Shown in pieces: positions 1-64,000 of a stretch of 64,000 bases of DNA. The stretch's first letter is position 1; each line of letters starts with the position of its first letter. Both the position numbers and the translations under genes were made by a program. Below the pieces are notes generated by a model. The model saw only the letters and a list, made by a program, of their open reading frames with translations. It had not been told where the DNA came from and did not search any database. This DNA comes from Candidatus Hydrogenedentota bacterium (GTDB lineage: Bacteria > Hydrogenedentota > Hydrogenedentia > Hydrogenedentales > SLHB01): the NCBI GenBank assembly GCA_963668025.2, contig CAXXTH010000013.1:1-64000 (forward strand). Direction: 5' to 3'.

Positions 1-10
1 ATAGTAGTAC

Positions 11-107
11 GAAGAACACGAAGTAAAACGATATCAATTCTAGATTTTCATCTGTGTCATCTGCGCCATCTGTGGAAAATCTTCGTGTTCTTCGCTTCTT
101 CGTGCTG
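11..107. repeat. Degenerate 8-9-bp-periodic palindromic repeat element (GAAGAACACGAAG ... CTTCGTGTTCTTC)
   Basis: GAAGAACACGAAG (11-23) is the exact reverse complement of CTTCGTGTTCTTC (81-93). CATCTG triplet repeats lie between them. Probably truncated by the window edge. Confidence 0.55.
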
Positions 108-196
108 AAAAAGCCGGATCTTTGCGGCTATGCTGCTGTATGATATAAAACGTGCGGTGAGCTATGTCTAGGCTACGCATGAAAATGGGTTTGCTT

Positions 197-324
197 TCAT
201 CGCACATCGCCCACCTCTTTGAAGCCCATTGGGCGCATTATATTCATCCAAGATGCCGCAGCGCCAGCTTATCCCACCACGCCCGGTTTGCCTCCGTGGC
301 TTCTTTTGCTGTTGGGCCGTCCAT
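197..324 (-). pseudogene. Possible N-terminal remnant of a class I SAM-dependent methyltransferase
   Basis: AAGGAG RBS then ATG(324) reads MDGPTAKEATEANRAWWDKLALRHLG*. Another frame gives EVGDVR*. NRxxWD and EVGDV are typical of such methyltransferase N-termini. Confidence 0.35.
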
Positions 325-363
325 GTTTGGTTCTCCTTTTTCCGATAGCCCACTGCTGCAATG

Positions 364-400
364 AAAAAGCCCGGAACAACCTTCTTCGGCCGCTCCGGGC
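364..400 (-). terminator. Rho-independent terminator of dnaG-rpoD
   Basis: On the minus strand, GCCCGGAGCGGCC...GGTTGTTCCGGGC is followed by TTTTT, 17 nt after the rpoD stop. Confidence 0.8.
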
Positions 401-417
401 AATACTGTTTGGCTAAC

Positions 418-2305
418 TTACTCTCCGTTCAGGCTCCAGTCCATGAAGGGTTTCAATTCGCGCGCACGTGTGGGATGGCGCATTTTGCGCAATGCCTTGG
501 CCTCGATCTGGCGCACGCGTTCGCGGGTGACGTTAAATACGCTGCCGACTTCCTCGAGGGTGCGCGGATAACCGTCGCCCAAGCCGAAACGCAGCCGCAA
601 TACCTTTTCCTCGCGCTCCGTCAAGCTACCGAGCACTTCATCCAGTCGCTCCTGGAACACGCTGAACGCCGTGGCGTTGGCGGGCGACTCGGCGGATTTA
701 TCTTCGATGAAGTCGCCAAAACTGGAATCGCCGTCGTCACCCACGGGCGTCTCGAGGCTGATGGCCTCCTGGGCGATCTTGAGGATGCTGCGGACCTTGT
801 CGGGTGACATGGCCATTTCTTTTGCGATTTCTTCCGCGGAAGGTTCGCGGCCATATTCTTGCACCAAGCGCCGGCTGGTGCGTACGAGCTTGTTGATGGA
901 CTCGATCATATGCACGGGGATGCGGATGGTGCGGGCTTGGTCGGCGATGGAGCGCGTGATGGCCTGGCGAATCCACCAGGTGGCGTAGGTGCTGAATTTG
1001 TATCCGCGCTGGTATTCGAACTTATCCACGGCCTTCATGAGGCCGATGTTGCCCTCCTGGATCAAATCCAGGAAAGACATGCCGCGATTGGTGTATTTCT
1101 TGCCAATGCTCACCACCAGGCGCAGATTGGCTTCCACCAATTCCATTTTCGCCTTGTAAATACGCTCTTCATGATCGCGGATGGCGTCTATCAGTTCGGT
1201 GATTTGGTCCGCATCGAGTTTGGCGTCCTCTTCGATTTGGTCGATTTTGCGCTGCGCCAGCAATAACCGGCGTTCCGCATCAAGAACCGAATCGCGATCC
1301 ACGCCCATTTTATCCGCGGCGGATACCGTGCGCCGCAATTGGACGGCCATGTCGTGGATGTCGTCAGAGGAATAACCGATTTCCCGTTCCACGCGGTCAA
1401 GCTCGTCGCGCGCCGTGGCGATGCGCCGCTTGAGGCTCTTGATCTTGCGGGCGATCTTCATGATCTCTTTGTTTTTTAACCGGAACATCCGGACAATGTC
1501 GGCCTGTTCACCCCGCAGCTCATCAATTTTGTCTTTGATGTTATCTTGGCTCTTCTCCGAAAGATTCGAGCGCCTGGCGCGTTTATCTTGCGTCTCGATA
1601 TGCTCTTCAATCTCGCCCATTTTCTCCATGTATCCAGGCAAGGCTTGAATAAACTCTTCGTGGGCTTTGGGATCTTCTTCGTCCGTAATTTGGGCGTAGT
1701 TCAGGCGGCCGGCGAGAATGCGCGCGGCGAGCATGCTCACTTCCTTGAAGGTGTATGGGGTGCTGAGCAACAGATTGGTCAAATCCTGCTCGGCCGCTTC
1801 GATACGTTTGGCGATAGCCACTTCCTGGTCTTTGGTCAACAGGGGCACCCGCCCCATTTCCCGCAAATACATGCGCACCGGATCATCCGCGCGCTCGAGG
1901 CGGGTTTGGGCGGCTTCGCGGCGCGCTTCCGCCCGCTTGGCCTGCTTTTCTTTTTTTCTCCATGATCTGCTGGGTCTCGGCGTCCACACGCAATTCATCG
2001 ATGATTTCGATGTCCATGCTGCCCAGCTTGACCATCAATTCGTCCATGTCTTCGGAAGTGGCGTCTTCGGGTAGCAGGTCGTTCAACTCATCATATGTGA
2101 GCGAACCTCTTTCCTTGGCCATCGCAATGGCCTTTTCCGCCCCTTCTTTATTTAGTTTCGAGGTGCTTTTCGTTGTAGCGGCGTCTTCGGGAAGGAGATC
2201 GTTCCGCTTATCATCGGTAAGCGGCCCCTTTTCTTTGGCCATGGCGATGGCCTTCTCTGCCCCTTCTTTGTCCAGTTTTGTGGTGCTTTTCGTTGTAATG
2301 GCCAT
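418..2305 (-). CDS. rpoD: RNA polymerase primary sigma factor RpoD (~628 aa after removing one T from the T7 run at 1951-1957)
   Basis: Motifs: region 1.2 [11 protein letters not shown], region 2 [44 protein letters not shown], region 4 [22 protein letters not shown]. Region 1.1 lies in ORF 1883-2305 and joins in frame ([10 protein letters not shown]) after a 1-nt correction. Directly downstream of dnaG. Confidence 0.97.
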
Positions 2306-2401
2306 AGTGTTGTCTTGCTCCCTATCGCCGGTTGGTTTCGTATAAATCCAATATCAGTAAAAACAAGCCTGGCCCCATGCCCAAGCCCCATTTTATAAAA
2401 A

Positions 2402-4195
2402 TTAGGTAGCGCCAAGTTTTTCCATTTCCCGGCGAATCGATATTAGCCGGGAAAGAAGGGCGGGCAATTCCGCCGCTGCTTGCTGGCGCTCTGTTTCAGG
2501 CAATTCCACAGCCGCTTGCTGGCGCTCCGTTTCGCGCATGCGCTCTTGCACGCTCTCATATTCACGGCTTAACAACGATTTACGTATCGATTTCAGCCGT
2601 TTTTCGACTATCTCCGCCGCATGCTCCGCGGATAGTTCATCACTGTTCGCCGCAGCGGCCAGTAAACGCCTTGCATCCTCATCTTCCATGCGCTGCTCGA
2701 AACCTGCTCGCGCGTCCTTCAACAATCCGATTAATACGCGCGCCATGGGCCCCGGTTGCAGCGAAAGGCCTTCAAGGGCCTTGCACGCATGCTCCCGCAA
2801 CGGCTGGCTGCGCATTAACGCCGCCACAAAATGCACATCGTCACGGCTAATGGGCGAAACGGCGCTTTCGGGCTCCGGTTCGGGCTCCCGCTGCGATGCA
2901 TTCGCCGAAATGCGGGCGAATTCCCGCTGTACAGCGTATTCATCGAGCCGCAGTTCCCGGGCGGCCCGCTTCAAATATTCTTCCCGCCGCAGGCTGTCAT
3001 CCACCGCCAATAAAATCGCGAATAATTCACGGGCTACATCCGTCCGGCCCTCTATCGTGGTCAGCCTGGACTCATTCATATGGATATAAAACGACACAAA
3101 ATCCTGGGCTTCTTCAACCCGCTTGCGAAAAGCCTCTCCGCCCTCCGCGCGGATATAATCATCCGGATCCATTCCACCGGGCAGCAACATCGCCCGTACG
3201 GTAAGCCCCGCCGCTGTGAGCACGCCCACGCCGCGAAGCGCCGCGCGAACGCCCGCGGCGTCGCCGTCATACACCACTACGGCTTCCTGCACATACCGTT
3301 TCAGCAATCGCGCCTGGTCGGCAGTGAGGGCCGTGCCGCAGGAAGCCACGACATTCTCGATCCCGCTATCAAAGCAACGCATGAGATCGAAATAACCTTC
3401 CACAAGGATGGCGCGTTTTTCTTTTCGGAGCGCATCCCGTGCTTCATACAGCCCATATAATATCCGGCTTTTCTTATATATGGCATTTTCAGGAGTGTTT
3501 ATATATTTAGCTAATTTAACGTCGCTGCCTAAATCGCGTCCGCCAAATGCCACCACGTGGCCTGCCACATCCCGGATGGGAACCATGAGGCGATTGCGGA
3601 AAAACGCATACATGCCTCCGCGTTCGCCTTGGCGCACCAAGCCGGAGGCGTCCAAAACATCGTCTTTATAACCAGATTTATGCAGTGCATCCCGCAGCAT
3701 CTCCCAGCTATCAGGAGCGTAGCCAAGAGCAAACCGCTGCACGGTTTCTGGCTTTAAGCTTCTTGTCTTCAAATATTGGCGGCCCAAACCGCCTTTCAAA
3801 GGATCATCAAGAGTATGCGTAAAAAACGTTGCCGCTTCCTGGCCCACGGCGAACAATTGGGTGCGAATGTACTCCGCTTTGTCATCTTGCTCCACTGCGG
3901 CAGGCAGCCGCACGCCGCCTCGTTCCGCCAGCGTACGCAAGGCTTCCATGAAGCTAATGCCTTCATGCTCACATAAAAAGGTAAGGGCGTCCCCACTTTT
4001 GTTACACCCAAAGCAGTGGAAAAATTGCCTTTCACGGTTTACATGGAACGAGGGCGTTTTTTCTTGGTGAAAAGGGCACAGCCCACGCATCCGGCCGGAA
4101 CCAGCAGGTTTAAGGTCGACGGATGCGCCGATTATCTCGACGATATCATTCGCGGCCAGCACCTCCGCGACGATTTCTCGTGAATACTTCTGCAA
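2402..4195 (-). CDS. dnaG: DNA primase
   Basis: CHC2 zinc finger CPFHQEKTPSF...CFGC, FRNRLMVPI, KYINTPE, TOPRIM VEGYFD...YDGDAAG, DPDD. TTG start. Confidence 0.97.
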   Translation of the reverse strand: MQKYSREIVAEVLAANDIVEIIGASVDLKPAGSGRMRGLCPFHQEKTPSFHVNRERQFFHCFGCNKSGDALTFLCEHEGISFMEALRTLAERGGVRLPAAVEQDDKAEYIRTQLFAVGQEAATFFTHTLDDPLKGGLGRQYLKTRSLKPETVQRFALGYAPDSWEMLRDALHKSGYKDDVLDASGLVRQGERGGMYAFFRNRLMVPIRDVAGHVVAFGGRDLGSDVKLAKYINTPENAIYKKSRILYGLYEARDALRKEKRAILVEGYFDLMRCFDSGIENVVASCGTALTADQARLLKRYVQEAVVVYDGDAAGVRAALRGVGVLTAAGLTVRAMLLPGGMDPDDYIRAEGGEAFRKRVEEAQDFVSFYIHMNESRLTTIEGRTDVARELFAILLAVDDSLRREEYLKRAARELRLDEYAVQREFARISANASQREPEPEPESAVSPISRDDVHFVAALMRSQPLREHACKALEGLSLQPGPMARVLIGLLKDARAGFEQRMEDEDARRLLAAAANSDELSAEHAAEIVEKRLKSIRKSLLSREYESVQERMRETERQQAAVELPETERQQAAAELPALLSRLISIRREMEKLGAT

Positions 4196-4339
4196 GTTAT
4201 TCTAAGGAGGCCCTTTACGCCGACATTGCGCCAGCGCCGCACGCCACACGTTTACGTTTCGTTCGAAATCGTTTCGCCATTTTCGACAACAAAACGGGTC
4301 AAATGGGCACACAACACCCACGACCCGTCAACAATTCGG

Positions 4340-4369
4340 ATTATACCTGCTATTCCCTCCTGCTGTCAA
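4340..4369 (-). promoter_or_regulatory. Sigma70 promoter for dnaG-rpoD
   Basis: Minus strand TTGACA(4369-4364)-N18-TATAAT(4345-4340); both hexamers match consensus exactly. Confidence 0.8.
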
Positions 4370-4428
4370 GGGCTGCAGTCCCCAAATCCGTAGATTGATT
4401 TATATTCTACATCTCTATCTCTAGACTA

Positions 4429-4860
4429 CTAATCGCGTCGCCATTCCCATAACTCTCCGCCTTCCTCATAAACATCTAGTATTCCTGGAGCAAATGAGCC
4501 ATTACTCATTTTACGCCCCATATCGACATAAAAAACTAATACCTTTCCATTTTCTAATATTGCCTGACCGACAAAAATGGTTCCAATATCTCGCTCTATT
4601 CGAATCTGTCTAATAGCACCTTTTTGAACGTCCAAGAGTTGCATAATTCTATTCCGCTCTATCTGTGGAACCTTAGATACAAACGGGATAGAACTGCCAT
4701 CGTGTCGCTCATCAAAACATTTTCTCACAAATTCTTCGTAGTCTGAACCATTTGCGAAAGAACTTAACAGACAGATCATATCCACAGCAATCATAACTAA
4801 TAGCACCAAGGTTATAATTATTATAATAATTACAGAAACAAATATAGCTCGATCTTTCAT
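4429..4860 (-). CDS. Hypothetical membrane-anchored protein, AT-rich
   Basis: 143-aa ORF with a strongly hydrophobic N-terminus. Much lower GC than its flanks. No family recognised. Confidence 0.6.
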   Translation of the reverse strand: MKDRAIFVSVIIIIIITLVLLVMIAVDMICLLSSFANGSDYEEFVRKCFDERHDGSSIPFVSKVPQIERNRIMQLLDVQKGAIRQIRIERDIGTIFVGQAILENGKVLVFYVDMGRKMSNGSFAPGILDVYEEGGELWEWRRD

Positions 4861-5057
4861 TCTATTTTCTCGCTATCAGCATGTTCATGTAATAACAACC
4901 GCTGGGTGAGCATTTCTCGGGAAGTCTGAAACTCTACGTTGTCAGCTGATCAAAGCACGCATGGGAAGAAGCCGATGCAGCACAGACACTTTCTAAGCCA
5001 CACCAACATCCGCTGTCCAAGCAATAAACAGGATATCGTAAAAAACACGCTGGGCGT

Positions 5058-6314
5058 TTATAACGGCAATTCGTTTGCGATGATTTGCGGCAATGATTGG
5101 CGCTTGCGAATCAGGCGCATGCCTCCATCTTCCCGCAACAACACTTCCGCGGCTTCTGGAAACGAGTTGTAATTTTTAGTAGACATGGCGGAACAGTACG
5201 CGCCAGCGCCGCCCACCACTAAGAGGTCGCCAATGCGCGCTTCCGCCAGTTTTCGGGGGAGCAAACCTTCCGGGTTGCCTGGCTCGGGAGTGAGCACATC
5301 GCCGCTCTCACAACAATGGCCCGCGACAAGATAGCTTTTCGCGCCGCGCGCGCCGGGCATCACGGGCGCCACGGCAATCGGGTGTTGGGCGCCATACAGG
5401 GCCGGGCGCGTGAGTTCGGTCATGCCGCTATCGACTTTGAGGAAGGCGTATCCGCCATCGCCGGTGTCCACCACGTCAATGATCGTGCAGACCAATGCAG
5501 CGGCGTTGGCGGCCAAAAACGTGCCCGGCTCTATTTCGATATAGAGTTTACGGCCATGATTGTGGGCGAAATCCTCGAAATCCGGAAGAATGGCTTTGCC
5601 GATGGCCTCGAGATCCGCACTGGACTCTCCTTCCATGCGGCCCACTTTGAAACCACCGCCCAGGCTCAGCGCGGTGACATCGGGCAGGCGGCTGGCGATT
5701 TCGAGCGATAAGCGTGCGCAGTATTCCCACACTTTCGGGTCGCCGCCCGAACCGATATGGGTGTGCATGCGGGTCAAACGCAAGCCATACTCCTGTGCAA
5801 CGGCCAGGACTTGGTCCAGATGCGCATGCCATATGCCGAAACTCGAGGAAGGCCCGCCTACGTTGGTGCGGTTGCTGTGCCCGGAACCCAAGCCGGGATT
5901 GACGCGGATGCAGGCTTCGCTTCCGGGGCGCAGCGCCCCATATGCGCGCAATTGATGGATGGAGCAGGCCGTAAAACGCACGCCTTTCTGCAGCAGCTCT
6001 TCCAGGTTTTCCGGGAGCTGTTGGGCGGTGAGCTGGATATGCCCGGGGGGGACGCCCGCAAGCATGGCGCGCTGCGCCTCGAATCCGCTGCTGGCGTCAA
6101 TCTGGAGCCCTGCTTGGTGCAGCACTTGTATGATGGCGGCTGTTGGGCATGCCTTCATGGCGTAGCGCGCCGTGAGGCCGTATGCGTTTGGAAATCCCAA
6201 GACCGCAGAGGTTTGCCGCTTCAATGTGCGCTCGTCATACACAAAAACAGGCGTGCCAAATTCACGCTGGATGCGCTGCACTTGCTCTAGGGTCAAAAAC
6301 GCGAACTGCTCCAT
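5058..6314 (-). CDS. lysA: Diaminopimelate decarboxylase
   Basis: FGTPVFVYDE, PLP-lysine motif YAMKA, HTHIGSG, LGGGF, EPGTFL, CCESGD, GAYCSAMS..YNSFP. Confidence 0.92.
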   Translation of the reverse strand: MEQFAFLTLEQVQRIQREFGTPVFVYDERTLKRQTSAVLGFPNAYGLTARYAMKACPTAAIIQVLHQAGLQIDASSGFEAQRAMLAGVPPGHIQLTAQQLPENLEELLQKGVRFTACSIHQLRAYGALRPGSEACIRVNPGLGSGHSNRTNVGGPSSSFGIWHAHLDQVLAVAQEYGLRLTRMHTHIGSGGDPKVWEYCARLSLEIASRLPDVTALSLGGGFKVGRMEGESSADLEAIGKAILPDFEDFAHNHGRKLYIEIEPGTFLAANAAALVCTIIDVVDTGDGGYAFLKVDSGMTELTRPALYGAQHPIAVAPVMPGARGAKSYLVAGHCCESGDVLTPEPGNPEGLLPRKLAEARIGDLLVVGGAGAYCSAMSTKNYNSFPEAAEVLLREDGGMRLIRKRQSLPQIIANELPL

Positions 6315-6479
6315 ATTGCATCAAACTCCAAGGCCATTGTTCCCAAGAATGTAGAAGAGACTTCATAACATAAAAGCCAGGATAAAGGCCAATTAAAAAA
6401 ACTTGCATACCGGATGCGTTGCCGGATTTCTCAATGATTGGCATGTCCAAAAGATTGTGCATAGAGAGCCAGTGGGATC

Positions 6480-6520
6480 TTGACAAGTGTCGTTTACTAT
6501 GGTAAATTGACTTTGGTAAA
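6480..6520 (+). promoter_or_regulatory. Sigma70 promoter overlapped by two tandem 14-bp operator-like boxes
   Basis: TTGACA(6480)-N17-TAAATT(6503) with a TG extension. Boxes are TTTACTATGGTAAA (6493-6506) and TTGACTTTGGTAAA (6507-6520). Confidence 0.7.
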
Positions 6521-6536
6521 CATGGAGGATAAATAC

Positions 6537-6941
6537 ATGATGACGCCACGGCTCGGACGAGTGCAATTACTGATTATGCACATTCTGTGGGAACGGGGAA
6601 CAGCGACGGCGAGGGATATCACGGACGAACTGAACAAGAGTGAATCTATCGCGCATAGCACGGTGCAAACCCTGCTGCGCAAGCTGGAAGCCAAAGGCGC
6701 GGTGGGGCATGAACTGGCCGACCGTACATTCATTTTCCGGCCATTGGTGGAGCCGGACCAAGTGCGCAAGAAGGCCACGCGTGAAATCGTGGACCGGTTC
6801 TTTGGTGGTTCGCCAGCGGGTTTGGTCTCCTACTTGCTCCGGCATGAACGCATCTCCGCAAACGAACTCGAACAAATAAAGAATTTGGTATCGAAGCCTG
6901 AAGTCGAATGTAAAAAGAAATCCCGCAAGCACAACGCTTAA
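6537..6941 (+). CDS. BlaI/MecI/CopY family transcriptional repressor
   Basis: LGRVQLLIMHILWERG.ATARDI...STVQTLLRKLEAKGAV...FRPLV...RFFGGS..LVSYL. GGAGG RBS before ATG 6537. Directly upstream of an M56 gene. Confidence 0.93.
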   Translation: MMTPRLGRVQLLIMHILWERGTATARDITDELNKSESIAHSTVQTLLRKLEAKGAVGHELADRTFIFRPLVEPDQVRKKATREIVDRFFGGSPAGLVSYLLRHERISANELEQIKNLVSKPEVECKKKSRKHNA

Positions 6942-9900
6942 GGAGGTAGATCATGGGCCAGCCTGTTATCGGAACCGTGCTTCACGTGGCCAATTTCATG
7001 TTGACGATCGGGGCGAATCTCCTTGTGCAATCCACGCTTCTCATTGCTATTGGATTGTTTATGGCGTGGGTGTTCCGCAGTAGAGGCGCGGCGCTTCGGT
7101 CCGCTATTTTGCGCGTTCCCCTGGTGGTGCTGTTGCTGTGCCCTATGGCTACATTCCTATTAAATGCCGCTGGCGTAGAAGAAATCCTTATCGCTCTTCC
7201 ACAGATGCCGGTTCCCACAGTTGCGTCCGAATCTGGCGTTCCAGCATCGTCCTTCCCAATATCCGCGCCGAATCTTGCATCCGCCTCCGATGCGCCAGCC
7301 CCGATGGCAGCGTTCACAACAGCTTTGCCTTCGCCGCTCGAAACAGTGGCGTCTGCCGCTTCTCCGGATCTAGCGTCTCCAATGCCATCTGCTTCAGATA
7401 CAGGCGCTGCGCGCGACATGCAATTGTCCGTATGCTATGGCGTCCTGCTCACGGTTTGGGCGGTTGGTTGCGCCATGCTATTGATGCGGCTCCTATTGGC
7501 CCACCTCTGGATGGCGCGCATCCGCCGCTCGGCTTTGCCCGCATCCGCTCAGCTTACCAAGACCTGCGAGCACTATGCAGGTAGAATGGGCCTGCAATCG
7601 CCGCCCATACGGATAAGCGCCCGCATCCAAAGCCCGTGCCTGGTGGGCGTGCGCCATCCGGTTATTCTGTTGCCCGCTGATGATGGAGATGGCCCCTCGT
7701 CATATCCCGAGGTTATTCTCCATGAACTGGCCCATCTTGCCCGCCGTGACTGCCTATGGAACCTGTTCTGCCGCATCATGTGCGCAGTCCTCTTTTTCCA
7801 GCCATTCCTGTGGCTGCTGGCCCGGCGCATTGAAGAAGCCAGCGACGATGTGGCCGATGACTATGTGGTGCGCCATGGCATTGGCCGCCAGGAATACGCC
7901 AAGCGTTTGTTCGATATCGCGGAGAAGCTCCAAACCAAACGGGTGGAAATGGTAGCAGGTGTTGGCGTAGTTGGTTTCAAGTCCTCCCTGGGCCGCCGAA
8001 TCAAACGCATCCTTGACTCCACCCGTTTATTATCGATTAAAGTCAGCGCCCGGGCGAGGGTGGCGATATTGGTTTTTTTTGGTGCTGGCCACGGTCGCGG
8101 CAGGATTCACCGGCGTGGCAAGAGATCATCATGGCCCAATCATCACCGTCGAGCTGGATGGCAGCGGGATGTTCACATCCATCCAAGAGGCGATTGACGC
8201 CGCACCCAAGCATGCCACGATACAGATCGGCCCCGGCTTATTCCACGAGCGGCTCACGATCAGCAAGCCCATCACTTTGGCGGGTGCAGGCTGGGAACGC
8301 ACCGTCATTTCGATGGAAAGCAAGGCGTTCGAACTGCAGCAACGATATAAAGAACTGACCAAAGGGGCTGTTGCGGACGCGCAAGAAATAGCAATGTCAA
8401 AGGATTTTGAAGCTGAGATTAAGCAAAACCAATATTATCCGACTATATTCGTATGTGAAACCAAGGCGGTGGAGATACGTGATCTGAGACTGAGCGCGCC
8501 AGGGCAAGGCGCTAAAAGAGCGCCACGGCCAGGATCCATTTTAGCCTTTCGCAAAGCGAAATGCTCCGTGAGGTCATGTGCGCTCATCGATTCACCGGCC
8601 AGTGGCATTATGATTGCTGATGATTCCACCGTGGACATCAGTGATTGCTTGATCGCTGCCGTGAGGGGCGCGGGCATCGATGTGGGATGGATGCATGGCA
8701 AGAATATAAAGGCGCGAATTACCGATAGTGATGTACGTACCTGCGAGGATGCTGGCATTCATATTGCACCGAGTAATCACGTTGCCATTGAAAGATGCCG
8801 CATCTCAGGAGCGCAATTGGATGGTATTCGTTACAAAGATGCATCACCTTCCATAATAGGAAACCTATTTTTTGATAACAACCGCTCCGGGATCTACGCT
8901 TCCGGGAAGACGGCCGCCATGGTGAAAAATAATGTATTTTACCGAAATGCCATGAATGGGATTTCTTGTAGCAAGCAAAATCGTGACCGAATTGATGGCA
9001 ATACATTCGCGAAGAACCTGCAAGAAGGGCTGGCAGTCATAGACGCTTCTGAACCTATTATTCGCCGGAATGTGTTTTGGAGCCATCCGGTTGCTATCAC
9101 ATGCCGGGATTTTCGCGATGAACCTAAGGTCATGCATGATCCTGAATTCGAGCAGAATCTTTTTTGGGAAAACGAGAATCATGTCACGAGAGCATCAATG
9201 GAAAGAGATATCGAGGATGTTGTGCTCTCGATGCGTGAAGAAGAAGGCAACTTAGTGGCAGATCCTTGTTTTCTATCTAGTTCAGAATCGGCCCCCGATT
9301 TCACGATGATGGCCGGTTCTGTAGCGGCAAAACATGGCATGGGTGCGTCCAATCCCCTTTCTTTTAGGAGCCCTTGGCCATTGCAGCCTGAAGAACAAGC
9401 CATAATACTAACACCGTCGTATCATAAAAAAAATGAAGAGGATAACATCCTTGCCTGGTCATGCCTAGATACATACATGCCGCCTGATCCAGCATATTTA
9501 CCTGATGATCCCGAGGGTGGGAAGGCATTGGATGAATTATATGATGCGGTGGACAAGGACGCTCGCCCGGCTGACGAAGTCGTGCGGACGGTTCGGAATG
9601 GATTGCGCAGGACGAAGCATGACCAGGGAGATATCTTGCGGTGGTTCGGGAATCGGTTTATCTGTGGCAAGGATCCGCAATTGCTGGAAGCAATCGAACT
9701 CATGTATCACGCGACGTCGCTGAATCGAAAGGTGGCCATCAACTTTGGGCTTTTGCCGGTGAAATATAAATCTCCAAATATCCTTAAAGTATTGACCGAC
9801 ATCGCGATGACAATGGATGACCCGAACGATCTCGATGAAATTGCTTTAGGCTGCGATGGGAATGAAGACAGCCTTATCTATTATCTCGAACCCTATCTCA

Positions 9901-9973
9901 GGTCGGACGATGAAACCATGCGAGAGAAAGCAAAGAACCTCGAACGCATTTTTAACGGCGAGTTAAGAAAATC

Positions 9974-11505
9974 GTAACACTTTAGCCGACTGAAGTGTTT
10001 TCCGGTGGCAGGGGAGGCAATTGGCCGGTGTTGAGGTAGTGGACCAGGGCGTTGCAGACGGTGCAGACGGGGTTTTGCCCGCGTTTTTTCAAAGTAAAGA
10101 AGACGCTCATGAGCACCGCTTGTATGGCGGCTCCTTGGTCGCTGCGGTTGCAGTAACTGTTTTTGCGCAGGATAACGGCAGGACGGATGGAGCGTTCCGC
10201 CAAGTTGTTGTCGAAGGGAACATCTGATTGGCCGAGAAAAGTGAAGAGTTCATCCTGGTGTCGGCGCAGCCTTTTTATGAGGCGCTTGGCGTTGGCGTCC
10301 TCCCAGGGCGTATCGCACAAGTCCCGCAAGCGCCGGGCGAAGCGCGCGCGGCGCGAGTCGTACGCCTCCGGTTCGAGCTCGCCGCGCCGCCGCCACAGCC
10401 GGATGGCGTCGGCAATCAGGCGGCGCAGCTTTTTGGCGAAGGCGGGCCAGGCCGGGCTGGGCGATTTGTATTTCTCCACGTGCTCGAGTTCGCGCAACAA
10501 ATGCACGAGGCACTTCTGCCGGGCGGCGCACGCCACGGCGTTGTACGCGGCCCAGAAGTCGGCCACCAGCGTTCCGGCGAATTCCCGCGTGAAGAACTGC
10601 TGGAGCGCCGGACTCCCCCGCGAATGGTCGATCAGGAAAAAGCTCAGCCCTTTGGTGGCGAAACACCACAGCCATCGGGTCTTGCCATTCACGCGCCAGC
10701 CGGTCTCGTCGGCGTTGAGCACCGCCGAGTCCAGCGCTTCCTGGTGAATGGGCCTCGTACCAAGGCAGGAGAATCTCCGCCAGCCTGCGCCACATGTGCA
10801 GCAGCCCGCCCGGCGTGACCTGGAAAAGCAGGTGGAAATCGAAGACCTCCACGATTTGCGAAAGCGTGTTGCCCAACACATAGTGCAGCCACGCGCTGAG
10901 GACCAGCACCCGGTTGCCCAGGGTCGCGCCCGGCAAGGCCGCCGCCACAACCGGCTCGACTTTCTTCTTGCATCGCGGACACCAGTCGCGGTGAATGGTA
11001 TGCTCGGTGATTTCCGGACGGATGCCTTCGGGGTATGTCTTCGGTGTAGCGCGTGCGGGTCTCCGCGCGGCGGTCCAGCGGCCCGCCGCAGTCGGGACAC
11101 ACCTTGGTGCGGTGTGTTTCACGCCGGTCGATACGTTCGGGGCGGCACGCGCCGGCTGCCGGGGTGGCCCATCTTGCGTCCCGGCTTTTTCTTGCCGCGC
11201 ACAGGCGTCTGGGGTTTCCCGTAAACTGGCTGCATGCCCGAAGGGGGTGGAGGGCGTTTGGTGGGAAGTGAACGCCGCCTCGGCCTGCTGCTCCGACAGC
11301 AGCTTGGATTGCGCCAACAGGGCAAACACCACGGCATCTTCGCCCAATGCGTAGATCGCTCGGGCTTGCTCCTCCGAGAGCAGCGGTCCCAATGGAATGC
11401 CACTTATTGCCGTCGCCATGGCGTCTTGGCCCAAAACCACAACATCTTGTAACTATATTATACCGAAACGCTACTTATGGTTGCGCCAGACGGCTAAAGT
11501 GTTAC
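9974..11505 (-). mobile_element. IS66-family insertion sequence (single-ORF, ISBst12-like), copy 1
   Basis: 19-bp terminal IRs GTAACACTTTAGCCG(A/T)CTG. 8-bp target duplication AGAAAATC at 9966-9973 and 11506-11513. Confidence 0.95.
9982..11419 (-). CDS. IS66-family DDE transposase (TnpC-like), frameshifted in this assembly
   Basis: Zinc ribbon CPDCG...CPRC, ADETGWR, QKCLVHLLRE, DNNLAERSIRPAV. Has four extra G bases relative to copy 2. Two-copy consensus is ~477 aa. Confidence 0.9.
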
Positions 11506-11964
11506 AGAAAATCTATGTGGGCTGGAGAACAGGGAAAAGCAAAAGCCAGGGCGGAAGTGGGCGACCGTTTACCCGAATTCCGAGAGCAGCTTCTTAACAC
11601 CAAAGGCGAAGAACGTTTAGCCGTGCTTAAAACCATCCAGCGTAATGGCGTGGAGGTAATCATGGACGACTCTTTTCTTGATGCGATGGAGGTGTGCGCG
11701 GACGATTCCAATGTGGATGTACGTAGAATGGTGGCTCAAATAGCCGGGAAAAAGTGGGTGGCGGATGCCGAAGAACAGCTTCCCCGCGCCGTGGAACTCA
11801 TGCTGAGACTCTCGTATGATGTGGATAATGGAACGCAGAATATAGCTTTATATTTAGGGCTTATACCTGTTAAAAACAAACAGGAAGCCGTCATTCGGCG
11901 GTTGGTCGAGGCGGCATTAGTTATGCACATGCCTGATCACTACGATCGCATTATTAAAAACATC

Positions 11965-13497
11965 GTAACACTTTAGCCGACTGAAGTGTTTTCCGGTGGC
12001 AGGGGAGGCAATTGGCCGGTGTTGAGGTAGTGGACCAGGGCGTTGCAGACGGTGCAGACGGGGTTTTGCCCGCGTTTTTTCAAAGTAAAGAAGACGCTCA
12101 TGAGCACCGCTTGTATGGCGGCTCCTTGGTCGCTGCGGTTGCAGTAACTGTTTTTGCGCAGGATAACGGCAGGACGGATGGAGCGTTCCGCCAAGTTGTT
12201 GTCGAAGGGAACATCTGATTGGCCGAGAAAAGTGAAGAGTTCATCCTGGTGTCGGCGCAGCCTTTTTTATGAGGCGCTTGGCGTTGGCGTCCTCCCAGGG
12301 CGTATCGCACAAGTCCCGCAAGCGCCGGGCGAAGCGCGCGCGGCGCGAGTCGTACGCCTCTCGGTTCGAGCTCGCCGCGCCCGCCGCCACAGCCGGATGG
12401 CGTCGGCAATCAGGCGGCGCAGCTTTTTGGCGAAGGCGGGCCAGGCCGGGCTGGGCGATTTGTATTTCTCCACGTGCTCGAGTTCGCGCAACAAATGCAC
12501 GAGGCACTTCTGCCGGGCGGCGCACGCCACGGCGTTGTACGCGGCCCAGAAGTCGGCCACCAGCGTTTCCGGCGAATTCCCGCGTGAAGAACTGCTGGAG
12601 CGCCGGACTCCCCCCGCGAATGGTCGATCAGGAAAAAGCTCAGCCCTTTGGTGGCGAAACACCACAGCCATCGGGTCTTGCCATTCACGCGCCAGCCGGT
12701 CTCGTCGGCGTTGAGCACCGCCGAGTCCAGCGCTTCCTGGTGAATGGCCTCGTACCAAGGCAGGAGAATCTCCGCCAGCCTGCGCCACATGTGCAGCAGC
12801 CCGCCCGGCGTGACCTGGAAAAGCAGGTGGAAATCGAAGACCTCCACGATTTGCGAAAGCGTGTTGCCCAACACATAGTGCAGCCACGCGCTGAGGACCA
12901 GCACCCGGTTGCCCAGGGTCGCGCCCGGCAAGGCCGCCGCCACAACCGGCTCGACTTTCTTCTTGCATCGCGGACACCAGTCGCGGTGAATGGTATGCTC
13001 GGTGATTTCCGGACGGATGCCTTCGGGTATGTCTTCGGTGTAGCGCGTGCGGGTCTCCGCGCGGCGGTCCAGCGGCCCGCCGCAGTCGGGACACACCTTG
13101 GTGCGGTGTGTTTCACGCCGGTCGATACGTTCGGGCGGCACGCGCCGGCTGCCGGGGTGGCCCATCTTGCGTCCCGGCTTTTTCTTGCCGCGCACAGGCG
13201 TCTGGGGTTTCCCGTAAACTGGCTGCATGCCCGAAGGGGTGGAGGGCGTTTGGTGGGAAGTGAACGCCGCCTCGGCCTGCTGCTCCGACAGCAGCTTGGA
13301 TTGCGCCAACAGGGCAAACACCACGGCATCTTCGCCCAATGCGTAGATCGCTCGGGCTTGCTCCTCCGAGAGCAGCGGTCCCAATGGAATGCCACTTATT
13401 GCCGTCGCCATGGCGTCTTGGCCCAAAACCACAACATCTTGTAACTATATTATACCGAAACGCTACTTATGGTTGCGCCAGACGGCTAAAGTGTTAC
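11965..13497 (-). mobile_element. IS66-family insertion sequence, copy 2 (near-identical to copy 1)
   Basis: Same IRs. Its own 8-bp target duplication AAAACATC at 11957-11964 and 13498-13505. Confidence 0.95.
11973..13411 (-). CDS. IS66-family DDE transposase, copy 2, frameshifted in this assembly
   Basis: Same protein as copy 1. Its five single-base insertions fall in the 3' half, where copy 1 is intact. Confidence 0.9.
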
Positions 13498-14140
13498 AAA
13501 ACATCAGGGAATTTCAAACGGATCTTCGCCTCGTCGAAAGTGTCATGTCAGAATTCCTCGACGGGCCATTCGCTGACACCCATGCCGCCGCGTCCGTGTA
13601 TTTCCTGTATAAAGATTTGCTAGATCGGGAGCCGCCCAACGCGGACGTGTTCGCCGAAGCCATTGCCAAGTATCCCCGCGATTTGGTTTAGGATCACCTT
13701 TGCTGCGGCTGAAACGCTTGTTCCACATACGGAGGAGGCGCTGATGCAAGAATTCAGAAAAACAATGCCTAAAAATGTTTCGGTTGAGCATTTGCTGACA
13801 CGAAAAACGGGAGCTGACATTAGAATCACATTCCTTATTCGATGGTATAGTGTGCAAGATATAATAGTGCATATGGAGAAGCAAAACCCCAAACTTGCGG
13901 CTTGATCCCATATTCCCGGTCCCTCCGCAGATGCAGCTTTGGATGGAGGAAATTGAGCAATGGGATATCTAGAACTAAAAAATATTTATTACAGTAAGAA
14001 AATCGAGAAACTATCACTGCAGGGAACAGCTCTTGACGATACAACCGAATAAAGGGGTGTGAATTGCACTGCAAGAATGAGCGATCATTCTTTTGATAAG
14101 ATTGATAAGATTTTTTTGGTAATTTTCCTCCATGTTGGGT

Positions 14141-14241
14141 TGCCCCTTTCGGGGAGTTAGGAAATAACTTTGCACCCAGGGACGCCCTTGCCCTTCAGGC
14201 GGCGGGCGGCCCTGGGCGGTTTTGGAATGTCCCTTCAGGAC
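14141..14241. repeat. REP/REPIN-like composite palindrome
   Basis: CCCCTTTCGGGG hairpin, CCCAGGG(14175)...CCCTGGG(14210) inverted repeat and GTCCCTTCAGGAC hairpin, between convergent genes. Confidence 0.55.
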
Positions 14242-14396
14242 GCCAGGCATCCATGCCGACTCAAACCGCCGGTTGTCTCCGAAAACGTAAAATAGGTATT
14301 ACATTTGCTGTGTTATAGCAAATCTTTACTGCCCATATTCAGAGGTAAAACGCATTGTTTACCTCATCGTTTGAGCGCCTAATGTTCTATGAGCGT

Positions 14397-15530
14397 TTAT
14401 GCTCGAACGGCGATCTCGATGATTTTCTCATAATTTTGGAGCGTTAAGTCCGACAGCTTTCTCCCATAGGGGCATGCGGAGGGCATGAGCACGAATCCGC
14501 GTCCGTGGCCGGACATGCCTTCGTCCATGGCTTGTTTGACCTTTTCGGCGAATTGCGCCGTGGGCATATTTTCAATATCGCTCACTTCCAGATTGCCGAA
14601 AAGCACCATGTTTTTCCCGTATCGCTCCCGGACGTATTTCAGTTCCACGTCGCCTTGAGGCGGCGGCTCAATGGGATCGAGCCCATCGGCTTCGAGAGCC
14701 GCTATATCGTCTAGAATTGCCATCAAATTGCCGTGGGAGTGGATGCGCGCGTAGCCGCCGTGGCGATGTATCGCATCTACCATTGGACGCACGTACTTGC
14801 ACACATATTCACGAAACAGCGAGGGCGGCAGATAGGGAGGAGAGGCATATTCCGGGCCGCATATGCGCCATAAGCGCCCCGGCAAGGCTTTGGCCACGGC
14901 TTCTGTTTTGGCCCACAACGCGGAGGCGAAATGCTCCAACAGCGAGTGGAATAGCGCCTGTTCCGTCATAGCGATCACGGTATATTCGGCCATGTCAAAC
15001 AGGGAAGCGGCCAGGCACAAGGGATCGGGCGTGTCAATCATCACGATTCCCGTGTCTCCCAGGGCTGATTCGGCTTCGATGACAGCATCCGTTTGCGCAG
15101 CGCCATCCGGTGCAGCCGGGGGTATCTCCAGGAACGCCCGCAAGTCGTTGGTGTCTTTGAGCAGGTGTTCTTCCGTCCAAACCGTATTCACATCCGGATC
15201 CCGGCGTGTGCGGGATGTCAGGGTGCGCTCCCCCACGGATACGCGCCGTACAGTGTACAGGCTTCCGTTTTGCTGATATGTTTCGATTTGCGAAAGAGAT
15301 TCCAACGGATCTGGCTTGATGGATGCGCAGGCGGCCCCGCGCATGACAATGCGGTCTGTCTTCTCTCTCGTCAATTCGATTAAAGGCTGCCAAGAAGGAT
15401 GGGAATAGATGTTGAATGGGTCATTATCGCCGGGCTTTTCGTCCAGCCCGTTCAATTCATAAAAAGACACGGGAGGGCGGTCAACCTCTTCGCCCCGCAA
15501 TGTGGCCATGAGTCTTTCGCGCTGATTCAT
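14397..15530 (-). CDS. Uroporphyrinogen decarboxylase / MtaA-CmuA methyltransferase superfamily protein
   Basis: MNQRERLMATLRGEEVDRPP start, HSHG, DPIEPPP.GD, LFGNL, GFVLMPS. Confidence 0.85.
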   Translation of the reverse strand: MNQRERLMATLRGEEVDRPPVSFYELNGLDEKPGDNDPFNIYSHPSWQPLIELTREKTDRIVMRGAACASIKPDPLESLSQIETYQQNGSLYTVRRVSVGERTLTSRTRRDPDVNTVWTEEHLLKDTNDLRAFLEIPPAAPDGAAQTDAVIEAESALGDTGIVMIDTPDPLCLAASLFDMAEYTVIAMTEQALFHSLLEHFASALWAKTEAVAKALPGRLWRICGPEYASPPYLPPSLFREYVCKYVRPMVDAIHRHGGYARIHSHGNLMAILDDIAALEADGLDPIEPPPQGDVELKYVRERYGKNMVLFGNLEVSDIENMPTAQFAEKVKQAMDEGMSGHGRGFVLMPSACPYGRKLSDLTLQNYEKIIEIAVRA

Positions 15531-15887
15531 GTTTTTCCCTTCGATGCTTTCCAGATGCGTTATCTCTCGAACTTGGCCACATAGGCCGCCTGTTATGCCT
15601 TTATCTCTCCAGGCAGTATATTAAATCCAAGGTCGCTGTTCGAGCATTCAACCGTTAGCCTATTGTTCTCCTGGCCCCGCATAGTTTGGCTGTTTTATAT
15701 TGAGGACCGCCACAGATAATCCGACGTTGAAGCGGAATATCTGTTATTATAAGAAGAGAAGCATTGCAGAATGCGCAATGTGCGACATTAACGGAAATTG
15801 CTTGACGCCATAGGGGCGTATAGCGTACTTTGATGATGCGGGAGCAATGCCGCAGGGGCATAATATCCCGAAGGGCAGGGATTCAAA

Positions 15888-16304
15888 ATGTCGCAATTCA
15901 ATGGTATGCGGGCGTTGGTAGTGGATGATTACGAGAACATTCGCAAACGCCTGAGTGCGGCGCTCCAGCAGCTTGGGCTTGTGGTGGTGGTGGAGGCTTC
16001 GAATGGACTTGAAGCCATGGCCCTTTTACGCGGACAGCCGTTTGATATTGTCTTCACCGATATTGTCATGCCTGAGATGGACGGTTTTGAACTCTGTGAA
16101 GAAATCCGGAATACGCCCGACCTGAACGCCTTGCGGGTGGTCGTGGTGTCGACGCATTATGATACGAATTACATCATTAAGGCGCTACGTCTCGGAGCGG
16201 ATGATTATGTGCCCAAACCCATCGAGCCCGAGCTGGTAAGCCGGGTCATAGCCCGAGTGATGACACCCGTGAATCCCGGCGCCGTGAGTGGGGGAGATGC
16301 CTGA
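15888..16304 (+). CDS. Single-domain response regulator (CheY-like)
   Basis: Canonical receiver residues: VVDD, FTDIVMPEMDG, VVST, YVPKP. Confidence 0.93.
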   Translation: MSQFNGMRALVVDDYENIRKRLSAALQQLGLVVVVEASNGLEAMALLRGQPFDIVFTDIVMPEMDGFELCEEIRNTPDLNALRVVVVSTHYDTNYIIKALRLGADDYVPKPIEPELVSRVIARVMTPVNPGAVSGGDA

Positions 16305-18424
16305 TATGGTGACTACACATCATCAATCGGAAAACATGCTGGTTCGTAGCGAGCATCTGGATAAGTTGTTACTGCTGGCTGGCGCGGTGATTGTTTCCTC
16401 GAGCAATCAGAGCCTGGCGTATCGGAATCTGCAAGCCCTTTTAAGCCAGAAGGCGCCGGTGGACCGGGAGGTTGTCGAGAATTCCCGCGATCTTGCCGAG
16501 ACGACCACGAGTATTTCCCACGACTTGCATCAGCTTGTGCAGGCGATTCGCACGGTGAGTTTGAAGGATTTTAGCTTTCGCGCCCGCCGCTTGGTGCGCG
16601 ATTTGGCGCGAAAGACCGGCAAGCGTGTCCGTTTCGAGTTCGAGGGTGAAGATACGGCGGTGGATAAGGTCATAGTCGAAAAGTTATATGACCCTATTTC
16701 CCACCAGCTTCGAAATGCGCTTGATCACGGCATTGAAGATGCTCTTTCCCGAACGCGGTCTGGCAAGCCAGAAGAAGGATGCATTATCCTCAGGGCGTAT
16801 AACACCGAGCGTGAGACGTTTGTGGAGATTCAAGATGACGGCGCGGGAGTGGATCTCGAAGCATTGCGCCAAAAGGGTATTGCGCTGGGCCAAATCGGGC
16901 CTAACGATCTTTTTACGGAAGACGATGCGCTTAGGCTGATGTGCATGGCGGGCGTATCGACGGCGCGCACCATATCGGAGGTGTCTGGGCGCGGCGTCGG
17001 GATGGACGTGGTTTATAGCATGATCACGGAGCTGGGGGGGAACGGTTTCGTTCACTACCCAGCGCGGGAAAGGCAGCATCTTTACGTTTCGCGTGCCCCT
17101 CGTATCCGCGGTCAACATTGTGGATGCCCTTGTGGTGCGGGCTGGCGAGTATTTGCTGGCTTTTCCGATTAACAGCGTAGTGGCCACGGAGGCTGTGCCC
17201 CGTGGGCGAGTAAACAGCACGCTGGGCAAAGGGCGGACCATTACGTATCTTGGCGGCTTGCTGCCGTTGCATGATTTGGGGGTCGTTATTGATAATCGCC
17301 CGTCGGAAACGGCCCATTCCGAGAGTGTGCCTATTTTAATTGTTGAGTATAAAGCAACGCGCGTCGCTTTCCTTGTCTCCGAGTTCTATTCACCTCAGAA
17401 ACTGGTCATCATTCCCTTTGAAGGCCAATTCAACGTGCCTGGAATCACGGGAACTACCATATTGGGCGGCAAACAGCTCGGATTCATCATAGATCCTCCT
17501 TCTCTTCTCGATTTGGCTACGGGGAAAACGTCGTTATTTGCAGGTGTTCGTGCGAGTGGAGCGGTGGAAGAGCGGGGAGTGGAATTCGAGCCAACAAGCC
17601 TCCCGGCATCTGTGGAAAGCAGCCCTGTAGCTGCCCAGATGCCGCAAGAAGAAACCGCAACGGAAGAGCCCAGTTCCGCGAGCAAGAATGAAGCCGCACA
17701 GGAGTTTCTTGTAGAGATCGAGAAAATGATGCCCGCGCTCAATGAAGCGGTGTTTCTGCTCGAGTCGAACCGGTCGGATACGGACCTTATCAATAATGCA
17801 TTCCGCCTTTTGCACACCATTAAAGGCAATTTCATCATGATGGGCCTGCCTAAAGCAGGCGAGACGGTGCATAGCGTCGAATCGGTGCTCGATCGCGCGC
17901 GCAGCCATGAGCTCGATTTTACGCCGGAAGTCATGGATGTGCTCATGGATGGCGTGTCATATATTGAAGAGGTGGTGCGCCAGGGCAAGGCTGGTTCATG
18001 GCAAGATGAAGCGCAAAGTGATATTATCGGCCGGACGGCTTCTTTATTGCCGGAGCCTGCGCCCGCACTGAAGGACGATGCCGATGTGGCGGCGTCCCAA
18101 GTCGTGCTTTCCCATGAGGCCAGTTATCGCGCGGTCATACATCGCCGGCACGGCACGCCGATCTACCAGTGTTATGTCGAATTTACGGCTGGCATGCAGC
18201 CGCCATTTCTTGTAGCCTGCCTGATTTATAAGCGTTTTTGTGAGTTGGGCGATGTTCTAGGCACGACGCCTCCCCTGCCCGATGTCGAGCGGGGCATCAT
18301 GGATGGCCGGTTCAAGCTGCTCCTGGCGAGCCGCATCGACCCGGACGAACTCGAACCGCGGCTTCATACGCTGCTCACGCAGCATTATGGAGCGAAAGCG
18401 GTGGATATCACCCGGTATAAATGA
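16297..18424 (+). CDS. cheA: CheA-like histidine kinase with permuted domain order P3-P4-P5-P1-P2 (~708 aa after removing one G from G7 at 17034-17040)
   Basis: P3 VRSEHLDKLLLLAG; P4 HQLRNALDHGIE, DDGAG, VSGRGVGMDVV and, after correction, GKGSIFTFRVPL; CheW-like P5; Hpt FRLLHTIKG (His codon 17813); C-terminal P2-like domain. Confidence 0.88.
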
Positions 18425-19341
18425 TGGCGATCAAAACGTATCTATTCGAGAACGAGACCTACCGATTGGATGCAGCCTTGGCTGGCCTGCTTGAAGAGGC
18501 GGGCTATGTTCTTGAATCCATGGCGCTTCCCGCGCATCATGAGGACGCCGCCGCCCTGTTTGAGGGAAAGCCGGGCGGAATTGTGTTTCTCCCTGCGGTG
18601 TGGGAGGATTTGTTTTCCGTAAAGGTGGTGGATGAAATCGCCTGGAGCGATGTGCCCTTCGCCCTGATTATCGTGGGGCCTGCGCCGGAGCCTTCGCAGC
18701 TCATCGTAGCGTTTAATGAGGGCCTCAGTTCATACATCGAAACTCCGATAGACCCAGAACGATTGCGCCATATCGCCGGACGCGCCGCCTCCCGCTTGGA
18801 ACGCCGACAGGAACGGCAGACTCGCTTGCGCCGCCTTGCCGATAATGCTTCCCAGTCCGCCACGCCGGGCCTCACGCCGGAATTGATCGCACGCGATCAT
18901 TATCTTGGCCAGGCATTCTTGCGCTGCATCGAGCGGGAAGGCCGGCTCTTCGATAACGGCGTCCGCGCGCTGGTAGTCTCTTCGTCCCGCTCGCAGCAAA
19001 AGCTTATGGAAGGGCTTCTTCAACGCGTGGGCATTCGCGTGGAAGCCGCCATGTCCATGAAAGAAGCCTTGCGCGCAGTGGAGTCCGGCTCATATGCCGT
19101 TCTTATTTCTGATAATGTACTGCCAGATGGCGATGCGTGCGCTTTTGCCGCGCAACTTCAAAAACGGGCCAAGGGCCGCCTGCCGCGCTTAATTGTTTGG
19201 TCTGCTTCGCCAGATAAAGCCAATATGTTGATGAATCCCAACACGCATATCGACGATGTGATTCTTAAGCCGCCACCCAATACGGGTATCGAATCCGCAT
19301 TGCCCACCATCATCGCCGCGGTATGGAGTTCTCTCGCATAA
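18421..19341 (+). CDS. Tandem atypical receiver-domain protein
   Basis: Two CheY-like folds (AFNEGLSSYIETP; LISDNVLPDGD..VWSA..ILKP). ATGA overlap with the cheA stop. Confidence 0.75.
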   Translation: MMAIKTYLFENETYRLDAALAGLLEEAGYVLESMALPAHHEDAAALFEGKPGGIVFLPAVWEDLFSVKVVDEIAWSDVPFALIIVGPAPEPSQLIVAFNEGLSSYIETPIDPERLRHIAGRAASRLERRQERQTRLRRLADNASQSATPGLTPELIARDHYLGQAFLRCIEREGRLFDNGVRALVVSSSRSQQKLMEGLLQRVGIRVEAAMSMKEALRAVESGSYAVLISDNVLPDGDACAFAAQLQKRAKGRLPRLIVWSASPDKANMLMNPNTHIDDVILKPPPNTGIESALPTIIAAVWSSLA

Positions 19342-19409
19342 TGAGCTAAACGCGATGACGCCCTTCTAGGAAATGGCCACACGGAACGTACTTGCCTTCA
19401 CAGGATTCA

Positions 19410-19862
19410 TTAAGGGAGATAGATCTTCACCCGAACATGCTGGCGGCCCCAGCGCAACGCATCGCTATGTGATTTGAAAAACAAATCAATATGCTCGCCT
19501 TGAATGGCGGTGCCCCGATCTTCCACGCGGCCATACCCATAACCGGGAATATACATCACGGTGCCGAAGGGATATTTCTTGGTGTCGGCAGCGATAGTGC
19601 CCACGTGCGCCTTCGAGCCTGAAGCCGTCATTCCCACTTTTTTCCGCTCGCCTTTTCTCGGGCCACTGGCGATGACCGGCGGGCCAAGGCCAAACCAGGA
19701 ACGCTTCCAATTACAGCATTTGCCGCACTTGCAGTATCCCGTGGCTTCCATGGTTTTTTCGATGGGCCGCACGCCTTGAGGAGGCTTGACGGAGCGCGAG
19801 GCGCAGCCGGAGACCGCCAGTGCCAAGACAAGGATCACCAGTATTTTGGCCCATGTTCGCAT
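19410..19862 (-). CDS. 3D (Asp-Asp-Asp) domain lipoprotein
   Basis: Lipobox VSGC; ATGYC, TASG, IAAD..YPFGT.MYIPGYG, VEDRG.AIQG.HIDLF, WGR. Confidence 0.9.
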   Translation of the reverse strand: MRTWAKILVILVLALAVSGCASRSVKPPQGVRPIEKTMEATGYCKCGKCCNWKRSWFGLGPPVIASGPRKGERKKVGMTASGSKAHVGTIAADTKKYPFGTVMYIPGYGYGRVEDRGTAIQGEHIDLFFKSHSDALRWGRQHVRVKIYLP

Positions 19863-19986
19863 GCGTTAATCATAACACAAATTATACCACATGCAGGTAG
19901 TAAGAAATTGAACTCCACCATTAGGAGTGAAAAGCTATTTTCATCTGCCCATACAATATGAAACCGCTGTAACGGTTCCGATTTCT

Positions 19987-21216
19987 TTACTTCTGCTGGC
20001 TCCCCATAATCGTTTCTGGCGTGGAGGCCTTGATCGACAAGCCGCTGAGGCGAATATCGGTCCGATAAGCTCCCCAAATTTCCCAGCCGACCAGGATGCT
20101 TTGGATGAAATAGCCATCCGCGGACAGGGCGGTGTTGTAGCGCTTGTTAATGGCGGCAACCGCTTTTTTCGTGAGTGTATGCGCGTTAATCGAAACCTTC
20201 ATGGAGCGCCCAGGTTCGAGCCGCATGTTGTCAGCCGTGATATAAACGGGATTATTGGCTGGCTCCAGGCCAAGCCATGGGGAATCCAAACCGTCGTAAC
20301 GCTCTCCCGAATCGCTGTAGAACAAAGGATACACCTCGTATATCACGGTTGGATCGCATAGGTCTGTTTTGCCCGAAAATTTGCCTGTTTCGTGTTTCAT
20401 AACGAATGTCGCATAAAAGAAACAGTGGTCCGGGATGCTTTGTTCTCCCCAAGTACCCGGTGGACACTGTGGCGGATCACCTTTGGCGCTACTGATTAGC
20501 TCCGCCTCGAACTCGAACGTGGCTTTATCGTAGTTGCCCAGCCGGAGTTTTTTGTCTGGAGCATTGGGATCTTCAATGTCCTGGGAAAGAAGGAAATGCG
20601 GCCAGTTCCAAGCGCCGCTCATATACTGTGGTTCGACACCATCTTGAGGCAGGCAAAGATTGCAGCCGTTGCGCCATTCTTTCCCGGTATCGAACACATA
20701 TCTGATCTCACCCAACGCCTGGTCAATCTCGAAACGTTTGGAGCCGTCTTTGGATGCATAAATGATCTTGGAGCCGTCGATAGACGGCGTATTGGGATTA
20801 TCACAGAAACGCGTGTTTTCTGCGACGGTTATGAACTGCCAGTGAGAGGCTGGGGTGGATGGGAGCGCCGCTTTCCACCGTTCCAGGCAGGTGCTTCCAG
20901 CGCCTAGGATGTTGGCTCCGTTAGTGGGCGGGCGTACTCCGTTTTCGAAACGCCGGTCCTGCAGCAGTTCTGTAACTATTGGCTGCGGCGAGTTGTTGGC
21001 ATCGATTTCCTGGCCGTATGAAGTGCGTGATGTTGGGGCATTATCGTCGTTTTGCATGTGAGCCACCTGCCGAAGGTTCGTTGCGAGAATCCCGATGACC
21101 GCGAGTATGATAACCAATGGGATGATAGTGAAAGGTTTGATTGATGGCATGGCATATATCCTTCTGCCTGTTCTCCTAACCGCGCCCATGATAGCCAAAA
21201 GGCGTGCTATGAGCAT
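19987..21216 (-). CDS. Hypothetical exported/membrane-anchored protein (start may be ATG 21150)
   Basis: 409-aa ORF with an N-terminal TM segment and a beta-rich, Trp/Cys-containing body ending SILVGWEIWG. Confidence 0.75.
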   Translation of the reverse strand: MLIARLLAIMGAVRRTGRRIYAMPSIKPFTIIPLVIILAVIGILATNLRQVAHMQNDDNAPTSRTSYGQEIDANNSPQPIVTELLQDRRFENGVRPPTNGANILGAGSTCLERWKAALPSTPASHWQFITVAENTRFCDNPNTPSIDGSKIIYASKDGSKRFEIDQALGEIRYVFDTGKEWRNGCNLCLPQDGVEPQYMSGAWNWPHFLLSQDIEDPNAPDKKLRLGNYDKATFEFEAELISSAKGDPPQCPPGTWGEQSIPDHCFFYATFVMKHETGKFSGKTDLCDPTVIYEVYPLFYSDSGERYDGLDSPWLGLEPANNPVYITADNMRLEPGRSMKVSINAHTLTKKAVAAINKRYNTALSADGYFIQSILVGWEIWGAYRTDIRLSGLSIKASTPETIMGSQQK

Positions 21217-21289
21217 GTATCGAAGCGCTAAAAAAATGTAATGAAATTCACCAATAGGTGCGGATAGGGGCTATTTTTTGGGGGGAGGA

Positions 21290-21730
21290 TCAGAACAGGA
21301 CTGAGGCGAGCAGAACGATGACCACGGCGCCGCAGGCCGCGCCTAATAATGAAAACCGGTTCTGATGCGCCCATGCCGCCGCCATGCGCCAGTCCATGCG
21401 CCGGGATGGAACGACGAAATCATCTATATCCGCGGCATTGCCCACGATGCCACGAGCTTGCTTGGCGTTGATGCGGCTGGCGAGGCGCGCCGCACGGGGA
21501 TCGCCATGGCGCGCCACCAATTGCTGCGCCACCTTGAGGGCTTCACCGGTGCGGCCCAGCATGGCCAGGCAGAGCGCCCGGGGATACAGGATGTTCTTGG
21601 TGTTCGGATAGGCGGCGTCCAGCGTGTCGAGCAGCGCCAATGCGTCGGCGTAACGCCGCTCCGCGAAGAGGCGCTTGGCTTGGTCGAACCGGGCTGTGGC
21701 TTCTCTGCTTTTCACGAATAGTTCCCTCAA
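21290..21730 (-). CDS. Tetratricopeptide-repeat protein with a C-terminal TM segment
   Basis: AKRLFAERRYADALALL...YP...LYPRALCLAMLGRTGEAL TPR pattern. Confidence 0.7.
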   Translation of the reverse strand: MRELFVKSREATARFDQAKRLFAERRYADALALLDTLDAAYPNTKNILYPRALCLAMLGRTGEALKVAQQLVARHGDPRAARLASRINAKQARGIVGNAADIDDFVVPSRRMDWRMAAAWAHQNRFSLLGAACGAVVIVLLASVLF

Positions 21731-21830
21731 AACAAAGCATACAATGCTTTAAGCCGCCGTGCAAGAATTGCTCGAGTAAATTGCTGTTGTTGCGTTGTGA
21801 TGGTATGCTTGATATAGGAAAGGAAGGTGC

Positions 21831-22073
21831 ATGATGCTTCAAACAATTGAGGCCATAATTGATCAAGATAGGACGCTTCGTGTGCTTGAACCCATCCAGT
21901 TGCCAAAAAGCCGCCGTGTATTGATTACTATATTCGAGGAAGAGCCGTCAAGCGAGATGGCGAATCTAGCAATATTAAGCGAGCTTTCGTTGGCTAAAGA
22001 TTGGGAACGCCCCGAGGAGGATGAGGCGTGGTCGCACTTATCCCAGCTTCCATCATGTAGCTGTTCTGAATGA
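21831..22073 (+). CDS. Putative type II antitoxin (AbrB/DUF104-like N-terminus, acidic DW.RPEEDEAW tail)
   Basis: MLQTIEAIID..LRVLEPIQLP..RVLITI and LSELSLAKDWERPEEDEAWSHL. GGAAGGT RBS. Confidence 0.65.
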   Translation: MMLQTIEAIIDQDRTLRVLEPIQLPKSRRVLITIFEEEPSSEMANLAILSELSLAKDWERPEEDEAWSHLSQLPSCSCSE

Positions 22074-22134
22074 CGGAACGCTCCGCGCCATCGTGACCGC
22101 GATGATTGAAGCGTTGCAGAAAAGTATCTCATAG
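22028..22134 (+). pseudogene. Internally deleted PemK/MazF-like toxin remnant
   Basis: A GTG start overlapping the antitoxin tail (MVALIPASI) is joined out of frame to HVAVLNDGTLRAIVTAMIEALQKSIS*, which resembles a PemK C-terminal helix. Confidence 0.45.
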
Positions 22135-22193
22135 AAGAACTATTTTAGCAAATAACTGTATATGCACTTAACAACAATAATGGAGGATAAACA

Positions 22194-23183
22194 ATGGATG
22201 GGATTATTTGCCTGTGGCACGGCGTGAGGCGGGCCATGGTTTTAGGTGTGGTGCTGGCTTCGGTGGTTCACCTGGCGGCATATGGCGCGCCAGCGCCCCA
22301 ACTGGCGGCGGCGACGGGGGCTTCGAGCGCCGTGGATCCGGAACAGGCGGGGGCGGAAGCGGCAAAGGCCGCATTGAAGGGCTTGAACGGTGCGGAGCCT
22401 GTGCTGGTGTTGGTGTTTGACCATATGCCCGGCGCGCTGGCCGAGAAGGAGGCTTTGTTGAAGGGGGTATCGACCGCTTTCGATCCCTCCTTGGTCTATG
22501 GCTCGGATGCCTTTGGCCATCCCATCACGGAGGCGGGCAATAGTGGAACAGTAGCGGTCCTGGCCTTGTCGGGCCCCCTCACGGTCCATTCGGCGGTGGC
22601 GGCGGTGGGCGGCAATCACCGGGCCTGCGGCGAGCGGATAGGCGCGGGACTCCAGGAGGCGGCCAAGGCCGATGCGCCCGGACGGCTGGTAGTGCTGCTG
22701 GGGGAATGCCACGTGCCCGCCAATGCGGACCTGGTGCAGGGCGTCAACGCGGTGCTTGGGGCGGATTTCCCGGTCGTTGGGGCGGCCCATCCATTGGGCG
22801 GCTACCTCTACTGCCAGGGCAAGGTGTCGCAGGACACCGGTATGGCCCTGCTGCTTACGGGAGACTTCCGTTGCGGCTACAGCTTGCGCAATGGGGACGG
22901 GGTCGAGGGCATCATTACGTCTGCGGGCGAAGCGGCGCGTGAAGCGGTGGGAGATGGCGGCGGCCGTTTGGCGGCCTTGCTGGCGTTCGACTGTGCTGGC
23001 CGCATGGCGGCCCTGGGCGACGCCCCTACACGCACCCGGGAGCTGGAGGCCATCAAGGCGCAGGCGGCCGGGAAACCGGTCTTTGGATTCTACAGCAGCG
23101 GTGAAATCGGCCTGCGCCCAGGCTCGAAGACCCCGGAAGGAGTCGGGTTGCATCTTTCCACCTGCGCCCTGCTGCGGCCATGA
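22194..23183 (+). CDS. FIST (NosP-like) domain protein with a signal peptide
   Basis: FIST_C signature AFDCAGR...PVFGFYSSGEIG, plus FPVVGAA and an N-terminal hydrophobic signal. Confidence 0.85.
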   Translation: MDGIICLWHGVRRAMVLGVVLASVVHLAAYGAPAPQLAAATGASSAVDPEQAGAEAAKAALKGLNGAEPVLVLVFDHMPGALAEKEALLKGVSTAFDPSLVYGSDAFGHPITEAGNSGTVAVLALSGPLTVHSAVAAVGGNHRACGERIGAGLQEAAKADAPGRLVVLLGECHVPANADLVQGVNAVLGADFPVVGAAHPLGGYLYCQGKVSQDTGMALLLTGDFRCGYSLRNGDGVEGIITSAGEAAREAVGDGGGRLAALLAFDCAGRMAALGDAPTRTRELEAIKAQAAGKPVFGFYSSGEIGLRPGSKTPEGVGLHLSTCALLRP

Positions 23184-23559
23184 GTATGTGGTTACTACAT
23201 GAAACATCGCGCTTCGGAGCACTTGTCGGCGGCCCCCGAGGCGCGGTTCATATGGTGTCACTGCCCGGTTGGTCAGTATCATCCTAGTCCTCTAAGCTAT
23301 GACTGACCACATATAGGGACACAAAGAGACCTTCTTTATGTCCTGCCGTCTATTTTGCTATGAATATTCATCGGATATTTCCAATGAAAGAAGCTCTATG
23401 AGTGACTTATCATGTACAGACAGAGAGCGAGGCTTCCAGTAAGATGACATTTCCAGTAATACGAAAGCGATCCGGAAATGACATGAACGAAGAAGGCCTA
23501 ACAAGTATGCTGTCGCATTACGGTGCGTATACCTGTGTGGAAAGGACTAGGAATGGGAG

Positions 23560-24456
23560 ATGCGCGGTATGGAACACACGCCTGATGAGTTTGAGAGCAT
23601 AATGCGTCAAATCGATGATGAGCTCGGGAAGCAAGGAGTACCGGTTTTCAAGAGGCCATTAGTGGCGGCAACAAAATATCCCTGCAAAAACAAACTTATA
23701 GGTAACTTTGAACCTGATCCGCGTATGGGATCCTATGAAGGGCCAAATCTTTTTGTTAGTATAGATAAGTGGTACAAAAAATACTATCCAGTTCACTCAG
23801 TTCTCCCCGATAGGCTTCATACACGTATTGTGCTCCTGCGTGGCGAGCCATTTCGTCTACGTATTCCGTACGTCTTCAACGCTTTTGGGAAACTGAAAGT
23901 ATTCGATTACCTTGAGGACGTATCACCAGCGCTTCTTGATTTGATTGATGAACGGCAGCGTTTAATCCTGCAAAGGAGGTTCGATGTATTCTGTAGGGAA
24001 ACATCGAATATATTGTTGTGTATTGCAGTTACCAAAACTGCCGAAAAAACTCTTGTACCACAACTCCTTAAGGCTGGATGGGCAGACCTAAAGTCTTGTG
24101 GCGGTGGATTCAACCGACAAGATCCTGGATCGACGCTGTTCCCTGCCCAGCAAGCAACAGAGAAATACTTGAAAGCTTATCTTCTTTTCAGAGACGACTC
24201 CGTTACCGAGAAAGACCTTAAAGGGAAATATGGGCACAAAATAGAGGAGTTGCTCTCAGCGTGTGCTGCTATTTCCGCAGAATTCGAGCAAGTCTTGCCC
24301 GATATAGATCGGCTTTCTTTTGACCAAGGAGTCCGATACCAACGACCCAATCTTACATTACATGATATTGTAGATAGAATAGATCTCTCCCATTCTATCT
24401 GCAACCTGATTGCAAGTCTATTGATTAAGCTACAGAAAAGCGGCTACACGTGTTAA
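23560..24456 (+). CDS. HEPN domain-containing protein
   Basis: C-terminal AQQATEKYLKAYL...GHKIEELL...VRY HEPN pattern. Lower GC than its flanks. Confidence 0.8.
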   Translation: MRGMEHTPDEFESIMRQIDDELGKQGVPVFKRPLVAATKYPCKNKLIGNFEPDPRMGSYEGPNLFVSIDKWYKKYYPVHSVLPDRLHTRIVLLRGEPFRLRIPYVFNAFGKLKVFDYLEDVSPALLDLIDERQRLILQRRFDVFCRETSNILLCIAVTKTAEKTLVPQLLKAGWADLKSCGGGFNRQDPGSTLFPAQQATEKYLKAYLLFRDDSVTEKDLKGKYGHKIEELLSACAAISAEFEQVLPDIDRLSFDQGVRYQRPNLTLHDIVDRIDLSHSICNLIASLLIKLQKSGYTC

Positions 24457-24667
24457 TTCTGAAAGATACTACTTGCGGCAGGAAAAAACGCAAATACGAT
24501 GTGATGACAGTTTCATTACTGGCCCTACCACGGACAAGACGTCAACTCGAAATTGTCTTTCATCAGACAACGATGGCCGTCTTGCAGTGGCAAGTTGCTG
24601 TAGTGCCCGATCAGGTGGCTCTGCATATAGGCCTGCGGCGGATAACTGTGTCGGTTTTTCCGTAGAA

Positions 24668-24741
24668 TTCGTGGTGAACCTCTTTGTGACTTGGTGGTGA
24701 ATTGTCCGGATAGTTCACCACCAAGACACCACGACACGAAG
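24668..24741. repeat. TTCACCAC-family palindromic repeat
   Basis: CTTGGTGGTGAA-loop-TTCACCACCAAG stem extended by ACACCACGACACGAAG. Same arm motif as the hairpins at 45775 and 46155. Confidence 0.65.
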
Positions 24742-24905
24742 AAAAAAACCGGATTCAAACGCGCCTGGTTATTCATGAATCGAAATCCCTCTCAATTGAA
24801 AAGCGGCGAAATGCATCAAGCATAAACACCGCTATTCAAGAAACAACTCTTCGACATGATCGAGCAGGCCTTGGACCCACGGCTTCATCGGTTAAGTTCT
24901 TCTTC

Positions 24906-27032
24906 CTATTTTTGTAGTAAAAAAATGCGCGTCTCGCCGGGCGCGAAGGGTGCATGGGCCGCGCCGGTTATTGTATCACCCGCTGGCAGGATGGGCTGCC
25001 CCGTTACGCCTTCGGGCAGGATGATTTCCTTTTCACCGCCTTCGCCGTAGTGGACAAACAGGGTGCGGCCGTCGCATTGGACTGCGCCGCCTTGAGCGGC
25101 CCAGCGGTGCGCGCCGAGGCGGGCGAGGAGCTTGCCGGCCATTTCATCCGTGAGCTTCGCGCTGCCGATGAACACGGAGGTATGGCGGCCATGCTGCTTG
25201 ATCGCGGCGGATACGCCTCCGCCGTGCTGGTAGGTTCCGAGGACGGCGGCTTCCGCATCGGCGCACGCAATCCGTGGCGTTAGGAACAAGTCTTCGCCCC
25301 AAGTGCATCCTTCGAGGCTTCCCGCGCCTGTGCTGGCCATGGGGCCGCTGTCCGCCGCCAAGGCCATGCCGGTGAGCTGGGTTGCTCCCGCCAGGCTGGG
25401 CTTGCCATCGAGCAGATAACCTGGTGCGTATTGCCACACCGCCGCCGCGCCTTCCTCGTCGAGGCGCGCGAGGATGCGCTCGATGCGCGCCGCGTCCACG
25501 GCGAAAAGGTCCGGGAACCAATAGACGCCGCATTTGGGCGTCTGGCCCGCCAAGAAGTCTTTGAGGTAATAATAGCCACAGGTGACGCCCGAGCGCCCGA
25601 AGACCTCGCGGGCCTTTCGGCACATAAAGTCGTAGATGGGGCTGTAGCATGCCTGGCCTTCAATGGCGGGGTAGTTCAGGTAATTCAGCGAGGCTTCATC
25701 GACGATGACAGCCACATCGGGTGTGTAGGGGGCTGGCGCTTCGATAAGGGTGTCGTAAAGCGGGGAGAGCGTTTCCTTGATTCGCCGCCAGACGACGGGA
25801 TCGGCATAGGCTCCGGCTGCGATGAGGTCCATCCACCAAGTGCCGCAGCGGTGGGTGAGGAGGCCGCCGAATTCGCGCGTGATGACGCCTAGGGTTTCCG
25901 CCTGATCTTTGGCGCGCGGGCCAAGGCCGGACTCGGTGATCCATTCGGGCAGCGAGGAGATATCGAGTATGTCCGTACGATAGTCGTTTTCGACCAGCCA
26001 CAGTTTTCCGTTCACGGGCAACGAGTCAATGGCGGTCATGAAGCCGCCCGAGCCGCCCGGCTGGCGGTCCATGTAGGAGAGGGGGCTCACGAAGATATCG
26101 GCGTCCGGGCACTCGATGGCGGTCTCCATGTCGAAATGCCCCGAGGTGGCCCCGTGCATCTCGAAGAAATAGCCGTAAAAGAGCAGCACGAGCTTGTTCG
26201 GCCCCGCCGTCTGCTTGGTGAGGGTGGCGAGGCTCATGACGCGGCGCGCCATCAGTTCATTCGTGTAGAAATGGAAGTCGCACAGCGGCTGCTGTTCGGG
26301 TAAAGCAAGAAACGAGGCGAACGGCGCATCAAGCAAGCCGCATGGGGCGCTGGCGAGTCCGGGCATGGGGGGGAGCATGGCGGTGTCCAGTGTGACACGG
26401 TCATCGCCCCACGCGGCTTGCAGCGCGCCATCATCGCCATACCGCGCCGTGAGCCACCGCCGGAACGCTTGCGCGTTCACGGCGCTGTAGTCTGGGCCTT
26501 TCAGCCAATACTCGTAGTGAAACCATTCGCCCGTGTTCTGGCCGCAGGGATGGTAGCCGATGATGCGTTCTGCGAAGCGGCTGTTTTCGAAATGGCGGAT
26601 GGCGCGCGCATAGCTTTCCGTGAGGGTATTCCACCATAGTTCCGAGGCGAGGCAGGTCATGTCCGCCTTCGAGCCATCGGCATGCTGAACCAATTCATTG
26701 GGATGCTCCGCCATCCATGCCGCCGAGCCTTCGGTGCGCAAACGGGGAATAAACAACGCATCGGGATCAGCTTCCAGGAAGGCGTCGAAGAAGGCCTCGC
26801 CTCGAGCGTAGACGGCCTCCTCTGATTCGCCGGGCCACGGCCAAGGCACACAGAGCGAGTAGAGGTGTACGCCCGCTTCCGACGCGAGTTTCACTTGCGG
26901 CGTGAGGAATTTCCGCCCGGTTTCCACTTCGGTATTGAAGAAGAAGATCAGGGGGCGGGTGGGCTTGCCGTTGATTTGAAGCACAGGGGTTCCCTGCTGC
27001 ATCACTATATTTGCGTCTAGTTTGCTGTTCAT
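24906..27032 (-). CDS. Putative GH42-like (clan GH-A) glycoside hydrolase, no signal peptide
   Basis: IIGYHPCGQNTGEWF, DYS..AFRRWL..RY....LQAAW, ENDYRT, WWMDL. Confidence 0.75.
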   Translation of the reverse strand: MNSKLDANIVMQQGTPVLQINGKPTRPLIFFFNTEVETGRKFLTPQVKLASEAGVHLYSLCVPWPWPGESEEAVYARGEAFFDAFLEADPDALFIPRLRTEGSAAWMAEHPNELVQHADGSKADMTCLASELWWNTLTESYARAIRHFENSRFAERIIGYHPCGQNTGEWFHYEYWLKGPDYSAVNAQAFRRWLTARYGDDGALQAAWGDDRVTLDTAMLPPMPGLASAPCGLLDAPFASFLALPEQQPLCDFHFYTNELMARRVMSLATLTKQTAGPNKLVLLFYGYFFEMHGATSGHFDMETAIECPDADIFVSPLSYMDRQPGGSGGFMTAIDSLPVNGKLWLVENDYRTDILDISSLPEWITESGLGPRAKDQAETLGVITREFGGLLTHRCGTWWMDLIAAGAYADPVVWRRIKETLSPLYDTLIEAPAPYTPDVAVIVDEASLNYLNYPAIEGQACYSPIYDFMCRKAREVFGRSGVTCGYYYLKDFLAGQTPKCGVYWFPDLFAVDAARIERILARLDEEGAAAVWQYAPGYLLDGKPSLAGATQLTGMALAADSGPMASTGAGSLEGCTWGEDLFLTPRIACADAEAAVLGTYQHGGGVSAAIKQHGRHTSVFIGSAKLTDEMAGKLLARLGAHRWAAQGGAVQCDGRTLFVHYGEGGEKEIILPEGVTGQPILPAGDTITGAAHAPFAPGETRIFLLQK

Positions 27033-27050
27033 GTGGATTTCCTTATGTTT

Positions 27051-29267
27051 CTATTGAACCGGAGAGAGTTCCAGCCAGGCCGATTCGTCTCGTTCTAGTT
27101 GGAGTTCCACAAGGCCGCCTTCTTGTTTCACGAGCGTTCCGCTGATTACCGAGGCTTTTATCCCTTCGGGCAGGCGGATGGCCAGCGGCCCGGCAGCGCT
27201 ACGGTGGACCTCTAATGTGCGGCCGTCGCATTGCACGATGGAATCATCGGATGTCCAAATATGCGCGCCTGCCTGCTCGAATACTTTCCGCATCACCGAG
27301 GGTGTCAAAGCGATATCGGCGAGGTAAACACTCTGGAAGCCATCGGATTTTTTGCGTGCCGCGGAGATAGCGCCATCACTGTCGTAACGGCCCATTACTT
27401 CCGCTTCGGGGTCTTCCACCACGGGGCGCGGCGAGACGTTCTCCGCCCAGCCCCATGCCATTCCGGCCAGCAGCCCTTCGCCAGTGCTGCCTTGTACGCC
27501 TGACTTGGAAGCGGTTTTGATACCCGTGAGCGATTCGCACCGCGCGGCGTCAAAACCTTTTGGGCCGTAAGCGTTCGGCGCGTAGACCCAAAGGGCGGTG
27601 GCCTGTTCTTTCGCTAGGCGCGCCCGTATTTGGGTGGTTTGCTCGGTTGTGAGCCAATTCGTGTTGGGGAAGAGATAGGCCTTGCACGGCGGTACGACGC
27701 CATCAATGAAATCCTTGAGCGTGTAGAAGCCGGCTGTCACCCCGGCCTTCATGGAGATATTGCGCATTTCGAAGAGGAGATGGTTGTAGGCATCCCAATC
27801 GCTTTTGTAAATGGCTTTTGAACGTTCATCTACGATAAAGGCCACATCGGGATGGTAGGGTGATGGATTATCATATATACGCTTGTAGAGGGGCATGCGG
27901 GCTTTCATCAGCGCCCATTGGGCGGGATCATTGAACGCACCGCCCGCGAGGAGGTCCATCCACCAAGTGCCTGCGCGGTGGGTGAAGGCGTTGCCCAGGT
28001 TGCGGCCCAGCATGCCGAGGGTTTCTTGCATGTCTTTGGCTTGGCCGCCACACCATAAGCTGATCGATGGAGGTACTTTTTTGATGTCAAGCACGCTCGT
28101 GCGGCTGTCGTCCTCGTTGAACCACAGCTTGCCGTGGGCGGAAATGCTGTCCACCGGCGACATGAAACCGCCGGGATCGCCGCCCACGCGGCCCATATAG
28201 GTGTAGGGGCTGGCGAGGATATCCACCTCCGGGCATGCAAGGACGCGGTCTAGGCGGCTGTGGCCGGAGAAACTGCCGCATAGCTCGAAAGTGTAGCCAT
28301 AAAAGAACGCCGCCAGTTTTTTACTTTGCGTTTCCTGCTTGATGAGCTTGGCCCAATCGATGATGCGTTCCGCGGTAATGTCGCTCACATACAGAGAATA
28401 GTCAATCCAGTCTTGTTCTTTTGGGAGTTGATAAAACATCTCGACGGTAAGGCCTTTTTCGGTCTCGATGCCATGCATGGGAAAGCGGCCAGGCTCCGTA
28501 GGGGGCATGCTGGCCGTATCGAGCGTAATGTCCGTGCGGCCCCAGGCGGCTTGCAAGGCTTCGTCCGTCTTGTATTGTTCCCGCAGCCAAATTCGGAAAC
28601 GCGCTTGGTTCACGGGGCTGTAATCCGGGCCTTTTTCGCGGTATTTATCAGCGAACATTTCATGCTCGGGGCCGCCTACATGGTAGCCGATGATCCGGTT
28701 CCCGTAAGGGCTTTCCTCGACGTGGCGGATGTCATTTGCTAACTGGTTATTTGTAAGATCCCAAAAAAAACTGGACGCCATGGAAATGAAGTTGTGGGTT
28801 CCATCCGCGAAGAGGGATAGCTCCGATTCCGGTATGGATTTCCATTCGGCCCAGAATGGCCATGGTCCGGGAAACATGCGCAGGAGAAACACGGCTTGCG
28901 GGTCCGCTTCGAGAATGGCCGCGACATCGTTATCCGCACGCGTATACAGAACAGCTTTTCCATCATCGGAACGTTCCACCCGGAACGGGAAGGAGTAGAG
29001 ATGGACCCCCGCATCGCGGGCCAGCGCCACTTGCGAACGCAGGAATTCGCGTGAGTATTCGCCGGGGATATCGGTGTTGGGGAAAAACACCAGCGGCAAA
29101 TAGGGAGCGTTATTCAATGTGAGAAGCGGAACGCCGTTTTTGATTTGTATGGATGCTTGCTCGATGGAGGCTGGAGGGGTTTGGGCGGTTACGGTTGCAC
29201 ATAATGTGAGCATGGCGGATATGCAAAGCAGGTGATAACCATGGTGAATGGAGTGGATGATGGACAT
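27051..29267 (-). CDS. Putative GH42-like glycoside hydrolase, exported paralog
   Basis: Signal peptide ending TVTA; IIGYHVGGPEHE, DYS..RFRIWL..Y....LQAAW, EDDSRT, WWMDL. Collinear with the downstream gene. Confidence 0.75.
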   Translation of the reverse strand: MSIIHSIHHGYHLLCISAMLTLCATVTAQTPPASIEQASIQIKNGVPLLTLNNAPYLPLVFFPNTDIPGEYSREFLRSQVALARDAGVHLYSFPFRVERSDDGKAVLYTRADNDVAAILEADPQAVFLLRMFPGPWPFWAEWKSIPESELSLFADGTHNFISMASSFFWDLTNNQLANDIRHVEESPYGNRIIGYHVGGPEHEMFADKYREKGPDYSPVNQARFRIWLREQYKTDEALQAAWGRTDITLDTASMPPTEPGRFPMHGIETEKGLTVEMFYQLPKEQDWIDYSLYVSDITAERIIDWAKLIKQETQSKKLAAFFYGYTFELCGSFSGHSRLDRVLACPEVDILASPYTYMGRVGGDPGGFMSPVDSISAHGKLWFNEDDSRTSVLDIKKVPPSISLWCGGQAKDMQETLGMLGRNLGNAFTHRAGTWWMDLLAGGAFNDPAQWALMKARMPLYKRIYDNPSPYHPDVAFIVDERSKAIYKSDWDAYNHLLFEMRNISMKAGVTAGFYTLKDFIDGVVPPCKAYLFPNTNWLTTEQTTQIRARLAKEQATALWVYAPNAYGPKGFDAARCESLTGIKTASKSGVQGSTGEGLLAGMAWGWAENVSPRPVVEDPEAEVMGRYDSDGAISAARKKSDGFQSVYLADIALTPSVMRKVFEQAGAHIWTSDDSIVQCDGRTLEVHRSAAGPLAIRLPEGIKASVISGTLVKQEGGLVELQLERDESAWLELSPVQ

Positions 29268-29341
29268 AGCTATTTCCTTTTTGAGTTGTGGCCTTAAAGA
29301 GATATCACTAATGTAAAACGTGTTTTATTCATGCCTGGCGA

Positions 29342-30910
29342 TTATGCAAGCCCTGTTTCAGCAGCCTCTTTGCGTGCATCCAATTCGGCCCGGATGCGGC
29401 GTGCAGTGGCCTCGGTGATGGGGAAGCGCCAAGCGAGATACATCGCCACCAGCAGCATGATGACCGGGATCAGAATAAATAAGAGGCGGAGATTGACAAG
29501 TGTCTGCGCCGTGACGGCCTCTCCATCTTTGTAACCGGCCCATACGAGCATATAGCCCGCCAGGATCGTGATGCATGCGGACGACGCTTTGGTGATGAAG
29601 GTATACGCCGCGCCGAACATGCCTTCACGGCGCATGCCGTTGCGCAATTCATCCTCGTCGCAAATATCGGCCAGTATCGAGCCATTCAGCACCCACACGG
29701 TCATGAGGCCTGGCTGTAGCAAAATCATGAAAATGATTTGCAGCCAAGGGTATTGCGGTGTGAACAGCCACCAGGTGGCGAGGTATCCTACGATGGCGAT
29801 GAGCAAGCCGCATATAATGGTCATCTTCTTGCCGATGACGCGCGATGCCAGCGCCACCAAGGGGGCCGAAAAGATGCAGGCAATGGCTTGAACCATGCCG
29901 ACCCATCCGCCCCAAAACGCGCCAGCCTCCTTGTCTCCATCACAAATATAGTAAATGTTAATATAGAGGTTCATCGGACCCGCCACCATCACCGCGAGCA
30001 ATATGAGGACTACTACGCCGGTGATTATTCTAAATGGCATATTTTCGAGTGTCATCCACGCTGCTTTGATTAGGCCGAGCTTGGGTTGCTCCATGCCTTC
30101 CGCGCGCTCACGGTTCATGAATGCGGAAGGAAGCGCGGTAGCGAGGATTATCACGCCCGCCAGCACCCCCACCCAGCGCACCCCGATGATTTCATTTTTT
30201 TCTGGCCCGGCGAAGATAGGATGGAAAGCGAGTTTATAGAACCAAGGGAAGATGAATCCGGCTGAACCGGCAAGCACGGCATTAATGGCGAAAAGGGTGG
30301 TGCGTTCGTGGTAGTCCGTGCTCAGTTCATACCCCAAGGCGGCGCGGGGGACGGCGAAGATGGTATATGCGGCATAATATACGAGTGAAAAGAGCAGGAA
30401 ATACAAGAAGATTCCGATGTCGCCAAAGCCGCGAGGCGGCATCCAAATAAGCGCAAATGAAAAAGCGCATAGGATGGCCCCTATAAAGATGTAGGGGCGG
30501 CGGCGCCCCCAGCGGGTGCGGGTGTTATCGGATATATTGCCCATGATCGGATCGGTGATGGCGTCGAAGATTCGGGGGATGGCTAAGGCGTAGCCGATCA
30601 GAATGGGACTTAGGCCCAGACTTATATTGTAGATGGGCAATGCCAGGGCGTTGATGCCATTGGTCATGAACTGGTCCGCGATGCTCCCCGCGGCCCAACT
30701 GAGCTTTTGCGAAAGAGGAACTTGGGCATGCGGCTTAGGTGTGGATTCGCTGGGAATCTCAATGGGTATTACGGAGGATTCACACGCTTCAGGGCCGCTC
30801 ACTGGTTCGCTTCTCCTTGCGTTATTCCGTGCGGGCTCGACAGCGCCCCGCATGGAGCTTTGCTGCTGAATAGCAGCATCATTGTCCATATTTGAGATTC
30901 CAGACGCCAT
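29342..30910 (-). CDS. MFS glycoside-pentoside-hexuronide (GPH):cation symporter
   Basis: RIFDAITDPIMGNISDNTRTRWGRRRPY, ELSTDYHERT, ADICDEDEL..G.RREG. About 12 TM segments. Confidence 0.93.
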   Translation of the reverse strand: MASGISNMDNDAAIQQQSSMRGAVEPARNNARRSEPVSGPEACESSVIPIEIPSESTPKPHAQVPLSQKLSWAAGSIADQFMTNGINALALPIYNISLGLSPILIGYALAIPRIFDAITDPIMGNISDNTRTRWGRRRPYIFIGAILCAFSFALIWMPPRGFGDIGIFLYFLLFSLVYYAAYTIFAVPRAALGYELSTDYHERTTLFAINAVLAGSAGFIFPWFYKLAFHPIFAGPEKNEIIGVRWVGVLAGVIILATALPSAFMNRERAEGMEQPKLGLIKAAWMTLENMPFRIITGVVVLILLAVMVAGPMNLYINIYYICDGDKEAGAFWGGWVGMVQAIACIFSAPLVALASRVIGKKMTIICGLLIAIVGYLATWWLFTPQYPWLQIIFMILLQPGLMTVWVLNGSILADICDEDELRNGMRREGMFGAAYTFITKASSACITILAGYMLVWAGYKDGEAVTAQTLVNLRLLFILIPVIMLLVAMYLAWRFPITEATARRIRAELDARKEAAETGLA

Positions 30911-31213
30911 AACAATCTGTTTTGATGCTAGTACGATCTAGCTTGAACTATGCAATTGAGGCAACAGGTAATTACCATCATAGATGCTAATTTTGTGCTA
31001 GTTCTTGCCATATCGTTAAGGCGCGTTTGCTCCCGCCACGATATGATGAGGATTGCCACGGGCCGAAAAGAAGCGTAGTGGGCCTTATTGAGGGAGGTAA
31101 GCAGAAAGCCTTGGATGGCATGCAGGCCTGGCTCGCGTGCAATAGGCTGGCGCGTGTAGTGTGTTTACTTTTTGGCGATTGTGAGAACCAGTAACGAGGG
31201 AAAGGAAGCAATC

Positions 31214-32659
31214 ATGTGTAGAAAAGTCATGTACATGCTGGCGATAGCGCTATGGATCAGCGCGGCCGCGCCGGTGTGGGCGGAAGAGGGTGTTAATGAA
31301 TGGTCCTTCAATACAGACGGATATTATGTGGATGGCGATTACCGAGCGGTGGACGGTTGGAATTCCGACTGGAACAACGTAACTAAAGATTCTTTCACGG
31401 CCTCTGGTGGATATCTTACTTATGAGTTGACCGGCCTCGGCCAGCATATCGTGAATCGCTGGGGATGCAGCATCGATGCGAGCGTCAACCGCTGGCTGGT
31501 GCTGGATATTGGCCTTGCCGCATCATCGCCTGCCGGATCCGGTTCATCCACAAACGCGCTTAAGTTCAATTTCCTGTGGGGGCGTGAAGAAGATGGTTCG
31601 CCCGCCAATGGCTGCCAGCTTGCTGTCGAGGCGAATGCAGGGGTCAATCGGATTGTAGTCGATCTGTTAGCGGCCACCACTGCGGGGTATTGCAGTTCGT
31701 GGGGCGCGCAATGGGGCGGCACGGTCACCATTCTGCGTTTCGACCTTCCGGCATGGAACCAGGGCCTAAATGGAACGGTGAAGATCGATTACGTCGGTAT
31801 CTTGCCGGATAATCCAGGTTATGAATGGGATTTCGATGAAGATGGCAAGGAAGCATGGTCTGAGACCTGGGACGCAGGCGCGGTGGTGTCCGCCTCTAGC
31901 GGGAATCTCGTAATCGATTTTGCGGATATCGCGGGCTTCAATCCTTTGGTTCGCAATCTGTACAACAATGTGGACGGCCTTCCGTATGATTTCGTAAATA
32001 ACGCGTATGAGAATGCCTGGTTTAATCCGATGCAAGTGATCATCAATCCGGAGCAGCACCGGTATTGGCGCTTTGACATCGATATGGACCACGCCACGAA
32101 TGATCCAGTTCCGTTTAATGCGAATTTCCAGATGCAAAATGACGATTTGGGTGGGGCCACATTTAACGTGACGCCCAATGTAGGTAAAAAGACCTATATC
32201 GTCGATATGGCCAATTCAGCGAATATTTATCCCGAGGGCGGCTCGGCCGCATGGGCGGGCGGATATGGCGCGATCAAAGTGTTGCGCATCGAGCCGTGTG
32301 AAAACTTAGATTATGCCGCATGCGCTGTTTCCGAAGTGCGGATAGACTATATGTCCCTCACGGATGGTTCCGGTGATGCGGACAGCGATGGATTGGGCGA
32401 CGCGGACGAATTGGGTGCCAACACGGATCCGGGCAATCCCGACACGGATGGCGATGGCCTGAATGATGGCGACGAAGCTGCTGTTGGTTCCGATCCGTTG
32501 GATGAAGATACGGACGACGACGGATTACTGGATGGCGTGGATCCCAATCCGCTCGTGCCAGGTGGCCAAGAGGATGTCCCCGTGGCGGGCGTCTTCGCGC
32601 TGGCGTTGCTGGGCGCTGCCATGATGGCGGGCGCCGTGGTTAAGACGGTCAAAAAATAA
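31214..32659 (+). CDS. Surface-anchored protein: two CBM-like beta-sandwich repeats, Ca-binding DxDxDG repeats, VPVAG-TM-K sorting tail
   Basis: Signal peptide. Repeated EWxF..DG...W.G....LR.[DE]...V[KR]IDY unit. DADSDGL/DTDGDGL/DTDDDGL repeats. Hydrophobic tail ending KTVKK. Confidence 0.8.
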   Translation: MCRKVMYMLAIALWISAAAPVWAEEGVNEWSFNTDGYYVDGDYRAVDGWNSDWNNVTKDSFTASGGYLTYELTGLGQHIVNRWGCSIDASVNRWLVLDIGLAASSPAGSGSSTNALKFNFLWGREEDGSPANGCQLAVEANAGVNRIVVDLLAATTAGYCSSWGAQWGGTVTILRFDLPAWNQGLNGTVKIDYVGILPDNPGYEWDFDEDGKEAWSETWDAGAVVSASSGNLVIDFADIAGFNPLVRNLYNNVDGLPYDFVNNAYENAWFNPMQVIINPEQHRYWRFDIDMDHATNDPVPFNANFQMQNDDLGGATFNVTPNVGKKTYIVDMANSANIYPEGGSAAWAGGYGAIKVLRIEPCENLDYAACAVSEVRIDYMSLTDGSGDADSDGLGDADELGANTDPGNPDTDGDGLNDGDEAAVGSDPLDEDTDDDGLLDGVDPNPLVPGGQEDVPVAGVFALALLGAAMMAGAVVKTVKK

Positions 32660-32682
32660 GGACGCATTTCGTTTGTTGGTGG

Positions 32683-32707
32683 CGCGGCTGGAATAAATCT
32701 AGCCGCG
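32683..32707. terminator. Hairpin between convergent genes
   Basis: CGCGGCT...AGCCGCG stem between the 32659 and 32708 stop codons. Confidence 0.55.
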
Positions 32708-33679
32708 TCACCATTTTATTTCGGTGGGAGTTTCTGCTTCCGCTTGTTCGAGGGAAAAGCCTTGAGGGCGTAAAGGCTGTCCCAGCAAGCGCATTTGCTC
32801 GCGGTAGTCACTGGGAGTCATCTGCATAATCCGGCGGAATTGTCGAGCGAAATAATTGCTGTCCGAAAAACCTACGGCCATGGCTGCGTCGGTGATGGAA
32901 GCGGATTCGTCGCGCAGCATCTCGATGGCGCGAGAGATGCGCACGCGCAGCAAGTATTCAATGGGCGATAGTCCTGTGGCCTCGCGGAAATTCTTGAGCA
33001 GCGCGCTGGCGGAGAGGTGGGCGATTTCTTGCAACTCTCTTAGTTCAATGGTTTCCGCGTAATTTGTTTCGATGTAGCTGATGACGCTGGCCATGCGCAT
33101 CAGGCTCCGGCTTCGCGGATGCGTCGCGTGGGAATAACACCGGCAGAGATAGCTGACCGCTTGCATGAATAGCGCGATGACCGTGTATTCATACCCGGGC
33201 AGTTCTTCTTCCAGTTCTCCCTCGATTACGCGAATCAACGACATGATATGGGTTAATTCATCGGGATTGAGATGCAGGCGGCTTTCAAACTTATGCTTGC
33301 GCCGGTATTTAGGCTCCAAGCTGAATAGTACGTGGTAGCCGGATAATTTTCGTACATGGTCAGTCTGAACAAGGATGCGTTCGGCGTCAAAACAGATATT
33401 GCGCAAACAAAGGCCTTCCAGGTCTTTATATCCATGGCGCAGGTTGCCCGTGATGACAAACACATCACCGGCGCGAACGCGGTATTCTTCTTCTTCGGTG
33501 AAATGGACGCCTTCACCGCGATATATCACGGTCAGTTCGGAGAAGCCGCGATGCATATGAAGCGGGTGAGGCGTTTGGGGATCGGCATAACGTACGCCGA
33601 AAGGAAAATCCGCATTGGGAAACACGTCGGGCGGAGTCCAAACGTCTTTTGGATCTATCATGCGTTGCTGGAGCGTCAT
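32708..33679 (-). CDS. AraC family regulator (RhaS/RhaR-like)
   Basis: Cupin LHMH..FSEL..GEGVH and double HTH FREATGLSP.EYL...VGFSDSNYFARQF..TPSDYR. GAGGAG RBS before ATG 33679. Confidence 0.93.
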   Translation of the reverse strand: MTLQQRMIDPKDVWTPPDVFPNADFPFGVRYADPQTPHPLHMHRGFSELTVIYRGEGVHFTEEEEYRVRAGDVFVITGNLRHGYKDLEGLCLRNICFDAERILVQTDHVRKLSGYHVLFSLEPKYRRKHKFESRLHLNPDELTHIMSLIRVIEGELEEELPGYEYTVIALFMQAVSYLCRCYSHATHPRSRSLMRMASVISYIETNYAETIELRELQEIAHLSASALLKNFREATGLSPIEYLLRVRISRAIEMLRDESASITDAAMAVGFSDSNYFARQFRRIMQMTPSDYREQMRLLGQPLRPQGFSLEQAEAETPTEIKW

Positions 33680-33880
33680 GCAGGATTGCTCCTCGAGCTT
33701 GCTTATATGCAAAGGAAAACAGCCATACCCATGCCGCGACAATATTATGCTAAATCTCGGTAAGATAATCAAGGCATTCTATTTTGATTTAAGGCAAAAT
33801 AAGGACATTAAAGGCATAGTGGAAGAAAGTGAAATCGTCTTTGCACTCTAACTTCCAACATTACAGAGGAGCCAAACAAA

Positions 33881-34963
33881 ATGAGACATGTGAAGAGAAG
33901 GGGATTCACCCTAATCGAACTGCTTGTCGTCATCGCCATTATCGCGATTCTGGCGGCAATCTTGCTTCCGGCTCTGGCGCGTGCTCGAGAGGCCGCCCGG
34001 CGGGCTTCTTGCCAGAGCAATCTGAAGCAATGGGGCATCATCTTCAAAATGTATGCGGGAGAAAATAGAGACCAGTTTCCGCCCGGAATTGGCTACATCC
34101 CCAGCAGCACCTCGAAAGTGTTTAGTGGCATGCGCGGAGTCGGCGGGCATGCGCTCTATCCGGATTATTGGAATGATGTGAGCATCTCGATATGCCCGTC
34201 GGATTCGCGTGCGGATTATGATCCGTGGGGCACGCTGGGCGAAGGATTTGGAGTGGAAGAGGACTATTCGGCCCAGATCCAGCGGCTCGCGAAATTGGCC
34301 TCGGAAGATGGACGCAAGGAATGCTTGAACGCGTATCTGTCTATTCCCGCTTCCTATGTATATACGCCCTATGCGGTCCGGACGGCCATGCAATTCGTCG
34401 ATACGTCCATGATTTGTTTCTACTGGTGGGCGAATGGCGATACGGCGCAGTCCGGGAGCAATGTGCCTCCGTATTTCGAGGATGTGGGCTGCAAGTTTGG
34501 TGTGTGGGTGACGAAGGTAATCAATAAGGAGCCGATTGATTCCAAACTAGCGAAGAGTCTGGGATTAGATCGCACCAACCTAATTGATGATGGCGACACC
34601 AAGCTGCCCGATTCCTATTCAACGCTGCGCGAAGGTGTCGAGCGGTTCTTTATCACCGATATTAATAATCCCGCGAGCGGCACTTCGGGCCAGAGCCAGT
34701 TATTCGTTATGTGGGACGCGTGGGCGCAAAACGCCCAAGCAGGCGATACGCCGCCCAACATGTATCCCTCCTGGATTGTGAATAATCTGCCGCCAAGCTC
34801 TATTTCCCTATTCAACCATGTGCCAGGCGGTTCGAATGTCCTGTATATGGATGGCCATGTGGAATTTGTGCGCCTGAACACCAAAGCCCCGATCACGACA
34901 GAAGCGGGCGGTGAGACGCGCGCGCTGGGCTGGTGGATGTATCTGTACGGCGGATATGGTTGA
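33881..34963 (+). CDS. Prepilin-type N-terminal cleavage/methylation protein (DUF1559, H-X9-DG domain)
   Basis: RG|[57 protein letters not shown]. Confidence 0.95.
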
Positions 34964-35001
34964 GCGCTTGTTTTGGTAAAGAAATCCTCACTTTTAGTGT
35001 C

Positions 35002-35029
35002 CGGCGCGGTTCAAAGAGGAACCGCGCCG
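35002..35029 (+). terminator. Strong hairpin after the DUF1559 gene
   Basis: CGGCGCGGTTC-AAAGAG-GAACCGCGCCG perfect 11-bp stem, no U-tract. Confidence 0.6.
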
Positions 35030-35126
35030 CATATCATGAAGAGCAAGGGCGTCCACAAGAGCAACACCTGATGTCGAGAGTGTAAATATAAGCTAAGTTT
35101 TACCTAATGCAGGAGATACGCTAATC

Positions 35127-37082
35127 ATGGCGATTACGAGACAGGGAACTGGAGCGGCTGAGGTGCTGGCCACGAAGAGTTCCGCGTGCGCATTGAGCAT
35201 GGAATATTCCACCTATCTCGATAAAGTGTATGGCGGGTGGCTGGGAAAATGCATTGGCGGAACTATCGGAGCTCGCTTTGAGGGCGTAAAATCTTGGATC
35301 GAACTAGATCCGGATGCGTTGTTTCCTGAAGTTATTCCGCCGAACGATGATCTCGATTTACAGGTGCTTTGGCTGGGAGTTCTCGAAAAGAAGGGGATGC
35401 ACCTTTCGGCGGATGATTTGGCGCAAGCGTGGGTGGAACTCTGCTGGTATCCGTTCTGCGAATATGGCATTTTCCGGCGCAACTGGCGTTTGGGGATTCA
35501 TCCGCCCATGTCGGGCCGGTTCAACAACCAGTTCTGGGAACACGGTATGGGATGTCCCATCCGCTCAGAGATCTGGGGCTATGTGTTTCCGGGCCGTCCG
35601 GAGCAAGCGGTTCGGTTTGCGGGCATGGACGGAAGCCTCGATCATACCGGACAATCCATCGCCGTGGAGAAAATGCTCGCGGCAATGGCTTCCATGGCCT
35701 TCTATCGGAACGATTTACGAGCGCTCATTGAGGCGAATCTAGCTATTCTTCCCGCAGGCTCGCCCATAGAACGCCAGGTGCAAACCGCCCTGCAAGCCTA
35801 CGATGAAGGCCTCAGCCTGTATATGGCGCGTGAACGGGTAGTGGCTTTAGGCGGCTTCCCGGAAGCCTGCGATATTCTGATCAATGTGCCTATTATTATC
35901 CTCGCGTTGCTGTATGGCAAGGGTGATCTGAAAGAAACCATCCTCGCGGCGTTGCGATGCGGCTACGACACGGATTGCACCATGGCCACCGCAGGCGCTT
36001 TTGTGGGCCAGGTGCTCGGGGCGCAAGGCATTTCCGCGGATTTGCGGGACGCCATTGGCGATGAACTCGTGATGGGTATCGAGTATCGCCGGGAGGATAT
36101 GACGATTTCCGGATTGGCGCGCGATACGGCGCGTATGGGAGTGCTGCTTGCAGCGGATAGCGATATTGCCATCGAGGACGCCCCGGAATTTGCTCCATTA
36201 CCCCTTTCGGCATCTCCAAGGAAAACCCATTTGACTGTTGAGTATGCCGGTTTGCCCTGCGCGGCGCCAGGCGATGCGGCCGCCATCCGCGTGAACGTGG
36301 AAGGCAGCATGCCGCATACCTCATCCACCATACGCATTGAAACTCCGGAAGGATGGGATGTCTCGCCGCGTGAAATGCAAGTTGATCCTTTGATGCGGAA
36401 ATATGAATTCATGCTGCATGCTCCACATGGGGTAAAGGCATGGCCCCGGCGGAATCTGTTCCGCGTGCTCCTAGGCGATACCGCTTTACAGACTACTTTT
36501 GGCGTGGCGGGAGCGGGATTATGGTATGCATTGGGCGCGTATTTTCATCTTGAAGCGCCTGAAGATGTGCCTGACCGTCTGCAACGGGCCTGGCACCACC
36601 ATTTCGCCTCGATTGATCATCCCTATCTGCCGGAACCGGAGTTTGATATCGAGTCGTTGTACGAGACCTTTTCACGTAAAATCGGCAAACCCGCCATGCT
36701 CGCATCTTATGAACATGAAATTGAGCTTGACCAATTGATCGGACTGCGCGGGCCGTATTGTGCTTATCTGGCGCGGACCATCATTGCGAAACGCCCGCAC
36801 CAAACCCATATCGTCATTGGCAACACGGACAGCTTCCGCTTATTCCTCAATGGTGAGTACGTAGGGGAGAGGGATGAGCACATCTGGTGGACCCCGCAAA
36901 ACAATTCCTATCTCGTTTCGTTGAAAGAAGGGCCAAACCTGCTGGTCGTCAAACTGCTCAAGCAAGACAGCCGCGATTTTCGGTTCACGCTGGGATTCCG
37001 GCCCGATGAAGGGCTTCACCGGGAGCGCGGCCAGCATTTTGTGGACTGGGATGTGGAATTGAGTGATGGCGTCATGTTTTAA
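35127..37082 (+). CDS. ADP-ribosylglycohydrolase family protein with C-terminal beta-sandwich domains
   Basis: YLDKVYGGWLGKCIGG, PNDDLD, GCPIRSEIW, GYDTDC..ATAG. C-terminal TDSFRLFLNG...LKEGPNLLVVKL. Confidence 0.88.
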   Translation: MAITRQGTGAAEVLATKSSACALSMEYSTYLDKVYGGWLGKCIGGTIGARFEGVKSWIELDPDALFPEVIPPNDDLDLQVLWLGVLEKKGMHLSADDLAQAWVELCWYPFCEYGIFRRNWRLGIHPPMSGRFNNQFWEHGMGCPIRSEIWGYVFPGRPEQAVRFAGMDGSLDHTGQSIAVEKMLAAMASMAFYRNDLRALIEANLAILPAGSPIERQVQTALQAYDEGLSLYMARERVVALGGFPEACDILINVPIIILALLYGKGDLKETILAALRCGYDTDCTMATAGAFVGQVLGAQGISADLRDAIGDELVMGIEYRREDMTISGLARDTARMGVLLAADSDIAIEDAPEFAPLPLSASPRKTHLTVEYAGLPCAAPGDAAAIRVNVEGSMPHTSSTIRIETPEGWDVSPREMQVDPLMRKYEFMLHAPHGVKAWPRRNLFRVLLGDTALQTTFGVAGAGLWYALGAYFHLEAPEDVPDRLQRAWHHHFASIDHPYLPEPEFDIESLYETFSRKIGKPAMLASYEHEIELDQLIGLRGPYCAYLARTIIAKRPHQTHIVIGNTDSFRLFLNGEYVGERDEHIWWTPQNNSYLVSLKEGPNLLVVKLLKQDSRDFRFTLGFRPDEGLHRERGQHFVDWDVELSDGVMF

Positions 37083-37179
37083 CCGGCCTATGCGGCGGAT
37101 GGCGTCATGCGTGGCTGTGATGTACAGCTTGTACGCCAGGCTATAGATTGTATATTCTGGCTGTGGAGACAAGCATGAC

Positions 37180-38160
37180 ATGACAGCCAGAGATGAAGGC
37201 GTGATTCCACAAGATCCTCCACCCCGGCTTGGCCAGGCCTCATGCCCGTGTTGCATGGTGGGGCAGGCGTGGCCGGAAGCGCGCACAGAACCGTTTGCTA
37301 CGCTGCGCGCCCTTGAAAATCAATATGCTGAAGGCTTTTTCGAGGGATTCCAGATATCTGATTGCCCGCATGTGGAAGAGCGCCGGGCGATTGGCGCGTT
37401 CGTGCGGGCCTCAGGGGTGTCGATTGATTATAGCTTGGGACAGCGCTTTTATGCGGAAGGCTGGCGCTTGGCCACCGAAAGCGCATCGGAACGCGCCTGG
37501 ATATTAAACGCCTTGCGCATGCACTTCGATGAAGCGCGGGAAGTGGGCGCGCAATATGTGCTGATTTTGAGCGGCCCGGGGCCGGAACGCGCGGAAGAGC
37601 GTCCCGCGGCGCTGGCCGCTTTAGGGCGTATGCTTGAAGTCCTAGACGCGGAGGCTGCCAGGGAGCCTGCTCTGTCCGTACTTATCGAGCCGCTGGATGT
37701 CGCCAGCCACAAGCGCGGTGCGCTGGGTTATACCCACGAGGCGATGGAGCTTCTAGCGGGCTTGCGTCAGTTCGAGCTTGTGTTCGATACGGCGCATGTG
37801 GTGCTTAACGGCGAAGACCTAGATGCGTCGTTTAACCAAGCCCTGCCCCGGATAGGCGAATTGCATTTATGCAACTGCGTGGCGGACCCATCCAACCCGG
37901 AATATGGCGACTGGCATCCCCTATGGGGGCCGCCAGGCTGGCTTACGCTGGACCGCGCCGCAGCCGTGATGTGCCGGGCATGGGAGTTAGGGTATTTGCG
38001 CCCGGGAGGGGCTTCGCGGATCGCATTGGAAGCCAAGCGCCCGGAAGGCATGCCGGGCGCTTGGCTGGCTGCATATAGCCGCACGCAGCTCGAAGGCGCT
38101 TGGGCGCTGGCCCGCGCCAGCTTGTGCGAACCTCACGGCGTTTCGCTACGCTCAACCTAG
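37180..38160 (+). CDS. Sugar phosphate isomerase/epimerase (xylose isomerase-like TIM barrel)
   Basis: LIEPLD, FDTAH, ELHLCN, D.HP, IALE metal ligands. True start uncertain. Confidence 0.8.
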   Translation: MTARDEGVIPQDPPPRLGQASCPCCMVGQAWPEARTEPFATLRALENQYAEGFFEGFQISDCPHVEERRAIGAFVRASGVSIDYSLGQRFYAEGWRLATESASERAWILNALRMHFDEAREVGAQYVLILSGPGPERAEERPAALAALGRMLEVLDAEAAREPALSVLIEPLDVASHKRGALGYTHEAMELLAGLRQFELVFDTAHVVLNGEDLDASFNQALPRIGELHLCNCVADPSNPEYGDWHPLWGPPGWLTLDRAAAVMCRAWELGYLRPGGASRIALEAKRPEGMPGAWLAAYSRTQLEGAWALARASLCEPHGVSLRST

Positions 38161-39159
38161 CCCCTGGAATAGGCTTTCTGCATTCTGATGAAAAAAGCGT
38201 TCGGTGAACTCGCGTGGCTTGTCTAGGCGTTCAACCGCTTTCTTAATAGCGCGCAATTCTTCATATAGAAATGACGTGAACACGAGTTTACCCCGGGGAT
38301 CGTGGATGGACAACACCCAAGGCACGGGGGTGACGTACGTGTATTGATCATTGATTTCGATGGATTTGCCGGGGGCTAGGGCAATGGGAATATCACTGCC
38401 GTATAGCAGGCGTTCTTCGGGTAGGTGGCGGAAGGCGTATTCGAGCACTTCCCAGTTATTCAACATGGCGGTGTCGTAATATAAGTTGGGCAATTCAGCA
38501 AGGGCATCGAGCTGGCCCACGATGTTACGCACGTAATAGGCCCGCCCGATATGGGCCAGAATGAAGCGGGCTTTTGGATACCGCCCGCACCATTCCACGA
38601 GCTGGCGCTGGTTGAGCGGATCGGCCAGGCGTTCGCGGCGGGGTATATGGAGCATAACAAGCAGGCCTAGTTCATTTATAACTTCCATGGCCCAAGGTGG
38701 CAGCATTTCCGCGATAGAGGCGTTATTGAGGTCCGCGTGGCGGGTGTAGTCCGGATATGGCTTGATTCCCCAGTACGGTCCTTGCGATAGTTCCGCATGT
38801 AGAGTCTCGGGTGTATCCTCGGCGGGATCCAGAAGCCGTAGCGCTTTCCATCCGAAGCTTGGGCAATTCTTCGCAAGATAATGGTTGTTCCATACACGGT
38901 CATATCCCACGATGGGCAGCCCAAAACATAGCGCCAAGCATTCGCGGCCGGGCAGCATGTCGGCGAAATCTTGCTGCAGTTCTTCCAGCGGATATTGGGT
39001 AATGGGATGGCCGGCGCAACTAAATGGAGCGTCTTCGGGAATCGCGCCTTCTGGCACAGGATGGACATGAACGTCCCAGACGCGCTGGGGCACGAAAGCC
39101 TCTAACTCTTCTTCCCAAATACGCCGGTTGCGTTCCTGCTGAGTGGTTTCTTTCCACAT
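38152..39159 (-). CDS. Amidohydrolase_2 family protein
   Basis: DVHVH, GIKPY, MLH, ILAHIGR, YYDTA, LLYGSD.P. Confidence 0.88.
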   Translation of the reverse strand: MWKETTQQERNRRIWEEELEAFVPQRVWDVHVHPVPEGAIPEDAPFSCAGHPITQYPLEELQQDFADMLPGRECLALCFGLPIVGYDRVWNNHYLAKNCPSFGWKALRLLDPAEDTPETLHAELSQGPYWGIKPYPDYTRHADLNNASIAEMLPPWAMEVINELGLLVMLHIPRRERLADPLNQRQLVEWCGRYPKARFILAHIGRAYYVRNIVGQLDALAELPNLYYDTAMLNNWEVLEYAFRHLPEERLLYGSDIPIALAPGKSIEINDQYTYVTPVPWVLSIHDPRGKLVFTSFLYEELRAIKKAVERLDKPREFTERFFHQNAESLFQGLG

Positions 39160-39184
39160 GGTTCCTATTCTCCTTCGTTTTGTT

Positions 39185-40591
39185 TTATAGCGCCGCGAAA
39201 CCGATGTTTGCGTAGGAGGCCATGGCTTGCAAGGCTTCCAAATGATGGCCTTGGATCAAGGCGCTGTGATGGGTGCCGCCGAGACGGGAATAAGCCTCTA
39301 GAAACGCCCCCAGCTCCATGCCAGGCCGGATCCAGCCACGAATCGAGTCCTGCATATCGGGACGTTTCGAGTCTTCTAGAACTTCAACCGGTGCGGCGAT
39401 GAGCGTGAAGGTGTCATTTGGACCGGGTGCGATATTGACAAGCGTCGCGGGGCCGGGCGCGGGTGCGCACGCGGCGATGACGGGATTGTGCGCGGGCGTC
39501 CAGGGGAAGTCTTTTTCGACCAAGCGCGCGCGGCGTCCAGCGATATCTGGATTGATTTCGCCCATATGGGACAAGAACAGGCTTTGGCCCGTCCAGTCCG
39601 GGCAGAAGATCTCCGTAAACGTCACACCGCCGAAGGCGCGGGCCAGCGCGCCCACGAAGGCGGCGGTGAGGACATCGCCTTCGCCCGCATATCCGATGCC
39701 TCGAGCCATGGCTTTTGATGCTTCGAGAAACGGCACGGTGTCGATGGGCGGTTCCGGCGAATCAAAGGAGCGGAAATTCATCGAGAAGGCGCTGTAGCCG
39801 CCTTCCTCAAGGACGCGCCGTAATGCAAGCCCCACACGCACGGAACGGCGATGGGCTTCCGCGTCCGCCACGGCCTCGAAGCGTTCGCGGTCGGCGGCCA
39901 ATTCAGCTTCAATGGCTTCCGTGGAAATATGGCGGGCGGCCTCATGCAGCCCTTCCGGCGTGATGTTATGCACCGAGATGCCGAGTGTTTGGCGTAGTAT
40001 GTTTTCTTCGACGGCGAAATCGCCCATCCCGGCAAAAGGCGGGCCAATGCGCAGCGTCTTGGCTTCATGAAGCCGTCTTGCCGCGCAAGCGCCCCGTGCG
40101 ATTTCGGCGGCGCGGCGGAGTACGGGTGAATGGTCTGCGTGCCCGGCGGCGATTTGGAAGGAGCGGCTTCGGCGCAGGAGCATGCAGGCCAAGTCCTGTA
40201 CGCCATGAATGCCGTGGTTATACAAAATGCGCTCGGGCGGGGTGTCTATGCCGAAGGATTCGTCCATGGTCGTATCGAGCAGCAACAAGGGCAGCCGGGT
40301 GTTCGCCAGAGGGCCAATGGATTCGAGGGACGGGGAATAGGCGAGATGGATGATAACGAGTGCGTCTACATGCTCCGCCTCGAAACGTTCGACGGCGGCG
40401 GAGACTTCCGGTTCCAGGCGGCACACATCGGCGAATACGGTACGGATGCCTTGCGCCTCTAGGTCGGCTTTGATGCGCTCGAGAAAAGGTGTGAACACCG
40501 GACGCATTTGAGGCAGGCAGTCGTCATACAGTTCCAAGTATAACGGAAGTACGCCCGCCAAAGGATTTGAATTTATCGCGGATGCATTCAT
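39185..40591 (-). CDS. L-arabinose/L-fucose isomerase family protein
   Basis: YNHGIHG.QD, GYAGEGD, FTE, LSHMGE, GGTHHSAL. Confidence 0.85.
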   Translation of the reverse strand: MNASAINSNPLAGVLPLYLELYDDCLPQMRPVFTPFLERIKADLEAQGIRTVFADVCRLEPEVSAAVERFEAEHVDALVIIHLAYSPSLESIGPLANTRLPLLLLDTTMDESFGIDTPPERILYNHGIHGVQDLACMLLRRSRSFQIAAGHADHSPVLRRAAEIARGACAARRLHEAKTLRIGPPFAGMGDFAVEENILRQTLGISVHNITPEGLHEAARHISTEAIEAELAADRERFEAVADAEAHRRSVRVGLALRRVLEEGGYSAFSMNFRSFDSPEPPIDTVPFLEASKAMARGIGYAGEGDVLTAAFVGALARAFGGVTFTEIFCPDWTGQSLFLSHMGEINPDIAGRRARLVEKDFPWTPAHNPVIAACAPAPGPATLVNIAPGPNDTFTLIAAPVEVLEDSKRPDMQDSIRGWIRPGMELGAFLEAYSRLGGTHHSALIQGHHLEALQAMASYANIGFAAL

Positions 40592-40603
40592 GTACGCATT
40601 CTC

Positions 40604-42097
40604 CTATGTGGTTTGTATGGAAAACGGCTGGGCCTCGGGAAGGCGGCCATATGCTTGCTCGAACACGGTTCGATACGTTTCATATGCGAATCTGATGGCA
40701 TCTTGTTGCGATTGTGCGGGCTTGCCTGCTGGAAGAAGCTTTGCGCTGGCTGTCTTCGGTGAAAAGGCGTACACCGCGCCTCGGGAGGCGGCGCTGCCGG
40801 GATCTTCGAGCAAGTGGACGGGTATGGATTCAAACAAAGCGGCGATGATCTGAGGGATGTACCACGATTTTCCCGCGCCTCCACATAGCGCCACTCCATC
40901 CAGATGCCCACATTTGGCTGCTGATTCGAGCGTGCGCCAGAGTTCAAATGCCAATCCCGCCGCCACGGCTCGAAGCATGTCCGCGCCAGTGGAAAGCGTA
41001 CTTAATCCTGTGAAAAGGCCCGCGCCGGGCTGATGCGGTGGAAAGGGATTCGGTTGAGTCAGCCATGGCAGCGCCACCAAGCCATTGCAGGGCAGCAGGG
41101 CTTGCTCGAACAGCGCAGAGGCCTTCTTCACGGCTGTATGTATATTTTTGCAGACAAATGTTTGCAGCGCCCAATCCCATGCGGCGTTGCCCGCGAATAG
41201 CGGCAGAACCATCAAGAGGCCATCTTCAATAGGTGAGGGCACTTTGATGCAAAATGGGGATGCGGCCCGCACCCCAGCGGGCAGCCGGAAATTGCCCACC
41301 CAGGACGTGCCCAATGAACACTGCAGCGGGTGTTCGAGCGGACCGGTGGCGGCAAGGTAGCTGGCTTCCTGGTCGAAATACGGTCCCGCGACGGGCAGCC
41401 CTTGGGGAAGCCCGAGTTTGTTCGCGGTTAACGTGCGTAGCGGAGTGGTTTCATGGCCACGGCGGAGGGGGGCGAAAAAGGAGCAAGTAAGCCCCAATAA
41501 ATCCAGTACGGCTGGGGGAATTTGGTTTTTAGGGGCATTAAGCCCCGTGGCTTGTGCGGCATGGCCCGCGTCTTGACGCCAATGGCCGGTCAAGTGAAAA
41601 AACAGGTATTCGCCTGCTCCCACGTGCAAATAGTCGTTGGTGAATAACTCCGGTTGTTTGGCTTGAAATTGTGCGAGGCGGCCTAGGCCCGCGGGGGCGA
41701 TTGGATTTCCCACATTGGTGCGCCAAAACGAGGGGGGCTTCCGCTGTTGTATCTGGGCGGCGTCGGCGATAGCGCGCGAGTCGTTCCACAAAACCAAAGG
41801 CGTTTGGGCGGCGCCGGTTTCTCGATGAACCAGCATGGAGCTTCCCGCTTGGCTGGCCAGGCCCACGGCGCGGACCTCGCGCCAGCGGACGCCGAGTTCC
41901 CGCCGTAACTGGTTCAAGCTGGCGTATAAGGAACGCAGGAGCAGCGTGGGCGATTGCTCGGAAGCACCCGGAACGGGCGAGTCACAAGGCAATCGCTTGG
42001 CGGCTTGAGACAAGAGACGGCCAGAGCCTTCTTCGAAGGCGCACGCCTTTAACACGGTCGTGCCCGCATCAATGCCGATCAGAATTGATTTCGCCAT
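40604..42097 (-). CDS. FGGY-family carbohydrate kinase
   Basis: IGIDAGTT..K, LWNDSR, DQ, SLGTS, LCGGAGKS. Confidence 0.88.
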   Translation of the reverse strand: MAKSILIGIDAGTTVLKACAFEEGSGRLLSQAAKRLPCDSPVPGASEQSPTLLLRSLYASLNQLRRELGVRWREVRAVGLASQAGSSMLVHRETGAAQTPLVLWNDSRAIADAAQIQQRKPPSFWRTNVGNPIAPAGLGRLAQFQAKQPELFTNDYLHVGAGEYLFFHLTGHWRQDAGHAAQATGLNAPKNQIPPAVLDLLGLTCSFFAPLRRGHETTPLRTLTANKLGLPQGLPVAGPYFDQEASYLAATGPLEHPLQCSLGTSWVGNFRLPAGVRAASPFCIKVPSPIEDGLLMVLPLFAGNAAWDWALQTFVCKNIHTAVKKASALFEQALLPCNGLVALPWLTQPNPFPPHQPGAGLFTGLSTLSTGADMLRAVAAGLAFELWRTLESAAKCGHLDGVALCGGAGKSWYIPQIIAALFESIPVHLLEDPGSAASRGAVYAFSPKTASAKLLPAGKPAQSQQDAIRFAYETYRTVFEQAYGRLPEAQPFSIQTT

Positions 42098-42288
42098 GAA
42101 AGAATGACCCCAAAATACTCAGCAAGCTTTTTGAATCCGCTGAGCTTTTCTTTGTTTTGATTCAAGTTCTTAAGGGCTATGGAATTTTGCTCCACAAATG
42201 CGCGCAAATTCCGCTGCATTGGCTGAAGAGATATAAACCATGGCGCCTACTCTATCTTCATTCGCGTCAAAAAAATGCCATACCGCAT

Positions 42289-43077
42289 TCAAGAAACAAC
42301 CGCTGTATCCGCATTGCCCGGCATTGAGGCAATATGCAGGTTCCGCGTGAGGGCGCTTGCTTTTTTGCGCAGCGGGCGGCTTAAGCCATCGTCGGTGAAT
42401 ACATGGGAAAAGGATGACCAATCCGCGTAACGGACGAACGCGGTCTGGCCGAATTTCGAGTGGTCCACCAATAATACCGCCTCGCGGGAATTGGCGATCA
42501 TCGCCTGGGTTACGCGTGCGATAGATAGATCTGTCGTATAAATGCCATCATCCGTCACCCCGTCCGCTCCCGCGAATGCGATGTCGACATGAAAACGCCG
42601 GACGTTTTCTTCCGTCAGCCATCCGGACAAGTCTGGATTGCCTTTACGCGCTGAGCCGCCGAGCAAAACCAAGTCGATGTTGTCTCGCGCATATAAAACG
42701 GATGCGATGGGGAGCGAAGAGGTCAGGACTTGAAGCCGGGGCGTAGCGGCCAGGAAACGGGATAATTCGAGCGTCGTGGTTCCCGTATCGAGGCAAATGG
42801 CCATGCCAGGTTCCACGAGGGCGGCGGCTTCGCGGGCAATGGCGGATTTTTCCGCCGCGTGGCATTCTCCCTGCTGGCGAAACGAAAACTCGACGACCCC
42901 GGGCGATGCTATGACCGCACCGCCGTGGGTGCGGAGCAATTCGCCTTTTTCTTCGAGGAAAGCCAAATCGCGCCGGATGGTCATCACACTGACGTCAAGC
43001 TGTTCCGCCAGGTCCCGAACGGTAACCTCGTTTCCTGAAGCCAGTAGATCGCGTATTGTTTCATGCCGTGGAACCAT
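42289..43077 (-). CDS. DeoR/GlpR family transcriptional regulator
   Basis: VSVMTIRRDL..LE..G...RTHGGA, EKSAIA, LDTGTT, DHSKFG. Confidence 0.95.
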   Translation of the reverse strand: MVPRHETIRDLLASGNEVTVRDLAEQLDVSVMTIRRDLAFLEEKGELLRTHGGAVIASPGVVEFSFRQQGECHAAEKSAIAREAAALVEPGMAICLDTGTTTLELSRFLAATPRLQVLTSSLPIASVLYARDNIDLVLLGGSARKGNPDLSGWLTEENVRRFHVDIAFAGADGVTDDGIYTTDLSIARVTQAMIANSREAVLLVDHSKFGQTAFVRYADWSSFSHVFTDDGLSRPLRKKASALTRNLHIASMPGNADTAVVS

Positions 43078-43363
43078 GTCGCCTCCCTGTTCTTTTGTGG
43101 GCGTTTATGTTCGATTATATACCCTATGCTGCCGTCCAATTGCAAACAAATCTAACCACTTCATTTTCGATGCATATATCGTTTGATTTCAAGGAGATTC
43201 TACATCGATTCGGTGTCTTGACAGAAAAGGGGGAAAGGATGTAGACTCCGATTAGTAAACGTTTTCTATGAGGATGGGGGAAACGCACAACGGGGGATCA
43301 TCTGGCTCCAAGTGGGTGTGGAAAAAGTTAAAGTGATGTGTTTCACCAACAAGAGAGGGCGCG

Positions 43364-45757
43364 ATGTTGGATACGAAGATGCTGGCCCGGTATTGGGTAT
43401 GTTGGTTATGGATGCTGATATGGTGCGCGGGCGTCAATGAAGCGATGGCTGATACGCCGCTTGAAACGAACCGTGCGGCGAATGATCCGAAGGCCAAGAT
43501 GGAAGTGATCAGCCAGACGCTAAGCGAGCTTAGGCAGGTTCATGTCCAGATTGCGGAAGAACTCGAAAGCCGCTTGATTCGCGTCCAGATGAGGCTGTCT
43601 CCAGAGCTGAGCATGTGCGGGGAGAAGGTCACGCTTACGATAGAGGCCTTGGCGGAGAAAGCGCCGAATCCCACCTTGGAACTCTACACGGATTATTTGG
43701 CCAACCAGATGGACCAGAAGAGTGAAATCACACTGAAGTGGCGCGCGGCGGGTGCGCGCCATGGGCTTACGGTTTACCAAGCCAAACATACCTTCCGCCA
43801 GAAAGAGCCCGGTTGTTACTTGCTTCATTGGCAATGTGACATTGGTGGGGATGTGCCGGAGTTTTGGCGTTCCTTTGCCGTGATTACCGATGAATATGCC
43901 GTCTGCACCTTCAATTCCACCAGCCATCGCTCGACCACTCCCCACGAGGATTTTCACGCGATGCATTTCCCGCTGGATTGCTGGGAGCAGAAGGCCTTGC
44001 TATTGCCCAATTTGATTGATGATCCGAGGCCCGATCATTGGGCGTACGTAACCCGCGATTACCGGCAATACGGCGATGCTCCTTCTCCCATGCTATTCAC
44101 CGACTACTACCTTCGCAACTACCCGAAAGAAGGGAGCCTGTATCACGATCCCGACGAGATACAGCAGGCGGTGCTATCCATGTACCGCGAGGTCTGGCCC
44201 ATGCTTGGTTTTGATGGGCCGATGGCCAATTTCGCCACGTATAGCTTAGGCAATAAAACGGTGCAGATCGCTCGAGGACAGGGATTCAAGACGATCTCCG
44301 CATTGTGCGCCGAGCAAAACTGGCAGGACGGCAGCTTCCAAATCAACCACTCCGGCATGCCCGACCGCCCGTATTTCATCAGCAAGGAAGACTTCCGCAA
44401 GGCAGGCGATGGCGGGCCGGACGGCATGGTCGGCATGATCCAGTGCCATCGCAATCCGGTGCTCTGCCATGATTATGACTGCCTGTATTCCTTGGAGCCG
44501 TGCTGCCTTTTGTTGTGGAATCCCATGGATGGAGCGGGGCGCATGATGGCGGATGACCTCGCGATGTCGCGGATGTATGAGAACTTCGACGCGATGGTTC
44601 AGAACCGCCTTTCACACGATGCGCCGTATTTCTTTACCGTCGGGATCGAACTGAATGGCTTCCCAATAGGCTTGGCCAATGATCCGAAATATGGCGATCC
44701 CCAAATCACGCAGTCCAACCGCCTATTGATGGAGTATGCGGCCCGCAAGAGCGGCAGCGAGCCGCTGGCCTTCGCCACGGGGCGCGGGGTGACGGAGTTT
44801 TATCGCACCCATTTCAAGAAAACGCCCGAGACGGCGTGCTACCAGCACGATTATTATTGCGGCGTCACCCGGATCAATGATTTTCGGTGGGGTAAATACC
44901 TGAGCCCCGATAGCACGGATGAAAACAAGATCATCAAGCCGGAGGTGCTGGATTCGCTGAAACCGGCAGGTTTTCCGGATGTCATGGAGATGGAAGGGCC
45001 GGAATTCAAGGCCATCTTCAAAGCGCCGGAAACGCTTCCTTATTCCTATTACGATTATCAAGTGAAGTGGGAGTATCCGGACTGGGGGAATGAGGGCCTG
45101 CCACGCAATCTGCGGGGATATTTGGCTCCGGGAACATATGACTTAACGAAGCGCGTCCCGGCGATCCTCGATACGCGCCCGTTCCAAATCGAGCGCACCG
45201 ACGAGGCCAGCGAGGATTCCCTGGTGGTCCGGCTCACGGTCCAGGCTTCGGCGGCGCAGCGCAGCCTGGCTTTGGCGCTTTGGGATCTGCCCCGCCAATG
45301 GCGCGAAGGAGATGGCTGGTGGAACGTGAAGGGCGCGGCGCGTTTTGTGCCCGTGCGCGCGCCGTTTACGGGCAACCTCAACGGCATCCTTGTGGCCGAT
45401 GTGAAGGAAGGAACCAACACGTTTGTCTTGAAGATCCATTCGCCCGAACAGCAACCCATGGCGACGGCCTTCAAACTCTCCGATACGCTCGAGGGACGCG
45501 TGTTTCACCGCGATGGGCAGTATTTCGGCTACATATGGACCACACGTCCGGAAGGCGAAACACTCGTGGTGAATCCGCCTGCGGGAGAGCATGTGACGGC
45601 CTGCATGGCCCCCGATGGCGATATCCAGGCATGCCCAGCGGGAACGGCCACACGCTTCCCCCTCGAACCGCACGGCTGGATGCGGCTGTTGGGACTCGAT
45701 ATTGGCAAAATACAGCAATACTGCACGGCGGAATTCCCGGCAAGCCCGGCGTCGTGA
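43364..45757 (+). CDS. Large exported hypothetical protein, possibly carbohydrate-active
   Basis: 797-aa ORF with a signal peptide, divergent from DeoR. TTGACA-N18-TAGACT upstream at 43218-43247. Confidence 0.8.
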   Translation: MLDTKMLARYWVCWLWMLIWCAGVNEAMADTPLETNRAANDPKAKMEVISQTLSELRQVHVQIAEELESRLIRVQMRLSPELSMCGEKVTLTIEALAEKAPNPTLELYTDYLANQMDQKSEITLKWRAAGARHGLTVYQAKHTFRQKEPGCYLLHWQCDIGGDVPEFWRSFAVITDEYAVCTFNSTSHRSTTPHEDFHAMHFPLDCWEQKALLLPNLIDDPRPDHWAYVTRDYRQYGDAPSPMLFTDYYLRNYPKEGSLYHDPDEIQQAVLSMYREVWPMLGFDGPMANFATYSLGNKTVQIARGQGFKTISALCAEQNWQDGSFQINHSGMPDRPYFISKEDFRKAGDGGPDGMVGMIQCHRNPVLCHDYDCLYSLEPCCLLLWNPMDGAGRMMADDLAMSRMYENFDAMVQNRLSHDAPYFFTVGIELNGFPIGLANDPKYGDPQITQSNRLLMEYAARKSGSEPLAFATGRGVTEFYRTHFKKTPETACYQHDYYCGVTRINDFRWGKYLSPDSTDENKIIKPEVLDSLKPAGFPDVMEMEGPEFKAIFKAPETLPYSYYDYQVKWEYPDWGNEGLPRNLRGYLAPGTYDLTKRVPAILDTRPFQIERTDEASEDSLVVRLTVQASAAQRSLALALWDLPRQWREGDGWWNVKGAARFVPVRAPFTGNLNGILVADVKEGTNTFVLKIHSPEQQPMATAFKLSDTLEGRVFHRDGQYFGYIWTTRPEGETLVVNPPAGEHVTACMAPDGDIQACPAGTATRFPLEPHGWMRLLGLDIGKIQQYCTAEFPASPAS

Positions 45758-45762
45758 CGGAA

Positions 45763-46371
45763 GAGCCGGATTATTTCACCACTAAGACACTAAGACACAA
45801 GGAATTGGAAGCGGCTCCTTGTGTCTTAGTGTCTTTGTGTTGAAACATACTGATGCTACACGCCGGCGGTGGAGCGCCGTACCCTCCCTATTCGCGAATA
45901 TATCCTTTTTTCGGTGATTTCCGGGAACTTGACTCTTTTTCATATTTCGTCCTATTCTACTCATAAATGAAATGGCCGTTACCTGTGAAAGTGGAGCAAG
46001 GGGCGGGGGCGCTGCGGCCGCTTTATCGATCTGCTTATGTCTTGATATGAGCTGTGGAGGTTGTAAGCTGTGCAGGAATTCATGGGCTCGATTGCTACAG
46101 TAGACAGGCCACAAATCGCTGCTTTTTCGAGTCGTTTCCTCCGAGCCGGATTATTTCAACACAAAGGCACTAAGACACAAGGAGCCGGTGCCAGTTCCTT
46201 GTGTCTTGGTGCCTTTGTGTTGAAACATATGAAGGCTGCGTAGCGGCGGAACGCCATTTTTCGTACGAACAAATATGTCCATTTTTCGGTGATTTCTGGG
46301 AACTTGACTCTTTTTCATATTTCGCCCTATTCTACCAATGAAGGGAATCGGCGTTACCTACGAAAGTGGAG
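45763..46371. repeat. ~230-bp diverged direct repeat (45763-45996, 46143-46371), each unit with a 28-bp-arm hairpin and a promoter-like motif
   Basis: Both units begin GAGCCGGATTATTTCA. Both carry ...AAGACACAAGG-N14-CCTTGTGTCTT... and TTGACT-N18-TATTCT, and both end GAAAGTGGAG. Confidence 0.9.
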
Positions 46372-46562
46372 GGGAAGGCCAAGGGGTAGGGAAGCTTGTA
46401 GAGTGGTGGATTTGACAAGGTAGTATAACCAATAGGTCAAAAAGAGAGATTGTAGGTTATGCGAATATGATAAGCATCACCTGTAACAAAAAAACTAAAA
46501 AGTCTCAAAAAGCAACTTGATATATACCTAAAATAAAATATTTTTATTAAGGGGAATATTTG

Positions 46563-47096
46563 ATGAGCCAGCAAATCCAGGAGTCACTAAGTGTTCTGGA
46601 CCATATTACCCGTAGAAAAAACACGAGAGAGAATCGTTCCACTAAATTGCTCAGGGATCCTAATGCTGAAACACCTGATGGATGGTTCATGTATGTGCCG
46701 ATCTGTTTTAATGACGCTTTGGATATCAAACAGACCGAAAGAGTAGATGGCAAGAAGAAGAACCTTATGTGGTCACAAGGATCTACTTTTTCGTTCAAAG
46801 CAGGAGATACTTTGTATGACACTTCTGATGCATATAAAGTTTGGTCCGCTGCTCTGAAAAGCATAAATATTTGCGTTCAGATAAAGACTGCCTATGATGC
46901 CGGTCAATATGAAAAAGGCTCCGATAGATTTTCTGGCTCTGTCACCATCTCCATCCTGAGTCCTAACGAAGATCGAAGCAAACTCATAGATCGGGGCGAA
47001 TATACAATGTCACAGGACGAGTTCGTTAGATTTCTCATTGTCGGGCCATCGGTCGAATTAATGACTAGAATTGGAAACCTACTCACGAGATATTAG
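46563..47096 (+). CDS. Hypothetical protein, low GC
   Basis: 177-aa ORF with AAGGGG RBS. No family recognised. Confidence 0.7.
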   Translation: MSQQIQESLSVLDHITRRKNTRENRSTKLLRDPNAETPDGWFMYVPICFNDALDIKQTERVDGKKKNLMWSQGSTFSFKAGDTLYDTSDAYKVWSAALKSINICVQIKTAYDAGQYEKGSDRFSGSVTISILSPNEDRSKLIDRGEYTMSQDEFVRFLIVGPSVELMTRIGNLLTRY

Positions 47097-47163
47097 GTTT
47101 TGGGGTATTTTAAGAAGAGAGAAGATTCAAATTCGAACAAGTCATTTCTACTAAGGTAATAGT

Positions 47164-47628
47164 ATGCTACTGGCGCAATATATAAAAATAGTATTCATTA
47201 TATTTGTTTTTCTCTTGTTTAGTGCTTGTCTGTTCAGAGGTCCAGTGGATGTCATTGTTGCCGATCATGAGATTATGTTGGATGAGCAAGGAACGGAAAT
47301 CCAATGTAATCCACCTTTAATGCGCATACGAAGAAATGGTTCTCTACAGATAAAGATTAAAGAAGAATGGGATGCGGAGCCGCCATGGCACCAGATTATT
47401 TTGGAAAGTGGCAAGGCCGTTACTATCACGGTAGTTTTGAACGCGGGTGATGGAAGACAGTATATTCCGAGTACGATAGGAATGGCATCAGGACACGACG
47501 AAAAGTTTATATCAATCAGGTTCAATCCGCAAATACCACAAAATGCGGAAATCAAATCGATACTACTAAAAGCAAGTTCTCCTATTTCTGTAGAGAATAT
47601 AAGCTGGCGTAATTTTGATCCGCTATAA
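47164..47628 (+). CDS. Hypothetical lipoprotein, low GC
   Basis: Hydrophobic N-terminus with an FSAC lipobox. Confidence 0.7.
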   Translation: MLLAQYIKIVFIIFVFLLFSACLFRGPVDVIVADHEIMLDEQGTEIQCNPPLMRIRRNGSLQIKIKEEWDAEPPWHQIILESGKAVTITVVLNAGDGRQYIPSTIGMASGHDEKFISIRFNPQIPQNAEIKSILLKASSPISVENISWRNFDPL

Positions 47629-47649
47629 CTTAAGAAGAGGGAAGTAAGC

Positions 47650-47979
47650 ATGTTTGTGACAACGACATTCACGATAGAAGGCTATCGAATCAAGGAATAT
47701 AAGGGGGTGGCGCGGGGCATTATTGTGCGCTCTCCCACGATTGCGCAGGGAATCGTTGGGGGATTGAAGAATATCATAGGCGGGAGAATCGGCGCGTACA
47801 CGGAGATGTGTGAACAGGCGCGGTCGCAAGCCTATGATCTTTTATGTGAGCATGCCGAACAGATGGGGGCAAATGCAATCATCGGCATGAAATATGATGC
47901 TTCGGAGGTGGTTAGCCAAGGCTCCGCCACCGAAGTGCTCTGCTATGGGACTGCGGTCGTAGTCGTTCCAGAGGGATAG
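47650..47979 (+). CDS. YbjQ/UPF0145 family protein
   Basis: VTTT..IEG.RI.EY.G...G, GLKNIIGG....Y, GANAIIG..YD, EVLCYGTAV. Confidence 0.93.
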   Translation: MFVTTTFTIEGYRIKEYKGVARGIIVRSPTIAQGIVGGLKNIIGGRIGAYTEMCEQARSQAYDLLCEHAEQMGANAIIGMKYDASEVVSQGSATEVLCYGTAVVVVPEG

Positions 47980-48065
47980 GTAGACAAAATTCGACAAGAC
48001 CTTTCGATATGCCGAGCATTCGGGATGTTGTGCGGTCGAAGTACACTTTTTGGGGGGCTCCATCC

Positions 48066-48491
48066 ATGATACCGGGCGTTTGCATCATGATCGTATCGTC
48101 CAAGTTTCCCATATTGGAGGGCGAGGAAAGTGAGTTGGTTAATAAGGGATTTTATGGAAAGGCTCTTTGCCAATACCTTCAGGATAAGCTCACCAAGGCG
48201 GGATACCAGGTTCCATTCTATTGTTGTGAAGACTGGGGGTGGTGGGTTGAGCTCAAAGGCCCAGGGACTCCGATGGGATTGCTAGTTTATTGCATGCCTG
48301 AACAAAAAGGCGATCCCAAAAAATACGCAATCATGTCTTCGATAACCGATGAAAAGATGTGGTCATGGCGTAAACTTAGGAAGATCGAAGTGGGTGCGTC
48401 TGTGAAGAAGGTGATGGATGATCTCGAACAACTGCTTAAAGAAGACAAAGAAATAGACAGTGTAACCAGGCATGACGAATATCCTGGTTGA
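48066..48491 (+). CDS. Hypothetical protein
   Basis: ORF containing N.G.YGKAL..YL and EDWGWWV. Start uncertain (48066 or 48087). Confidence 0.7.
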   Translation: MIPGVCIMIVSSKFPILEGEESELVNKGFYGKALCQYLQDKLTKAGYQVPFYCCEDWGWWVELKGPGTPMGLLVYCMPEQKGDPKKYAIMSSITDEKMWSWRKLRKIEVGASVKKVMDDLEQLLKEDKEIDSVTRHDEYPG

Positions 48492-48574
48492 TCACGGCAG
48501 GGAGGCAAAATCCACTGGCATGGGCGTTGCTTATGACCCAATGGACCAGCATAACATAGTTTATTCTCGGTTAC

Positions 48575-48686
48575 CTTTGCGTTTTTTGCGGCGCTGCGTG
48601 CGTATGAATGGGTGGGGGCGCGCTACCGGTATCGGTGTATACAATTTTTAGTTATATATTTCACGCAAAGACGCGAAGCCGCAAAG
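48575..48686. repeat. CTTTGCG-type imperfect inverted repeat
   Basis: CTTTGCGTTTTTTGCGGCGCTGCGTG ... CACGCAAAGACGCGAAGCCGCAAAG. Confidence 0.5.
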
Positions 48687-48900
48687 AGTGTAAACGTTTG
48701 AAGCGTGGCATACCTGTAATGAAAAGACTTCTTGTTTATTTTATGGAAGCTGGAGAGTAAGGTGCTGAAGGTTAAAAGAGGTCAACTGGCGTTGTTGGCA
48801 TGTATTGATAGAATTATTAAATGTAATATCTGTTATGGAATGGTAATTTTGGGAGTTGTTTCAACCAAAATAAAATAACAACAGTGGGGGTAGTACTGCG

Positions 48901-49299
48901 ATGTGTGGCATTGCTTCGTTGATTGGGCTTGTGATCGGATTTGCTATTGGCTCGCTCATTGGGGCCCTCATCATACAACTGGTTACGAGATGGATATGCG
49001 GATTCGCCCCACCGTATAGCATGGCATATCGAGCATGCATATTTTCTTGTCTTGCAGGCTTGGTCATTAGCATAGCGCTTGCAATCATTTGTGGGGACAT
49101 AGGCGGTGCGCTTGATCTGCTGGATTATGTTATAAGCTTTTTCGTTACTGCAGGAATATTTAGCCTTGTGCTCAAAGATGACTATGGCGATGTGATCAGC
49201 TTTGGTAAAGCGTGCTTGATTAGTCTTGTGCTGGTATTGATCGGTGTGGTTTTTAGAGGGGGGATTTTTTTGCTCGCGGGCCTTGTGTCACAAGCATAA
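48901..49299 (+). CDS. Hypothetical integral membrane protein (~4 TM)
   Basis: 132-aa ORF that is mostly hydrophobic. Confidence 0.7.
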   Translation: MCGIASLIGLVIGFAIGSLIGALIIQLVTRWICGFAPPYSMAYRACIFSCLAGLVISIALAIICGDIGGALDLLDYVISFFVTAGIFSLVLKDDYGDVISFGKACLISLVLVLIGVVFRGGIFLLAGLVSQA

Positions 49300-49356
49300 A
49301 ACGAACGATAGAAAAACCTTCCCTTTTTATACGATGGCTTAATGTCTTAAGCATAA

Positions 49357-49417
49357 GCGTCTCGCCCATGAAGTGATGGTTATAGCCTTCACTTCATGGG
49401 CGAGACGCCCATGCTAC
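49357..49417. repeat. GTAG-type REP doublet / hairpin between convergent genes
   Basis: 20-bp stem GCGTCTCGCCCATGAAGTGA / TCACTTCATGGGCGAGACGC. The reverse complement of 49395-49417 is GTAGCATGGGCGTCTCGCCCATG. Confidence 0.75.
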
Positions 49418-49418
49418 C

Positions 49419-50117
49419 TTACGGCGCGGTATAGATCATCCAGAGGCCGCCGAGGAGGACGAGTGCGCCGCATACCTTTTTAAGGATGACCGCGCCGTGG
49501 GCGTGTTCGTTCCAGTCGAGGTAGCGCTGCACCGCCCCCGTGAATGTGCCCGCGAACACGATGACGGAGCAGTGTCCCGCGCCGTAGGCGAGCAGCAATA
49601 GCACGCCATAACTGAGATTGGTGGCGGCGAGTTTGAACGCGACGCCGAGCATGGGGGCCATGTAGGCGAAGGTGCATGGCCCGAGCGCGATGCCGAACAC
49701 CAAGCCCAGGATGAGCGCCGCGAGCGCTCCTTTTCGTTTCATGCCCACGCTGCCGGGGCCTGTCCACGGCGCGGGGAGCACGTCCAGTAGGTGCAAGCCC
49801 ACGAGGAAGAAGATGATGGCGACAAAGTAGTTGCCGTAGCGGCCCACGTCGCCCATCATCCGGCCCGCGCCTGCGGTGGCGGCCCCGATCAGCCCGATGG
49901 TGATGAGGATGCCAAAGGCGAAGAGGAAGGAGATGTAGAAGGCGCGGCGCGTGCTGATGCGGCCCTGCTCGTCGATGAAGCCGATGATGAGCGGGATGCT
50001 GGCGAGGTGGCACGGGCTAAGCAGGATGCTCAGCACGCCCCAAATAAACGACGCCGCCAAGGCGGCGAAGGCGCTGCCTTCGACGGCATGGGTTAAGGAG
50101 GTGAACAGTTCTTGCAT
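49419..50117 (-). CDS. ccdA: Cytochrome c biogenesis CcdA / DsbD transmembrane domain protein
   Basis: LSPCHLASIP and LGPCTFAYMAP Cys-Pro motifs in a multi-TM protein. Confidence 0.88.
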   Translation of the reverse strand: MQELFTSLTHAVEGSAFAALAASFIWGVLSILLSPCHLASIPLIIGFIDEQGRISTRRAFYISFLFAFGILITIGLIGAATAGAGRMMGDVGRYGNYFVAIIFFLVGLHLLDVLPAPWTGPGSVGMKRKGALAALILGLVFGIALGPCTFAYMAPMLGVAFKLAATNLSYGVLLLLAYGAGHCSVIVFAGTFTGAVQRYLDWNEHAHGAVILKKVCGALVLLGGLWMIYTAP

Positions 50118-50148
50118 GCCCGATAGCTCCTGTTGCGCTGCTTGCCGT

Positions 50149-50661
50149 TTAGCTGCCCAGTGGCGGGGCCGCGCTGGCCAAGTCCACGCCGAAGCCCTTC
50201 CATTTGGCCAGAATATCTTCCTTCGAGAAGAATCCTTGATGGCGGAACAATTCTTTACCACTCGAATCATAGAAGATTTGCGTGGGGATCACTTCGACGC
50301 CGTATTCTTTTCCCGCATCGGGATTCTTCCATACATCGATAAACTGCACATCGAGCTTTCCGGCATACTCTTTTTTCAATTCATCGAGAATGGGGGCCAT
50401 CATTTTGCAGGGGATGCATTTATCCGCGCCGAGGTCCACCAAGCGGGGAAGGGCGGGCGGGGTTTCGACGGGCGCGGCTTCGGGAGCGCCAGGCGCGGGC
50501 GTTTGCGGTGCGCTCGCTACTGCTAGATTCTCGGGCGCGTTTTTGGAGCCTGGCGTGTTTTTCATGTAGAGCGCTCCCGCCACGGCGGCGGCGAGAACCA
50601 CTACGATGGCGATCTTTATGCCCCATTTGGAGCCGGTGCCTGATTGCGTTGGGCTAGACAT
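50149..50661 (-). CDS. Exported thioredoxin-family protein
   Basis: N-terminal TM anchor, DLGADKCIPCKMM, cis-Pro IPTQ. Confidence 0.9.
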   Translation of the reverse strand: MSSPTQSGTGSKWGIKIAIVVVLAAAVAGALYMKNTPGSKNAPENLAVASAPQTPAPGAPEAAPVETPPALPRLVDLGADKCIPCKMMAPILDELKKEYAGKLDVQFIDVWKNPDAGKEYGVEVIPTQIFYDSSGKELFRHQGFFSKEDILAKWKGFGVDLASAAPPLGS

Positions 50662-50698
50662 GGGATGTTCTCCTCTTCGTGCTTTTCCAGTTGGTTTG

Positions 50699-51088
50699 CT
50701 ACTCGCATGCCGCTTGTTTCGCTAAGGCCTCGGCCCCTGCGCTTGCCGCTTTGGTGATGTTCTCCTCCGTCACGGGCGTCTTGCCTTTTTGCATGCCCAA
50801 GTCTTGCAGGCGCACATGGGCGAAGCCCGTGAAGCCGCCCTTTTCCAAGATGGTGCGGGAACAATCGTGGTCGCAGCCGTCGAGCACCAATATCTGGGAA
50901 GCGGCTTGGGTCTTTTCCATAATTTTCGGCACATTCGCGGCGACGGCGGCGGCGCAGGACATGAACGCGGTCTTGTCTCTATTGAGCTGGCGTGCGGCTT
51001 GGTCCGCGATAGCGCCTACATCCGATGCGCCTGAACACGCAAAACACAAATTGAATTCTAAACGCCCGCAATTGCATGATTCCGACAT
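50699..51088 (-). CDS. DGC-domain putative zinc-binding protein
   Basis: FACSGASDVG..AD.AAR, MSC, LDGC...C. Confidence 0.88.
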   Translation of the reverse strand: MSESCNCGRLEFNLCFACSGASDVGAIADQAARQLNRDKTAFMSCAAAVAANVPKIMEKTQAASQILVLDGCDHDCSRTILEKGGFTGFAHVRLQDLGMQKGKTPVTEENITKAASAGAEALAKQAACE

Positions 51089-51104
51089 GGTTCTCTCCCT
51101 TTCG

Positions 51105-51338
51105 TTATTGCAGCATCTTTTTGATTTCATCAACGGAGGGCACTTTGCCCGACACTTTGACTTCGCCGTCCACGGCCAGCGCCGGGGTGACCATCACGCC
51201 GAAATCCAAGATGGCTCCGATGTCTTTGATCTTTTCCATTTCATACTCGATGCCCAATTCCTTTGCGGCGGCCTCCGCCGACTCCGCTAGTTTCTGGCAC
51301 TTGGGGCATCCGGTTCCTAGAATTTGTATTTTCTTCAT
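51105..51338 (-). CDS. Small redox-active disulfide protein (MTH895/ArsE-like thioredoxin)
   Basis: IQILGTGCPKC, GVMVTPALAVDG.VK..G.VP. Confidence 0.92.
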   Translation of the reverse strand: MKKIQILGTGCPKCQKLAESAEAAAKELGIEYEMEKIKDIGAILDFGVMVTPALAVDGEVKVSGKVPSVDEIKKMLQ

Positions 51339-51358
51339 AACTGGCTACTCCTTTTTCA

Positions 51359-52669
51359 TTATCCCACAGCATATCCGAATATCATCCCGCTGATCGTCGC
51401 CATGATGATCACAAGAGAGACATATACGACGGTCTTTTTCGTACCGAGAACACCACGGAGGACCAGCATGCTCGGCAGGCTCAGTGCGGGACCTGCCAGT
51501 AGTAGGGCGAGCGCGGGGCCTTGGCCCATGCCGTTTCCGATGAGGCCCTGTAGAATGGGCACTTCCGTGAGTGTGGCGAAATACATGAACGCCCCCGCCA
51601 CCGATGCGAACAGGTTGGCCCCGAGCGAGTTTCCGCCCACCATTGACGCCACCCATGAAGAAGGAATTAAACCTTCCTCACCGGGCCGGCCGAGCAGGAA
51701 GCCCGCCATCAGCACGCCCAGGAGCAGCAGAGGCATGATTTGCTTGGCGAAGGTCCAGGAGGCGGAAAACCAGGAACGCATTTCTTCGTTTTCCGTATTC
51801 GTCAGGATGGAAAGGCCCAGCATGCCAATGGCAAACGAAATGATGGGCTCATGAGGCCTTGCGAGGATCGCCGCCGTGACCGTTATGGCCACGATGAGCA
51901 TTTTCCACCACCGCACCTGGAACCATGCCACGAGCATCACCCCGAGCGACGAGGCCGCCACGGCGGTAAAGGCCCATTTCCAGGCGTAGAAGAAATGCCA
52001 GACGCCTTCTTGGGCTTCCGGTTTTCCCCAGTTGGCGAATATGAGCACGGCCACCATGGAGGCGAAGTATAGGACATTGTGCATCAATGGCCGTTGCGTT
52101 TCGGCTTCCGGCAGCACGGCGGCGGCCTTGGCTTTCGCTTGTTCTTCTTTGCGGAAAATCAGGTGCATGAGAAGGCCAATGACCACGCTGAATGCAATAG
52201 CCCCTACGGCGCGGGCGATGCCTAACTGAAGGCCCAATACGCGGGCGGTCAATATAATGGCGAGGACGTTAATAGCCGGGCCTGAGTAGAGGAACGCCGT
52301 GGCGGGGCCGAGTCCCGCGCCCATTCGGTAGATGCCCGCGAATAAGGGCAGGACCGTGCAGGAGCATACAGCCAGTATGGTGCCCGAAGCGGACGCCACG
52401 CCGTATGCCAGCACTTTCGGCGCATTGGCTCCGAGGTATTTCATCACGGAGGCTTGATTAATAAAGACGGAAATAGCGCCTGCGATGAAGAACGCGGGAA
52501 CCAGGCAGAGCAGCACGTGCTCACGGGCATACCATTTGGCGAGATGCAGCGACTCCATTACCGCGTTATCGAAACGGGGCCACCCGAGGGGGAGGTAGAA
52601 AAACAACACAAACGCGGCTGTGATCCAAGCCAGCGGCTTCCATTCTTTTCGCCAATCCATAAAAAACAT
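51359..52669 (-). CDS. ArsP-like (DUF318) permease
   Basis: LAVCSCTVLPLF, FLYSGPAIN, MYFATLTEVPI, LLLAGPALSLP. Confidence 0.9.
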   Translation of the reverse strand: MFFMDWRKEWKPLAWITAAFVLFFYLPLGWPRFDNAVMESLHLAKWYAREHVLLCLVPAFFIAGAISVFINQASVMKYLGANAPKVLAYGVASASGTILAVCSCTVLPLFAGIYRMGAGLGPATAFLYSGPAINVLAIILTARVLGLQLGIARAVGAIAFSVVIGLLMHLIFRKEEQAKAKAAAVLPEAETQRPLMHNVLYFASMVAVLIFANWGKPEAQEGVWHFFYAWKWAFTAVAASSLGVMLVAWFQVRWWKMLIVAITVTAAILARPHEPIISFAIGMLGLSILTNTENEEMRSWFSASWTFAKQIMPLLLLGVLMAGFLLGRPGEEGLIPSSWVASMVGGNSLGANLFASVAGAFMYFATLTEVPILQGLIGNGMGQGPALALLLAGPALSLPSMLVLRGVLGTKKTVVYVSLVIIMATISGMIFGYAVG

Positions 52670-52721
52670 GCCCTTAATTTGTTAATTTAGCCAAACAAGC
52701 AAATAGTAGGTTCGAAAAAAC

Positions 52722-53051
52722 TCAGTCCTTTTGCAGAAGCGCCATTTGATCCTTTGCATTGGCCTCCAACACGGTTTCAATGCAGCCGAAGAGTTTAACC
52801 ACACAAGGAATGCGCAAGGTGTAGAAGACTTGCAGGCCTCGTTTATCGTCTTGCACAATGCCCGCCGCCTTGAGGACGCTGAGGTGGCGGGAGACTGTTG
52901 ACATGTCCATACCCACCAATTGGGCCAGCTCGCATACGCAGCGCGGGCCTTTGGCGAGCTCTTCGACCATGCATAGCCGTGCGGGATGGCCAAGGGCTTT
53001 ATAGATTTGCGCTCTAGCTGCGCACCGGGCATGTGTTTTTACATCCATCAA
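52722..53051 (-). CDS. ArsR/SmtB family transcriptional regulator
   Basis: KALGHPARL, CVCEL, STVSRHL..LK.AG.V, C-terminal PC......C. Confidence 0.93.
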   Translation of the reverse strand: MMDVKTHARCAARAQIYKALGHPARLCMVEELAKGPRCVCELAQLVGMDMSTVSRHLSVLKAAGIVQDDKRGLQVFYTLRIPCVVKLFGCIETVLEANAKDQMALLQKD

Positions 53052-53070
53052 ACACCTCTCGTGAATTGCT

Positions 53071-53106
53071 ATTTTGCATTTTATACAAATACTTTGTGTT
53101 TGTCAA
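53071..53106 (-). promoter_or_regulatory. arsR promoter with an overlapping operator-like box
   Basis: Minus strand TTGACA(53106-53101)-N17-TAAAAT(53083-53078). The box at 53071-53092 resembles the one at 52685-52706. Confidence 0.65.
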
Positions 53107-53402
53107 CTCTTCGGATTGTCTTAGTTGCGAGTTCCTGAAGTATCGTTGAATGCATATTAAGTATTGTGGCTGAAAGATCTAGAATGATTAGTAAAATATG
53201 TTTTATGCAAATATATTTTTTTATATTTATATTTATGTGATACTAAAGCTGCCGGCCTCTCTATCTGTTTCTAGCATTTGTTAGGCCTGTTTTTCCAGTC
53301 TTGTTATGACCCCATCCCATATGAAGGCCATGATGTTATGCCGTTTCATTATTTGACCTTCGAAAATCTCTAACTCCTTATATTTCTATAGTTTAAAACC
53401 TC

Positions 53403-53430
53403 TTGACTTTCACATAGGCAATGGTATAAT
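53403..53430 (+). promoter_or_regulatory. Sigma70 promoter
   Basis: TTGACT-N16-TATAAT with a TG extension, followed by AGGAGG RBS before 53462. Confidence 0.7.
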
Positions 53431-53461
53431 ATTGCTTCATCAAAATTAGCAAGGAGGCCAT

Positions 53462-54526
53462 ATGCTGGCGGCTTTACGAAAGTATGATAAGCAGTTGGTT
53501 GAACTCTCCACGAAGATGGGTGGAGTTTTAGTGTCCCCTAATCTGCAGGGGAGGATCTTTTGCCATATATCGCATGAGCTGATACAACGCTTGGACCATG
53601 CGTTGCTTAAGCGGCCGGATATGAATGCCTACAACAATTTAGGCGGCAATACTCTTTGGCCTGCCCCGGAAGGGGGTTCATATGCGTTCAATTACCTTCC
53701 TGGTAGCGAGGAATGGCTGGTGCAGCCAGGTATCGGGCAAACGAATCCAGAAGTGATTTCCCAGAGTGAAGATATGGTGCGAATCGCCAAATCGGTGTCT
53801 CTTAAAAATCGTAAAGGCCTGTCCATATCTCTTGACATATCTCGTGCTGTCCGCTCTCTTGATATTGATGCTGATATTGAAGGATTTGATGTAACTGGGA
53901 TCGCCTATGAATCGGAAGACCGTTTTGAGCCGAAGGGGCAGTATTCGCCGGATGATGTGATTATCGCACCGTGGTCACTCGAGCAATTTCCGAGTGTGGA
54001 CCGGACTATCGCATTTGCCCAAGTCGAGGCTCCACGCGAAGCTCTTAGTACGGATTTCTATGAGGATCCCGGGCAGAGGATTTTTTTCGCGGAGCAATTG
54101 ATGGTCTATATACTGGGGGGGGAATCCCGCCAGCAGATAGGGATCAAGGCGAGGAATAATCCTACGTTAATAGGCGCATTGGATCGAAGGCGCTCAATGC
54201 TTATTTTGCGCAGCACGCCAGTGCGTTCAGGAACTTATTTTAATATAGCGGATAATGCCCAAGAAAATGGGCCGTATTCGGATTCCTCCTGTTATAGCAT
54301 TTTCAACGGGGGGGAGCTTGGTTTCTATGAATTAGAGACTATCGCTCCTCTTTGCGCGGAAAATGGAACTCTTTCTCCCAATTCGCTTCATTCTCAAACG
54401 TTTATCCTAAAAGGCCGTTTGAAAGAATTGCAGCGGTTCTTACTCGAGCAAAAAGGTATTGACCTGAACCAAACAGTTTATCCTAGCAACGCAGATGAAT
54501 TTGAATTAGCGTTAAAACGGAGCTGA
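53462..54526 (+). CDS. Conserved hypothetical protein (DUF6786-like)
   Basis: P.LQGRI, NLGG..LWPAPEGG, FYELET motifs. Confidence 0.7.
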   Translation: MLAALRKYDKQLVELSTKMGGVLVSPNLQGRIFCHISHELIQRLDHALLKRPDMNAYNNLGGNTLWPAPEGGSYAFNYLPGSEEWLVQPGIGQTNPEVISQSEDMVRIAKSVSLKNRKGLSISLDISRAVRSLDIDADIEGFDVTGIAYESEDRFEPKGQYSPDDVIIAPWSLEQFPSVDRTIAFAQVEAPREALSTDFYEDPGQRIFFAEQLMVYILGGESRQQIGIKARNNPTLIGALDRRRSMLILRSTPVRSGTYFNIADNAQENGPYSDSSCYSIFNGGELGFYELETIAPLCAENGTLSPNSLHSQTFILKGRLKELQRFLLEQKGIDLNQTVYPSNADEFELALKRS

Positions 54527-54704
54527 CTAAGTGGCTTAGTACGCCCATGCGGCGTTAAGGAACGTTGATTTTATTTGCAAGGTAGAACTGTGACATACAG
54601 GATACGCCGAGCCATTCGAGTACTGCGGTTTTCATGCGGCTGAATGTATGCCGCATGTGAGGAGTAGGGTCAGTTAAGCAACATTTAAAAAGGGAGGATG
54701 CGTC

Positions 54705-56138
54705 ATGAAGAGTAAATGGCAGTTATCTGTTGCAGGAACTATCGCATTATGCGCGTTCCTAATATTAGCGTCTTCAGCGGGAGCGGATTGGAAAGGCGTC
54801 ATTGCATCAGGAGACTGGGATGATGCAAGCACATGGTCGGAGGGTAATATGCCCAACCCAGCCGGTGGGGATGTGATCGGACTCAATTTAGGCGACTTTA
54901 GCTCCTATATTACCAGTTCCTATATTGTAACGGGCGCTTATGGCCCAGGGTTTGTCGGTGCTAACAGTTCCTTAATCATCAAGAACGGCGGTTCGCTAAC
55001 ATGTGATGGCACTTCGGGCTGGATTATGGGCAACGGCCCGGATAATGTGGGTAAGCTCATCATTGAGGCAGGCGGCGCTTTTCATCAGACAGGCGGTTAT
55101 GCCATGTTCTGCTCCCGTCCCTGGGAAGATTTTGCAGGAACTGGCATAATCATTGTGAAGTCGGGGGGAACGTTCACCATTAATGAAGGCACTATGCTGT
55201 ATTTGGGCTTATCAGATACAGAAGGCGCAAGCGACTACCAGCATGGTGTTTTCCAAGTGGTAGGCGGCGGCGCTACCATTACGGTGCCCCAATTCCGCGC
55301 CCACCAGCATGCGGAAGTGATCGCCAGTCCGACTGCCAATGGCACTGCAGGGCTTAGCACGATTCAATGTGGCTGGTTCGTTCACCGGACAGGAGATGCC
55401 TCAGCGGACACGAAGACGACTCTGACGGTTGCACCGAATTATGTGGTGAGCAATGGCGATTCTTGGAATATCGCCCATGCCTCTGGCGGAATTGTCAATC
55501 AGTTCGCCACCATTCAAACCATCCCTTCTGATATGACGGTGACGGTAGACCAAACGGCGACGGATATCACGGCTACGGTTACTGGCGTACCGGCTGCTCC
55601 CACCGCACCGAGCGGCGTGACAGCATTTGCGGGTTCAACAACCTCTATTGATGTAGCCTGGACCGATAATAGCGAAGAGTATGCGTTCAAGGTGGAACGA
55701 AAAGAAGGCGCTGGCGATTTTGCCCAAGTAGCCCTCCTGGATGCGGATGTGGTTACGTTTGCGGATTCAGGTTTGACGGTGGACACCGACTATACCTATC
55801 GCGTGACTGCTTTAGGCGCGGGTGGCCAGGCTGTTTCGGGTGAAGCGAATGCTTCGACACCTCCCGATGTAGCAGGAATGGCGCAAGCGGATGCTGAAAC
55901 CGCTATTACTGGTGCGGGCTTCACCGTGGGCGAAGTCTCAAGCGAAAACAGTGATACGGCGCCGGCGGGAACGGTTATTTCGATGTCGCTAGTTCCAGGA
56001 ACGACGACAGTTGATCTGGTCGTTTCACTTGGGCCTGCGGTCCAGCCTGATCTGCCGGTGATGGGTCTCGCGGGGCTTCTGCTGTTACTGAGCGGCGTCT
56101 CGGTGCTTGCCGCACGTAAATTGAGCAAGAATTCCTAA
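54705..56138 (+). CDS. Surface-anchored protein with a beta-rich N-terminus, FN3 and PASTA domains and an LPVMG-TM-K tail
   Basis: Signal peptide; FN3 PTAPSGVTA..WTDNS..YTYRVTA; PASTA PDVAG..QADAE.AI..AG..VG...S......G.VIS; C-terminal TM ending RKLSKNS. Confidence 0.82.
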   Translation: MKSKWQLSVAGTIALCAFLILASSAGADWKGVIASGDWDDASTWSEGNMPNPAGGDVIGLNLGDFSSYITSSYIVTGAYGPGFVGANSSLIIKNGGSLTCDGTSGWIMGNGPDNVGKLIIEAGGAFHQTGGYAMFCSRPWEDFAGTGIIIVKSGGTFTINEGTMLYLGLSDTEGASDYQHGVFQVVGGGATITVPQFRAHQHAEVIASPTANGTAGLSTIQCGWFVHRTGDASADTKTTLTVAPNYVVSNGDSWNIAHASGGIVNQFATIQTIPSDMTVTVDQTATDITATVTGVPAAPTAPSGVTAFAGSTTSIDVAWTDNSEEYAFKVERKEGAGDFAQVALLDADVVTFADSGLTVDTDYTYRVTALGAGGQAVSGEANASTPPDVAGMAQADAETAITGAGFTVGEVSSENSDTAPAGTVISMSLVPGTTTVDLVVSLGPAVQPDLPVMGLAGLLLLLSGVSVLAARKLSKNS

Positions 56139-56153
56139 AAAAGCATCTTGTTT

Positions 56154-56205
56154 AGGGCGCACGAGCCTGCTTATCGGCTTCGATTCGTGCGGTGTCGTGC
56201 GCCCT
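56154..56205 (+). terminator. Hairpin after the surface-protein gene
   Basis: AGGGCGCACGA...TCGTGCGCCCT stem followed by a pyrimidine-rich tract. Confidence 0.5.
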
Positions 56206-56287
56206 TACCTTCCTTTGTCTTCTCAAAATGCCCTCATTTCTCTGTTTTTTCACATTGGCTAAAGTGTGTTGATGGGAGAGTATCCCG

Positions 56288-58153
56288 GTGCAGCTTCATA
56301 TCATAGACTGGATTTTAGTGGCAGGATACTGCATCGCGACATTTTGGATAGGCCTTTATTATTCAAAACGCGCCAGCCAAAATATCAATGAATTTTTTGT
56401 TGCCGGAAATAATTTATCTTGGTGGATCGCGGGTACCTCCATGGTGGCCACCACATTTGCGGTAGACACTCCTCTAGTCGTTTCTGGGCTGGTGCGCAAG
56501 GGCGGCATCTACGAAGTATGGTATATGTGGAGCCTGGCCATGGGCGGCGTGCTCACGGTATTCTTCTTTGCACGCCTATGGCGGCGGGCGGGAATCATCA
56601 CGGATGCGGAGTTTGTCGAACTGCGGTATTCCGGCAAAGCGGCGGCGGCGCTACGCGCTTTTCAAGCTGTATTCAATGGCATTATTGTGAATTGTATTGT
56701 GATCGGATGGGTCATGCTGGCCATGGTCAAGATCACGGGCGTGCTGTTTGATCTCGACTGGCTTACAGCGAAGGCTATTGCCGCAACAGGCATCGAGCTA
56801 GATTGGGGAAAGATTATTACCGTTGCGGCATGTTCAATATTTGTCTTGATTTACACGATTTCCTCAGGTTTTTGGGGAGTGGTAATGACCGATTTCCTCC
56901 AATTTATCGTTGCAATGGCCGGAGCCATTTCTTTGGCGGCAGTTGTGCTTTGGCAGATGGGAGGCCCTGCTGGGATGGTGGAGCAGGTCGCAGCGTCGCC
57001 TGGTTTTTCTCCCAAAGTGATGGCGTTTGTCCCCACGCTCCAATCCGCGGGGAAGCTTGCCTTTATTACTTTTGTGGTGCAGCTTAGTGTGCAATGGCTG
57101 GGCGCTGGCCCGGGGGCAGGATATATCGTCCAGCGGATGGTGGCGACGAAAAACGAGAAGCATGCGGTATTGTCGGCTCTTTGGTTCAATATAGCCAACA
57201 ACGCGATTCGGCCATGGCCATGGATCATAGTTGGCTTGGCTTCTCTGGTTTATTTCCCAATAAACGTCGAGTCCGACGCTGAGATGGCCTATCCGCGGAT
57301 GATGATGACGCTTCTTCCTACGGGCCTGAAAGGGCTTATGCTGGCTTCTATGCTTGCAGCTTTCATGAGCACCATTGATACCCAATTGAATTGGGGAGCT
57401 TCTTATCTAGTCAGCGATATATACCGGCGATTTATGAAGAAAAATGCTTCTGATAAACATTATGTAAATGTATCCCGCCTTGCGATGTGTCTGTTATTAG
57501 CCCTTGGCGGCATAGCGGCATGGCAATCCCAAACTATCTCCGCGGTCTGGAAGTATTTAATGACCCTTATGTCAGGCGGCGCAATGGTGGCTTTGCTGCG
57601 CTGGTACTGGTGGCGCGTGAATCCTTGGTCGGAGATCAGCGCATTGGTTGCTTCCCTAATCTTCGCGAATGCCAACATCTTTTGCCGGCTTCTTGCTGTA
57701 ACGGGAATTCTTCCCACTTCGGCAATGTCGCGTATCGAATGGTTCTATTCAGAAGAGTTATACGCGGTCCGACTCTTTTTCATCATCGTTCTTTGTACAA
57801 TAGTATGGGTTGTAGTGACTTATCTTACCGCGCCAGTATCGGACGCCCATCTAGAGCGGTTTTACCGGAAAGTGCGTCCTGGCGGATGGTGGAACCATAT
57901 TGCAAAACGGTGTAGTGATGTTGAAGCGGATTCCGTGGCTCGTGAATGGATTGGCTGGGTTGTGGGAGTGATATCCATTTATGCCAGCGTGTTTGGCCTT
58001 GGTTATCTATGTTTAGCCAGGCCTTTCATGGGAATTGGTGTTCTTATTATCGCTGCTATTACCGGATGGATGACCGTAGTGTACGCTTCCCATGGCGCTT
58101 TCGCGAATTGGACGGATGAAGGAGCAAGAAAAAATGAAAGTGAGGGTTCATAG
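56288..58153 (+). CDS. Sodium:solute symporter (SSS) family protein
   Basis: FFVAG..L.WW.AG.SMVATTF, ELRYSG, V.TD.LQF, QRM, AAFMST.DT.LN. Confidence 0.93.
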   Translation: MQLHIIDWILVAGYCIATFWIGLYYSKRASQNINEFFVAGNNLSWWIAGTSMVATTFAVDTPLVVSGLVRKGGIYEVWYMWSLAMGGVLTVFFFARLWRRAGIITDAEFVELRYSGKAAAALRAFQAVFNGIIVNCIVIGWVMLAMVKITGVLFDLDWLTAKAIAATGIELDWGKIITVAACSIFVLIYTISSGFWGVVMTDFLQFIVAMAGAISLAAVVLWQMGGPAGMVEQVAASPGFSPKVMAFVPTLQSAGKLAFITFVVQLSVQWLGAGPGAGYIVQRMVATKNEKHAVLSALWFNIANNAIRPWPWIIVGLASLVYFPINVESDAEMAYPRMMMTLLPTGLKGLMLASMLAAFMSTIDTQLNWGASYLVSDIYRRFMKKNASDKHYVNVSRLAMCLLLALGGIAAWQSQTISAVWKYLMTLMSGGAMVALLRWYWWRVNPWSEISALVASLIFANANIFCRLLAVTGILPTSAMSRIEWFYSEELYAVRLFFIIVLCTIVWVVVTYLTAPVSDAHLERFYRKVRPGGWWNHIAKRCSDVEADSVAREWIGWVVGVISIYASVFGLGYLCLARPFMGIGVLIIAAITGWMTVVYASHGAFANWTDEGARKNESEGS

Positions 58154-61100
58154 TCTTTTTTTCTATTCGATAATTCAAAGAAAGCTACGTAGTAAAGGCA
58201 TATTTTTGGGGGCCTCTAGCATCCTATTCGCACTCTATTTGAGCCCTAGCGCTTTAGGAGAATCGCAGAATCCGATGCAACAGACAGGACAAGGACGATT
58301 TTTACAGATGGAAAATAAATACTTTCGATTCGAGATTGGGGAGAACGCCCAAAATGTACGTTTTCTGGACAAAACAAATGGTGCAGATTATTGCCAGGAA
58401 GGAGCGCCTACCGCTTTCGCTTCTATCAAGAAGCAAGGGAACACCTATTTTGCTTCCGCGGCTTCACTACACGATGGCCGTTTAGCGCTTATCTTTGGCG
58501 AGTCTGGAATTCGGGCGGAAATCAAGATCACATCGAAACAGAACTACTTCATCTTTGAAGTGATTTCTGTGAGTGAGCATGACATTGATGAATTGACGTT
58601 TATCGATATTCCACTCCGTGTAAAGGGGACACTTGAAGAGCCTTTTGCCGCATGCGCGTTAGCGTTGAATCTGAAAACTTTTGGCTGCCAGATTCCTGGG
58701 CCAAATACCCATTTGCTGGCGAAGTGTTTTCCAAGGTTTGGGCTTGAAGGAGCAGCGTGCGCGATCATTGGATGCCCGCCCCAGGAGCTTCGCGGTTTCA
58801 TCCAGGAAGTAGTGACTGCCTCGCCAGAACTGCCAAAGTCGTCTCTTGGCGGCGCTTGGGCGCTTGATGCGGACATCAATAAGGGCTCCTACATGATTGA
58901 CTTTTATGCCGATCAAGTCAGCGAGGCCACTATAGACAATTGGATTAAAGCGGCGAAGCAAGTTGGCGCTACGCAAATCGTATTTCATGCGGGCAAATCA
59001 TTTCGATTCGGAGATTATGCGCCAAATCCCGAATTATATCCAAGAGGCCTTGAAAGCGTGCGGGATGTTGTCGCTAAGATTCATGCAGCCGGGCTTTCTG
59101 CGGGGCTGCAAACGTACGCTTTCTTCATGGCTAAAGATGCTCCTTGGGTGACGCCCATACCAGATCCGTGCCTAGAAAAAGATGCGACATTCACGTTGTC
59201 GGAGCCGACGACGAAGGAATCAACTACTGTATTGGTGGAAGAATCCACTGAGAACATGTCCACACTAACGGCATTCCATGTCATGAACAGCGTGACGCTT
59301 CAAATTGAGAATGAGTTAATTGAGTATCGCGGCATAGACAAGAGCAAGCCGTATGCGTTTACTCAATGTGAACGTGGCGTATTGGGCACTACGGTATCCG
59401 AGCATCCAAAAGGAGCTGCCGTCCATCATCTGAAAGAACGTTTCGGTCTGTTCGCGCCAGAGGGTGATTCAACACTTTTCACCGAGATCGCGGATAGAAC
59501 CGCTGAAGTGTATAACACATGCGATTTTGATTTGTTATACATTGATGCACTAGATGGCGCGACCCTTTATGGCCCTGGCGAGGTGTATGAATATTATGCC
59601 GCCAAATATGCTTATGAGGTGGTTAAGAGGCTGAAAAGGCCCGCTTGTATTGGCCTCAGCACATTTTCCCATCATTTATGGCATATTGTATCCAGGCTCA
59701 ACGCACGTGATGCGCCTCATATGGCATATAAAATGTTCATCGACTGCCATTTTAACGCCAACCAGATAGATGAACGGAAGTTGCTCCCATTGAATATGGG
59801 TTGGTGGTGCGCCTATTTCGGGCCGTGGCGGAGCATGGCAACGCAATTCATGTACCCAGAAGATATCGAATATCTGTGTTGCAAATCTCTTGCGGGAAGA
59901 TACAGCTTATCTTTGCTGGCTGGTTTTGCACCAGAAGAGTTATCCACATATGCTCTTTCCAAGCAGATGGCCGGGATCATTAATCGATATGAAAAAATAC
60001 GGCTTTCCGGGAGTATATCGAATGAAGTCAAAGCGCGGCTGTCCGCACAAGAGGATTTTACCCTGGCATTAGGCCCTGATCAGGTTTGGCGTTTTAAACC
60101 AATCCAATATATGAAGCACAAAATTGAAGGAGATGATAGGAGGGAGGCTGAATGGACTGTCTCGAATCCTTTTGAAAGGCAGCCCCTACGAATGCGTATT
60201 GAAGCCCTTATGTCGGCCTCTCCATATGACAGTGCTTCAAGTGTTCAATTGACCAATTGCCTTAATCCAGAGGAATTTTCACAGCCTGTTTGCAGTAGAG
60301 GCGTGTCGAGCACGTACGAAATCGCTACTGATCCGGAAAAGAGTGGAAAGCCTTGCGGCGCCTATTCCGCAATTAATAAACAAGGAAATCCCTATTGCGC
60401 ATGGTCGGCTCTCACAAAAGAGTTTGCAGTAGCGCCGGATTTGGTGGACCACGGTTTTGGCCTCTGGGTGTATGGAGATGGCAAGGGTGAAACTATCAAT
60501 CTGCATCTTCAAACACCCTGGCATGTGAGCTCAGGAATCCGAGATTACTACATCGTGGCCGATTTCACTGGATGGCGTTATTGCATGCTGGTGGAATCGG
60601 AATCAGAACGTCTGAGAGATTATCGCTGGCCTTACTTCTATAAGGATCCCGTAAATACTCCTACAGGCGATTATGGTTTGCCATATTCTTACGCAGACGC
60701 CGCAACAGAATTCAAACCGGGTTTTGTTTCCAAAGACTTGCAGTGGGACAGCCTGTTTTGGATGAATTATGCAAAAGTGAACAAGCTCAGCGTCTATTAT
60801 GGCAATCTGCCGGAAAACAAGGAAGTTAAGTGCCATATTGGACCCATTAAGGCCCTTCACCTTCAGAAGAAGACGATGAAGAATCCTACAATCGTTATCG
60901 GCGGTGAAGCAGTCACATTTCCTGTCGAGCTAGAAAGCGGCTGCTATATTGAATTTCGCTCCATGGCGGATTGTTGGGCGTATAATCAAGAAGGCGATGT
61001 TATCGAAAAAATTGAGCCTCGAGGCAAAGCCCCTATGCTTGATGCTGGCGGGAATGCATTCCAGTTTTCGTGCGATCCCGATTCGAATAAGGAAAACGTG

Positions 61101-61175
61101 CGGGCTGCCGTTACGATCATGGCGACTGGCGAGCCTTTTGGTGAGCCTATGCGTTTTGATACGGAAGGTAACTAG
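58134..61175 (+). CDS. Large exported hypothetical protein, probable glycoside-hydrolase-like barrel
   Basis: ~1013 aa with a signal-like segment. YPRG...RDVV.KIHAAGL.AGL, FD..YIDALDG, and a CBM-like GLWVYGDGKG...ADFTGWRY. Confidence 0.75.
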   Translation: MKVRVHSLFFYSIIQRKLRSKGIFLGASSILFALYLSPSALGESQNPMQQTGQGRFLQMENKYFRFEIGENAQNVRFLDKTNGADYCQEGAPTAFASIKKQGNTYFASAASLHDGRLALIFGESGIRAEIKITSKQNYFIFEVISVSEHDIDELTFIDIPLRVKGTLEEPFAACALALNLKTFGCQIPGPNTHLLAKCFPRFGLEGAACAIIGCPPQELRGFIQEVVTASPELPKSSLGGAWALDADINKGSYMIDFYADQVSEATIDNWIKAAKQVGATQIVFHAGKSFRFGDYAPNPELYPRGLESVRDVVAKIHAAGLSAGLQTYAFFMAKDAPWVTPIPDPCLEKDATFTLSEPTTKESTTVLVEESTENMSTLTAFHVMNSVTLQIENELIEYRGIDKSKPYAFTQCERGVLGTTVSEHPKGAAVHHLKERFGLFAPEGDSTLFTEIADRTAEVYNTCDFDLLYIDALDGATLYGPGEVYEYYAAKYAYEVVKRLKRPACIGLSTFSHHLWHIVSRLNARDAPHMAYKMFIDCHFNANQIDERKLLPLNMGWWCAYFGPWRSMATQFMYPEDIEYLCCKSLAGRYSLSLLAGFAPEELSTYALSKQMAGIINRYEKIRLSGSISNEVKARLSAQEDFTLALGPDQVWRFKPIQYMKHKIEGDDRREAEWTVSNPFERQPLRMRIEALMSASPYDSASSVQLTNCLNPEEFSQPVCSRGVSSTYEIATDPEKSGKPCGAYSAINKQGNPYCAWSALTKEFAVAPDLVDHGFGLWVYGDGKGETINLHLQTPWHVSSGIRDYYIVADFTGWRYCMLVESESERLRDYRWPYFYKDPVNTPTGDYGLPYSYADAATEFKPGFVSKDLQWDSLFWMNYAKVNKLSVYYGNLPENKEVKCHIGPIKALHLQKKTMKNPTIVIGGEAVTFPVELESGCYIEFRSMADCWAYNQEGDVIEKIEPRGKAPMLDAGGNAFQFSCDPDSNKENVRAAVTIMATGEPFGEPMRFDTEGN

Positions 61176-61231
61176 ATGGTTGAGTTCAAATAATACGCGC
61201 CGGAAAGGCGGAGAACGAAAGGAATATCCTC

Positions 61232-62110
61232 ATGCAAGTCATGCTGGGATTCGACATGGAAACGGATGTTGGCAGTTGGACCCCCTATTATAATGGGCTT
61301 CGTCCGGGAACAGAAGCCATATTGGGCGTCTTAAAAAAACATAGCATTAGCGGTACATTTTTCTTTACGGCGGATTGCGCGCGGAAGCATCCGGATGTGG
61401 TGGCGGCTGTTCGAAATGCAGGCCATGAAATCGGAGCACATACGCTTTTTCATGAGACTTTGGGGGATGAGATTTTCCCCATCCCTGGAATGATGCCTAT
61501 TTTGCCTGAGGAAGTGCCTAATCGCATTCGCTTATGCACCAAAATAATTGGTGAAATTTCCGGCGTGGCGCCAGTCTCGTTTCGCTGTCCCCGCTTATTT
61601 GGATCAACTACGGTTGCCAATACATTGGATGAACTGGGATACCTTACGGATTCCACTTATCCCATGTATTACTTCAGGGAGCGTTTGCGCCCCTATCATC
61701 CGAGCAAGGAAGACTGGACAAAAGAAGGCGATCTTCGCCTGCTGGAATTACCCTTGTTTGCGGATCTTTCGATGCAAACGCAAGATGAATATGGACGTGA
61801 TATGGACCAGTGGCCCCTCTATCGCACGGAGGGAGCGCATGCCCTCCTGTCGCATATTGATGGTTTCGCTGGATATTGCCGCACGCGTAATATTGATCCG
61901 TTTTTAGCTTTTTATTTTCATCCGTGGGAGTTTCATCCCATGCCTCAAGGGCCGATTCCCACTAGTGAAGGTTCTGTGACGCCTCTTCCATTCATTGTAA
62001 AAAATTGCGGAGAATACGCTATCGAGCAGCTTGATCTAACGATTGAGAATCTTTTGGAGCGTAAAGCTGAGTTCCGGCAAGCCCGCGAAATGGCGCTCGA
62101 GGCCCAATAA
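61232..62110 (+). CDS. Polysaccharide deacetylase (NodB/CE4-like) family protein
   Basis: GFDME, TFFF, GHEIGAHT..H, SFRCP, Y..DS, YFHPWEF. Confidence 0.88.
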   Translation: MQVMLGFDMETDVGSWTPYYNGLRPGTEAILGVLKKHSISGTFFFTADCARKHPDVVAAVRNAGHEIGAHTLFHETLGDEIFPIPGMMPILPEEVPNRIRLCTKIIGEISGVAPVSFRCPRLFGSTTVANTLDELGYLTDSTYPMYYFRERLRPYHPSKEDWTKEGDLRLLELPLFADLSMQTQDEYGRDMDQWPLYRTEGAHALLSHIDGFAGYCRTRNIDPFLAFYFHPWEFHPMPQGPIPTSEGSVTPLPFIVKNCGEYAIEQLDLTIENLLERKAEFRQAREMALEAQ

Positions 62111-62166
62111 TCATGCGGGCCCGTTGTACTGCTAAGAGAATTCATGGATTCACATAGGAAGATTCA

Positions 62167-62862
62167 ATGATTCAAAACATACAGGCTATCGCTGCCGTTC
62201 TTTTCGATTTAGATGGCGTGGTTGTAAGCTCAGATGAATATCACTACCGTGCTTGGAAGCGCCTTGCGGATGAAGAAGGATGGCAATTTGATGAGGTGGT
62301 GAATCGAAAGCTACGTGGCATATCACGCTTGGGCTCGCTTCAGGCTATTTTAGATCACAATGGCATAGATGATCTTACGGACGAAGAAAAGGTGGCATTC
62401 GCATCGCGGAAGAATGGCTATTATGTTGCTTCTTTGCAGCGTATAGATGAACGCGCCCTGCTGGATGGTGCGGTCGATTTACTTGCCGCGCTTCAACAGC
62501 GAGGCGTCCGGATGGCTTTATGCTCCGCCAGCCGCAATGCCATGCTCATCTTGGATAACCTGAATTTGACCCGGTTTTTTGATGCCGTCGTGACGGGTGC
62601 GGACGTATCTCGATCAAAACCGGATCCGGAAATTTTCTTGCTGGCGGCGCAGCGGCTCGGAGTTCTTCCCGGGCAATGCATCGTGTTTGAAGATGCGGCT
62701 GCGGGGATAGATGCCGCCCAAGCAGCAGGCATGCGCCATGTAGGCGTCGGCCCTATCGACCGTCTTCCAAACGCGTATCAAATTGTAGAAGACTATGCCG
62801 CTATTGATATTGATCATCTGATCGCAACGGGTTTTATATCCGAAGCTGTCTGCCGCTATTAA
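62167..62862 (+). CDS. pgmB: Beta-phosphoglucomutase (HAD superfamily)
   Basis: FDLDGV, YHYRAWK, LRGISR..SL, RKN.YY, SASRNA, SKPDPEIF, FEDA.AG. Confidence 0.85.
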   Translation: MIQNIQAIAAVLFDLDGVVVSSDEYHYRAWKRLADEEGWQFDEVVNRKLRGISRLGSLQAILDHNGIDDLTDEEKVAFASRKNGYYVASLQRIDERALLDGAVDLLAALQQRGVRMALCSASRNAMLILDNLNLTRFFDAVVTGADVSRSKPDPEIFLLAAQRLGVLPGQCIVFEDAAAGIDAAQAAGMRHVGVGPIDRLPNAYQIVEDYAAIDIDHLIATGFISEAVCRY

Positions 62863-62877
62863 GCGTTGGAGATTGCC

Positions 62878-63942
62878 ATGACGCCGCGAGAACGGATCGT
62901 TACCGCTCTTGATTTTAAGAAAACGGACCGCATTCCACGCTATGAAATCTTTTTTCCGGATTTTATAGACTCGTGGCGAAAAACCGTTGTTGAGGATGCG
63001 CGCCCCGATATTTACGAACATTATTCCAGAATTGATATTGGGGGCGTGCTTGCCACACAGGAAGGCCCATTTCTAAATAAAACGTATGAGGAAGAATTGG
63101 GTGGCGGAAAATATTTGGTTCGAGATAGCTGGGGACGCCTCAAGCGGGGAAGCCATAACGGCATGTTGTTTGAAGTGCTGGAAACTGCGGTATCCGCGCG
63201 TGATGCGCTAGATTCCGTTGTCTTTGAAGATCCAAATGGCCTTGCCCGATATGAGGAGATCGCGCGAGGTGAACAAGAGATTCAAGGCCGTTTTGCGCCC
63301 GTATGTGGAACGATGGGCCTGTTTATGCCTTCCTACTATTTGCGCGGGGAGTTTAATTTTTTTATTGACTTGATGGAGGATGAAGTTTTCTGCCGCGCGC
63401 TGGTGGAAAAAGTGGCCGCGTTTATAACGGAAGTAGGCCGAAACGCATTAGAAAAAACCAATACCTGGGATACGGCCATTTGGGTGTATGATGAACTGGC
63501 TAACGCCGCTTCACCGCTCATTTCGCCCGATACTTTCGAACGGATCTTTTTACCTTCTTACCGCCACATGATATCGAAGTGGCGCGCGCTTGGCGCCCAG
63601 CATGTCATTTTACACTGCGACGGCAATTGCACACCTTTGCTGGATATGCTCATTGATGCCGGATTCACGGGCATTCAAGGCGCTTATTCCTCCACGGGAA
63701 TGAACCTGCCCGCACTCAAATCTAAGTATGGAAATCGACTGGCTTTCGTAGGCGGGATGTGTAATACGAGAGTGCTGGCGCAAGGAACCCGGCGTGAAAT
63801 CGAGACGCAAGCCCATGCCATCGCGGAATGCGGGAGAGACGGCGGAGTCATAATAGGCGCGCATTCTATCGATGCCGATATACCTGTTGAGAATTATGAT
63901 TACTACTATGAAACGTTGAATCGCCTTGATGCAGCGTGGTGA
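62878..63942 (+). CDS. Uroporphyrinogen decarboxylase / MtaA-CmuA superfamily protein
   Basis: MTPRERI..AL....DRIP, DELA....LISP, LHCDG, GG.IIGAHSI..D.P.ENY. Confidence 0.87.
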   Translation: MTPRERIVTALDFKKTDRIPRYEIFFPDFIDSWRKTVVEDARPDIYEHYSRIDIGGVLATQEGPFLNKTYEEELGGGKYLVRDSWGRLKRGSHNGMLFEVLETAVSARDALDSVVFEDPNGLARYEEIARGEQEIQGRFAPVCGTMGLFMPSYYLRGEFNFFIDLMEDEVFCRALVEKVAAFITEVGRNALEKTNTWDTAIWVYDELANAASPLISPDTFERIFLPSYRHMISKWRALGAQHVILHCDGNCTPLLDMLIDAGFTGIQGAYSSTGMNLPALKSKYGNRLAFVGGMCNTRVLAQGTRREIETQAHAIAECGRDGGVIIGAHSIDADIPVENYDYYYETLNRLDAAW

Positions 63943-64000
63943 ACGGTTTAGATTTGATAGAGGTGGATGAACGGTGTGGTGGTACACCCAATCTAATTTG

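Follow-up and report, generated by a model that had tools for sequence, protein, structure and literature searches.

A CheA-class kinase with its P1-P2 module behind P5, encoded in a conserved three-gene cassette of a Hydrogenedentota bacterium

The locus and the domain order of its kinase

The window, by which we mean the whole stretch of 64,000 nucleotides analysed from a Candidatus Hydrogenedentota genome, carries three adjacent genes on its plus strand. They follow a conserved cassette order: a CheY-like regulator, then a kinase of permuted domain order, then a tandem-receiver protein of about 300 aa. The features are as follows.

15888..16304, plus strand: CheY-like single-domain response regulator, first gene (Pfam Response_reg, E 1.9e-29)
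16297..18424, plus strand: permuted cheA gene, whole, in two reading frames owing to one extra G
16348..16551, plus strand: P3 dimerisation hairpin, placed by alignment with relative P0002 and its AF2 model
16564..17098, plus strand: P4 ATP-binding kinase domain (Pfam HATPase_c, conserved boxes), split by the frame break
17034..17040, plus strand: G7 homopolymer inside P4, one G too many, read from the sequence
17117..17491, plus strand: P5 CheW-like domain (Pfam CheW, E 1.1e-13)
17525..17671, plus strand: disordered Ala/Glu-rich tether from P5 to P1 (pLDDT <50 in the model)
17672..18046, plus strand: P1 (Hpt) helix bundle (Pfam Hpt, E 2.9e-11)
17813-17815, plus strand: codon CAC of the phospho-acceptor His (motif FRLLHTIKGN)
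18113..18418, plus strand: P2 docking domain for response regulators, at the very C-terminus (Pfam P2, model)
18421..19341, plus strand: tandem receiver protein, third gene, 306 aa (Pfam Response_reg at 184-286)

The order of domains in the kinase is P3-P4-P5-linker-P1-P2 with all five domains present, and not the canonical N-to-C order P1-(P2)-P3-P4-P5. P5, P1 and P2 are read from a single uninterrupted ORF (17093-18424, plus strand, 443 aa), on which Pfam places the CheW-like P5 at residues 12-140 (E 1.1e-13; PF01584, 51.4 bits with a cut-off of 23.5), Hpt at residues 202-289 (E 2.9e-11; PF01627, 43.9 bits) and P2 at residues 358-425 (PF07194, E 9.4e-6), the last at 26.1 bits and only 3 bits over its cut-off of 23. 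A genome scan with PF01584 matches the contig of the window at 17126-17512. HATPase_c (P4) lies on the upstream ORF 16288-17172 with E 5.4e-7 and 30.5 bits, this ORF being shortened by the frame break, and the N box (HQLRNALDHGIE), G1 (DDGAG) and G2 (SGRGVGMD) are all present. The kinase has the features of the CheA class, namely P4 with these three boxes, P3 before P4, P5, and Hpt with its His; it has neither a receiver domain nor a DHp phospho-His. An earlier note, made from the letters of this DNA alone, had proposed just this order, with P5, P1 and P2 on one ORF, and the C-terminal Hpt and P2 on which its proposal depended are both supported by the profiles.

Comparisons with full-length CheA give the same permuted register. 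In the window ORF, residues 199-415 correspond to positions 2-226 of the NCBIfam CheA_Halo model (P1 plus P2), and residues 52-399 of a relative match positions 321-665 of an NCBIfam full-length CheA model. In pairwise BLASTP with the canonical CheA from locus L103, window residues 13-149 correspond to its residues 475-609 and residues 199-282 to its residues 21-104. The E-values and these permuted-register matches put the order far beyond chance. The NCBIfam equivalog cut-offs for CheA were missed, with 330.6 vs 950 bits for CheA_Halo and 244.7 vs 793 for PRK10547.

The AF2 model of the relative P0002 shows confident P3, P4, P5, P1 and P2, with a disordered tether (pLDDT <50) at residues 407-462. 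Its P3 is a two-helix hairpin (helices 16-48 and 55-83), P1 has a pLDDT of about 90, and P2 is an alpha/beta domain at 606-707 with a pLDDT of 84-90. The top Foldseek matches of this model are CheA core structures. Compared with solved CheA chains, P0002 residues 10-397 match the Thermotoga maritima CheA P3-P4-P5 chain 1b3q (residues 2-375), residues 469-560 match the T. maritima P1 chain 1tqg (residues 9-100), and residues 5-403 match Escherichia coli CheA residues 257-643. The dimerisation domain at the start of the protein is the weaker part of the assignment. The window's own ORF gave no Pfam match to H-kinase_dim at E<=1, and P3 is assigned from the alignment to relatives, their weak to moderate H-kinase_dim matches, the solved P3-P4-P5 chains and the predicted hairpin.

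The acidic Pro/Ser-rich linker that had been noticed between P5 and P1 is present, with 63 aa in the window. Among 25 relatives it measures 37-73 aa (median 62; A 17%, E 14%), and the spacing between P1 and P2 in relatives is 33-37 aa. In the family alignment hardly any variation is seen in the three ATP-binding boxes (N, G1, G2) or at the Hpt His; the codon of this His, placed by the earlier reading at 17813, is indeed CAC, and the residue is at least 90% conserved within FRLxHTIKGN.

The frame break in the window copy

The earlier note had alluded to a frameshift, and a run of seven Gs was found at 17034-17040, so the window copy is itself frame-broken. The two frames abut exactly between ELGG and TVSF, where the sequence of relatives runs on as (E/D)LGGTVSF. 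A contig from run X2, an independent study, is 98% identical (569 nt, 9 mismatches), has G6 and one letter fewer than the window at 17034, and stays in frame. All 13 metagenome loci are likewise in frame at the G7 site. Therefore the extra G is either an error of low coverage or a recent lesion, and the frame break is not a feature of the family.

Two other copies also carry frame breaks. L024, the only other copy from the genome collection, is frame-broken 10 codons away, where a C is missing from a C run, and the metagenome locus L092 has a frame break elsewhere in P3-P4. The break of L024 is opposite in sign to that of the window.

An error of a very low-coverage assembly is the most likely source of the extra G. 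Otherwise it would be a recent inactivating slip, which we consider a serious possibility although the less probable one: slipped-strand G6 to G7 would truncate P4 before its last strands, leaving a strain-specific pseudogene and a dead cassette here, with the family functional elsewhere. The source-like run X1, which spans the whole locus, shows the same G7 as the window, so the strain may carry a dead gene; however, the word depth there is only 2.3, a level at which homopolymer errors survive assembly, and the contig of the independent study has G6. The breaks in L024 and L092 also speak for inactivation. So does the distribution of the permuted kinase gene, which occurs in 1 of 135 genomes from this phylum and has the look of an accessory that was acquired horizontally and can be dispensed with. 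On the other side, both halves of the gene are stop-free and align to relatives without loss apart from the single base, so that any lesion would have to be very recent.

Could the tract be a phase-variable or programmed-frameshift switch that turns the kinase on and off? Homopolymer switching of this kind is a known bacterial mechanism, and G6 and G7 alleles do coexist in near-identical sequences. But 6-7 bases lie near the lower length limit for efficient slippage, and the tract is not conserved: of 15 loci scanned, the 14 others in which the motif was found have a longest G/C run of 2-5 at the site, and the 13 metagenome loci all read straight through. We regard such a switch as very improbable.

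The family of relatives and the gene cassette

The earlier note had described the permuted order as that of a single protein. The order stands, but the protein belongs to a sizeable family: 246 proteins match at E<=1e-5, and 107 among the 120 listed have 673-724 aa. All 23 full-length relatives scanned with Pfam (10 close relatives, 12 long representatives and one longer relative) have the same domain order. H-kinase_dim was detected in 5 of the 10 close relatives, only once above cut-off, and in 14 of 14 representatives, 12 times above it; P2 (PF07194) passes its cut-off in nine of the ten close relatives and in seven of the 12 long representatives, and reaches 76.8 bits in P0138. HATPase_c scores 44.8-73.2 bits in relatives.

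After clustering at 50%, 13 representatives match the family profile end to end in one stretch with 547-1150 bits, and the longer representatives P0127 and P0138 match it in two stretches. Above P0138 in the list there are also fragments of the permuted family and two long canonical-type proteins, P0135 and P0136, whose best-matching stretch, the kinase domain or core, is C-terminal (534-540 bits). Below it canonical CheAs with a C-terminal core are mixed with family fragments and core-only calls. A scan of genome contigs with the full-length alignment picked generic CheA motifs, and of the 80 loci kept only L024 truly belongs to the family.

A FastTree phylogeny of kinase cores (89 rows, local SH-like support, midpoint rooting) separates 26 permuted and three core-only rows from 60 canonical rows by a 100% branch; the canonical rows are half of the 120 best-scoring canonical matches. 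P1 follows the core in none of the 120 nearest canonical CheAs. A P2-like match was found in 17 of the 120, and there the P1-P2 spacing is about 40 aa. The spacing in the permuted family matches this value and thus supports transfer of P1-P2 as a block. One search for longer proteins added a single permuted protein, of 809 aa; that it brought up no duplicated intermediate is weak evidence.

That the permutation is an assembly chimera, or a kinase-core gene and a separate Hpt-P2 gene read as one, has a negligible probability and was rejected: bipartite CheAs with a separate Hpt gene do exist (PMC10782961) and the family includes three core-only proteins of 416-484 aa, but P5, tether, P1 and P2 are read from one ORF without a break, both in the window and in 13 metagenome loci, the 107 single proteins of about 700 aa come from many sources, and each core-only protein nests in the tree beside a full-length permuted one, as truncated gene calls would. 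Apart from such calls no two-gene form of the permuted family was found. Misassembly, which the earlier note had named as a danger to its reading, is excluded by independent contigs and more than 100 relatives. The permuted architecture and its conserved family are, in our judgement, real almost beyond doubt.

The cassette is conserved and translationally coupled. The stop codon of the regulator (16302-16304) overlaps or abuts the start of the kinase (ATG 16297 or 16306), and the third gene shares its first 4 nt with the end of the kinase gene (ATGA). In all 12 loci with DNA upstream of the kinase, the CheY-like regulator is its immediate upstream neighbour; DD, D58, T89 and K110-P111 of the regulator are invariant in seven cassette orthologues. 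By tblastn the third gene lies downstream in 12 of 13 loci with room for it; in the thirteenth, L024, it was recognised by Pfam and position. A promoter and terminator scan of the locus gave promoters at chance level and was uninformative.

The AF2 model of the third-gene protein (mean pLDDT 83) shows a pair of (beta-alpha)5 domains with long helices connecting them, and Foldseek matches it best to the tandem-receiver regulator PleD. The N-terminal receiver is without the acceptor Asp. The C-terminal receiver keeps Asp231, Ser and Lys283-Pro284 and has its acidic pair replaced, by Ser-Ser(-Ser) in 7 of 8 sequences, and so does not hold the full set of receiver residues. Since this pair binds the metal, the C-terminal receiver may not be phosphorylated at all. 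A search of the Atlas with the third gene gave generic receiver clusters only.

The operon of the permuted kinase contains no cheW, mcp, cheR or cheB. Neither MCP nor CheW was found among 17 large ORFs scanned in the window (418-32659), nor among the neighbouring ORFs scanned in the long loci L091, L093 and L099. In L103 an MCP and CheW follow the cassette directly, and in L024 a soluble MCP lies beside it. Elsewhere the genome of the window has six MCP matches, 11 CheW-domain matches and four other cheA loci. It was surveyed for flagella as well as for other che genes.

Proposed mechanism and comparison with known systems

The explanation that we favour as a whole, covering the permuted architecture, the family and phosphotransfer, has in our estimate a probability of about 0.8. 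By it, the N-terminal P1(Hpt)-P2 module of a CheA-class kinase would have been relocated to the C-terminus in one block, giving the layout P3, P4, P5, a disordered tether of about 60 residues, P1, a spacer of about 36 residues, and P2. The dimer would form through P3, and P4 would phosphorylate the His of P1, brought in on a tether that starts at the end of P5 and not at the start of P3. P2 would then dock the CheY-like regulator of the cassette, which would take the phosphoryl group, and the tandem-receiver protein may act as a second acceptor, a sink or a modulator. Input would probably come from chemoreceptor/CheW sets encoded elsewhere in the genome, since the kinase retains P5 although a receptor or CheW gene is normally absent from the cassette; as most loci have no MCP and CheW genes in the cassette, receptor coupling is an assumption. 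The phosphotransfer steps, taken by themselves, are reasonably probable.

A bolder version holds that the move of P1-P2 was not neutral, so that the kinase has a different control logic and the cassette is a self-contained mobile module of a distinct chemosensory class. We think this unlikely. If it were true, either the state of P5 or the tandem-receiver protein would control how the substrate domain gains access to P4, P1 could reach P4 in cis rather than in trans, and the three-gene cassette would be horizontally mobile, plugging into or bypassing the chemoreceptor arrays of its host. The class would also lie outside F1-F17, ACF and Tfp of Table S2 in the 2023 survey (PMC10782961), as far as the accessible part of that table goes.

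The order P3-P4-P5-P1-P2 is not described in the literature searched, including the accessible parts of that survey of thousands of CheAs (Berry, Andrianova & Zhulin 2023, PMC10782961), which treat domain loss, gain and duplication and do not discuss a changed domain order. The heads of the class blocks in its Table S2 (ACF, F1-F4, F9-F14, F16, F17, Tfp) hold no row with a core followed by Hpt, and in the survey tables, as available, 'Nitrospin' occurs 0 times (PMC10782961). The earlier note knew of no description of this order, and within these sources none was found in print, but the architecture is implicit in public protein databases. There the relatives go by automatic names such as 'CheA', 'ATP-binding protein' or 'Hpt domain-containing protein'; UniRef includes one relative.

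A conserved natural permutant can test how far cis vs trans autophosphorylation depends on where the P1 tether is attached and how long it is. It also bears on the gating of P1 access in receptor arrays and on the routes (fission with fusion, or duplication with deletion) by which multidomain kinases are rearranged. With its conserved companions and no dedicated receptor or CheW gene, the cassette is possibly an undescribed type of chemosensory module. If the permuted protein behaves like any CheA, it is a tidy architectural curiosity.

Canonical CheA is among the best-studied signalling kinases, and its order P1-P2-P3-P4-P5 is treated as a paradigm. The permuted kinase shares with the canonical CheA of E. 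coli and T. maritima the same five domains, the catalytic boxes and the Hpt His motif, and its folds match solved core units. In contrast, P1-P2 stands before P3 in canonical CheA and after P5 in the permuted kinase, with the tether leaving from the P5 end, and the permuted cores form a group separate from the canonical ones.

Split or bipartite CheA systems, such as CheA3/CheA4 of Cereibacter sphaeroides, have cores whose Hpt comes from a separate gene and show that P1 can be phosphorylated without N-terminal attachment to the core (PMC10782961). These are separate genes, whereas the permuted kinase is one polypeptide with a fixed tether of about 60 aa. A fusion of this sort could plausibly have passed through a stage in which an Hpt gene followed the core gene.

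Unorthodox hybrid kinases of the ArcB, BarA and TorS type have a C-terminal Hpt together with a DHp His, and a receiver between the kinase and the Hpt, forming a His-Asp-His relay. The permuted kinase resembles them in having Hpt at the C-terminal end. It has no receiver and no DHp phospho-His, so its Hpt must be a direct substrate of P4, as in CheA.

The third-gene protein is comparable to the PleD type, with two receiver folds in tandem of which one is degenerate. It differs from this type in the long helical linker, in having no GGDEF or other output domain, and in the Ser-Ser-Ser that takes the place of the acidic pair in its better-conserved receiver.

The locus and its domain order

Three plus-strand genes lie in series at 15888-19341, with stops and starts that overlap or abut.

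Genes of the locus (ORFs)
15888-16304, + strand: receiver protein, 138 aa
16288/16297-18424, + strand: kinase gene, split over two frames
18421-19341, + strand: 306-aa protein

In Pfam, the first kinase ORF matches HATPase_c (E 5.4e-7), and the second, 17093-18424, matches CheW at residues 12-140 (E 1.1e-13), then Hpt at 202-289 (E 2.9e-11) and then P2 at 358-425 (E 9.4e-6; 26.1 bits, cut-off 23). The earlier note had read here a CheA with the order P3-P4-P5-linker-P1(Hpt)-P2, and the succession of CheW, Hpt and P2 on a single ORF is borne out. The Hpt histidine codon is CAC at 17813, as it had stated, and the linker between P5 and P1 measures 63 residues. P3 receives no Pfam call in the window itself and is the weakest element of the domain assignment; the observation was correct in every checkable detail. 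The observation is confirmed, and its interpretation as a permuted CheA is supported.

The permutation relative to canonical CheA (P1-P2-P3-P4-P5) is real. Matches to the full-length CheA models of NCBIfam fall in swapped register: residues 52-399 of P0002, the closest intact relative, correspond to positions 321-665 of CheA_Halo, and residues 199-415 of the second window ORF to positions 2-226. Among solved structures, P0002 residues 5-403 align to residues 257-643 of E. coli CheA and residues 469-560 to residues 9-100 of the T. maritima P1 domain. Direct BLASTP against the canonical 616-aa CheA of L103, a metagenome locus with a permuted kinase, aligns window residues 13-149 to 475-609 and residues 199-282 to 21-104. 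The structure of P0002 was predicted with AlphaFold2 from a 27-row alignment (mean pLDDT 75.7), and the top Foldseek matches of this model were the CheA core structures 6s1k, 8c5v and 1b3q.

Elements of the AlphaFold2 model of P0002 (residues)
16-83: two-helix hairpin
88-265: alpha/beta kinase domain
272-395: beta-rich P5
407-462: disordered stretch, pLDDT <50
459-583: helix bundle, pLDDT ~90
606-707: alpha/beta domain, pLDDT 84-90

P1 follows the core in the permuted family and in none of the 120 nearest canonical CheAs. A P2-like match lies about 40 residues past P1 in 17 of these 120 and 33-37 residues past P1 in the permuted family. This equal spacing in both orders suggests that P1 and P2 were relocated as one block; either the fusion of a split gene pair or a duplication with later deletion may have brought this about.

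Family, origin and distribution

With the 443-aa ORF as query, a word-seeded search found 246 proteins at E<=1e-5. Among the 120 matches listed, 107 are 673-724 aa long, with query cover of 93-100% and identity of 36-58%; the remaining 13, including the window's own product, are shorter pieces. In an exhaustive profile search covering 1.84 billion representatives, 13 proteins matched the family profile end to end in a single stretch (547-1150 bits) and two longer ones, of 771 and 830 aa, in two stretches. Ranked above the 830-aa protein were also family fragments and the canonical-type long proteins P0135 and P0136 (534-540 bits), whose best-matching stretch is their C-terminal kinase domain or core; below it, canonical CheAs with a C-terminal core are mixed with family fragments and core-only calls. 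The domain order that Pfam gave was identical in 10 of 10 relatives, in 12 of 12 long representatives taken from that exhaustive search and in one longer protein; in a few, P2 scored too low to be listed. The permuted CheA is a conserved family and no accident.

The P3-P4-P5 cores were compared in a FastTree phylogeny of 89 rows: 26 of 119 permuted proteins, all three core-only proteins and every second of the 120 best canonical ones. A branch whose local support is 100% separates the permuted and core-only rows, without exception, from the canonical ones, and each core-only protein stands beside a full-length permuted one, as expected of truncated gene calls. A single origin is likely, the root of the tree being a midpoint only.

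Of 135 genomes in the phylum of the window, one, the window's own, has the permuted gene at E<=1e-40; with this query it was not found in 30 relatives, which gave only piecewise matches to canonical CheAs. Where relatives are named, their source is a MAG labelled Nitrospinota, Bacteroidetes or Pseudomonadota, or a hydrothermal vent metagenome; one locus, L024, belongs to a Planctomycetaceae MAG. This patchy distribution fits horizontal acquisition of the gene, as does an identity of 58% to its nearest relative.

The frame break in the window copy

The two kinase frames join at a run of seven G (G7, 17034-17040). Relatives read through this site as ELGG TVSF, and the two window pieces abut exactly there with no residue missing or extra, so that one G is surplus. 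The window copy is probably frame-broken by artefact, and we lean towards an error made in assembling a genome of thin coverage. A run in which every sampled word of the stretch occurs, and which is probably its source, has a 2810-nt contig with the same G7, covered at a word depth of just 2.3. In an independent study, a 569-nt contig with 9 mismatches (~98% identical) is one letter shorter at 17034, which restores the frame. A recent lesion, by which the surplus G would belong to the genome itself, is a credible second choice. A programmed frameshift is rejected, since the G run is unconserved (2-5 bases in the 14 further loci that showed the motif) and 13 of 13 metagenome loci keep the frame at the site; one of these, L092 (coverage 1.7), changes frame at another place.

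The only other genome-collection copy, in L024, reads CCC where CCCC is needed (7700-7712), 10 codons 3′ of the G7 site and with opposite sign. We take this proximity as coincidence.

The three-gene cassette and its relation to known CheA

The window's four protein pieces were compared by tblastn with 15 loci, L024 and 14 metagenome loci retrieved with C-terminal alignment. A CheY-like gene lies immediately 5′ of the kinase in all 12 loci having upstream DNA, and the ~300-aa gene immediately 3′ in 12 of the 13 with room; the thirteenth, L024, has at that position an ORF of 300 aa whose C-terminal part is a receiver. The conserved permuted CheA has its own three-gene cassette, outside which gene neighbourhoods diverge.

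In the CheY-like protein, the active-site residues of a receiver are complete. The third protein (18421-19341, + strand) is predicted to fold into two receiver-like domains with long helices between them (mean pLDDT 83), and the tandem receivers of PleD are its closest structural likeness. Its N-terminal half is without the acceptor Asp; the C-terminal half keeps Asp, Ser and Lys-Pro and has Ser-Ser-Ser for the acidic pair, a pocket that 7 of 8 orthologues share. At E<=1e-10 the third protein has 13 matches, itself and 12 homologues; each measures 301-307 aa, and four lie on contigs equal in size to permuted-kinase contigs.

Neither MCP nor CheW was found among 17 large ORFs scanned in window 418-32659 or among neighbouring ORFs scanned in the metagenome loci L091, L093 and L099. 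Outside the cassette, the window's genome has 11 CheW-domain matches (with four other cheA loci), six MCP matches, FliM and flagellins. In L103 the cassette is directly followed (4133-8570) by a canonical cheA of 616 aa (Hpt, dimerisation, HATPase, CheW), by cheW and by an mcp whose sensor is Tll0287-like, so both domain orders occur in one organism. Adjoining the L024 cassette (10424-12217) is a soluble chemoreceptor in which an MCP signalling domain is joined to iron-hydrogenase-like and 4Fe-4S domains. In L091, a divergent receiver-GGDEF diguanylate cyclase gene (2607-3560, - strand) lies ~0.7 kb upstream of the CheY-like gene (4271-4684).

Other features of the window
10250-13444, both strands: high GC (0.61-0.64 at 12000-13500), long ORFs on each strand; no Pfam match for tested ORFs of 396, 209 and 391 aa
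22194-23183, + strand: FIST-domain (putative sensory) protein, ~3 kb 3′ of the cassette, opposite-strand genes in between
24906-27032 and 27051-29267, - strand: adjacent large ORFs of 708 and 738 aa, no Pfam match at E<=1e-4

In CheA, P1 serves as a mobile substrate domain and P2 does no more than raise the local CheY concentration. Carrying this established biology over to the observed domains, order, catalytic motifs, tether and cassette, we infer that the dimeric P3-P4 core would phosphorylate the P1 histidine, that P1 would reach P4 by the 37-73-residue tether leaving the end of P5, and that P2 would dock the cassette's CheY-like protein, to which the phosphoryl group would pass. The tandem-receiver protein could serve as another acceptor, as a sink or as a regulator, a role left uncertain by its atypical pocket. 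With P5 conserved, we assume control by receptor-CheW complexes encoded elsewhere. P1 can be phosphorylated even as a separate protein (Garzon & Parkinson 1996, as cited in Berry et al., PMC10782961). Our default expectation is that the permuted CheA works like any CheA; the new tether may alter cis/trans preference or regulation, and this is the point of interest.

The literature searched contained no description of the order P3-P4-P5-P1-P2. However, permuted proteins are already in public databases under automatic names, so automated architecture catalogues must contain the order. In the portions available, Berry, Andrianova & Zhulin 2023 (PMC10782961) treat P2 loss, added receivers, CheC/CheX fusions, bipartite forms and duplicated CheW, Hpt and P2 domains, with no mention of permutation or rearrangement. 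Their Table S2 gives ordered architectures, alphabetical inside each class, and the block heads of ACF, F1-F4, F9-F14, F16, F17 and Tfp contain no core-then-Hpt row; Nitrospinota are absent from the tables. Likewise, the accessible part of Vass, Bourret & Foster (bioRxiv 10.1101/2022.05.07.491035) describes 12 major CheA architectures and rare ones, including CheW-like domains fused to Hpt, and does not state a permuted CheA. A conserved CheA with permuted domain order would surprise CheA specialists and offers a natural handle on tether geometry.
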